A stretch of 64,000 nucleotides of DNA from Hormiphora californensis (lineage: Eukaryota; Animalia; Ctenophora). The position numbers were made by a program, and so were the translations under genes. How positions within the stretch are numbered: position 1 is the stretch's first letter; the number at the start of each line of letters is the position of its first letter. The stretch is from assembly GCA_020137815.1 (NCBI GenBank), contig CM035362.1, positions 1,488,001-1,552,000 of the forward strand, given 5' to 3'. Under the pieces are notes generated by a model. The model saw nothing but the letters and a program-made list of their open reading frames with translations. It searched no databases and had not been told where the DNA came from. Shown piece by piece: positions 1-64,000 of the stretch.

Positions 1-11897
<11,897 letters not shown>

Positions 11898-12947
11898 CCT
11901 ACTAGGATAGAATGGTCAATGGTGAGGACTGAGGATATAGTTAATACTACTGGGATATAATGGTGAGAATTCAGGTAAAATAGAAATGCTAAATTTAAAC
12001 AGCACATTTCTGTGGACTGTCACAGTTACTTGAAAGCGACGGACGACATGAGTTATCAATGATACCACCCAGAATGTACATTGTCAGACACTGACTGTAC
12101 ACCTCGATGTACAACACCCAGAATGTACACTACCCACTGCAACCCAAGACAACGTAAAATTATTTATTGAGTAGTCAATGACCAGTCATGTATGTAGTTG
12201 TTAAGTTCTCTTAGCCCAGATACTGCACCATTCCAGTGTCAGCTTTTCACTGAGTCTCCCTTCGCAAATCGCAACCCTGGAAGCTATTCGTGCCCGGTCA
12301 AGAATCGAACCGTCGTCCCGTCGAGTGTATTATATCGGGTGTCCTTCGGTCACAGGTGGTCGGTCTGTGAGCCAACCGTTCACATAGAACTTTAAATGAG
12401 GGCCTCTGCCGTAGAGATGTTACTTGGTAAGGCGAGTTGAGCCGCTCTTCACACGAATGTGTCAATTCGTAGCGATAGAGACTAGTGTTGAGTGTGGTCG
12501 TTGTTAAAACCAAAGGGCTCAGCCTTCTTAGTTGTATAGAATTAATAATAATGATAATAATCTTAGTTCTTCCAAGTCGGAAAGTTGACTGTTGATTTCG
12601 AAGGGCAGAAAAACAGCGAGGTATATCTTGTAAATGTAAATTACGCATTTAATTTATGAGTGACTCAATAAGATATAAATGTTACATTGATTTGATTTGA
12701 TTTGATTTGAATAACGAATAAATTCCCAGGAAAATTAAAAGGTGCCAACGCACTCTCTCATCTCAGAATTCAGATAGATCGCATTCCGCGACGACTGACC
12801 AAAAACCTGATCAAAGTGATTTGCGGTCATTTAGGAGTAATTCGATTCCATGGCTATCAACACGGCAGAGACGGTTGATTTACGGCAGACAAATTAGAAG
12901 AAAGAGGAAATGAGAGTAAAAAAGCTTAAAAAGACAGAAAGAAAACT

Positions 12948-13291
12948 GGGCGCCGTTACGATCTGGGTGTTTGGTGGCCTGTTTATTGTTTACAGGTGTG
13001 CGCTGCATAAAAAGTTGATTCACTAAACATATCAGTTTCCCTCTCGGGCAGTTTATCGGATGAAGGATACCGATCAGCGAGCCAAATGAACACATGGTTC
13101 AGTGACCTGCCATCGAAAATGGCTCTAACCGCCAAACCACTCAACCTTTTTGGCTAATTCAAAGTTTATCTGGTAGGAAATGTCAAGGTCTAACCCCAAC
13201 CCAAACCCCAGCCCTAACACTGACCCTACTTTAGCCCTAACCCTGAAAAACCGTTTGTCAGTACTCACGAAACCAGATTTTAACGCTGGCC
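12948..13291 (+). mobile_element. Dispersed ~250-340 bp repeat with CCCTAA-like core (putative MITE)
   Basis: Shares GGGCGCCGTTACGATCTGG..CCAGATTTTAACGCTGGCC with three copies at 61617-62435. Confidence 0.75.
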
Positions 13292-14236
13292 AAGAAAGTT
13301 TCGTTTTGAAAGTTTCGTTTCGAAAAAACATCCATCTGCATCGCGCGGCAACGTTAAATTCAAAATAAGCGTGAAACACTTAAAAGTTCTCAATATGCAT
13401 CGCAGAAATTTTGAGTTTTTACGATCGCGCCCGGTTCGGAGTGTGCGACGCGATGTTTTTATTTCGGTCAAAATCACCAGAAAATTCTAAGCCCGAAGTT
13501 CAAAGTTGTGTTTTTTACTTTTTTGTCTGCTCTGTTTCTTCAGAATGATTGTTTAAAACTGCCTTAATAACTTGTTTTTAAATACGAAATGTTTGACTTA
13601 TGCGGTACGTACCCGGGGGCAGAACGTTTGGTACACCGTACACAGGGTGCCCGAGCCCCCTGCCCCGATCCCCTCCTTTAGACTCTACCCTCTGTGCCGA
13701 ATCCCTCAGTGCTTATTCGGTACACCGGAATTTGGTACACCGGGGGTCTTTCGAATTTTGCTGTTGAAACACCCAATACATGCAGACATCACAAATCTTT
13801 CTCCTCACGCAGAATAATGAAAATCTCACTTAGAAAATGGCAGTAACACTGAACGTTGCAAAACACACCTTAATTATTTTATTCGTGATGATCAATCAGA
13901 GCTTCTACTTCATTTTACCCTTTTGGCTTTTCCCCAAATAGCTAGCAAATGTTTTACTGATAGGGAGTGTTTATGTGTCAATCCCTGTAATGACAGAGAA
14001 CCAGTACCGGCCATCGCACCCTCCACTCCGCTGTGGACCAGGCATCAGCAACTTCCAAGGTTTTTAACTGCCTTTTGCGAAATACTGAATAGAGCGGCCC
14101 CCTTTTTAGGTCTAAAAACGGTAGCCCCACTTCGTTGACCACCACTTCTTTTTTCCCACAAATCCCATACTTGGGACATATTTTGTACACCCACCCCGAC
14201 TCTTACATTTCAGATGTTCTCTACACCGATAACACT

Positions 14237-16182
14237 ATGAACAGCCAGTACCCTCCGCCGGGATACTCCACCGCACAGGTTTGTATGTGACTTTAGTTAA
14301 ATCATAATCATGTTTAATCTCGGACCAATGGTATCTATCTTTTCAACAATCCACTAAACTCGCTATCATGTTTGTTAAAAATTTCAATGGAATTATAATA
14401 TTCTGAATAATGAAATGTGATCAAGAATATTTATAATAAATATGTTAATATTTCTTACAGGTCCAGTTTTTCTCGTCCACGCCAAGCAGTGCATCTGCCC
14501 AGGATCACGGTCACTCAGGATCCAAACAACACCAACAACAACAACAACGGTCAAGCAGCGAAGAATACTCGAGTGATGGCAGTCTGGAGATCAACGAGGA
14601 GCTGTTCTACGACATAAAACTGGAAAATAACGACAGCAACAGCTATGTTGAGGACCCGCGAAAGGAGGTAAATAGGATGCGATCGGAGGGGTACCGTGCT
14701 AAACTATCCGACTCACAGAAACGCGAAGTACGAGAGAAACAGCGGATGAAACAGCAGGAACGAAGGCTGACAGAGTCCTCGGAGGAACGAGGTAAACGGT
14801 TGGCGAGAAGTGCTGAGAGACAGAGGATGAAACGGCAAAACATGACAGATGAGGATAAGGCTAAGTTACGGGAGTTAAATAAAATGAGGACGAGAGAAAG
14901 GCGGGCTAACGAGACGGAGGAACAGCGGGAGTATCGGAAAATAAAGACAGAGTGAGGATGAGGGAAAAAAGAGCGCTAATGAGGCAGGTGAAGGAGTATG
15001 GTCCTGACATTGTGGCTCACAATTGTGTCAAAATGGTGGACCTCCAGAACACTAACCTGGTTAACAGTGAGTCGGGAAATATCACTATCACAGTTCCACC
15101 ATCCATTCTCTACAACACTTCCAGTGCCACGGAGAAGTTGCTGGCGGCCCAGACAGCAGGAGGGAGACATCCCATTCCACCGCCCCCGTTGGAACCAAAA
15201 CAAGAGCCTCGTGAGGACTCCTCCCTGCAGTCAATACCGCCCCTCCCCACGAATGTTCCCAACTCATTCCTCCAGAATATCTCTCTTGCCCCCACCAAGG
15301 CGTCTCCTCCTCCCCCACCCCCGGCTGCCATACCCCACATTGCCCAGTCGTGGCCCCAAACAAAACCCACGATCCCTCCTCTCATCAACTTCTCCCACCA
15401 CACCACTCCAAATAATAACAACAACTCCTCGTCCTCGAGTTCGACGGCTTCCGTGGCAGCTCCCCCGCAACACCCCACGAGAGGAGGGGGAGGGGGTGAT
15501 CCGGGTACCAATACCGCTCTGTACTCTCTAGCCAGGGAGTTCCTGACGAACGAACACCAGAAATATCTGGTGCAGTTGGAGAAACAACGGATAAGAAGTC
15601 GGATGAGGAGGCAGAATGAGACGCCTGAACAACGGGCCCTTCGACTCCAGAAGGAGGCACTGCGGCAGAGGATAAAACGAAACAGTCTCAGTGGTAATGA
15701 TAAGGTGAAAACTAACGAGGTTAAGAAGTTACAGGCCCGGAAACGAAGGATCGGAAGGAGCTGCCTAATCAACGGGACTGCCAGACGATTACGGGAGAAG
15801 CTGAGACGTCGGGAACAGAGACACGGGATGCGTATCAAATTACAACGGCATAATGTTCGAGATATAATCCGGGAGGGTGTTCGGGATATTATCAGAGAGG
15901 GAATGAGAGAGTCTCCTTCATCCAATGCTCCTTCATCAACCCATCAGCAACATCATCATCATCATCATCACCAACATGATCACCAACAACAACAACAAAC
16001 CGGTGAGTCAGGATGATAGTCAGAGCGAGGAAGAGGAGGAAGAGGAGGAAGAGGAGGGTGATGAGGGCCAGGGGGGAGAGGAGGAGGGGAGTGAAGAAGA
16101 TGAGGATGGCAGTGAGTCAGATGCATCAACCACTTACTCACCTGACCAAACGGAGCAACAGATAATTCTTGATAAGTCGTAA
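14237..16182 (+). CDS. Putative nucleic-acid-binding protein with two STPR-type (23-aa) repeat clusters, Pro/His/Gln-rich linkers and acidic tail; contains apparent frameshifts
   Basis: Exon 14237-14278, then an exon from 14461. 23-aa units ESSEERGKRLARSAERQRMKRQN, MTDEDKAKLRELNKMRTRERRAN, ETEEQREYR.., ETPEQRALRLQKEALRQRIKRNS. Frame breaks at ~14940 and ~16000. Confidence 0.75.
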
Positions 16183-16830
16183 TGAAGAACTGATAGGAGC
16201 TAAACCTATATATTTGGGACAATCAATCTAATCTGGTTTTGCTAAGCAGTCATGCGTTCTTGAGTTAACTCATGAAACTGCGTGTAGATATATATATCTC
16301 AGGATGAAACTGTTTGGTGATGATGTCCGGGGGGAATGTATGTATAGTGGTATACAAATTCTGTGAACAATTATACAGCAGCATGACACACTTAGGTCAC
16401 CAACAAGTTTTGAGATTGTGTTATTTAAGATGGAGTGTTTTATCTGTCCAAGGAAAGGAGGGAGAGAGGAAAATAGGGAGGCAAGATGAGAGACGGAGTA
16501 AGAGAGAGACATAGGGTGAGAGTCGAGAAAGTGAGTGAGAGAGAGAGTCGAGAAAGTGAGTGAGAGGGTGTATTACCGTACATTTTCCCTTCTTGTGACT
16601 CTCTGCTTGAGTACTGAGGTGAGGCCGAAGGGTGAAAAATTATATTTGTCTTCTTCTTTTTTCTAAAGATTTCGTTCTCCTCTTTTAGTAGCAACTCTTG
16701 AACAGAAACCATTTAGAAATTAAGTTTGTTTAAGTTAAAGTTAACAATAACTACCCCTTTTCTGAAGTTTGTGACAGTTTCCAAGTGTGCAAGTTATGTT
16801 TATTATCTCTGTGTGTTTCTTCCTCTAAAG

Positions 16831-16933
16831 CAGGAACCGACCGAATCAGGAAATACTGGTCCCTGATTGGCTGATAACCAGTCACGTGACCTAAATAACG
16901 AGTTGGTTGTTTACTTGTGTCGGTCGGTTCCTG
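16831..16933 (-). mobile_element. hAT-type MITE (CAGGAACCGACCGA family)
   Basis: TIRs present; ~8-bp TSD CTCTAAAG/CTCTTAAG. Confidence 0.85.
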
Positions 16934-17381
16934 CTCTTAAGGTAGTGCACCAATACGGTATAGTAGATATGATATCTCAAACAATCGGAGAAGAATGGTT
17001 AAAACAGCCCAATTGCATGTGTGTGTGTGTGATGTTCAAGTTATTCTTTTTGTAAATTGTTCCCCTCTATGTTGAATGTACACAACTTATTGTAACAATA
17101 TCTCTCTCTTGTGACTGAGGAGTTGAAGTGTTTTACTGACCTTGTCCCCAATTTCCTTCCCATTTCCTTTACTCTTTCATACTGTCTCGACATCTGTACC
17201 CTGCTCCCTGATCCAAATGTACCAAAACCTTTTTCTCTCTACCCCTCCATACTCGACAGTAGACCTCTATCCCCGTCCCCATAGCTCTCTCTCCCTCTAT
17301 ATATCTTTATCTCTCTATAGCTCCATCCCCCTAGCTCTCTATCCCTCTATATCTCTATATCTCTCTATAGCTCAATCTAGG

Positions 17382-20300
17382 ATGCAAGTGGGAACGACCA
17401 CTGTTGAGAGTAATCCCAACGCCAACTATCTAGAAAGCAGGTGAGTTTGGGTAGGGGGTACACCTGGCGTTTTTTATCATCGTTTGCCCAACCAAATGAC
17501 TTCACCAGGGTTCATTCATTTTATTCCATATATCCCAATTTTAAAGCCGTTTTTGCACTCTTTTGTTGTCACCCATATTTGTAAAAAGAAAAGAAGGTTC
17601 TATAAAACAGCGTACAAACAGAACGACGAAACTACAAAGAGCCAAATTGTGTACCATGTGACATACAGACACACCTACAAAGAAAAGCACTGAACACACA
17701 CAAACACACACACACAAAGCCACAAAATATGTGCGTGTGCGTGTCTCCATCTCTCTGTATTATATGTATCTTTCCACATCTTTATACCACTTTGTTTGTG
17801 TGTGTGTGTGTCACAATTCTTTTTTGAACTTGAAGACAGGGTTCTAGCCTTTCTTTATCAGAAGATAGGTATGCGTAGTCGTTGATATGTATAATGTATA
17901 TCTAGGCCTTAGAGGGTATAATGATAGATATGAAATATTTATGGTGCAGTAATAAAAGTTTCGGTATGTTTTATATCAGGAATATTACAAAAATGGGCTC
18001 CGGGCGCTTGCCAGCGCTATGACTAGAACATCCAATAAGCATCATTCTGCTAAATAAAATAAGATACTTTTTCTCTCACCCAGTCTTCATGATCAAAATA
18101 TTATTTAATCCAATCCGGAATTCCAGATCCTTTTGAGATATTTCTCAACAACTTCTTTTTACTAGTAGATACTAGATACCCATATATACCCATACGGTGA
18201 TAGCTAAATTGTGCTTGTGTGTTTTTACCCAACTTCTTTTCAGATATTTCTGGGTAGCTTACACGGCGTCCGTATGTTTCCTGCACCTCATCTGTTCCTG
18301 CTTCCCATTTATTAGTGTATCCGCTGGGTGGCTCTGCACTCTCAACGTTCACAACATTGTAAGTGTTGGAATAGAAACTTTCCTTTAGAGTTTGAGATAT
18401 AACTAGTCTAGTGAAAACATGTTTTGACCCCCGAAATTTTTGATGCATTTGTAATTCCTTCACCAAAATGTCCTCAAAGGCCTTATGGGTGAGATCCCAA
18501 AAGTCTACCAACCAACTCCTGGGGGAAGTACCCTTAATTGGCCCTAATTGGCTTGATGGTATAACTCGCCAATTTTACTAACTCAGCTCTGGAGCGTCGT
18601 AGAGACCTTTCATTGGTCGCAATCGATCCGGAATATACGATTTTATATTAGTGCTATGAAGGTCCGAAGTCGCTATCTCTAACCGTTTAGCCGCTAATTG
18701 GATTTAACTGATTGATTGGACTTAATTGGCACCCTCGTATCTCAGCTCAGGGACATCGTAGAGACTTTTCATTGGTCGGAAACTGACCGGAATGTGCAAG
18801 TTTATATCAGTGCTATGAAGGTCCAAAGTCGCTATCTCCAACCGTTTAGCCGGAAATCGAACTTCTTTAAAACCGTTTTGCACATGGTTATTGGGTTTGT
18901 AAGATTTTCTGTTTCTCAGCTCAGGAGCGTCGTAGAGACTTGATTCCGGTTGCAAACGAACCGGAATACCCAAGTTTATATTGACGCTATGAAGGTCCGA
19001 AGTCGCTATCTCCAACCAATTAGCCGCAAATTGGACTTAATTGACCTTAATTGGGCTAAATAGCCAAATAGACCGCAAATTAGTGGCAAAATGTGTAACA
19101 AGCTAGTTCCTTCACTAAGTGACCCTAATCGGTCCCCCAAATCACCAAAAAAATTCCTGGCCGATCGGAGTTGCAGAAGACCCTTATTTCCGGGTGGGCG
19201 TGGCACCAGTATTTTCAGGCAGATGCCAAAAACGTAACTTTCCTTTGGGAAGGAGTAGAGACAAATCTAAGGACACTAAAATGCGTAGCGTCCTCGCATT
19301 AGTGGGGGTAGACGCCCATAAAAAGTTCCTATCTCATTTTGTTAATTGGTTAATTAGATAATTAGTTGTGTGCATAGCCATATTTCCGATATTATACGGT
19401 TTAAATGGCTCAGCCATGAATAAGGACCTGCTTTTGACCGCTGAATACGATTATGAGCAATATAATGGAACTCAGAGGTGTGAAAAGTGTCTTAGTTAGG
19501 CATAATTGGATATAATTGGGCATAATTGGGTACGTTGACCAGATCTTATCTTACTAGGTACACCCTAAAACCCACTTAAATATCTCCCAAGACTCTTATC
19601 TCCCAAGACTCTTATCTCCCAGAACCCGGTCAGAGCCTCCTAAATACCCCTCAGACATTTCTAGATACTCCTCCGATCCTTTAGATACCCTCAGAGTGGC
19701 CTCCGACTCTGAGGCTCAGAGGCCACTAGATACCCCCTAGAATCACTCGTATGTGTCAACCACATCGTATTGACGTCACCCAGCGCCCTCAGAATCCACT
19801 AGATGCCACTCAGACCGTACTGGATACCCCTCAGACCCTACCTGATACATATCCGACCGTGGTAGATACCATCAAACCCTACATGATACCCGTCAGAAAC
19901 TACTAGATACCCTAAGACTACCTGATACCCCTCTGACCCTCCAATATAACTCTTAGACCATGCTAGTTATCTCTCTGACTCTACCTGACATACCTCAGGC
20001 CGTGCTAAATGGCCCTGTGACTCTACTTGATACCCCTCAGACCCTACTAGATACGTATTACCTCTCAGACCATAAAAGATGCCCCTTAGACCATGCTAGA
20101 TATTACCAATATACGCCTTAGACCCTGCTAGATACTCCCATATCCAACTAGCTACACCTTAGACTTTTATAGATATCTCTTAGGCACTTCTAGACGCGCC
20201 AGACTCTATTAGACATCTCTCATACCCATCTAGAAGCCCTGAAACCCTTCTAGAACCCCTGAGGGCCTGACTAAGGCGTAAGCATATACCCCTCATACCC

Positions 20301-22456
20301 TTCTAAAAACCCTTTTGACCCTAACTAGTAGTAAAAGTGTCTAAAAGTGTCTTGAGGGTATTTAGTGGAGGCTGATGGGGATCTAGTAGAGTCTGACGCC
20401 TTTTTAGTGAGATTCAGAATCTACTAGATGCCCCTCAGACTGTGCTATATACCACTCAGACTCTACTAGATACTTTTAGAGCCAATTGGATACCCCTCAT
20501 AATCAACTAGATGCCATTCAGATTATGTTACTTTAGAGCTAAGAGTCTTGTAGATACATCTGTGAACATGCTAGTTTTGGTAATAAGGGGTTTCTAGAAG
20601 TGTATGAGGGGTATTTAGGATGCCCTGATGGGTTCTTGAAGGACATAAGAGATATCAAAAAATGTTTGGGGGCGTCTAGAAGTACATAAGAGATATGGTC
20701 CAAGGTGTAGCTAGTTGGATCTGGTAGTATCTAGGAGGGTCTGAGGCGTATATTAGTAGTTTCTAGCAGGGTCTCAGGGGCATCTAGTAGGATCTCAGGG
20801 GCGTCTAGTAGCCAGTAGGGTAGACGGGCATCTAAAATGGTCTATATGTTGTATTGGAGGGTCAGAGGGGTATCAGGTGAGATATTACTAGGGTATCTAA
20901 TAGGGTCTGAGGGGTATCCAGTACGGTCTGAGTGGCATCTAGTGGATTCTGAGGGCGCTGGGTGACGTCAATACGATGTGGTTGACACATACGAGTGATT
21001 CTAGGGGGTATCTAGTGGCCTCTGAGCCTCAGAGTCGGAGGCCACTCTGAGGGTATCTAAAGGATCGGAGGAGTATCTAGAAATGTCTGAGGGGTATTTA
21101 GGAGGCTCTGACCGGGTTCTGGGAGATAAGAGTCTTGGGAGATAAGAGTCTTGGGAGATATTTAAGTGGGTTTTAGGGTGTACCTAGTAAGATAAGATCT
21201 GGTCAACGTACCCAATTATGCCCAATTATATCCAATTATGCCTAACTAAGACACTTTTCACACCTCTGAGTTCCATTATATTGCTCATAATCGTATTCAG
21301 CGGTCAAAAGCAGGTCCTTATTCATGGCTGAGCCATTTAAACCGTATAATATCGGAAATATGGCTATGCACACAACTAATTATCTAATTAACCAATTAAC
21401 AAAATGAGATAGGAACTTTTTATGGGCGTCTACCCCCACTAATGCGAGGACGCTACACATTTTAATGTCCTTAGATTTGTCTCTACTCCTTCCCAAAGGA
21501 AAGTTACGTTTTTGGCATCTGCCTGAAAATACTGGTGCCACGCCCACCCGGAAATAAGGGTCTTCTGCAACTCCGATCGGCCAGGAATTTTTTTGGTGAT
21601 TTGGGGGACCCATTAGGGTCACTTAGTGAAGGAACTAGCTTGTTACACATTTTGCCACTAATTTGCGGTCTATTTGGCTATTTAGCCCAATTAAGGTCAA
21701 TTAAGTCCAATTTGCGGCTAATTGGTTGGAGATAGCGACTTCGGACCTTCATAGCGTCAATATAAACTTGGGTATTCCGGTTCGTTTGCAACCGGAATCA
21801 AGTCTCTACGACGCTCCTGAGCTGAGAAACAGAAAATCTTACAAACCCAATAACCATGCGCAAAACGGTTTTAAAGAAGTTCGATTTCCGGCTAAACGGT
21901 TGGAGATAGCGACTTTGGACCTTCATAGCACTGATATAAACTTGCACATTCCGGTCAGTTTCCGACCAATGAAAAGTCTCTACGATGTCCCGGAGCTGAG
22001 ATACGAGGGTGTCAATTAAGTCCAATCAATCAGTTAAATCCAATTAGCGGCTAAACGGTTAGAGATAGCGACTTCGGACCTTCATAGCACTAATATAAAA
22101 TCATATATTCCGGATCGATTGCGACCAATGAAAGGTCTCTACGACGCTCCAGAGCTGAGTTAGCAAAATTGGCGAGTTATACCATCAAGCCAATTAGGGC
22201 CAATTAAGGGTACTTCCCCCAGGAGTTGGTTGGTAGACTTTTGGGATCTCACCCAGAAGGCCTTTGAGGACATTTTAGTGAAGGAATTACAAATGCATCA
22301 AAAATTTCGGGGGTCGACCCCTTTTTTTACACGTTTTCACTAGACTATAACAGGAAGCCCTTGCAAAACCAATTTGTTTGCTGATTATATGTGTATTTAT
22401 TCTCTTCGATCCCACTCACTTTCATGTTACATTTCTTCGTCATTAGCCTCAAACTA

Positions 22457-22519
<63 letters not shown>

Positions 22520-22615
22520 CTCTCTCTCTCTTCTCTCTCATCTCTCTCCCTCCTCTCCACTCTCTCTCTCTCTCTCTCTCCTTCTCTCTCTCTCTCCTCT
22601 CTCACTCTCTCCCTC

Positions 22616-22668
<53 letters not shown>

Positions 22669-24031
22669 TCTCTCATTTTTCTACTCAACTGTCAAAGTTT
22701 CTCTTTTTCACAAACACACGCTCTTCACTGTCACACGCTATTCAATGTCCCCAAGTACTATAGAATTTTCATATAATACAATAAATTATAATGGTTGACA
22801 ACCATTGGTTGTGTAGGACATGAGCGTGTATATCGTGTTATTATTATTACCCCTTCCTTTTCCTCAGGGTAACTTCCTAGTCCTTCACTATCTCCCCTTC
22901 ATCTCCTTTTCCTCAGGGTAACTTCCTAGTCCTTCACTATCTCCCCTTCATCTCCTTTTCCTCAGGGTAACTTCCTAGTCCTTCACTACCTCCCCTTCAT
23001 CTCCTTTTCCTCAGGGTAACTTCCTAGTCCTTCACTATCTCCCCTTCATCTCCTTTTTCCTCAGGGTAACTTCCTAGTCCTTCACTATCTCCCCTTCATC
23101 TCCTTTTCCTCAGGGTAACTTCCTAGTCCTCCACTATCTCCCCTTCATCTCCTTTTCCTCAGGGTAACTTCCTAGTCCTTCACTACCTCCCCTTCATCTC
23201 CTTTTCCTCAGGGTAACTTCCTAGTCCTTCACTATCTCCCCTTCATCTCCTTTTCCTCAGGGTAACTTCCTAGTCCTTCACTATCTCCCCTTCATCTCCT
23301 TTTCCTCAGGGTAACTTCCTAGTCCTCCACTATCTCCCCTTCATCTCCTTTTCCTCAGGGTAACTTCCTAGTCCTTCACTATCTCCCCTTCATCTCCTTT
23401 TCCTCAGGGTAACTTCCTAGTCCTTCACTATCTCCCCTTCATCTCCTTTTCCTCAGGGTAACTTCCTAGTCCTTCACTATCTCCCCTTCATCTCCTTTTC
23501 CTCAGGGTAACTTCCTAGTCCTCCACTATCTCCCCTTCATCTCCTTTTCCTCAGGGTAACTTCCTAGTCCTCCACTATCTCCCCTTCATCTCCTTTTCCT
23601 CAGGGTAACTTCCTAGTCCTCCACTACCTCCGTGGGTCGCCCTTTGGGGGTGGTGACCAGGGTGAGGCGAGACTCCTCACACACTGGGAACAAATCAACC
23701 ATGGAAAACAGTGGACCAACACTCGCAAGTTCCTCATCATATTTCCTGTTGTCTTGTAAGTATGTTTTGGAAAACCTTAGATGATAAAATCTATTGAAGG
23801 ACGAGTGAATTGTCTCCTCAGCTCCTGGATCATCAAATCTCCCTTCTTCATTAATCCCCCCCAGCACTAACCAAATCTCCCTCCTCCTCCTACAGGTTCA
23901 TTTTGTGTCAGCATTACTGTAACTACGACTTTGAAGTCCTCCTCCTTTCAACCCCATCATTCCTCCTTCAATTCATCCCCAAACAGCCATTCATGCACGC
24001 AAAGCGTCTCTTTGGAATCAACCAATATTAG
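17382..24031 (+). CDS. ORMDL: ORM1-like protein (sphingolipid biosynthesis regulator), 153 aa
   Basis: Exons 17382-17440, 18244-18358, 23604-23755 and 23896-24031 sum to 462 nt: MQVGTTTVESNPNANYLESRYFWVAY..LHYLRGSPFGGGDQGEARLLTHWEQINHGKQWTNTRKFL..KRLFGINQY*. Confidence 0.96.
18404..22347. mobile_element. 3.9-kb foldback-type element in ORMDL intron 2
   Basis: ~1.44-kb near-perfect inverted arms (18404-19840 / 20901-22347) containing ~140-170-bp subrepeats; the centre is made of degenerate CTAGATACCCCTCAGACC units in both orientations; no transposase. Confidence 0.9.
22857..23630 (+). repeat. 49-bp tandem array (16 copies) of the ORMDL exon-3 acceptor plus exon start
   Basis: Unit CTCCCCTTCATCTCCTTTTCCTCAG|GGTAACTTCCTAGTCCTTCACTAT; the last copy runs into the true exon at 23604. 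Confidence 0.95.
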
Positions 24032-24817
24032 TAGGACGTGGGGAGAGATAAGGATCGACCAACACTAGGGGTTATCTTTGTATTGTCCTGGTGGTGAGAA
24101 ACTGATTTGAAATCTGTTTTTGTAATAGGAACTTTTGTGTAGAACGCAGGTTATATGTTTTCAGTGTGTAAGATTTTTAATTAGTTTTGGGTCTGATTTA
24201 TATGTTTTGGTTCATCTTTTTGGGAAGTTTTATATTGACAAACGATTGAAAAATCAGTGAATAATTTATAGTGCAAATAATTTATAGAGAGTCAAAGTAC
24301 ATGGCTTTGTGCACAAAAATAAAATAAGAGATAGGAAAGAACGGAGAGATGTGCGGAAAGATTTCGATAAAAAGGTTAGAATTAGTAAAAGATATATTTA
24401 GAAAGTGAATGTGGTTTCATAAGGAACTGAAGATCTTAATTGAGTACAATGTAATGTGCAATTGATTTGCAAGTTTTTCATAAAAAGTCTCGTGTTTTAA
24501 TAATCAGTTCAAAGGGCACTTTAGATCACAGAGCAAATCATCCTTTTCAACATCCTGAAAGTGCCCTTTGAATAAATGACATAAATACAACAATTGTTTT
24601 TCAATTTCTGACAACCACTTCCTAGTTCCTATATAGGTTGGTTATTCTGACTTTCTACCAGTCCATCTGGAAACCTGAATCATCCATCTGGAAACTTCCT
24701 AGTTCACATCACCACCACTCTTGTATAGATGCTACAACAAAACGAAGAGCTGTAGCCCATTGTTTCTAAATCCTTCTAAATCCTCCCATCGTCTTGAGAG
24801 AGAAAGACCCCATCATC

Positions 24818-25290
24818 ATGTCTTATGGATGTATGAGAGCGATGAACTGCCGCAACAAGGGAAATGTGGTTTGCCTTCTTTGTCTCCTCGTGGCACTCAC
24901 CACAACTCTAATCCTCCTCGCTGTATACTTCACTCCTAACCAGCTTTACGGGGCGCAGTTTGTAGCGGGAAAGTGTGTTTTTATGGTGGATTTTGATGAC
25001 AGAGTAGTGAGCAGTGAAAGTTCGGTTACTTGTTCCTATCAACAAGCCAGACGATACCGGGGAACTGATGGAGTATGTGGATATATATTATCCTGTGTAT
25101 GAGAGTCCATGCCCGGTGGTACTAGAGAAGGGGTCGGATCACAGTGCTGTTGGTTTTCTATCACGAGATGCAAAGGCTGCTAAAAAGGGTTGTCTATCGC
25201 TAGCCAGCCAGTGTTCTTTTAGTAGTTCGTCATGTATTGAGGGGAAGGGGGTCGAGGTAAGGAGAGAGACGAGGAGAGGAGAAGGTAGAG

Positions 25291-25340
<50 letters not shown>

Positions 25341-26347
25341 GGAGAGAGAGAGAGAGCAGAGCGAGAGAGAGAGAGAGAGGAGAGGACGGAGAAGACTCTC
25401 TCTCTCTCTCTCTCTATCATTCTCTTCTATCTCTCTCTCTCTCTCTCCCTCTTCTATTTTTCCCTTTCTTTTACTAGCTAATGTTACAATCTGTCTTCTC
25501 TATCTCTGGTAAACACAACGATCTCATCTCCCAGGTTACGAACTATTGGAACACGTTAAAGAACAACCTGTTTTACAACGCCCATAACGCCCCCTTTGAC
25601 TGTGTCTACCACCAAGACGATCGCAAGATACTTCTGGATATGGGTAACAGCTACTGGAAGGGGATATCTGCAGTGGCAGTACCTGCTGTCCTCATTTTCG
25701 TGAACCTATATTTTATCATCTGCTGTGCATGGCCTAAACACGCTCAGGCGGCAACTCGAGTTGTATTGTTCCCCTGGGGCTTGTACTGGTTGTGGCGAAA
25801 AGAACAGCGGGAACGGGAGTTCTATATGAACATTGGACGGCCTCGAGGGTCCGTATCAGGGGCACAGATGGCTCATCGTTCAGATGATAATGTCTCTTTA
25901 GAGTCTGGAGATGCAGTTAGCCCGGTATTTTACACTACCACTCCCAGTACACAGGACGGAAGGGTAAGGTTCATGCTGAGCGATTCACTGCGAAACTCTA
26001 TCCGGAACAACAACCCAACTTACAACGCAGCTGATGTCTCGGCTATCATACCAGCTGATCAAACAACAATAACAACAACAACAACAGCAGCTCTAGAGGA
26101 CATCATCGGTGACTTAGATTCCCTGTTATCAAGTCTTGGTGATCCGTCTAACCAAGGTTTGGAGGCAGGTATTTCTGAAGTACCCCCGATAGAAGAAAGG
26201 AACGGTGAAACAGTGCCCCCGATATATCCAGAAGAAAGGGAAGTATCAGCACCTCCCATGTCAGACCCAGAGACACCTCTGTCGATCTCCGAGCAACCCT
26301 CACATGACGCTCCACCTTCATATGATGAAGTGATGAAGTGGACTTGA
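24818..26347 (+). CDS. KCNMB/CaKB-like membrane protein, paralog A (indels in exon 1; possible pseudogene or assembly error)
   Basis: Exons 24818-25256 and 25535-26347. TM1, Cys-rich loop, TM2, extra hydrophobic segment and C-terminal APPSYDEVM; aligns with paralog B only with frame changes at ~25045-25130. Confidence 0.65.
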
Positions 26348-26805
26348 GAGTCGTTCAGAGACTGAAGAAAGAGTTTTTTGAGAAACGATTAAAAAACACA
26401 CATTGGTACTTGCAACAAATTCCAATCCAACCGCATGGAGATTGTAGATACTAGATGAGAGAGAGAAGAGAGCTGCTAGTAGTTTCATCCATACTGGATT
26501 AGTCTAATTTTATATTGTATCAAATATTTTTTGCATGTTTTTTCATGAAAATTACAGTTTTAATTCTTTAATAATTTTTAAATTCTGTGTTTTGATCGTT
26601 ATCCACTCCATAAACTCGGCTACCATTATGATTATGTAACATACACTCTCCCAAATGTTTAGTAGTAGTAGTAACACCATGGTAGCTGGTTACGGTAGCT
26701 AAAACAACCGAAACAACTAATCAAGGGCACTCTTAATTTCAACCTCCAACTAAACCATTATCACTAGAGACCCGATTTTTGGCTACCAATACAATCCAAA
26801 CTAAA

Positions 26806-27858
26806 ATGGTAATCGAGCATCCTCGCTACGTCAGACTCCTTCTAATCCCTCTGTTTCTCCTCTGCCTAACCCTCATCCTCCTCGGCTCTCTTTACACACC
26901 TCACAACCTCTACAGCCCAGAGTTCAAACTGGGAAAATGCGAACTGATTACCAAGGATACTAAGGATGTTGAGAGATATTTATCGTGGGCTACATGTGAA
27001 TATCAGGAGCCCTTTCTAGGTGAAATGAGGGAGCGGAGATATCCCTGTCTGAAGGTCCAGGCGTGGTGGTATGTTGATGAGAGATACCGGGATGAACGTG
27101 AAAGGTATTATAGCGAGTACACCTACCCATACATCGGTAAAGGTAACATCGGGGTTAACGCTAGTGCGGTTAACCACGGCTGTTTAACGGTAACGCAATG
27201 TTTGGAGGATGAAGATGTAATGAGGGCTAGAGTTATGGATGTATGGTATAGGTTACTAGAACTAGTTAGGAAAAGTAAGGACGGAATCTTTGAATGTGCC
27301 TACCGGCCTTATGAATTTGATCAATTTTTTATTGATGATGGTTCAATCCTAATGCGAAGGGGCTACACGTATGATAGAGGAGTGGCAGCCGTCGTTGTGC
27401 CTTCTGTTTTAATAGGTATCAACATTTATATGATATTACTATCTGCTTGGCCCCGTGTCACCAGGATCTGGACTGGGGTTGTGTTTTTCCCTCTTTGGAC
27501 TCTGTGGTGTCTGTGGAGGAAACTGGTTAAGGAATCTGAGGAGGAGGCAATGGGTGGGAGAGTATCTCGAGGCAATGAAGGGGTTGGGGAGGTGGCAATG
27601 GGTGGGAGAGTATCTCGGGGCAATGAAGGGGTTGGGGAGGTAGCAATGGGTGGGAGAGTATCTCGGGGCAATGAAGGGGTTGGGGAGGTTGAAATTGGTC
27701 GGAGAATGGTACCAACTATTGTACCGCCTGCTCCGCTAATCTCCAACGAATATCGTCCTTCCTCTTCCAATAATACTGACCCACCTCATCCCTCCTCTTC
27801 TGCAGCGCCACCATCGTATGATGAAGTGATGGCATCAAACTTGAACTATGATAATTAA
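26806..27858 (+). CDS. KCNMB/CaKB-like membrane protein, paralog B (single exon)
   Basis: 350-aa ORF from ATG 26806: TM1, YPCLKV, GCLTVTQC, FECAYRP, ILMRRGY, TM2, three 16-aa repeats, PPSY motif. Confidence 0.72.
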   Translation: MVIEHPRYVRLLLIPLFLLCLTLILLGSLYTPHNLYSPEFKLGKCELITKDTKDVERYLSWATCEYQEPFLGEMRERRYPCLKVQAWWYVDERYRDERERYYSEYTYPYIGKGNIGVNASAVNHGCLTVTQCLEDEDVMRARVMDVWYRLLELVRKSKDGIFECAYRPYEFDQFFIDDGSILMRRGYTYDRGVAAVVVPSVLIGINIYMILLSAWPRVTRIWTGVVFFPLWTLWCLWRKLVKESEEEAMGGRVSRGNEGVGEVAMGGRVSRGNEGVGEVAMGGRVSRGNEGVGEVEIGRRMVPTIVPPAPLISNEYRPSSSNNTDPPHPSSSAAPPSYDEVMASNLNYDN

Positions 27859-27968
27859 GAGAGGTCCGAGAGAGAGAGAAATCAGACTTCTCCTGGTGCA
27901 TTAATTATGTTCTCGTTTTTATATCTGGCACTCGCTCCTGCAATAATAATTCTTGTTGATTTTGATTA

Positions 27969-28149
27969 TAAAGTCGGACCCCGATTTACCGGGATGCTCG
28001 GGGGAAATGGTTTTGCCCGGTAAATCGGGGTGCCCGGTATATCGGGGCGGGGTCAAATACCGTTACTTTCGTATATCGGGGGAAATTTATCCTCCCGGTA
28101 AATTGGGGTTCCGGTAAATCGGGGCCCGGTAAATAGGGGTCCGACTGTA
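27969..28149. mobile_element. Tc1/mariner-type MITE (CAGTCGGACCCCGATTTA family)
   Basis: Inverted ends AGTCGGACCCC / GGGGTCCGACTGTA, TA flanks, internal CCCGGTAAATCGGGG repeats. Confidence 0.8.
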
Positions 28150-29315
28150 GTTTTTATCGAGAAGAATCTTTAAATTTTAATTTAAGTTACTAATTACAAT
28201 TAATTAAGTGAGTTTATATTTATTTTTATACTCTTATCTAACGGCTTACTTGTTTTTTGTGTTCCACATTTTTCTGTTTTATCACAATTGTATGCAGGAA
28301 GGCGAATTAATCATGGCAGCATGACAATCATGCTATAAATCAGGGAGCGAGAAGCATGGAACGGCCACGATGATAATAACGGTATGTAATAATTATTGAA
28401 AATATTTATGATTGTAGATATTTTCAAAATTAAAGTAACCGTTCCCACTTCCTACCTCACCCCCCCCCCCCCCCCCCCCCGAGTGAGGGAAAGAGAACAA
28501 GTTATTTTTAGGAGAGAGGGGAGTAGAAACTTGATATCCCATTTCTCAAATTGTGTGTGTGTTTGTGAGCGTCTGTTGGTACATGTGTATCTCTCCAAAT
28601 TTCTTCCCCCTCCCTGTTTCCCTTCCTTTCTCCATGTCTCTCACCTTGCATGTTTGTATGTTCGTCTCTCTGTGTGTGTGTGATTGTTGCTGTGGCTTTG
28701 TGAGTGCGTGTGTGTCTCACACACACACACACACGCACAGCCGCGAGAGAGAATTAGATAAACAGACGGACAAAACGACATCAACCAAACGGAGGGCGCA
28801 TCATCTGAAACGGAGGGTGCAAGGCGCGTGATTTGAATCGCAGTCTCTGCCGCGCGCGCAGTCGAACTGGCGATGTGCAACATCCACTTGGTTGAGAGAA
28901 CATCCGATGCAATCTGGTCACCTCTCTCCTCATTCTTTGTTACAGGTTACTATGTATTTGAAAATTGACTTTCTTATCCTTACAGGTAGTACACCGGTAC
29001 GATTGAAGTAGAGACTAAAAGTGGACGACGACTCGTTAAACGAATGAAGTAGAAATGGACACTAAAACCGAGAGTAGACTTGGAGTGGACTCTTTAAATG
29101 GATAACGAAAGGTATGGTGAGAAGGTAGTTTTCTTTATTGTACGGGTATACCAACCAAACTCAACTAATTTTAATATAACTGCAGACAAATTATTGAATT
29201 AAAAACAGTGACAAAGCTTTATCAATCAGTGTTGCTCAAATAACTATCATGCAAATGCTCTGACCGCCGTTCTCTCGCGAAGAGAGAATAGGTTCACAGA
29301 CCAATGCTCCGACAG

Positions 29316-31048
29316 TCAAACAAGCAGCCAATCCTCCCCGTCTAATTCTAACAGCTTCTTGTAGTGTTTCACCAAGTCTGACCAGAAATCTGGTATCCAT
29401 GTTGGGGAGTGGGCCTTCAGGAATGGGTTAGTTGGTAAGTGCTCTGTGGGGTCTGGGAGGGTAATGTCTGATCGGATTCCTATACTGGGTTCCTGTTGGA
29501 AGTGTACCAGAGTTTAGGAGAAGTGAATGTTAATGTTGTAACTTGTAAGTATGTATATCAGAGTTTAGAAGATATTAATGTTGGAAGTAATAGTGTTAGT
29601 AGTGTTAGTGATTGGTATACCAAATTCTCTTGATTTGTTCAGACCCTCTCAAACCCCTTGGTAACAGCAGTATTATTACACTGTAATGTAATTAGAGCAA
29701 AAACTAATTGAAATTAGTTCGCCAGAAAGGTGGCCCATTTTGAACTTACTCCTTCATTTCCGTCACCTTTGAGTTGAGTCTTCAAAGACATTGAGGTATC
29801 CGTAAACTTTTCCGCCTTCAACTCAAAGGTGACGGAAATGAAGGAGTAACTTCAAAATGGGCCACCTTTCTGGCGAACTAATTTCAATTAGTTTTTGCTC
29901 TAAATTTGTACTCTTTTTTGGTCGTTTGAGGTCATTTATGACCTCAAACAACTAAGATAATTGTCAACTAAAGTGTTCAAATGTAATTCAAATGTATCCT
30001 GGGTTGTAGAAAACTGATTTGACGAAATTTTCAAAATTCGACGTCATTTTGACGTCGTGACGTCACACGTGACGTCACGACGACGTAAAAAATTATGACA
30101 GACTATTTGGTCAATGAAGCACTAAACGTGTGAAAAGTTTTAAAGGCCATGGTAGTCAAGAACTGAAGTTATTGCACGAAATGTGAGTTTTTTTTCGTGG
30201 ATTTTCACATCAAATTTTTGAGTTCCGACGCGTTTTAAGTTCTAAAAATGACAAGTTAGAGAAAATCACTATATAGTATCTTAAAGTTCAGACAATTTGC
30301 CACTAACGATTTTCCGTCAAATCAGGAATCAGAATACGTCTTGAGGGTGTTAGAGGCGTTTAAAAACATTTGGTCTGAGATTTTTCAATGACGTCACTTT
30401 GTGACGTCATTATGGTCGTCATAGTGGACATTTTCACTCGAAACCTTAACTAATGCATGCCCCAAACGATTTTCTAACGGATAAAACTTGGTTCAAGTCT
30501 CTAGCTAGTATGGTTCGGGCTACAAGTGTTACACAGTGAAGCGTCTATAGCTATATATATATATATATATATCTATCTATCTATCGCCACACTGAATTTT
30601 CTGTTTTGGGGGTGGTGTCATAACTTGCGACCGGAATAAGCTAGCTACTTGAAATTTTTACCGTCAGTAGAGGTATATGTGAAGCTTCTTAGTACCAAAT
30701 TTCAGCCTCCTAGCTCATCTGGTTCCGGAGTTAGGAGGGGTCGAAAAGTGCCAAAATGGGCTAAAACTTCAAAATTGTTATATCTACGCTGTTGGCAAGC
30801 GGGCCCATTTTTTGGGAAAAGTTTTAGGGGGGAGGGGATGAGGCCACCTTTGCGCTTGCCAGCGCAGTGATGGGGTATCATATATACAACTAGTTGTACT
30901 GAACTTACAGTACAACTATAGTTGTATGATACCCCATCGATAACCGCGATTGGAGCCTAACTAACTATGATAGTATGGAGTACATACCTTTATTGAGTGA
31001 GAGGAGCGAAATTCCGTTAGTATAGCTTGAGTGAGAAGGTACCAAGAA
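29316..31048 (-). CDS. Possible last two exons of an unidentified gene
   Basis: Phase-compatible AG/GT-bounded segments 30988-31048 (SWYLLTQAILTEFRSSHSIK) and 29316-29492 (EPSIGIRSD..PDFWSDLVKHYKKLLELDGEDWLLV*); no homology recognised. Confidence 0.35.
29692..29903. repeat. Inverted repeat, ~85-bp arms
   Basis: TTAGAGCAAAAACTAATTGAAATTAG.. mirrored across a ~40-bp spacer. Confidence 0.85.
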
Positions 31049-32069
31049 CTAAGAAGGCTAATAACAAGAAATACCACAAAACTACGCATTCTGCCTCTCT
31101 CTCTCTCTCTCTCTCTCGCTGGTTTGTTTCGTTGTAGAGCTTGGAGTTCTAGGATCCACTATCTGTGTGTGTTTCAGTTGGTTGCTGAACTTTTCTCCTC
31201 AACTCGCGGAGTTCTGATCAGTGTATGTGTGTTTCCAATAACTCGGGGTTCTGATCAGTGTAGGTGTGTTTCCAATATACACGAGAAGGGCTATTACACA
31301 AAATCAAAACAACCCCAATTGGATAAGGTCCAATATACTGTACATCGTGCTCTAATCGGCCCTCTAACGAGGAATGCGAATTGGCTTACGCATCCCTCCC
31401 GGTTCATCTCCATTATGTTTTTGGGATTGGGCCAAAGGGTTTTACTGTTACACCCAATTCATTTTGATAACTTGGTTTGTATTGGTAATTGTCAGAACTT
31501 GACCGTCCCTCACCTTATCTCTCTGTCTCACCCCGGTCATATCTGCTTCCGTTTAAAAAGTGAAACCGGTCAATATTTTTCTCTTTCTTTCTGGTGGGGG
31601 GTGTCACATAGTGACCGACTCATCAGTTTGTAAGGCATGACCAGATCTCATCAGGTCCTATGGGGGAGATGTAATCTGACTTGCTCCACTTAGATGACTG
31701 GCTTACACTCCTCTATAATACCTCGCCCCTGTGTGTAGTCTACAATGTATCCGGGACTGTATGGCGGCGCCATACCCCATTTGATTCTCAGTGCGCTCAG
31801 ATGGGTCGCGGCGCCAGACAGATCCGGGCTGGATTACTATAGTTTTCATCTTCTTTGTATTAGGGCTCTAGATTTTAATTGTTTTACAATATTTATGACC
31901 TTTTCTCTTAAATTATGACCTTTTCTCATATATGCAGATCCTAACTAAGACTGACAGTCGACTGATGCTGTTTATTTTTGGCAGTTGGTTTGAAGTTGCA
32001 ACTTGCGGTGAAACCTAAACAATAATATTGCAACATTACATACCCCACCCTTCATAAGAAGAGAGAGAT

Positions 32070-32130
<61 letters not shown>

Positions 32131-33336
32131 CCTAAAGAAAGCAATTGCATCTTCGTAAGAGCCCCATGTTTTTAGAGAAGGTTGTTTTCAGTTCATTGTT
32201 CATTGTTTTCTGTCTGTGTTGATTGGCTGGTTCACACGCATATATATTCTCACATATACTCTCTATACCATGTATATGCGAGCATGAGTTCAATGTTCAT
32301 GCTTACTTTATAAAATATCCAATATGCAAAGGAGTTAGAAAGAGAGAGAGAAAGACAGAGGGCGAGAGAGAGAGAGAGAGAAAGAGATAGAGAGAGAAAG
32401 AGAGGGAGAGAGAGAGAGAGTGTGAGAGGGAGAGAGAGAGAGAGAGAGAGGGAGATAGAGAGAGACATAAAGAGATATAGAGAGAAAGAGAGGGAGAGAA
32501 AGACTAAGAAATATCAATGAAGGAGGGACTAGCCAGCTTCATTGAATCTCAAGCATAAAGAACTCTAGCGATCGTTCGTATGATTCATTAATGTATATCA
32601 TGTGCATGTAATAAACATTTTGACTATGCACTATGCAGTTCATACCCGTCGATATTCAGATGGCGAGTAGCTTGGTCTTAGTTCTACTGAAATAGTGTGC
32701 GTCTGGGGCAACAAAATTCCAGATATCGTAGAGCCCTAAATTTGACACATTTACTCTATGGGGCAAATAAATAACTATGTGTGGGAGTCCCTCCCCCTCC
32801 CCTCTTTCTATTTTGTTTCTCTCGATCACAAGAAATAGTACATACTACTACATGACGCTCACAGCTTGTTGATACACATTTTCGCTACCTTTAGTATCTT
32901 ATCATCCCTCTCTCACTCGCCCTCTAATTCTATTACTCACTAATTCTATCTCAGTTTCACATCTTTCCGATGCTTGTTTGCGACGTCCTCGACTCATGTT
33001 ATATATCGAAATAATAGCTGATATTATCTGTAATGTGTTTTAACTTATGTTATACTTATAGTGTTTTCTTGGAGTCCTAAAAGTAACTTTACTCTAGATT
33101 TTAAGGGGGAAATGTAGTTGGGAGGTAGTCTTATTGTTAATATGGGTAACGATCTCTCAATTTCAATCTCTAATCCAGGAAGGCGAAAGGTATATCCCTT
33201 GAAAAATATATATTTTGTCAGGATCAAATATTCACAGACATCTAAAAATGTCTAAAATGTCTCACCTCCTTTAAGTTCAGATTGGTCATAATATTATGCC
33301 AAAACTATAAACACTGAACAATAACACTCAATCCAG

Positions 33337-36300
33337 GCGCGTGGCGGAGACTCCTTTCTATTTTGTAACGACTGTGCAGAGTGGGTAGCAGGACGTTATG
33401 TAACAGACAAGGTTTACCCTTGTTTCAATGCCCCGACATGCCGGGCATTTCTCAGTCCTGTAACGTACCCCCCAACGCGGCAGTTTTACCATTGCATGTG
33501 TGGTAATCTTGATGTTAGGTGAGTTTCAGGTGAAATTAAATTTCGATTATAATTGTTTGCTAGCGTACTTGGTAGCCTACATCGGCTCCTGAAAGGGTAC
33601 CATTCAAGAATCTTTGTTTTCGTACAAATACTCGCGAGAGCTAGGGTCTATCAAGACAATCTTAACCTCTCTCCCCTCACCCGCAGGGAGAATTACACGC
33701 CAGTAGTGTTGGGATGTACGAGGTGTGGGGAGTTAGTTAAACCAACCCTAGAACCACCCCAGCAGTTCTTCTACCTGTGCGCTTCCTGTGGTAAGTTCCA
33801 GGAACCGACCGACACAAGTAAACAACCAATCAGAACTCGTTATTTAGGTCACGTGACTAGTTATCAGCCAATCAGGGACCAGTATTTCCTGATTCGGTCG
33901 GTTCCTGGTTCTCCAGTTGATCAAAGTGGGCACCTGCTGTCCGGCCAATGCTCTGACCACAGTTTTCGCGCTCTGCAGAACATAAATGAGAATATAATAG
34001 GGTCAGGCCAATGCTCTGGCAGGGTACCCGTGGAGTCCTGTGGGGTATAACACAATTATGGTCTTTATATTCATTGGTGACGGTGTTGTATGTAAAGAAT
34101 GTTAATATGTAATACCTGATACCTAACCCAGGAACATTTTGGGATAAAGTTTGCTATGGCAACGAAACAGAATCTTGTTTGGAGTGTGGATTTGAGGTTG
34201 TACCACGGAGTGAGCCCCCACCAACATGGTACAATAATTAGACATTGATTATTGTTCGACATGATTATTGTTCGACATGATTATTGTTCGACATGATTAT
34301 TGTTAGACATGGGCCCTATTACTGCTGCAGTATTACTAGTTCACTTCAGTCAAAGCTCTATTTACCGGTTTACTGGATCTCGATATACCACTAGGAGCCC
34401 GGCGGGGTTTGACTACCAAATATCCCTCCTGTACAGGTATTTGTGGTGTATGTGTGGGGAGAGGACTTCTACACAAAGTTACAAACTTGTTATCATCGAT
34501 TGTCCAGGTGAGTGAACGCTCTAGAACCAGATAAAATATGTAGGTATTATATCCCTTCTTGGTTAGTTTTTGTTTTAATTTTCATCTGAATTCCTTTCTT
34601 TCTTTCTCTGCCGTCTTTCCTTCTTTCTTTGCTTTCTTTCTTTCCTTCTTTGCTGTCTTTCTTTCCTTCTTTGCTGTCTTTCTTCCTTTGACTTTCTCTG
34701 CTTCTTACCACCCTTCTTTCTTTGCTTTCTTTCTTTCCTTCTTTGCTGTCTTTCTTCCTTTGACTTTCTCTGCTTCTTACCACCCTTCTTTCTTTGCTTT
34801 CTTTCTTTCCTTCTTTGCTGTCTTTCTTCCTTTGACTTTCTCTGCTTCTTACCACCCTTCTTTTTTTCCTTCCCATCTTCATTCTCATCTTCTGAGGGAT
34901 CTTGGTCGGAAAATGTTGGTGGATTGCACTTTCCGCTGAAAGAGAGAACACCCAAAGTTATTAGCCAATAACTAGAAAGTTGATTGCCAGTTTTCACCTG
35001 GGTTAAAGTTAAACTATAAAGTCTATGGACTTGGTTTTAGTTTATTATCTGTAATTACCTGGTACATTGGAAGGTAGGAATGAATAATCGCCAGCTGATC
35101 CTGCAGTTATTGTTAACTTTTCGATCCATCAGCATGTGGCCTTTATACCCCCAATCCGCTCCCCACGAATTGCGAATCTAGACAAGATATGGGTTACTGT
35201 TATTTGTAGGGAAGAGCTAAAGTATCGCCCATTGGGCTGCTATACAAAACATGAATTCCCTCAATCATGTTGGCAATAACGGGAAAGACCGGGTCTTCGA
35301 AGACCAAATGTGTTACTTACCCTCCAGTAAGGATGTCCCTGTTCCTTTCCATATCCTACCACAGCGACCGCGTGTAACCCTCCTTTCCCCGAATTACACC
35401 CTGCTACATCTTTATACATGCCTCTACTGTACGAGAAGAGTGATGTGGGACAGCTAACTACAACAGAAACAATTCCCTCGGCAGCGAGCCGGAGAAGTAC
35501 TGCATCATCTCCATAAATCTGTCTGTGTCCGGTCAGTTTTGCTTTGGTCAGAGAGTTACCAGTGTTGTCATAGTTACACGTTCTGTCCTTAGCAACGTAA
35601 GGAGCCTGGTCCTCCGAGGCCAGTCGCCCGGATTTCTCCACGTAGTCATATGCACGGTTCATCCATCCACCCCCACAACCGTTGTTTAATGGTTCGTTTT
35701 CTGTTTTTTTCCGTGATTTTTTTCAATATTTTTCGAAGGAACAGTCAAGGATTTCCTGTTCGGAAAATGCGACAAGGTCACCAGTTGCTAGGTAATACCC
35801 GCCTTCAAAGGCTGATATAGCTGAGAAAGCCCAACAAGAACCACATTGCCCTTGATTTTTTACCGGAACTTGGGCACCTCGGGAAACCCAGTTAACGTCA
35901 GAAGGTAGGGAGGCATCGTTGCTGGTAAGAGTGATGGTAGATACTTCCTCTGCCTCCAGATCCCAAGGTGCGGCAGTGGAGATATTGATACCAAGATGAA
36001 GAGCCCGTTCAGGTTTGGTCATGATCGAGAACTTGTTGACCTCCGCCGTGAAAAGACTGTCGGAATCAGAGTTGATCTCATCCACGGTTTGCTTGTACTC
36101 TTTGAAGGCTAAGAAATGCTCCTTCAAGGCCTTCGGATTTGTGGTCCGTAGTACCATCCCATCGTCTTTTGAGAACCGTCTTACTGCTGCGAGGTACTCG
36201 TCAACAAGGGATGAGGAAGAGATTGCAAAGAGCAGAAGTAGAAGGAACAAAGTCCTCATCCTAAATCAAGCGAGTTTGAACTTGATGTCAAACGAAGAAA

Positions 36301-38030
36301 GAATCTTACAGTATTGCACGTGCAGTTCTTTTTGTGCAGTTTTGAATAGTATTGTTGGCATGGTGACAAGTGGGAGTTTTCCGACATTTGGTACCGTTTA
36401 TTGTTTAAATTAAACGTCAATCAGTTAGCGATGGGATCGGTTTTCAACAAGTCTTTGGTGTTTTGGTGTACCCTGTTACAGAAATTATAATTTCTAACAA
36501 GTCACCTATAATCATATTAAGTGTTCACTGGTCAGTGAGATGCCTAACCAATCTAATCCCCTCATTGTCCAGGTAAACAGTGCAGAGAGAAGATAACGGG
36601 GAGAACGGATGTCCCTGAACCGATGTATTACAAGTGTAAAGCGTGCCCTGTTTATACCAAAGGAACAGGGTATCTAGATATCCCTCAGCCATGTACAGGG
36701 TGTCCCGCTAAAATATGGCCACAAAAAGGTAGAAATTAGCCCCGTTTTGGGACCAAATAAAAAGTATTTGGCATTTTGATTTTCATCCTGATGCATGCCT
36801 TGTTCGACCCCCTCTCTTGTTACACAATTATAAACATTCTAACATGAACACTCGTCAAAGGACGCGGAGAGAGAGAGAGGGTCGAACAAGGCAACCCCTC
36901 TCTCCTCACCATTCATATTTCTTGTGTTTCACTATTTAGGTGGCCCACATTAGAAACTAATTGCTCTTCCAACAGCCCCAGAAACCCAGCACTATCTCTG
37001 TCCTAAGTGTTGGATGTACTTTTCCCTGAAGTCCGACCCGCTGGAGAAACTACGATGTCGAAGACAGGACTGCAAAACACTCATAACACCAGTCATAGGT
37101 AGTGTTTATTGATTTCTTCCAATCTTGATGATCAAGTTGGTCCCGTCTTGATTCTATGTGCACTCAGATCGGGTCAGCCCTGCCAGATATATTTTGATTA
37201 AACAGTCCTTCCCTTGCGTGAATGTGACTCACACCCATCGAAGGGAAGGTGTGGCTACATTGTGAGACATTCTAAATCTCCGTCCCACCTCTCAGATCGC
37301 CCTGAGAACATCTATCTCCGGAGGGGTAAATATGTCACACCGATACCTGAGAATGACAACGAACGGAAGGTGCCCTGTTACTTTTTGTGTGGTTGTGGGG
37401 CACTGGCTGGTGATTATTGGTGGGAGCAAAGTTGGAATCCTACTGTTACACAGTTTTGTGAGAGGTGAGTTTTGAAACATTACGTTTCGGTCTTGTTTTG
37501 AAAACAAGATCGAGTTGTGAACCCGAAACAGTTTCGCTCCCATTCCATGACTATGAAATGGACAGAATTGAGACCGAGTCTAACTCTAAGATTGGCTGTG
37601 GAGTCTGAACACTGTTTCGATAGTGTTTCGAACAAGTTGTTATGTACTATTACAGTTTCGTTCCCATGCCTTGAGTTACGGAAACTCAGAAAGGGAGAGA
37701 TTTGAGTCAAACAGTTTTTTTGTGTTATACTATTCCCATATTTCTTGTCCGCTACCGTGATCGTGAAATCTCTTAACCTGTGTTACACCAACAACAATAC
37801 AACTCCAAACCTCTAAACCTCTATTAACCTCTTCCAGGTGCCAGTTTGACGTCTACCCCTTCCTCCACCCCCTACCCAACCGACAACACACAGGGTACTT
37901 CCAATGCAAATGTGGCGTCAAGTGGCGTAGTGACAGGGCGTATCCGGGTGTGGCTCAGGCGTGTAAACAGTGTTATGAGAGCGTTAAGCCACTGCTGGTG
38001 GAGCCGAAGAGTAAGGGAGTGGTGGTGTGA
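33337..38030 (+). CDS. Multi-zinc-ribbon protein with ~8 CxxC..CxxC units (3CxxC/ZCCHC24-like); 5' end unresolved
   Basis: Phase-consistent exons 33337-33518, 33687-33790, 34307-34507, 36573-36728, 36976-37098, 37296-37464, 37838-38030; last unit [33 protein letters not shown]. Confidence 0.78.
33799..33907 (+). mobile_element. hAT-type MITE (CAGGAACCGACCGA family)
   Basis: Intact TIRs; starts 8 nt after a GT donor. Confidence 0.85.
34239..34311 (+). repeat. 16-bp tandem repeat (4 copies) spanning an acceptor
   Basis: GATTATTGTTCGACAT x3, then GATTATTGTTAG|ACAT (true acceptor at 34306). Confidence 0.85.
34575..36259 (-). CDS. Papain-family (C1A) cathepsin L-like protease with basic repetitive C-tail; nested antisense; one in-frame TGA
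   Basis: Signal peptide, I29-like prodomain, [34 protein letters not shown]. Exons 35321-36259, 35059-35177, 34575-34935. TGA at 35723-35725 is in frame. Confidence 0.88.
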
Positions 38031-38772
38031 GAGACTCTTGGAAAATAGTAAATACATAATGATAGGATTGAGAAATTAAAAGACTGGATTTGATGTACTC
38101 GTGAGAGAAGGGATCGAGTGCAAAGACAGTGGGGCAGGACTTAATTATGTTAACTATGATTATGACTAAGTCCCAGTTACAGTCTGTCAGAGCTAGAGCA
38201 TTGAATTGGCCTGACTGGTTGACTACAATGCATAATTTACCGATGGAGTTTATTATTATATTTCTTGTTGATTCAACTGTGTATGATAATCACAATATTT
38301 TTAATTAACCCAGAAACTATTGACCTGTTACTATTGACCGGTTGCTATGAGAATTATCAATCATTTTCTCTACCTCAAATCGTGTTGACCCAATTTAGAA
38401 GAGGGTACATACTGAAAACAACCCTCGGTTGAGTTCTAACCCTCTCGATAAGATCCTTCATAACTGAGGGACAAGGGTTGAGGTAACTGTTCCCCACATT
38501 GATGTATCCTTCGAAATTTTGTTGAGTTGACTCAACTGTTCATTGAGTAATTGAGTTACTCTCAAGAACCGAAATTATTTGTTCTCATAGCAACTGAGAG
38601 TAAATTCAACGACTACAGAATTCAGGTGTTTGAACAAGGTCTGACTCATTATGTTACACATACTTTGTACACTTTTTATAACACACTGCTGAAAATAAAT
38701 AACCTTTTTAAAAACTCTCCGATCAACTCTCTGGATCAACAAATAATCGAGAGTTCCACACACACACTACAG

Positions 38773-41700
38773 CTACTCGATCTGGTCCTTGCACCTTGTT
38801 GAAAGATGATCGAAGAAGAAACGTAACTGATCAACATTCTGAAATGAGAGGGGTGTCAGTAAGATCGCTTGTCAGCGAATCTGTTTTTCCCACGCTATCA
38901 GACCGCCTGTTACACTAATTGCTGAAATTGTAAACTTTTCACTGTGCGCGATACACGCGCGCCCCACACACTAATGTTCCATGTTTGTGACACAACAGTG
39001 CCCGAATCTGGCCTAAGGGGGCTGTTGTAACTGGTAGCAACGGTCAGGGAGTTATTTTAGTAACGCACGAAATCAAGAAAATAGAAATCTATATTTTCTC
39101 TAGTCCTCTACTCTGAGATAATAAGGTATAATAGGGTCTATCGGTTAAAACCGTGTCCTTGATTCTTACATATTCTGCAAGTAAAAAATGAATAACCTAA
39201 TTATTTTATCATTTAAATTCTCACCAGATTTCTGTTTGGTGTCGTTAACATCATATGACCGTATGTCTCCAACAACTTCTTGCTATTACTGTTTGAGTAA
39301 CCTTGAAGGATTTGGTGGAAGCACGACACTGCATTCTCCCGCTGTAGAGCCAACACTAAACAAGGTCGGTTGACAAATGTTTGACAAATCTGAGAGGGGG
39401 AGAAGGGGTTTTAGGGGTTCGAACACTTTGGTTTGACAGTCAAATCTAGAGGTACCACGGTAAACGGAGATTAGAGACAGTATAAAGACCCGACTGATCA
39501 CAATTTACAATCTCGAAATAAAAAATAAAAAATAAAAGGCAAACCTCGGTTCTCAATTTGAAGAGAGATCGGAATTTAGGGAATTGTGAAATTGGGATAG
39601 TCATTAACCGTGCACCAACCACATCAAATTGACAATTCTGTATCAGCCTGCAAGGAGAGTAAAGAATTGGTATAAAGATGGAAAATATGAGGTAGTAGCA
39701 TATAAGTTTTCAAATGGATCTAGGGAATTACTCACGTTATAAGTTGACTGGCGGGAGAGAGTCGGGACTGTTTAACAGGTTTTAGAAGGTCAGGTGGGAA
39801 AACAACAGACACCTGAGAGAAACAGGATTATAATTGGAAGTGAGATATTATGTTATAATTATGTAATTAGCTAATTGTGAGATTCATTATATTGCTAATT
39901 AGCTAATTAGCTAATGAGCAAATTAATTTTCAACCAAAATACTATACCGTTTGTAGGAGAGGTTTCAAAAGGCAGGGTTTACTGTCAAGACTTCGTGAGA
40001 GGGTGGAATCAACAATTTCATCAATATAGGAATGGGGAATCTGGGGGATAGAAGTGGTTATTATAGAGACCTCTGGGACAAGGGAGGACAGTAAACTGCA
40101 AAATGAGGGGAATGTTATGTCCACAATGCACCAGGCACCTACCCCTTCAGCCTGCATGTCCAGGGTGTTTGGGCAGCACAGTCCCCTTGGGAAATGTTCC
40201 CTCACCAGATCTACACTTTCAGTATAGGATATCGGGGCTGAAAGAAGATGTTTATCAATTATCAAACTAGTGGTACTTCAGTTTGGGTACAGTGTCCCTG
40301 AATAAACGTAGCGCGCGCGATAACACATGAGAGAGAGACAGCGCAGGAGGATAGAAGAAGGGGGGATATCATACCCAATACTTCAGTTACAGTGCTGCTT
40401 GTAGTCGGATTACCGTAATGGAAATACAGTAAGGAGACGCGCACGTTGCATAACATGCGGCAAAAAGTGCATGTGTTCAGCACGTACTAAAGTCCGTTTC
40501 AAGCGACTTGACCCATAATTCTTGGAATTTGGCGCATTGCACGTGTATTTACAAAGGGGAAATCCTGAATTTCCAGGAATCTCAGGTCAAGTCGTTTGAA
40601 ACGCACTTTATAAGCGCCCTGATTGGCCACGGTTGCGCGTCGTCTTACTGTTAGGATTCAAAAACTTGTATTTTATTATTTCCCTTTCTTCTAACTTGGA
40701 AAGAACAACCAATAAACAAAAAAAACATTAAAATTCTCACCTAAGAAATCCCCCGGCTGGCTGGCGAAACTTGCCCGGAGAGAGAACTGATGGTTGAACT
40801 TGGCCTCCTTTAGATCAGGGGGTCCAACAAGTTGACTCAATTTGTACACAGCATTCTCCGCTTGGACACAGAAAACTAGCCGATCAGAACGGGAGAGATG
40901 CAGCCCGACGATAGTGAATTCTGGGGGGTGGGAGGGTGGGTTTGGAGACTGAGGATAAATTTAGAGGGTTACTTTTTTAAATAACTTAGTACGAGGTATT
41001 TGAAAAAATATAGTTTCTATCCCCACGCATACCTTCCTGTTCCAATCGTTTCATTATTTTCCCCATACTCCCTACAAGTGCTGTCTCCAGAAGAGTTGGT
41101 ATAACTCGGGGTGGAGCCAACATAGACTTTAGTATCCCCTCACTCTGGTACACCAACCGATCCGGTAAATCGGAGAGAGTTAGTCGACCTGGTAGGGTAA
41201 ATCGGAGAGAGTTAGTCGACCTGGTAGGGTAAATCGGAGAGAGTTAGTCGACCTGGTAGGGTAAATCGGAGAGAGTTAGTCGACCTGGTAGGGAAAATCG
41301 GAGAGAGTTAGTCGACCTGGTAGGGTAAATCGGAGAGAGTTAGTCGACCTGGTACTCTGGTAGGGTAAATCGGAGAGAGTTAGTCGACCTGGTAGGTTAA
41401 ATCGGAGAGAGTTAGTCGACCTGATTTCCTGATACATAATTAAGATCCCTAGTATCTCCTATACTTACTAAAACTAATTAAATATAATTAACCAGATCTA
41501 ATTAACTAACCTTTATCCTTGCTAATGATGCTGTTAACGTGGGTTCGGGGTGGTGGGAGATGGAGTTGTCGGGGTCTCATTATCTCATCACTATACAGCT
41601 CCTTCTCAAAGAACAACAGAGACGCTGAGAGAGAGGATGGTATTATTATTTATGTGATACAGTCCTGTCACACAGCTGTGTGAAATCACTTTACCCGAGT

Positions 41701-44429
41701 AACCAGATAAGAATCTACCCTACCTGTAAAAGCGCAATTAAATAATATACCAAACATGCAAATAATTAATTAAATCAAAATAGGTAAATGATAAATAAAT
41801 CGTTCGAATAATATATAACACAAACCGAGTTTATAAGCATGTTCGGGTGTTTCACTCGTGATGCAATCCTTCTTATTGACCATCAACTCCTGAACCAGCT
41901 GAAAGGCGTTGATTGCCCGTACTAACAGTGCTAACACCGGAACTGGAAAACAGATATTGTGTGACACAAACATTATTCCATTGGGAGAGGGAAATTGAGA
42001 ACTCGAGTATTCTAATGAATGGCTGTCATGTAATTATTTAGAAAGCTCTCTATAGTAGTCGCGGGGTGATTTCGTAACCAAGCTAAATACCTGTTTGAAG
42101 ATGTTGCACATTTCCCTTCCAAGCGGGCTCTCCTACCTCATATTTAGTTAGCTCACGAGCCTGGTGTTAAAAATAAAAGTTAGTAATCTCTTCAGCTTCG
42201 GAAGAATCCGTCTTTTCACGGTCACACAGTTAGTAAGAGTGAACTGTAAGACTGTAAGAATGAACTGTAAGACTGTAAGACTGTAAGAATGAACTGTAAG
42301 ACCGTATCTTACGCAAGATTTGAGTAAATAATTTGTGCTATACCTGGAAGCTGCTAAGCCGGGGAATTAGCTTCACACCCAACAGTTCTAAATGTCCCGT
42401 CTCGTAGGGTGAACACTCGAGTCCCAAAGTCTCTGAAATGAAGTGAAAATGTAAAGCCAAACTCCAAAGGAAAGTTGCTGTTCTAACATTTCAACTTAGG
42501 AACATACTTGTGTAGTGGATGAGTCGCGTTATCTCCGATCCTGCGTTATCTACTGCAGTGGTCTGTCCTGTCAGTGCGATGACTACAATCTGCTCCAGAT
42601 CTCTTCTGTCTGGTATCATGTGCTGAAAAAAGGAAAGCGATTATTTTCTGAACAATAATCAAATAATCAACAAGGATGTCAGCTGTCAGGGAAATACCAT
42701 ACCGACGCGGATGGCTCAGATGTATCTCAAAACGAACATCCACAATTGGGTATCTTTCAGCTACATACCTGTTTGTGAGACATGAAAAAGTCGAAGGTTT
42801 TCCGTTCTGGTAGGAGTCCAAACTGTCCTCCCACGTTCCAGAGATTGTTATCGGAGAAGGGTATCATTTCAAAATAGAGATAGGGATCTGACGAGATGCT
42901 CAATTAGTGGGAGAAACAGTCTGAGGATGTCAAAATCTAGGTTGTCTCGTGCTGTGGTCCCGATTTGAGAGAACTGGCTAAAAACGGGGTCTACGGCGGC
43001 CGCCCCTTGACAGTCAGATGTGTTCAAATGAATATTGAATGAAATATTAAATGAATTAAAATATTGGTAATACCTGAAAGTTGCTCCTTTGAATACGTTA
43101 TATCGAGATCGGCTTCAGTTGTGCTCATCGTGTGGTCTAGGTTTCTATCCACTACTCTACTCTTCAACTCCCGTATCATTGCCCTGTAATATATGACCAT
43201 TATAAAAGCAATCAGTTTTAAAGCCAAAGTCTAAAGGAAAGTCTCTATACCGTGAGTGATAAATTCCGTTCCTCTTCCCCAAGAAAAGGACAGTTGAAGC
43301 GAGGGTTGGTTGTGACGGACAGGCGTCTGTGGAGAAGTTCTGGGGGAAAATGTGTCTATCATCCCTACTACCAGGGGTGGAGCCATTGGAACTTGATAGG
43401 GATGGAGAGGTAAGGGGTGTCCCATTAAACTTAGAGAAGATTTTAGTTTGTGTCTCAGATAATCCAAGACCAACGCACTTTCGGTAGTTCAATCGGCTTC
43501 GTCGAATTCCTGAAACCAATAAAAAGTGGTAAAGATACCGACTATATTTTTGGAATTGAAGCTGCTAAAAAGGAAACCTCACCCAACAAAGAAATGCCTC
43601 CCTGCTGTAGAACATCAACAACTTCCCCAAGCAGGGACGGAGAGATGAGGGGTGAAATTAGGAGGAAGAAGTATTCGTGGCTCCGCTCAAAGACCAGAGG
43701 AAGGGACGGTTCTTTAGGGATGGCACAGTTGAGGGGGAATCGAGGTCCAAAGTATTTTACCAGCTGTTGTCTGTATCGGGAGAAGAGAATCAGTTTAGGA
43801 ACAAAGAGAAACGATATGGTTTGTTTCTCTTTGTGCTATCGGTATTTTGTGCCGTCACACTGTATGAGTAGAGGAAGGTTGACAATGATTCGGCAAAGCA
43901 TGGATGATGAAATTGTATCATTGAACCTGCACTAAATTCATTTCTCACTCGTAACATACCCAGTTTTCTCTGTGGTCCGTGTGTTTGTCAGTGTGAACGT
44001 TCCGAATTGCATCCTCCTCATAACAGCCCTCACACTATCAGGGTCCGTTCGTAGGGCCAGTTCGCTATCCTGAGGCCCCAGTTTTTCTGAGAAGGGACAG
44101 TTCAAGTGTCAGACTTTTTTATCGAGTGTCCTAGCAACCAAAAACTAGTTGGTCCCAACTCGATTTAATTGTAAGGGTGATTTTCTGTGTTAGCTGTGTT
44201 GGATTATAGTGTTGGGAGAATGGGGCTTCCGTTCCAGTGCAGGGGGAAGTGGGCGCAAGGGTTGTGGACACAATTGTGGTTGTGTTCAAGCATTCGTATT
44301 GAAAAACTCTCGCATCGTGAATAGAACGTGTGAGAGGCATCTTACACTGCACATCACATGACCATCCACTATGATTGCAGTTGTACACGCACACATGTTC
44401 TTCTGTTGCTTGTCGAAGAGTGAGTGAGA

Positions 44430-44484
<55 letters not shown>

Positions 44485-47400
44485 TCCAACATGTACAGCT
44501 GTATGCAATGCATGTTCGTCACACACTATCATTCTATTAGTGCATGAAAGACTAGCCATCTCACTGATCACTCACAAAAATGAATCCGTAAAAAACCGAT
44601 AAAAAGAGACACTATTGATCCCGTGTACATAAACAATAAAAATCAATAACCTCTCTCTGACTCCCCCGGCTAATAATGTATGTATAATAAATGATATTTC
44701 TAACAAATGCTGGCTACATCCTGACGGGGGGGGGGGGGGGCACATTCTCACCTGCCCACCGTTTCGGTGCATCATGTCCTGATATAGCGACAGCTAGATG
44801 TGGCCCTCCTTCTTCTGATGATGATGATGATGAGAAACGTAGTGCCGATATTTCCAGTTGGACATCCTTTATACTGGACAGCACGTGAAATATACCCGCC
44901 TGGAGGGTGGATGATCTATAGTTAATGAGGACCGGTATGAGCGTTCTTGATAAACTATTAACGGGGTTATAACATTAATATTGTGGTGGATGTTACTCGT
45001 GTGATTATACCGGTGAGAGCAGGAGATTTCCAGTTATTGTTGACACACAGAATTCAGTAGATCCAGGATCAGATAGCGTCTCATGTATCTCACTGAGGGC
45101 CACCTTGTGCTTCCCTCGCATCGTCTCAGATGCCTGGACATGTAACGTTTAGTGATTTCTACATCAGTTTGAATATATTTTAACACTAACTCTCAATTAT
45201 CGGTTATATATTATACAGGGAAAGGGCTGGTTCTGGTTGACAAGAATCTTCGCCGATCTCAAAGAATCTACCTACATACAGGTGGCCCATAAATTATGAG
45301 GCCGGGGGACGAGCTGTACCTCCGAAACGGTGATAGTTGTGCAAAAACAAACTACGGGAACATGCTGGAATAATTCCTTGGTAACTTTTTGCAAATTTTG
45401 AGTTTTTTATTCAAAAGTTCATTTTTCATTCATGAACTATTTACACGTTCATTAATGAATTAAGGACTCTAATTTACCGAGAGTGAGCCATTTTGTTTGG
45501 GTTGAATTTATCTTTCCAATGAGCACCATGAAAATCAAATTGAAGCACCAGGTCACATGGCACTTGAGAAAATGCACATGCATGATTTTGGCTCTTCCTG
45601 CGACTTTCAATCAGCTGTATCACGGCTACCTTTTGTTCAATCTTTTTAAAAATTTGGGTGAACATTGGATAAGCAAAGATCTTTGCTCACAAGAAAAATC
45701 AAGGTCAAAACTGAAAGTTCATTTTTGAGTTTTGGTAGTTCATTCCACTCATTCAGGAACCAACATCCCTAAAGTGATGAAAAGTGATTGGTTTTGTTTG
45801 GTCCATACCCTGCAATGACAGAGAGGTGTAAAAACACGTTTTCGGGCTAGTTAGTGGGTGTCCATGTGAGCATGATGATATCTGACACCTCTTCTGAGCC
45901 ATAATCAAGGGATTTTCTCGAATTCAAGCATGTGATTTGGGTTATCTGTGATTGGTATCGTGCAGCAATGTTGAGAGATCTCATAGCACCTCAAAAATTA
46001 TGATTAGCTCAATAAAATGGGCTGATTTTGGATCGAAAATGGTAGTTTAGTTCATTTTGACGTATGTTTTAATCTCTTCTATCATAAATCAACTCATTTC
46101 ATTGAGCTAATCATAATTTTTGAGGTGCTATGAGATCTCTCAACATTGCTGCACGATACCAATCACAGATAACCCAAATCACATGCTTGAATTCGAGAAA
46201 ATCCCTTGATTATGGCTCAGAAGAGGTGTCAGATATCATCATGATCACATGGACACCCACTAACTAGCCCGAAAACGTGTTTTTTACACCTCTCTGTCAT
46301 CGTAGGGTATGGGCCAAACAAAATCAATCACTTTTCATCACTTTAGGGATGTTGGTTCCTGAATGAGTGGAATGAACTACCAAAACTCAAAAATGAACTT
46401 TCAGTTTTAACCTTGATTTTTCTTGTGAGCAAAGATCTTTGCTTATCCAATGTTCACCAAAATTTTTAAAAAGATTGAACAAAAGGTAGCCGTGATACAG
46501 CTGATTGAAAGTCGCAGGAAGAGCCAAAATCATGCATGTGCATTTTCTCAAGTGCCATGTGACCTGGTGCTTCAATTTGATTTTCATGGTGCTCATTGGA
46601 AAGATAAATTCAACCCAAACAAAATGGCTCACTCTCGGTAAATTAGAGTCCTTAATTCATTAATGAACGTGTAAATAGTTCATGAATGAAAAATGAACTT
46701 TTGAATAAAAAACTCAAAATTTGCAAAAAGTTACCAAGGAATTGTTCCAGCATGTTCCCGTAGTTTGTTTTTGCCCAACTATCACCGTTTCGGAGGTACA
46801 GCTCGTCCCCCGGCCTCATAATTTATGGGCCACCTTGTAATAAATAAAATATCCAGTAACTCGAAAACAACCTATTCGATCATGGTATAACAATATTTCA
46901 TACCGATTCAGGGTCCACCTGCCAGGCAGTGATGGCAGGTTGGGTTGTGAACAGTTCCCCTGCTTCATTCCACTGTGACACAAGGAAGAGCTTGCTGAGA
47001 CTTTCACAGAAAGGGTAATCCCGGGGGTTTAGTAGAGTGGTGCTGAAAATGAGTAAATATATTCCTTGTGATTATTGAATACCTGTTAAAATCCTCTTAC
47101 TCTGGCTGACTCTTGGAGGGGGGTGGGCTTCGCACTCCGCCAAGGGACAGCTAGCGAGTTACTCAAAAAAATCGAAGAAGATAACAATAATTGCCTGATT
47201 GCCCGGTAATTGCTCGATAGTTACCTAAATAGCTGTGGATCAATCTGGGCGATAGAGTGAGTTGAAAAGAAGGCTTTAGTATCCCGGTAGAAGGTATTTG
47301 TTTGTCGAACACTGCGTACCAAGAACACATACGTTAGGCAGTTACTGAAATTATAGGGCTGGTTAGTATTCTATTATGAAGTGGTATATATGTCACGCAA

Positions 47401-50400
47401 TGCCAGTATGACCTATAATTTATAGCTTTAACCATTGTTAACCTCATACACCCCCTAATCGTCTCTAATTTCTCTCTGATCCTAAATATTTGTGTCTTGT
47501 CCTGGTTATAATACATCACCTACTTGACGAAGGTAAGTCGGGTTGAGAGAAGGGAGAAGGGTTTGGCACCAGAGCTCAACAACCAAGTGAGCACTCCCTC
47601 AGTCGCGTATTCGGAAACCGTGGGTATTTCATCATAGCAGTAGGAGTAATATTCGGGAGGAAGGGATGACAGTTCACCTGCAAATAGGGTTCGATCAGGA
47701 ACCGACCGACACAAGTAAACAACCAATCAGAACTCGTTATTTAGGTCACGTGACTGGTTATCAGCCAATCAGGGACCAGCATTTCCTGATTCGGTTGGTT
47801 CCTGGGTTCGATAATATTTTCATGTATATGTTTTATCCCCCTCCAGGTAAATACAGTCGGACACCGATGTACCGGGATACTAAGGGGAGAGGCGTTTGCC
47901 CGGTAAATCGGGGAACCCAGTATATCGGGGCCTGACTGTAGAACCAATCGTGGTATAAAAATTTGGGAGCATTTTTTGGCACTTCGCCAGTCTGGGTACA
48001 AGTTCAAAGTTTGCAGTGCTAACTGCTAATTTATATCACGTTTAAATCATGACGTCCTTTTGGCCGACTCCATCTCATGACACTCCAAGCTGCAGCGACT
48101 ATTGTAGAACTCAAACAATAACCTCCCTCAATTTGAGGGTTACAAGACCTTATCACATGGCCATTATTTCTCTCACCTCTTCAGCTCACCCGTTTACAGT
48201 GCTAAATTATTAGTTCGCTGGAAAAATTTTGCCAACCTTTCAGAGAGAAATATTTTCTTATCAGCTAAAATGCTCAGCCAATAAGACCTTGGGAAATCTC
48301 GTCTTTAGGTTATATTCGCATATTTTATAAAAATACAGAGTTATTTATTGAGTTATTGAATTAGCATCTCACTCCGGCTACAAAGAATTTCTTATCTGTC
48401 TTTAGTGGGTATATGCAGCAGTAAACTCGTGAGGACGCTATCATTATTCGAGAATTTGTTATTTTGTGGCTGTACAGATCCATCGATATGTTTTCTCGTC
48501 TCAGTCTGATATATGTATACCTAACGTCCTAACAACCTTTCTTTTGCTTTCTTTTTTGCAAATGTACCGATCTTACTCTCTTTAGTAAAAGTAATGATCT
48601 CGCTCAGCTCTCTTTAGTAAAAGTAATGATCTCGCTCAGCTCTCTTTAGTAAAATTAACGATCTCACTTTGCTCTCTTTAGTAAAAGTAACCATCTCACT
48701 TTGCTCTCTTTAGTAAAAGTAATGATCTCGCTCAGCTCTCTTTAGTAAAAGTAATGATCCCGCTCAGCTCTCTTTAGTAAAATTAACGATCTCACTTTGC
48801 TCTCTTTAGTAAAAGTAACCATCTCACTTTGCTCTCTTTAGTAAAAGTAACGATCTCACTTTGCGGTTGTGGGGCGAACTATGATGTTGTGTATCCTAGT
48901 GACGATCCATCTTGTGACTGTACGATCAGCGATATCAACCTTACCAGGCCCGTTGCCACCAGAAACTACAGCTGAACCAACACTAAATAACTCGAATTAT
49001 GGTGAGTTGTTTTCAAAGGATAATAATAGGGTATGTTAAAGTGAGAGTGGACCGAATCAGAATTGGAAAAGTTTGTTGTAGGTAGTAGAGATTAGCTTTC
49101 TGAGCATTTTGCGTTTTTGCCGCTCAAAATCGACCCACCCATCACTGAGATATTTTTGTTATGTTGGGAGAACTCCTGTTTAATCAGTATGTATAAAACA
49201 GATTAGAAACAATAGTGATGTTTTACTAATACATTCTGAATATAAGCAGTGAGGTTGACATGTCCATGCACAGAAGCAGGGCAATGCAAGCCAGCATATT
49301 AAAAGAATGTGTTAGTAAAACACAAGGATTGTTTCTATCCTGTTTCATAAATATTGATCTAGCAGGAATTCTCCCAACATAACAAAAATATCTCAGTGAT
49401 GAGTGGATCGATTTTGAGCGGCAAAAACGCAAAATGCTCAGAAACCTAATCTCTACTACCTACAAAAAACGTGTCCAATTCTGATCCGGTCCACTCTCAC
49501 TTTAACTTGTGCCACCCGAAATTTGGGTTACTGACACTCCTTCACTTTGCATTGAATCCAAAAATGACCTTTAAGTTTATTGTAGATCTCATTAAGATCA
49601 TACGAAAACTTGAAGGTCATGTTTTGATTGGATGCACAAAAAGGGTGGTGCACGACATTGGCACGTGCTGATCTAAGCGCTCCTAGTACCCAGTGGTAAC
49701 AATATTATAAAGTTTCAGTGACATGGACGGATGTCGATAAAAAACAACGACCAATCTCATGGGACCTAAAAGATAGGAGCTTTTCAATACTAACTAAAAT
49801 TAATGGAGACGTGATACTCCATCTGAGCAACGAGGGCAGGTCCTATTCAGAGCGGCTTGATATATGCCTCCACCGTAGCCCATTTGCATACAGTTTGGGA
49901 GACTGCATATCGGGCTCGGCCTATCCACGGCCTATCCTCGACGAACTCGTTATTTGGACAATCAGAAGGAACGAAACCCATCTTTCAATTTCTTGCGATG
50001 AACAGGAGATGGTGCATGTTTCCCTCTCAGGGACAGGCTGTATAAATTATGAAATATCGGCGGTGACTTTTGATAGGAACGATACAGCATCGATAAGTTA
50101 TGGACCGACAATGCCTTTTAGAGGTACAGTTAGACCCCAATTTACCGGGAAGCTTCGGGCAAAAGGGGTTTTGCCCGGTAAATCGGGGTGTTGGTAGATC
50201 GGTGTCCGACTGTAAAGTTTAAATTCTACATATACAGTCGGATCCCGATTTAGTGGCCCCCGATTTAGTGGCACCCCGATTTAGTGGCAGGATAATTTTC
50301 CCCCGATATAGGAAATTAACAGCATTTGACCCCGATTTAGTGGACACCCCGATTTAGTGGACAAAACCCTTTCCGAGGATGCCACTAAATTGGGGTCCGA

Positions 50401-53400
50401 CTGTAATAATAGGTGTTCTGACAAAAAAAAGCGATTAGCATTTAAATTCTACACCAATAAACTGCATTTTCAAGGCCAATAGTCATAGTAATTAGTATAC
50501 TTGCAAGCTATTGGAGTAGGATCCGACATTCTTTGAGTTGAGTTATAACGGGTGACAACTAAAAATCTGGACATTTTTCTATAAGCTCTAGCGCCGGTCC
50601 CGTTTGAGATACAGCTACGGACCAGTGATAGAACGATTTTTCAGACAATTTTGAATCAGAATAACACAACGGGAAAGACTTAAAAGTTCATTTTCATTGC
50701 CATATCGCATCATTTCCTCTTGACCCACCAAAGCATGTAGTACGGAGATTTGAGATTTCTATGTGACCAAAAACAACCTTCTCGATGAAATAGAATTCTC
50801 AAAATTGGAAGTCTGGTAGCTTATGCTATAACCAACATAACTGCCAAGTTTCAACATCTTAGCTCATCAGGAAGTTGGTTTTCCACGTCATAAATGTTTC
50901 GAGAGATCGTCAAAATGGCGATTTCTCAAATTACCTGTAAACTACGATTTGAAAGGTTTGTTACAGATGATTCTGTGATCAGAATTGAGATTAACGGAGT
51001 GTGAAACAAAGTTAATTTTGTTCAAAATTGTCTGAAAAATCATTCGATCGCTGCCCCGAAGCTGTATCTCAAAAAGAACAGGCGCTAGAGGTGCTAGAAA
51101 AGTATGTAAATTTCACGTAATACATGATTTTGTGGGGCAAGAGGAAGTGATGCGATATCGCAATGAAAATGAACTTTTAAGTCTTTCCCGTTGTGATATT
51201 CTGATTCAAAATTGTCTGAAAAATCGTTCTATCACTGGCCTGAAGCTGTATCTCAAACTGGGACGGCGCTAGAGCTCACAGAAAAGTGTCCAGATTTTTA
51301 GTTGTCACCCGTTAATACTTCCCTTTTCAGTATATGATCGAATAACAAAGAATCAAAAAGTTGACCTCATACGGACAGTAGCCCCTAGTTCTCCAGGGAC
51401 TAATCAATCAACTTACCTATCAACTCCTGATATCGCCACTAAAAGTTGGATGCCATTCGACGATCAAGGATCTCCCGCAAGATTCAGCGTCAACCTACTA
51501 GATAACAGTATTCCGGAACCTATAGCAACCATGACCTTCGAATTTGGGGACTTGTTTAATTGGACGCTCAAATGCGGTTCATCGGAGTTCTTAATAATGA
51601 ATAATTCGTATTCATTATCATCAGGAGATACAACTGGAATAACATACTCCTTCGAACTGTATGAAGGAAAAAAGATTGAACTATTTATGACTGACCATTT
51701 AAATCGAGATGTTTACAGATTCCGTTCATACCTACCTGAGAGTAACTGTGCCGATCAAATTTGTAACACCTCTGCAAAAGGCAATCTTTCAATGGAAATA
51801 AACGACAATGATACACTTTCTGGATTCTACCCATCTCTCAACACCTCACTCGGTGGGTATAATAGTATACTGTTGATGAACAGAACAGATTTACTGGGGT
51901 GCTCCGTTATTAATAGTTAACAGTGCATCTTAGAAGCTCACTTGTTGCTCAACCAATGGTGGAGCACCACGTAGCATTCTGCAAATTGTTATCTGATTTT
52001 ATACTCCCGGAGTGAAGACATGTAAACCAATGCTACAAGTAAAATACATGATACTTTATTTTCAGGTTGGATTGAATACGAATACGGCATAATATTCAAA
52101 CACTACTTGGAGGAGGTTCCGCTAGTTGTAGTTGTAGAAGAGGAAACATACGACCTTAGCTTCACTTTATTTAACCATGACGTAAGAATATATATCTATA
52201 TATTAGACAAGGAGGGTAGAAACTAAACAGGGGTGAGGGATTGGGGGGGGGGGGGTTCGGACCCCCTAGAGAAATATCATTCCGCAAAACTGAGGGGGTA
52301 TACAGTAATAATCCGATAGTTATCATCTATAAAAATGCCCATAAACACGAGTGGTATAACAGATAAATATCGGTCTACTGCATGCGCGGCCCAAAAAAAA
52401 CTAAGGGTACGTTGGCCTTCTTTTCTCCCGGAAGTTTAATTTCGATCACTCTGATATTTTGTCACAATATTTGTATGGTTACTCATTCGAGGAATCCGGA
52501 GTTTCAAAACATAAAAGTGTGAAGTTCATGAATGAACCCAATTTCTCGTTTTTCGGGTTTTTCCATGTTTTCTCATGGTTAAATTCGATTTTATTCTTAA
52601 AAATAGCAACCATGCATTAGAATAAACAATAATAAATGGCAATCCGAGTTTTTATTAAAAATGAATCAAGTTTAGTTGGTGAAATAAATGATTAAAAAAC
52701 GGTCATTTTTACCAAACATCGATTTTAACCAATTTTGACAAGAAATTGGTAAATTTAGGCGCTAAAAATTCGTACGGCCATCACACTTGATCGATATTGA
52801 TTATTGATGTTAGCTAGAATTTTGGCTCTCTATCTAAAAATTCATTTTTACGACTGGAATGATTCCTAAATGAACTTGAAAACAAAAAAGGTATTCCAAA
52901 CCGGAATTTCACAGTCGCCTTTGGGTAACGATTTCCTTTCAAACGCGACTAATTTTAGCTCAATTGGACCACCACAAGAGACACAGTGGCCACTTTTCCG
53001 ACACTAGGTCTGGCCAAGTGACCCCTATTGGACCGCTAGCGTCATTACTAAGTGCCAATAAGCAGGTTTAACGGTCGCGTATCACGTATCACATCTGCTA
53101 ATTAGGACGGTATACCGATACAGCGTCCGTTAGAATGTACGTTCTCTTGCTAACACGTCATAATTTGATGGGGATCACATGACCCAACCTAGGCTAGGTA
53201 AACTGGTCACTGTGATTCTTGGGGTGATCCAATTAAGCTCAAACTGGTCGCGTTCGAAAGAAAATCGATAGCCAAACAAATTTGTAAAACTTTGGTACCA
53301 AAATATGGTCCCGTTTTGGCGTTCATTAAATGTTCATTCGGGCGAAAAAAAAGAATTTTCATCCAAAGGGCTGAAACTCCGGATTCCTCGAATGAGTAAC

Positions 53401-56400
53401 CATACAAATATTGTGACAAAATATCAGAGTGATTGAAATTAAATTTCTAGGAGAAAAGAAGGCCAACGTACCCTTAGTTTTTTTTGGGCCGTGCGGTACC
53501 ATGTATCAAATAAAACAACTCTTGCAGGACGGCTATGTCAATATCAACGTGTATGGAGTGGGGACAGAATCCTTAATGTACTATGATATTGACAACTGCC
53601 AATATACAGTAAAATTCAATATAACCAATGTTGAACATTTACCCAAAATGGGTAGTCAATGGTGGCTTAGCAAGACGGAGCATGTACTGTGGCTGGCATG
53701 TGATGGTGTTATGATTCTGGAATACCACTTTAGCGGTAGTGACTGGGGAGAAAGCTGCACTAAACGGTGGTCAAAAACTACGGAGTTAATTACTTTAAAC
53801 GTGAGCCCTAGCTCAAGGATGATCTATCAAGAATCCCCCAGTAAGTAATGTTATTCTCTAAAAGTCAGTAAACACACTTCTTATTACTCTACTTTAAAAC
53901 AAAATTTAGACAAGATATAATATCTTGTTTACGTTTGATACATCAGTTCCAGTTTCTGCTAAATTCACTTTCACCGGTGATGATAATCCCAACTTTCTTC
54001 CAGGTTGTTCTATGAAGGATCTCGACCATAATGATAAGACCAAAGTACTGGCTGGATCAACCGTGCACCTACCGTGCAAATACTACCCACTGGATATATC
54101 TATGTATACATTCTACACATGTCGTAGAAACGGAACCTGGACATCTAACTCTACAACGTCTTGCATACTAGGTGAAGTAGATTTAATGAAACTACATGCT
54201 ATCACACTGTGTGTGATTCACACACACACACACGCACACATAAAGGTTAAGGTTAAAAGGTACTAGAGGTACTAGAGGTGCATGGTGTGCATGTGATAGA
54301 ATGACAAAAATTGTGACAAAAATTTACCGCTCCTGAGTCCTGACATCCTTACCTTAGATATTATCACTTCCACACAATATGATGCACACACACACACACA
54401 CCACCGTCTTTTTCTAGCTGCGTTTTTCTATTGTCAAACATATAATTATGTATTAGTGAACAACTACTCTTACAGTTTCTAACATACATCTTTTTGTTTC
54501 ATAACCCAACTACTGGAGATAAATAAGATGCCAGACGGTAACAAGACGCTACTGAAAACATGAAGTGATTCAAGATTGACCGGAATGAATATCGAGCAAG
54601 ATTGATTCACCCTCCCGTAAGTTGTTATTTTCTAACCTTCGCAAGGCAACCCGCGGTCTGTTATGTTCTAACCCTCCTTTACATTTGTAAAGCGCGCGCG
54701 TGTGAAACATAGTCTAGCTACGCAACCCGCGGTACGTGTGTCCAAAATAATGATAAATCAAAATTGTATTTGTTTTGTTCGACCCTCCTTCCGTGCTAAC
54801 AATCTTCATTTTATCCAATTTTTATTTTTGCAGAATCGACCAGATTACCACCTGATAATCGCTAACAAAAGATGATTTGGCGCTAACTAGAAGACAAAAA
54901 GTGGGCAAACAGTCAGATGAAGCATACCTGTATTTCCGATCATCAGTTGCAGGACCAACAGTTGATTTGAGTCACTGTCAGTGGTGATGAAGTCCGGTAG
55001 GGGCTCCAGAAAACTCTCCTCAACATCAAATATTACCTGACTACCCTTTGACTGGTCCTCTAACTTGATTCCTGAGTGAAGGTGTAACGTTAGGAACAGG
55101 ACAGTTGTGAGTGTTCAGACATTGCTTGGGTACGGTGTCCCCTCTCTTCTTGGGACGGTCGGACCCAACTAGGACATTGCATTGAGAATTAAACAGCAGA
55201 GGAGAGGGAAACTATAATTGGTGGGGAAACCGAAGGATAAAAGATTGTCTTTGAAACTGGGTTTAAGTGTTATAGGTGTTGTAAGAGAGGATTGATACAG
55301 AAGAAAGACTTTTTGAATGCTGTTTTCTGTGTTTTTAGGACATCTACTATCGGCGTGTGAACTCTAGAAAACTCAAATATTTGTGGTGTCTGAGCGTAAG
55401 TTCTAACATTAAAATTGTTGAATTGTGCTTTATTTGAGTAAGAAGTCCAAGTGCCGGTAGGCACTTCCGCTCCGAAATAACAAGAAATACTGCGACAGTA
55501 GTGACTAAAGGTATTTAATTAATTTACAATACCTACGTTTTTCTTTCCCGGCATAGCCGACAACCCAAGGTACTCAAATGAAAGCATGGCTATAATATTC
55601 ACCCGGCTGTCTTTTGCAAAATGGCATAGTCCTTTAGAAATGTGTGATCTTTACATGTCAGCAGTCCGAGAAATAACTTCTTCGTAAAATATTTTATTGG
55701 GACATTGTTATGCTCTTTCATTCGCGATTGTGTCATAGGTTTTAGTAACAAAATCTCAATATAGGTACATACTATGTGTATCTAAAACTTCATCGGGACA
55801 AATTCTTTTAAACTTTTAAACTTTTGGCAAGTAACATCTTGCTAGATATCGGAACAAAAATTCAGTCTTCATCATTATCCATTCAGTTGCTATGGCAACC
55901 AGAAATGTGTCACCCAAGTGGGTTTTCAATGTGCACCTAAAGCATTGCAAAGGTAGTGTCAACCATGATAGTAACCCATTTTTTTTATAGCTTTAGTTGT
56001 TGACTGAGTTGGATATTATTGTATCCCCCAGTTGCCATAGCAACAGACCTAAGACCATGAAAACGGTAATTTATTTTCTGCAAATTATCGTACAAAATTT
56101 CTAGCTTTGTAAAATTAATGTCTATAACACAACCCATATTTCGGGGCGGAATAATGCCTGAGAAGAATATGCAGAATATTTTTGTGTGAATATGTTTACA
56201 GAGTGATTACTTACGAAGTTCATTTCGTTTTTCCCTAATCTTCGCAAGATCCAACTTTCGCTGTTTTGCAATTTCTGCCTCCTTTTTCTTCCTCATCTCC
56301 TCTTCTTCTCTCTCTTTAATTCTCTCCATTTCCTTCGCTGCTTCCATTTTCTTCAACAGTTCCGCCTCCTTTTCTTTCTGTTTATTTTCCAACTCCTCCA

Positions 56401-59400
56401 TCTCCCTCTGCATCTCCAACAACTTTCTATCTGTTTTCCGTTGCCGCATCGCAATATCCTCCTCCTGTCTCCGTCTCTCGATCTCAGTCTGTTGTTTAAC
56501 TGCCTGGCTATCTTCTGCCCAGGCAACCCTTTTCTTGGGAGGAGGCTCCACCCAGGGAACGGGATGAAGTGTTGCTTCTGGAGGTGGACCGATATCAATC
56601 GGCTGGTCTGTCGAGGTACCAGATGATGTAGTCACCTTATTGGGGGTTATATTAGCGGACACTCCTGTGGAGACACTGGTTGATGCTGAAACTCCTGTTG
56701 AGACCCCAGTTGAGATACTTTGAGTTGAGACCCCAGTTGAGATACTTTGAGTTGAGACCCCAGTTGAAACATTTTCACCACCAGGGGAGACACTAGTACC
56801 CGATATAGGTGTGTCTTCCTTTTTCTCCTCCCTAAAGAAAGATGTACTTTTAACTTTTGATCGCATGCTCGCCCATGCCAATCGATCTGTCTCGTCGTCA
56901 CTATCATCATCGGAGGGTGGTCGGGCAAACTTCCGTGTTAGGTGAACTGGTGCTATCCTCTGTAATGGAAACAATTGGGTCAATTATTATAACGAAGTAC
57001 TCTAACCAGGAAACGACCGAACCGGGTTTTTTTCCACCGAACCGAACCGAACCGAATTTGAAAAACTTTTTTACCGAACCGAACCGAACCGAACCGAACC
57101 GAATTTCGGTAACCGAACCGAACCGAACCATACAAAACTTTTTCTATATTATAAATGTTTCTCTAAAAAGTCATGGAGAGCACCGATCAAGGTATTGAGA
57201 ATCATTCTCTGAAATTTTGTTAAAAAATGTTTGAAAAAAGTCAATTTTGTGAAAAAAATTTCAAAGTCAATTTTATCGTAAATTTTCTATGTCAATTTTT
57301 GCGTACGAATCGTGTTTCGAATCGGCAATGCTATACGGGAATGGTATTGCTAATTAGCAGGATTAAACGAACCATGAATCGTGTCTCTCTAAATTTCCTA
57401 ATTAGATTTGATGGGGATCACGTATCAGCACAATCCATCTCGGATCCACTAATTACCAACATCACTCCCGTTTAGCATTGTCGATTAGAAACACGATTCG
57501 TATACCATAATTTACTTAAAATATTTTTCACAAAAAAAATTTCACAAAATTTCAGGTAATGATTCTCAATACCTTGATCGATGCTCTCCATGAATTTTTA
57601 GAGAAACATTTAATTTTGTGAAAAAACTTTGTAAAATATTTCAAAGTCAATTTCGGAAAAAAAAATCTATGTCAATTTTGCCGTACGAATCGTGTTGCGA
57701 ATCGGTGATGCTATGCGGCAGTGCTCTCGCTAATTAGCAGGATTTATTGAAACATGAATCGTTTCCCCTAAACTTCCTAATTAGATTTGATGGGGGATCA
57801 CGTATCAGCATAATCCATCTCGGACCCACTAATTAGCAACATCACTCCCGCTTAGCAATACCGATTCGAAACACGATTCGTACGCAAAAATTGACATAGA
57901 AAATTTTCCATAAAATTGACTTTGAAATATTTTCCAAACTTTTTTTACAAAATTTCAGAGAATGATTCTTAACACCTTGATCGGTGCTCTCCATGAATTT
58001 AAAAAAAAAAGTTTCTGAATTTGTTGACCCTCTCATGAGGACACGATTCGACGGGAAGTCAGGTATCAAATCAATCCATATCGAACCCGCTAACTAGCGA
58101 AATCATTTCCACATAGCACCACCGATTCGAAATAGGGTTAATACGGCGAAATTGACATTGAAATCCATACAATTTTTGTGAAATAATTGAAAAATTTTGC
58201 ATGAAAAAGCCCGATTTCTGGGCATTTTTTGACCAAAAAATTCGGTGGTTCGGCCAAAATTTCCTACCGAACCGAACCGAACCGAACCGCCCAAAAAACA
58301 CCGAATTTCCGAACCGAACCGAACCGAACCGAATATTCGGTCGCTTCCTGACTCTAACGTAGATTTTAATATGTAATACTATTAGATACATTTAGTTTGT
58401 CTAATCAGTGGCTAAAACAAATAGTGGAATGATCAGGCCGCCAGATAGATAAAAAAACAGCAATGATATTTCTTACCCCGGGTTTAAACTTGGTAGGTTC
58501 CGGATCCTTGTTCCTCAGATCCAGCTTCACAGTTCCTCTATCAGGAGATCCGGAGACATTCAAATCTAAATGGCTGGGCGTGATAGACCTCGCATCGCGG
58601 CGTGATGGGGTCGGAGAATCCGTTTCATTGAACGTCTCTGCCAATCGTTCCAGTTCCTCCATTACCAGAGTGCTGGTGCTGCTACCACTATCATCGTCAC
58701 TCTGGTGCTGGTCTGAATCTGTTCAGGATGGTTGTTTATAAATATACAGAAGAGAGAGTATTTGTTTAACTCCCTTTCTCTCTCTCAATCGACTATCCCT
58801 CAACATCACTCTATTTCACTCTCTCGCTTAGGAATATTCAGGAGTAAGGACATACTTTCAAACTCAATATCAGGCGAGTCTTCTAACAGTGAGATGAGTT
58901 GATCCAAGTTCAAATCGGTCGACGTTCGCAGCGGGAAGTTAGGAGGACTCTCAGTCTCTTGCTGTTTCTGTTCGTCAGATTTCGTTGTAATTTGACTGAC
59001 AAGAGAGTCAATAAAACTGTGCACACTCAAATCTTTTATCTCGTTTTCAGTGCGAGTAACATCAGAAGAAGGGGGTGATTCTGAAAGTTTTGGATGCTCC
59101 GTTTCCTCAGGATCATCATCCAAGTCAGCAGAGGAGGAGTCATGCTGCCTTTCCAATCCTTCATTTGCAGAATTTGAAACTTTGGTAACAACGGGTCTAC
59201 GAGTCACTATCTCCTGAACCTGCAGTGAATAATCCTGGTTAGCAATCAATTGCATGTGGGTAGAACCGACATTTATCAACACATATTATCATGTTTATTC
59301 AAAAACAAAAATAACTGCATTATGTTTCATAATGCTATGTTTCCCCGCCAACCTTTATTTTCATAACCATCTAATGTGAAGGCGGGACAGACATTTCCGA

Positions 59401-59841
59401 TCATTTATGAATCACTCAAACCGTATAGAACAAATTGTGTTTTAGAAGCACTAAATTGCGTGCCACATTGTGCGGCTCACATCTCCTGAAAACGTGCCAT
59501 TGAAGTATTTGATGAAGGAGCAACACCGTTGTCCCTCGCAACTAATCGGGTTACGTCACGGGACAAAAAAAGCGTGACACTTCACTAGTATGTAAACTTG
59601 TCGAATTCTAAACCCCTATGCCTTTTCGCAAAAGGCATCCGGATGAATGCCTTCGGCATTCACCCGGGCGGGGAAAAAATTTTCAACAACCTACCGGTGC
59701 ATCATCGTCCTCTTCATCAGATTCAACCTCAGAGAACTCCATATCTGGGAGCATGCTCTGGACCCCCGTGAAGATCTCACTGATCTGCTTGGAGCGTTGG
59801 AAGGCTGGCAAATCTTCTCTATCATCGTCATCGGACGCCAT
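38773..59841 (-). CDS. DNAAF8: DNAAF8/Daap1 (C16orf71)-like dynein assembly factor: disordered acidic N-terminus plus degenerate NDK-like domains, >20 exons
   Basis: Exons include 59695-59841, 58856-59219, 58477-58718 (TVKLDLR), 56215-56959, 54928-55071, 47524-47677, ~43960-44086 (GPQDSELALRTDPDSVRA), ~42343-42432, 41826-41942, 41033-41188, 40741-40920 (ENAVYKLSQLVGP), ~39225-39388 (LVLALQRENAVSCF), 38773-38838 (LRFFFDHL..*). Family call is from recalled motif similarity; some internal exon phases are unresolved. Confidence 0.72.
40488..40610. mobile_element. ~120-bp MITE with TA ends
   Basis: TAAAGTCCGTTTCAAGCGACTTGACC..GGTCAAGTCGTTTGAAACGCACTTTA; near-identical copy at 60188-60310. Confidence 0.85.
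41164..41423 (-). repeat. 32-bp tandem array (8 exon-start copies) at a DNAAF8-like acceptor
   Basis: Sense unit CTACCAG|GTCGACTAACTCTCTCCGATTTACC; the last copy continues into exon 41033-41188. Confidence 0.93.
45279..46837. mobile_element. 1.56-kb palindromic non-autonomous Tc1/mariner-type element
   Basis: TA|CAGGTGGCCCATAAATTATGAGG..CCTCATAATTTATGGGCCACCTTG|TA; ~730-bp near-identical arms. Confidence 0.9.
47696..47804 (+). mobile_element. hAT-type MITE (CAGGAACCGACCGA family)
   Basis: TIRs; perfect 8-bp TSD GGTTCGAT. Confidence 0.9.
47852..47940. mobile_element. Tc1/mariner-type MITE (TACAGTCGGAC family)
   Basis: TACAGTCGG..CTGACTGTA ends. Confidence 0.75.
48576..48863 (+). repeat. 32-bp tandem array (9 copies, higher-order 128-bp structure) just upstream of an ATG
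   Basis: Unit CTCTCTTTAG|TAAAAGTAATGATCTCGCTCAG; variant order A A B C A A' B C D. Confidence 0.92.
48881..54865 (+). CDS. Secreted protein: signal peptide, three related ~130-aa beta-rich domains and a sushi/CCP domain; nested antisense in a DNAAF8-like intron
   Basis: Phase-consistent exons 48881-49001, 49719-50123, 51331-51852, 52066-52181, 53528-53840, 54004-54171 (C..GSTVHLPC..YTCRRNGTW..C); the last exon 54834-54865 is tentative. Confidence 0.75.
49035..49506. mobile_element. Palindromic MITE with TTAA ends (Kolobok/piggyBac-type)
   Basis: TTAA|AGTGAGAGTGGACC..GGTCCACTCTCACT|TTAA; arms ~140 bp or more. Confidence 0.8.
50125..50405. mobile_element. Two adjacent Tc1/mariner-type MITEs (50125-50214, 50233-50405)
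   Basis: TACAGT..ACTGTA ends with CCCCGATTTA motifs. Confidence 0.8.
50546..51314. mobile_element. ~770-bp MITE with long TIRs
   Basis: TAACGGGTGACAACTAAAAATCTGGACA..TGTCCAGATTTTTAGTTGTCACCCGTTA; ~190-bp imperfect arms. Confidence 0.85.
52387..53491. mobile_element. ~1.1-kb non-autonomous DNA element with ~120-bp TIRs
   Basis: CGGCCCAAAAAAAACTAAGGGTACGTTGGCC..GGCCAACGTACCCTTAGTTTTTTTTGGGCCG. Confidence 0.85.
57007..58350. mobile_element. 1.34-kb non-autonomous hAT element
   Basis: TIRs CAGGAAACGACCGAA / TTCGGTCGCTTCCTG, perfect 8-bp TSD ACTCTAAC, subterminal (AACCG)n, internal ~400-bp duplication. Confidence 0.9.
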
Positions 59842-60187
59842 GGCGATCTGTGGTGGTGACTAGTGAGATATTTGTGGAACTTTTCGTTCTGTCTCCGCGA
59901 TCCCTGCGATACTTGATAAAAACGGGACGAATGGATCAATCATCAAGACATTGCTTTCAAAAATGATCTATTTGGTAGCCCCTATCTTATCAAGAACCGG
60001 AGATATGACTTTTTTGTTTAGAGAAAAGACACTCATTTGAAATCCAAATCTAAACCGTCTCTTTTCCAAATTTACAAGTGGCCACCCACTCCAAAACCTT
60101 CCCCACCCTCCGGGCCCCGGGGGCTCCGGCCTCCAGCAAAGTACAACTCCCAATGTGGAGAATACCAGAGGCGTGAAGGTACCCTAC

Positions 60188-60310
60188 TAAAGTCCGTTTC
60201 AAGCGACTTGACCCTTAATTCTTGGAATTTGGCGGATTGCGCGTGTATTTACAAAGGGGAAATCCTGAATTTCCAGGAATCTCAGGTCAAGTCATTTGAA
60301 ACGCACTTTA
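60188..60310. mobile_element. ~120-bp MITE (copy of 40488-40610)
   Basis: Near-identical to 40488-40610. Confidence 0.85.
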
Positions 60311-60590
60311 CATGTCTTGAACTCTTCTTAAAAAAGAATCTGTATTCTTTATTCTGTGAGTGACCTGGCCAGTGGCCTGTGGTTGGCAAAAAAAGAAAAT
60401 TCAAAACGATATTATTTTGTTTTCTTGATTCTTCCAAGCCCCGTTACGGGCCGGGAAAACTTCAACAGTTGCAGTTTCAGCGCTGCGAAGTTAAGCTTAA
60501 AATGTAACGCGCTAAACTTGTCTTGATAAATGAGTTAAATGCGCTGCATTTCATCAGTTTTTGGATCGTGCGCGCTACGCGATTTATTTT

Positions 60591-61467
60591 CTTTGATGAA
60601 ATTTCCTCACGTGGTGCTTCTAGTTGGCTAACCGCCCTCCCTCTAAAGGAACACGGTTTTGTTACAATGAAACTGCTGTTTGTTTAGTACAAAACTTTTG
60701 TACTAAACAAACAGCAGTTTCATGACGCCCTTCTTCTCAGATACAATCTGCCATTCCAAAACATTCCCCTGTCCTTTGAAAAGCGCTGCCTTATCCCGCG
60801 CTGCGGGGGCCAGCAACGTTTGCCAACCCTGTCCTGTGCCTGTGGAAAGGTCAATACCCTTGAACATTGCTTATCATGCGCTCTTGGCGGGTACGTGTAT
60901 ATGCGCCACAATAACATCAGGGACCTGACTGCAAATATTCTACTCGAGGCTGGGTGTAAGGATGTTGAAGTCGAGCCCCAGCTCCTTCCCATCTCCGGCG
61001 AGACGTTCAACTATCGTTCAACAATCACTGAGAACAGTGCCCGACTTGACGTCTCGGCCAGAGGTGTGTGGAGCCCGCTCGACAAGGTTTACACGGATAT
61101 AAGGGTTTTCAACTCTTTGGCACCCACTAACAACCGCCAGTCCGTGGATGACACTTTTCGGAGACACGAACAGGAGAAGATCCGGAACTATAACGACCGT
61201 GTAATACAGGTAGAAAAGGCGACTTTCATGCCGCTTGTGTTCTCTACTACAGGCCTGATGGGTCCTAAAGCGGAAGTTTTTTACAAACGGGCCGCAACCC
61301 TTCTATCCAACAAAACAGGCCACACCTACAGCGACTCCATCCGCTATATCCGGCTCCGCCTTTCATTTTGTCTGCTGAAGACTATACTGATATCAATAAG
61401 GGGGTACAGAGGAAACTGTTTTACCCGATTTAATTCTTATGACAATGATTTTAACCTTATAATCTAA
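60591..61467 (+). mobile_element. 5'-truncated CRE-like non-LTR retrotransposon (CCHC plus restriction-like endonuclease region)
   Basis: RGASSWLTALPLKEHGF..FHDALLLRY..CACG..HCLSC..GG..RHNNIRD..VEPQL..ARLDVSARG..DIRVFN..HEQEK..Y..F.PLVFSTTG..IRGYR; no RT present. Confidence 0.85.
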
Positions 61468-61616
61468 CTTATTACTTTTATAGTCCTAATGACCAATTTA
61501 ATGTGTATATAGTGATTGTGTAACCTGATTTATTTCTTATATAAAGTTGAACCGGTCAACCCGGCTTTCCCAAAAAAATTTTCTTATAAAAAACAAAACC
61601 GAGCTCGGCGTTTGGT

Positions 61617-62435
61617 GGGCGCCGTTACGATCTGGGTGTTTGGTGGCCTGTTTACAGGTGCGCGCTGCCAAAAAAGTTGATTCACTAAAATGACTCTAAC
61701 CGCCAAACCACTCAACCGTTTTGGCTAATTCAAAGTTTATCTGGTAGGAAATATCAAGGCCTAACCCCAACCCAAACCCCAGCCCTAACCCTTACCCCAC
61801 TTTAGCCCTAACCCTAAAAAACCGTTTGTCAGCACTCACGAAACACCCAGATTTTAACGCTGGCCGCGTTTGGTGAGTGCTGGCCAGCGTTAAAATCTGG
61901 GTGTTTCGTGAGTGCTGACAAACGGTTTTTCAGTGTTAGGGCTAAAGTAGGGACTAGGGTTGGGGTTTGGGTTGGGGTTAGGCCTTGTTATTTCCTACCA
62001 GATAAACTTTGAATTAGCCAAAAACGGTTGAGTGGTTTGGCGGTTAGAGCCATTTTAGTGAATCAACTTTTTTGGCAGCTCGCTGTGCACACCTGTAAAC
62101 AACCAGATCGTAACGGCGCCCGTGACTCGTGAGTGCTGACAAAACGGTTTTTTAGAGTTGTGTGCCATTTTGTAGGTTCACTCTGTGACCAATCGTGGTG
62201 TGCGTTTATTATCTGAGACCCCGGTGTCGGCTTGTTGTTTTAAGTTTTTAAGAGTAAAGTAGGGCTAGAGTTAGGGTTGGGGTTGGGGTTGACATTGCAT
62301 TTCCTACCAGATAAACTTTGAATTAGCCAAAACGGTTGAGTGGTTTGGCGGTTAGGGCCATTTAGTGAATCAACTTTTTTGGAAGCACGTGCACCTGTAA
62401 ACAGGCCACCAAACACCCAGATCGTAACAGTGCCC
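61617..62435. mobile_element. Cluster of three copies of the 12948 repeat family (61617-61865 +, 61881-62121 -, 62240-62435 -)
   Basis: The first two copies form a ~500-bp palindrome. Confidence 0.8.
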
Positions 62436-62803
62436 ACCCAGCTCATAAACGGCGCCCGGACATTGAGACATTTTGAAAAGGGCCGCCTTATCTCTGTAGC
62501 GTATGAGATAAGCTATGGCAACTAGAAGTTGTTACTTCATCTCTTAGTAAAAGTAACATGCTCTCCCTGATACTATGTTATATATTGAAGGCTTTGTTGT
62601 ATAGTGAAATGCTCGCACTGTGCCCTGAACGAACAAAACATTTTCTGTTCTGCACTTTTCAACATCCATTTGATTTGTAGGTTGTTGCTCTTTTAAAAGT
62701 CTTAAAATACAACAGTTAACATTTGACAGCACACAACGCCCAATGTCCGTTTGAGAAAGGACTACTTCTCCATGCCCCGGATCAGACCGCAGCAGTTTCA
62801 CCC

Positions 62804-63581
62804 ATGTCCCTGACTCGAATACTCAGACGATGGCACATTTTGGTCAAGTTGGGTCTTTTTATTCTCACATTTTGTTGTTTCATGCTAGTCACTATCCTCA
62901 TCCAGACAGCCGTACCCGAGGGGAACAATCCCAGTGTGAGTTATCTGTTATTGTTAATTTTATAACATTACACTCCATTTTGTGAGTAAAATAAACTTGT
63001 AAGTTAGTGTAAACTGTAAAGTTATGTATATAATTGATGATAATTTTATTGGATGGAGAACTGACATGTTAAACTATATTAAAATACTTGATCCAATTTC
63101 TGGATGGTGTTGAATATCCCAACTTCCATTTCATATTATAATTTACACGGCCCTATATGGCGGTGGGAGTTGCATGCAACCATCTAATTTGATTAGATAT
63201 GAACATATAATATTATGCAATAAGGTCTACAAACCGACTAGACTCTCAACCGTTTACTGGTGTCCTACCTCCAAATTTTAGACTTCTTGAAAGCTTCAAA
63301 CTTTTTTCCACCTCATGAAATGTTCACCTCATGAGTCATGAAATGTAATATACTAAGTTATGCACCTTCTTAGGTGACAATTCCCAGTTTTTGCAAAAAC
63401 GGTGACATGTTAATAAAATGCACCTCGATTTCAGAGAAAGTTGGATAGGTTACGGAAGTTCCTTACCGATCCACCAGCGACAGAGTTAGCTCCTTTAAAA
63501 GAGGATTGGAAGCCCGTCCCCTGGAGGGAAACCAGTGAAATTCGGGCCGTCCGGGAGAATCTTGAAAGACAACTTAGTAAA
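62804..63581 (+). CDS. 5' exons of a probable type II membrane protein (family unidentified)
   Basis: Exon 62804-62935 (MSLTRILRRWHILVKLGLFILTFCCFMLVTILIQ..: basic N-tail plus TM) and in-phase exon 63435-63581. Confidence 0.55.
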
Positions 63582-63749
63582 GTAAATCTTAGCTCTTCTT
63601 TTGATTTTGATTTTCAACGTTCAAATGAATACCGAAACAATATCATGTACCCAAAAGAACGAGGCAGGCTCACCGAATGAGCGCTTACACCGCCGAAACA
63701 CTTTAAATCAACTAATATGATATAGAAATTAATATGGATTGTCCCCGTT

Positions 63750-64000
63750 TCATTTCTTCTCATCTCTTTTAATCACACTACCTCTCACAATGCCCCACTT
63801 AGCGTGTGGTTCAGTCTCTTTCTGTCTCTTTAACTCTGAAACAAGTCTCTTTCTCTCACTTCTCTCTTCAACAGTCCTATCTGGACAAATGTACACGTCA
63901 TTCATCCCCTCCACTTCCCTCAGCATCCCAGACCTTGCCAGAATGGATCGTACCATATCTCGGTTGTGAAGTACCACCTTGACAGGCCGCTTCTTCCCTT
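63750..64000 (-). mobile_element. C-terminal end of a LINE (CR1/L2-type) ORF1-like protein, cut by the window edge
   Basis: KKRPVKVVL..IL..L..VYICPDRTVEER..RKRLVSELK motif string typical of these ORF1 C-termini. Confidence 0.6.

Follow-up and report, generated by a model that had tools for sequence, protein, structure and literature searches.

In the genome of the ctenophore Hormiphora californensis, the boundary between intron 2 and exon 3 of an ORMDL gene carries a tandem array of 49-bp units, each of which repeats the end of the intron and the head of the exon. The array is likely a minisatellite over the splice junction, a structure termed a "mirage", that arose through unstable repeats and is tolerated, splicing being predicted to use mainly the last acceptor. 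It lies in a window of 64,000 nucleotides (GenBank assembly GCA_020137815.1, contig CM035362.1, forward-strand positions 1,488,001 to 1,552,000). Table 1 presents the coordinates of the array, its host gene and the other arrays of the window, numbered from the first base of the window.

ORMDL acts as a brake on sphingolipid synthesis. The assignment of the host gene to this family, proposed beforehand from the sequence, is borne out by matches to the Pfam profile PF04061 and by full-length alignment to three relatives. The model comprises four coding exons separated by GT-AG introns of 803, 5245 and 140 nt, and encodes 153 amino acids. Profile positions run continuously over three exons, with exon 3 scoring 62 bits against a cut-off of 27, and exons 2 and 4 alone staying under it at 21.4 and 24.5 bits. 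With exon 3 as the query, three relatives were recovered among eight candidates. The 153-aa model is identical to Mnemiopsis leidyi ORMDL P0002 at 123/153 residues without a gap, and to P0001 and P0003 at 122/151 and 117/153 residues, respectively. The label "exon 3" holds in the sense of coding exon 3. Upstream of the start codon, a 50-bp x 2 pyrimidine/TAG duplication is found at 17276-17381 and another TAG immediately precedes the ORMDL ATG, an arrangement that suggests an upstream non-coding exon or a trans-splice site. Most of the length of intron 2 is owed to a 3944-bp fold-back insertion, which has TAG...CTA ends and arms that could pair as a long hairpin in the ORMDL pre-mRNA. We take its ends to resemble those of Academ transposons.

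Table 1. Coordinates of the ORMDL gene, its junction array and the other junction arrays of the window.
Feature	Position	Strand	Remarks
Cullin donor array, 52 bp x 8	3241-3658	-	Over the donor of exon 3727-3614; used directly, donor 1 alone preserves the frame
31-bp satellite, about 58 copies	4874-5637 and 9074-10187		57 copies of an acceptor-like core (24 + 33); ends ~40 nt before cullin acceptor 4833
ORMDL coding exon 1 (ATG to donor)	17382..17440	+	Gene model; tblastn of three relatives
ORMDL coding exon 2	18244..18358	+	Phase-0 donor 18358/18359; PF04061 positions 12-48; relatives
ORMDL intron 2, 5245 bp	18359..23603	+	Contains the fold-back element and 15 decoy units
Fold-back insertion, 3944 bp, in ORMDL intron 2	18404..22347	.	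1415-bp inverted arms, 99.3% identical; TAAC on both sides (4-bp duplication)
Likely ancestral intron end before copy 1	22838..22867	+	Without the 5-nt insert of later tails; top acceptor score, 14.5 bits
Tandem array at the intron 2/exon 3 junction	22855-23631	+	TRF: period 49, 15.8 copies, 98% matches
15 decoy units (fourteen of 49 bp and one of 50 bp)	22868..23603	+	28 nt of exon-3 head, then a 21-nt pyrimidine tract ending in CAG
Only in-frame, stop-free cassette, 51 nt/17 codons	23015..23065	+	Extra T in unit 4; ends at a weak donor
ORMDL coding exon 3, 152 nt	23604..23755	+	Behind acceptor 16; PF04061 positions 50-97; relatives
ORMDL coding exon 4 to stop	23896..24031	+	After the 140-bp intron; PF04061 positions 99-135; relatives
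Acceptor array, 32 bp x 8	41164-41423	-	Three exons stay in frame through the last site alone
Short acceptor array, CTTACAG units	42243-42306	-	Same multi-exon gene (~38.7-48.5 kb) as 41164-41423

The array comprises sixteen CAG/GGTAAC acceptors placed 49 nt apart, and once 50, with first exon-like bases running from 22868 (copy 1) to 23604 (copy 16) and no such acceptor on the opposite strand. A junction-spanning 15-mer occurs 16 times within the window, and the best match of the unit to the window outside the array is 11 bp long (E 0.48). The sixteen near-identical acceptors of the original prediction are thus present, and are better counted as fifteen decoys followed by the real acceptor. 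Each unit combines a pyrimidine tract, CAG and an exon head as had been described, with the head measuring 28 nt rather than the ~24 nt given. This part equals the start of the exon except at positions 18 and 24. Among the fifteen upstream units, eight are of the modal type, four have C at position 18, two have C at position 24 and one (unit 4) has an extra T. All tails after copy 1 carry a 5-nt insert, so the working acceptor 16 has a tail of the unit type and not the presumed ancestral one. The array displays the marks of a mirage in that its tandem units are of minisatellite size (Table 1), and each spans a real exon-intron boundary (21 nt of intron tail and 28 nt of exon head, the exon being backed by Pfam and three relatives). 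In addition, the coding logic of the genomic sequence makes the extra copies intronic and the outermost copy authentic.

By direct splicing, acceptor 16 is the sole acceptor that gives the full 153-aa ORMDL. All fifteen upstream acceptors truncate the protein at 75 aa, or 78 for acceptor 4, and their stops lie 147-834 nt upstream of the last junction. The peptide expected from any upstream copy, GNFLVLHYLPFISFSSG followed by a stop, was recovered for 14 of the 15, and acceptor 4, with its extra T, yields a slightly longer stopped peptide. For acceptors 13-15, the predicted exons are 201-299 nt in length and contain premature stops.

The strength of the sites was assessed with small weight matrices built from 24 acceptors (11 homology-confirmed, 13 ab initio) and 25 donors (12 homology-confirmed, 13 ab initio) of the window. 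Fourteen of the sixteen array acceptors score 12.4 bits, while copy 1 reaches 14.5 and copy 5 reaches 10.4. Other acceptors of the window range from 2.3 to 15.2 bits (leave-one-out), and the array value exceeds 19 of the 24. It also exceeds each of the 282 other AGs in the upstream intron, the best of which scores 10.0 bits. The description of the copies as strong acceptors is therefore well founded.

Since the acceptors are alike in sequence, the choice of acceptor 16 would have to come from its context; by score it is weaker than copy 1 (12.4 vs 14.5 bits). What may distinguish copy 16 is that it alone precedes a purine-containing exon body and lies nearest, at 152 nt, to the exon-3 donor. 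The next 49 nt contain 11 purines after the decoys and 19 after the real site, and GAR motifs number 0 per unit and 4 in exon 3. The layout of exon 3, with a long upstream intron (5245 nt) and a short downstream intron (140 nt), would favor pairing across the exon. In human data, the overall preference among competing acceptors is for the upstream site; however, this preference drops under exon definition, and introns of the long/short class mimic exon definition (PMC9225289). RNA structure was rejected as the selector, acceptor 16 being 0.73 unpaired as compared to 0.80-0.85 for copies 2-15. Scanning for an AG starts at the branch point and not at the donor. Because of this starting point, scanning need not fail at the array should every unit have a branch point of its own, and the original expectation that a first-AG model would break down here was not upheld. 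In human data, acceptors at least 20 nt apart are typically set by separate branch points and tracts (PMC9225289). Four branch-point motifs were tried, and only TRAY is enriched before the other acceptors of the window (18/24 against a shuffled mean of 11.9, p 0.008 uncorrected). The only TRAY of the unit starts at -47, inside the copy of the exon head and just beyond the range counted in that test.

Since nearby pseudo-sites are used in some human donor arrays (6-16 and CBS intron 13; PMC1557585), some leak to acceptors 13-15 is plausible. Leaky products of acceptors 1-15 would be targets of nonsense-mediated decay if this pathway works as in other animals. One could imagine a dose rheostat in which the upstream acceptors are measurably used, their products are destroyed and the number of copies tunes the level of ORMDL. 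The uniform strength of the copies, the stop-containing exons predicted for acceptors 13-15 and the pseudo-site use in the two human arrays would all suit such a device. Nevertheless, the rheostat is an unlikely reading, as similar arrays in unrelated genes of the window point to a general mutational habit rather than an ORMDL-specific device, and amphioxus mirages give normal mRNA (PMC3087553, PMC3902484). An array tolerated as a by-product also fits two others in the window, where the frame is likewise kept by the outermost site only: one of eight sites in the cullin donor array (the exon-proximal one) and one of eight in the 32-bp array (the last acceptor). This pattern is to be expected if arrays persist at places where their outermost site remains functional.

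A tolerated minisatellite may have begun when a short duplication brought together the exon head and the intron tail, both rich in C/T, with later expansion by slippage or unequal exchange. At the two variable sites of the unit, the minor form is the base of the real exon, and variants recur at a spacing of four units (units 3 and 7; units 6, 10 and 14). The pattern fits multi-unit duplication together with exchange with the terminal copy, and may be taken as indirect evidence of array turnover. Selection on the exon-like part of the units was considered, as both variable sites are synonymous, and was rejected, since synonymous sites make up 8 of the 12 C sites and both would be so by chance with a probability of 0.42. 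The same variants bear on whether all or most of the array is an assembly artefact absent from the DNA of the animal. Units that are 98% alike in assembled sequence could raise this concern, but the six substitutions in the fifteen units are confined to 2 of 49 positions and all equal the exon base, unlike random error. The units share a tail unlike the one intron end ahead of copy 1, so they are not plain copies of one locus. The window contains no N, its 1.4-kb inverted arms and 1-kb satellites were resolved, and real mirages are documented in other animals (PMC3087553, PMC3902484). An artefact is therefore very unlikely.

The donor-like G/GTAACT that had been noted one base after each AG is present as AG/G/GT; as a working site it did not stand. 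It scores 3.5 bits in the genome and 3.2 bits once joined to exon 2, below all 25 donors of the window (3.8-10.4 bits), and C at +5 occurs in none of these 25. In a recursive splice site, the donor comes immediately after the acceptor AG, and no base remains after re-splicing. Recursive use of zero length cannot occur here, the donor being displaced by one base; AG/G/GT leaves one base, re-splicing stops at 59 aa and the donor is weak, so a ratchet point was rejected. It could also be supposed that the unit, serving as both acceptor and donor in the manner of the intron-gain model drawn for mirages (PMC3087553 Fig. 7), is a nascent exon or recursive-splicing unit that adds a 17-residue insert via unit 4. 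Of the 680 routes that include a single cassette of the array, just one stays open: it enters at acceptor 4, leaves by the donor of copy 5 and rejoins at acceptor 16, giving 170 aa with a 538-nt GT-AG intron. This route, however, relies on a donor weaker than 25/25 others and on a single additional T within a run of Ts, possibly a sequencing error, and an insert at that place is found in 0 of 3 relatives, which makes a nascent exon extremely unlikely. A tandem exon duplication or coding repeat was rejected, as 49 nt is not divisible by 3 and 679 of the 680 cassette routes are closed.

The suggestion that the pattern recurs in the window was correct, with four more junction-spanning arrays identified (Table 1). 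Two belong to a cullin gene on the minus strand, for which a 10-exon model shares 302 of 331 residues with P0004. The 31-bp satellite aligns to cullin acceptor 4833 with a score of 33, the maximum in 6190 control windows being 25, and is likely an old, diverged mirage that was split by an insert. This LTR-like insert (5637-9073) has two identical 298-bp direct repeats and, near 6320-6370, an apparent stretch that we presume to be a zinc knuckle. In the cullin donor array, the CAG/GT of each unit makes a 27-nt in-frame mini-exon conceivable. Two further repeats adjoin cullin junctions: a 22-bp x 6 array (129-258, minus strand), with a CTAAC-like motif and pyrimidine tract, ends ~9 nt before acceptor 120 and abuts the junction without spanning it, and an 11-bp x 89 array (10857-11832) begins a few bases after the first donor (11838), which is not copied. 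The remaining two junction-spanning arrays lie in the minus-strand gene at ~38.7-48.5 kb, an ab initio model for which no relatives were found by Pfam or among 489 candidates (best Atlas value 0.78); one weak match, P0006, does not extend to other exons. In this gene, inspection by eye suggests another fold-back insertion, also with long inverted arms, at ~45260-46840, which is absent from the filtered self-comparison. On the plus strand, a 32-bp x 9 array at 48576-48864, with a pyrimidine tract and TAG, stands just before an ATG near 48880 that seemingly starts a signal peptide, and is possibly an array of untranslated-exon or trans-splice acceptors. Elsewhere, a dispersed ~100-bp element with a near-palindromic core is present in five copies (near 1221, 10443, 16881, 33847 and 47744), which we assume to be a common ctenophore intronic repeat. 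Tandem repeats at 27540-27705, 34642-34871 and 56697-56767, with periods of 48, 72 and 27, are apparently in frame inside coding exons, the second of them in a minus-strand gene nested within an intron of a plus-strand gene.

The arrays were hand-picked from 72 TRF rows, leaving out microsatellites, coding repeats, two-copy repeats and repeats in apparent transposons. Within the two homology-confirmed genes, three of five intronic arrays span a junction where 0.63 are expected (P 0.014); this becomes 2/4 (P 0.06) without the ORMDL array and 2/5 (P 0.12) if the diverged satellite is not counted. Over the whole window, 5/9 non-coding arrays span a junction, with a rough, post hoc P of 0.0002-0.007 across three sets of assumptions on the number of junctions and the non-coding length, and 4/8 do so without the ORMDL array (P 0.001-0.02). 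An array is found at 3 of the 24 homology-confirmed splice sites. As the window had been flagged beforehand for this pattern and the figures are post hoc, the enrichment of arrays at junctions is suggestive. It is possible, though doubtful, that splice junctions, for the most part acceptors, are preferred birthplaces of minisatellites throughout the genome of this ctenophore. If so, mirages would extend to one of the earliest-branching animal lineages, a link between splice-site sequence or splicing and the birth of repeats would be indicated, and many natural arrays of identical acceptors would exist, some of them containing cassette exons that, like unit 4, are nascent and in frame. If such arrays proved dense, this would bear on how ctenophore genes are annotated and assembled and on the model in which introns are gained by tandem duplication. 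Taken alone, the ORMDL locus adds one more example of a described phenomenon and offers a clean potential test of acceptor choice. Few natural loci have so far been used to test how the spliceosome chooses among identical 3' splice sites. Because fifteen acceptors share the same last ~20 bases and each direct mis-choice leads to a premature stop, the locus could measure the fidelity of exon definition outside vertebrates.

The novelty implied for this structure does not hold, since it already has a name and precedents in amphioxus and in human F7 and CBS. A literature search for ctenophore mirages or junction minisatellites returned nothing relevant within a coverage that excluded most subscription papers, and the ORMDL array is apparently the first mirage noted for a ctenophore within the literature searched. 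In human paralogs, tandem repeats at exon-intron boundaries can become new introns (PMC2812944). Human donor VNTRs in F7 intron 7 (37 bp), CBS intron 13, 6-16, LAMIN B2 and PDGF use the first site or first few sites (PMC1557585). These rows of identical sites, with the exon-proximal one used, match the cullin donor array; they are donor arrays, whereas that of ORMDL is an acceptor array. The CBS allele 844ins68 is closer in kind, as its duplicated intron 7/exon 8 junction also joins an intron end to an exon head, and the favored distal copy restores normal mRNA (PMC2630376). The source speaks of "donors", yet the junction it describes is an acceptor. CBS has two copies where ORMDL has sixteen, and distal use was shown by experiment in CBS whereas it is predicted for ORMDL. 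The nearest likeness is to the mirage minisatellites of amphioxus, known from Adh3, troponin C, the globins BflGb6 and BflGb9, and PGBD5, in which regular splicing is undisturbed and, by RT-PCR, apparently normal (PMC3087553, PMC3902484). Their units span 10 to 160 bp, and in BflGb6 an intron's 3' end and an exon's 5' part are duplicated head to tail, as in ORMDL (PMC3087553). The 49-bp ORMDL unit falls within the 10-72 bp given for Adh3. The hosts differ, one being a ctenophore and the other a chordate, as do the copy numbers (16 in ORMDL, 3-6 in BflGb6), and length polymorphism and normal mRNA were shown in amphioxus whereas the ORMDL array is known here from its genomic sequence. In both, the AG/GT signals are kept and the boundary copy differs from the inner copies, and several loci of this kind occur in the amphioxus genome as well as in the Hormiphora window, at both acceptors and donors.

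Follow-up and report, generated by a model that had tools for sequence, protein, structure and literature searches.

We found that the intron ahead of a 156-nt exon in a ctenophore DNAAF8-like gene carries a seven-unit repeat of that exon's first 25 nt. Only the last AG of this repeat keeps the reading frame, and it is likely the one that is spliced; this working acceptor itself likely arose when a recent slip of replication or repair pieced exon sequence together, a reading to which we give a probability of roughly 0.57. Judged by its layout, the array is a young acceptor mirage and belongs to a class of repeats that is already known and frequent. The preliminary description of this DNA had missed the named class, together with two or three further cases in the window, i.e., the whole 64-kb stretch of Hormiphora californensis DNA that was analysed. 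Among the origins considered, an acceptor built from the exon has the best support, which is moderate and short of proof.

The host gene is a multi-exon gene of the minus strand that runs from ~59835 to 38776 in tblastn searches with proteins of Mnemiopsis (P0006) and Bolinopsis (P0005), and it has an NDK-like domain (PF00334); a Pfam search covering 16 ORF pieces returned no domain match for it. By protein similarity, it is a ctenophore DNAAF8-like gene, a cilia-assembly gene. The 156-nt exon, used as a HMMER query, retrieved three proteins, one of which (P0002) was rejected as a repetitive chance match and left out of our alignment (A1). A profile made of the window exon, P0001, P0003, and P0004 retrieved two long proteins among 7995 candidates, the Bolinopsis microptera "dynein axonemal assembly factor 8-like" protein (P0005) and a Mnemiopsis leidyi protein (P0006), both with 73% identity over the whole exon. 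The relatives' sequences found in the searches are from distant ctenophores (51–73% identity over the exon), and P0007 begins inside the exon and so carries no intron information. With junctions picked by similarity to P0006, the gene model has 950 codons with 0 stops in 22 exons, a count that leaves out one junction of the model (39386 to 38829), and its 21 introns are GT-AG introns of 67–1770 nt (median, 155 nt).

The upstream exon (41511–41624, minus strand; 114 nt; 94.6% identity to P0005 and P0006) is followed at 41510 by the donor GTTAGT, which scores 8.3, a value that 23 of the 27 real donors do not exceed. The best-scoring junction out of this exon leads from 41510 to 41189 and leaves an intron of 322 nt, after which the true exon occupies positions 41033–41188 of the minus strand, with phase 1 at both ends. 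The upstream exon is joined straight to the 156-nt exon, with no insert, in P0005, P0006, and L001, the last of these a contig that looks spliced and comes from a more distant relative; at this exon-exon junction the window model is one residue longer than P0005 and P0006. The position of the intron is an old one: the read-through ORFs P0001, P0003, and P0004 cease to be similar at the very G codon from which P0005, P0006, and L001 run on into the upstream exon. Elsewhere in the gene, the 1770-nt intron contains two near-identical, inverted stretches (45455–45725 and 46390–46656), i.e., an inverted-repeat insertion, and plus-strand ORFs at 49700–50194, 51273–51917, and 53417–54263 (region ~47700–54900) lie inside a ~7-kb intron of this minus-strand gene. 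These ORFs likely represent one or more nested genes, which are described as common in Hormiphora (PMC8527503).

On the minus strand, AG|GTCGACTAAC is present in eight copies, with exon-side starts at 41420, 41388, 41348, 41316, 41284, 41252, 41220, and 41188 and spacings of 32, 40, and five times 32 nt, 232 nt in total (Tandem Repeats Finder score, 434). The seven units (six of 32 nt and one of 40 nt) form a minisatellite at 41189–41420 (minus strand), each consisting of exon nt 1–25, a C, and TACCAG, and each ending in an acceptor AG. They differ from exon nt 1–25 at only 2 of 175 positions, which suggests that the array is very young. As described earlier, the distal copy at 41420 has an intron context of its own, GGAAATCAG as opposed to TACCAG at the other seven, and one unit carries TACCAGAGT, matching the exon at 41150–41142. 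This is the 40-nt unit (41349–41388, minus strand), whose extra 8 nt correspond to an exon 8-mer copied in tandem and bring in two AGs (exon-side starts 41356 and 41354), both leading to stops. The last unit (41189–41220, minus strand) provides the sole frame-preserving 3' splice site, with CTAAC (A at −24), a pyrimidine run, and CTACCAG. On the far side of the array, the unique 90-nt part of the intron (41421–41510, minus strand) ends in the distal AG, a weak acceptor with TTAAT at −20 and a second AG 8 nt upstream; the intron end at 41421–41436 (minus strand) repeats ATCAG at 8-nt spacing, which produces the two weak AGs. No further copy of the 90-nt part was found in the window beyond chance matches of 10–18 nt, and a transposon origin for it was rejected because the 64-kb window holds no other copy.

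Splicing at 41188 leaves the frame open, while all ten other AGs tested (seven unit AGs and three extra ones) reach a stop, including the out-of-frame distal acceptor 232 nt upstream, in agreement with the preliminary description, which had the frame preserved by the last acceptor only. Splicing in frame at every third copy (41284) was rejected, as it meets a stop inside the unit. Frame and precedent make 41188 the likely spliced site. Given that the six inner copies match the last one in sequence and score equally, the last one would be picked by context: it has the intact exon behind it and is nearest to the downstream donor, as in exon definition, and any use of a decoy AG would lead to a premature stop and removal by nonsense-mediated decay. 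Duplicated-splice-site experiments, reportedly those of Reed and Maniatis in 1986, are one basis for such a context rule. The rule is not trivial here, since cross-intron recognition is the usual view for short introns (PMC6142364); exon skipping is described as higher in Mnemiopsis than in sponges (PMC6142364). The 21 introns of this gene are short (median, 155 nt), and cross-intron pairing would favour the nearest AG instead. RNA structure that masks the decoys was rejected, as the region has no folding advantage over shuffled versions of itself (z = +1.30), 90 of 100 of which fold equally well, and predicted folding gives the last acceptor the lowest accessibility of the sites, so that it is not favoured.

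If the decoys were in fact used, a large share of transcripts would be degraded after splicing to an inner AG or the distal one, and the allele would be hypomorphic or null in a heterozygous animal; alternatively, the copy number could have been inflated by the assembly. Such an outcome fits inner sites that are identical to the last one and equal in score, short introns, a very young array, and the ~2% SNP heterozygosity with many indels described for a pleurobrachiid ctenophore (PMC8527503), but the ORF is intact across 950 codons, and decoys also occur in two conserved genes of the window, 15 in the ORMDL gene and 7 in the cullin gene. Copy-specific variants, although possibly read errors, argue against assembly inflation. 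We consider this outcome quite unlikely, and the array most likely serves no function and persists as a tolerated by-product; the same layout at the ORMDL and cullin exons would count toward such tolerance.

Seven high-identity arrays (period of at least 20, at least 5 copies, at least 90% matches) are present in the 64-kb window, three of which span coding splice sites, namely those of the DNAAF8-like, ORMDL, and cullin genes. The ORMDL exon (PF04061, E = 1.5e-17) is preceded by an acceptor mirage with 16 sites at 49-nt steps (22855–23631, plus strand; last site, 23604), in which 15 of 15 decoys lead to stops, while the cullin exon (PF00888) is followed by a donor mirage with 8 sites at 52-nt steps (3241–3658, minus strand; first donor, 3613), in which all 7 decoys cause a frameshift or a stop. 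Pfam assigns the latter gene only to "Cullin"; we take it to be Cullin-3-like. The unit junction of the ORMDL array (22855–23631) holds a small rearranged copy of exon sequence. A fourth array (48576–48864, plus strand; 32 nt in 9 copies, CTCTCTTTAG plus downstream bases) is a candidate 5'-UTR or trans-splice acceptor array, followed 39 nt later by the ATG of a signal-peptide-like frame. Of the remaining three, one lies within a cullin intron and two flank repeated retroelement-like sequence.

Several other features of the window are recorded here as observations. At 4874–10187 (plus strand), a retroelement-like element with minisatellites in its terminal repeats is outlined by two arrays of a 31-nt unit (24 and 34 copies) whose downstream flank is repeated, and by an ORF near 6330 that is zinc-knuckle-like; a short inverted stretch lies at 10118–10187. 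An array of 88 copies of 11 nt (10857–11832) begins 9 nt past a probable minus-strand donor, and is intronic without spanning the site. Mirror-image sets of tandem repeats on either side of ~20350 (~19340–21400) form a ~2-kb inverted-repeat, foldback-like element, and two ORF pieces at 35264–36265 (minus strand) belong to a papain-family cysteine protease with an I29 propeptide (PF00112, PF08246).

The array in the DNAAF8-like gene differs from the other three in how little intron it has copied: its distal and last copies have only 3 intron-side nucleotides in common (CAG), compared with 13, 10, and 9 in the other arrays. The TACCAG at the end of the unit equals exon nt 39–44, conserved coding sequence (Y-Q) with the same bases in L001, and such a 6-nt match between an intron end and its downstream exon was seen at 0 of 26 real window acceptors and in 9–13 of 676 cross pairs (1.3–1.9%). 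In the 40-nt unit, the match to the exon grows to 9 nt, with a second match of 7 nt. The likely template of the unit's 3' end is the exonic TACCAGAGT at 41142–41150 (minus strand; Y-Q-S codons), which is identical in L001 and for which YQS is invariant in A1. Between exon nt 25 and this sequence lies a G-rich 13-mer (exon nt 26–38; 41151–41163, minus strand), missing from every unit, where one C stands in its place.

The strengths of the sites are consistent with this origin. Acceptors were scored with a weight matrix built from 27 real sites only (20 of the host gene, 6 of the cullin, and 1 of ORMDL), the array site being left out. The unit acceptor scores 9.3 bits, with 13 of the 27 real acceptors at or below it, compared with −0.3 for the distal acceptor, a value as low as which only two real acceptors reach. 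The distal site also has the lowest pyrimidine share (0.41) when set against the 27 real acceptors, and its preceding AG, 8 nt away, is closer than at any of them; splicing at the distal site would give a 90-nt intron. Each unit contains the branch-like motif CTAAC with its A at −24, and TAAY-type words at −40 to −15 occur at 17 of 27 real acceptors versus 16.5% of background AG sites. Behind the G-rich 13-mer, the TACCAG native to the exon scores −7.9, lower than every real acceptor (0 of 27 as low). Given that this TACCAG is very poor behind the 13-mer and good in the unit without it, loss of the 13-mer makes exon sequence a good acceptor.

We propose that one complex template switch copied exon nt 1–25, skipped the G-rich nt 26–38 while leaving one C, then went on to copy TACCAG from the exon and, via the CAG common to the intron end and the exon, jumped back to where the exon begins. 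This would have placed the exonic CTAAC and pyrimidine run beside CAG, yielding an acceptor that outscores the distal one, which is probably older, by ~9–10 bits, and the duplication would therefore have been absorbed into the intron. Ordinary minisatellite turnover could then have raised the number of units, and a second switch to the exon could have made the 40-nt unit. With a score of −7.9 for the new acceptor it would create, a plain 44-nt duplication is a less likely first step. The preliminary description had suggested TACC microhomology as the joint. This does not hold, since both TACC words are kept with one C between them and a TACC-microhomology deletion would give a 27-nt unit; the shared word CAG fits instead. 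Its broader suggestion, that duplicated exon sequence has become intron, survives: CTAAC and the pyrimidine run are exon-derived, as TACCAG probably is, and duplicated exon sequence therefore now lies within the intron.

The single junction C, which has no exon template, counts against an exon origin of the whole unit end. It would be accounted for if the unit's intron part were only CAG and CTAC had been inserted at the junction, through TACC slippage or as a copy of the inverted TACCCTACC, a 9-nt match 295 nt upstream (41716–41724, plus strand) that spans the junction; the downstream exon would then not be the template. The ORMDL unit likewise has a rearranged junction. Such a 9-mer is nevertheless found by chance in 2–7% of trials (4 of 201 tiles; a fraction of 0.071 of 2000 shuffles), the AGT of the 40-nt unit would be left unexplained, and the branch-like motif and pyrimidine run would stay exon-derived anyway. 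We regard an insertion of this kind as decidedly improbable.

The status of the distal AG, which the preliminary description had taken as the probable ancestral acceptor, bears on a further alternative. Because it is a weak acceptor, its ancestry is unproven, and the site may be a deletion scar instead of an old acceptor. In an ordinary mirage, the ancestral intron would already have ended in CTACCAG, a 32-nt piece spanning the junction would have been amplified, and the outermost copy would later have lost its intron end by a deletion rejoining at an internal CAG, leaving the exon match as coincidence. The distal site is indeed unlike the real acceptors of the gene, the window's other three arrays are of the ordinary type, and the edges of amphioxus mirage clusters are described as escaping homogenisation (PMC3087553). 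The intron ends implied by the read-through ORFs of relatives (..TTYCCAG for P0001; ..TCNACAG for P0003 and P0004) have neither site's sequence and come from distant orthologues; the CCAG implied by P0001 in one orthologue is like the unit and unlike the distal TCAG. No repeats were found in the 22–28 codons before the exon in these relatives' read-through ORFs. However, an ordinary origin requires a 1–2% coincidence and a second event that removes exactly four diagnostic bases, and the 40-nt unit contains further exon sequence. We therefore hold it to be unlikely, and favour assembly of the acceptor from the exon.

Recursive or Rogers-type removal, the former of which had also been suggested for this intron, would join the upstream exon to 41420 and use the regenerated GTCGAC as the donor of a second, 232-nt intron ending at 41189. 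An AG|GT is present at every unit boundary, and a duplicated AGGT can yield a working intron, with 6–16% spliced in a minigene (PMC3265369). But GTCGAC scores 0.6–1.5, below all 27 real donors, of all the window's GT sites 36–45% do equally well, and its C at +3 is found in 0 of 27 real donors. The required acceptor at 41420 is weak as well, and the ratchet points of recursive splicing are described for long introns (PMC8605326), in contrast to the 322 nt here. Recursive splicing of the array is thus unlikely, and the two-intron scheme as a whole very remote.

Tandem repeats of intron/exon boundaries have been described as "mirages" in amphioxus, in Adh3, the globins BflGb6 and BflGb9, troponin C, and PGBD5 (PMC3087553, PMC3902484), and these accounts report them as leaving splicing undisturbed (PMC3087553, PMC3902484). 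The array described here resembles them in several ways. Its head-to-tail unit crosses the exon-intron boundary (AG plus exon nt 1–25, with only CAG of the intron part shared with the flank), in the manner of the BflGb6 type, in which the intron's 3' end and the exon's 5' part are repeated (PMC3087553). Its units carry splice signals that score like the true site and would give aberrant transcripts if used, since all ten decoy AGs lead to stops; its inner copies are homogeneous and the cluster edge deviates, as in amphioxus; its unit length falls within the 10–72 bp of Adh3; and in both cases several genes per genome are affected, at donors and acceptors alike. In contrast to the published cases, the host is a ctenophore, and correct splicing was shown there by RT-PCR and is predicted here. 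Additionally, the unit has only 3 nt in common with the flanking intron, so that almost all of it is exon, and the duplication itself probably produced the working acceptor. A literature search, largely of openly accessible titles and abstracts, returned no ctenophore mirage and no mirage described with an exon-built acceptor.

Human F7 intron 7, with a 37-bp VNTR and silent pseudo-donors (PMC1557585), is another boundary-spanning minisatellite with identical pseudo-sites in which the exon-side site is authentic (PMC1557585). However, that donor array has been explained by 5'-to-3' scanning (PMC1557585), which would not pick the needed site here because an acceptor array needs the last one; the cullin donor array of the window is a closer parallel to F7 than the DNAAF8-like array. 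In the Rogers model, introns are gained by tandem duplication at a proto-splice site (PMC3265369, PMC2891723). As in that model, duplicated exon appears to have turned into intron through recruitment of latent exonic branch-point, pyrimidine, and AG elements, but there is no new donor or intron position: an existing intron grew by 232 nt with its position in the protein unchanged, and this position is old instead of being intronless in orthologues. With regard to a donor in the first copy and an acceptor in the last, the acceptor side would fit, while the donor side scores below all real donors. Ratchet-point recursive splicing shares with our array the adjoining AG|GT (PMC8605326), and differs in that no functional-looking donor follows the acceptor here (27 of 27 real donors score higher) and in that the intron is short.

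If the proposed origin is right, an intron can swap its acceptor with the protein unchanged, via a small complex duplication that makes latent exonic elements into a stronger site, a form of acceptor turnover that is normally erased before it becomes visible. A more far-reaching reading is that coding sequence alone gave rise in one step to a strong 3' splice site, including its branch point, pyrimidine tract, and AG, and that this site replaced a weak ancestral acceptor and is probably still polymorphic. The setting, in this reading, is a ctenophore genome whose introns are short, in which boundary arrays are frequent and splicing invariably goes to the exon-side site. We put forward this reading tentatively, as somewhat short of an even chance. 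If true, splice-site replacement would have been caught in the act, and the arrays would provide a natural genome-wide assay for exon definition in an early-branching animal lineage. Given that identical sites at 32–52-nt steps separate exon definition, nearest-site pairing, and clean-up by nonsense-mediated decay, these arrays allow the choice of splice site to be tested cleanly in a short-intron non-bilaterian.
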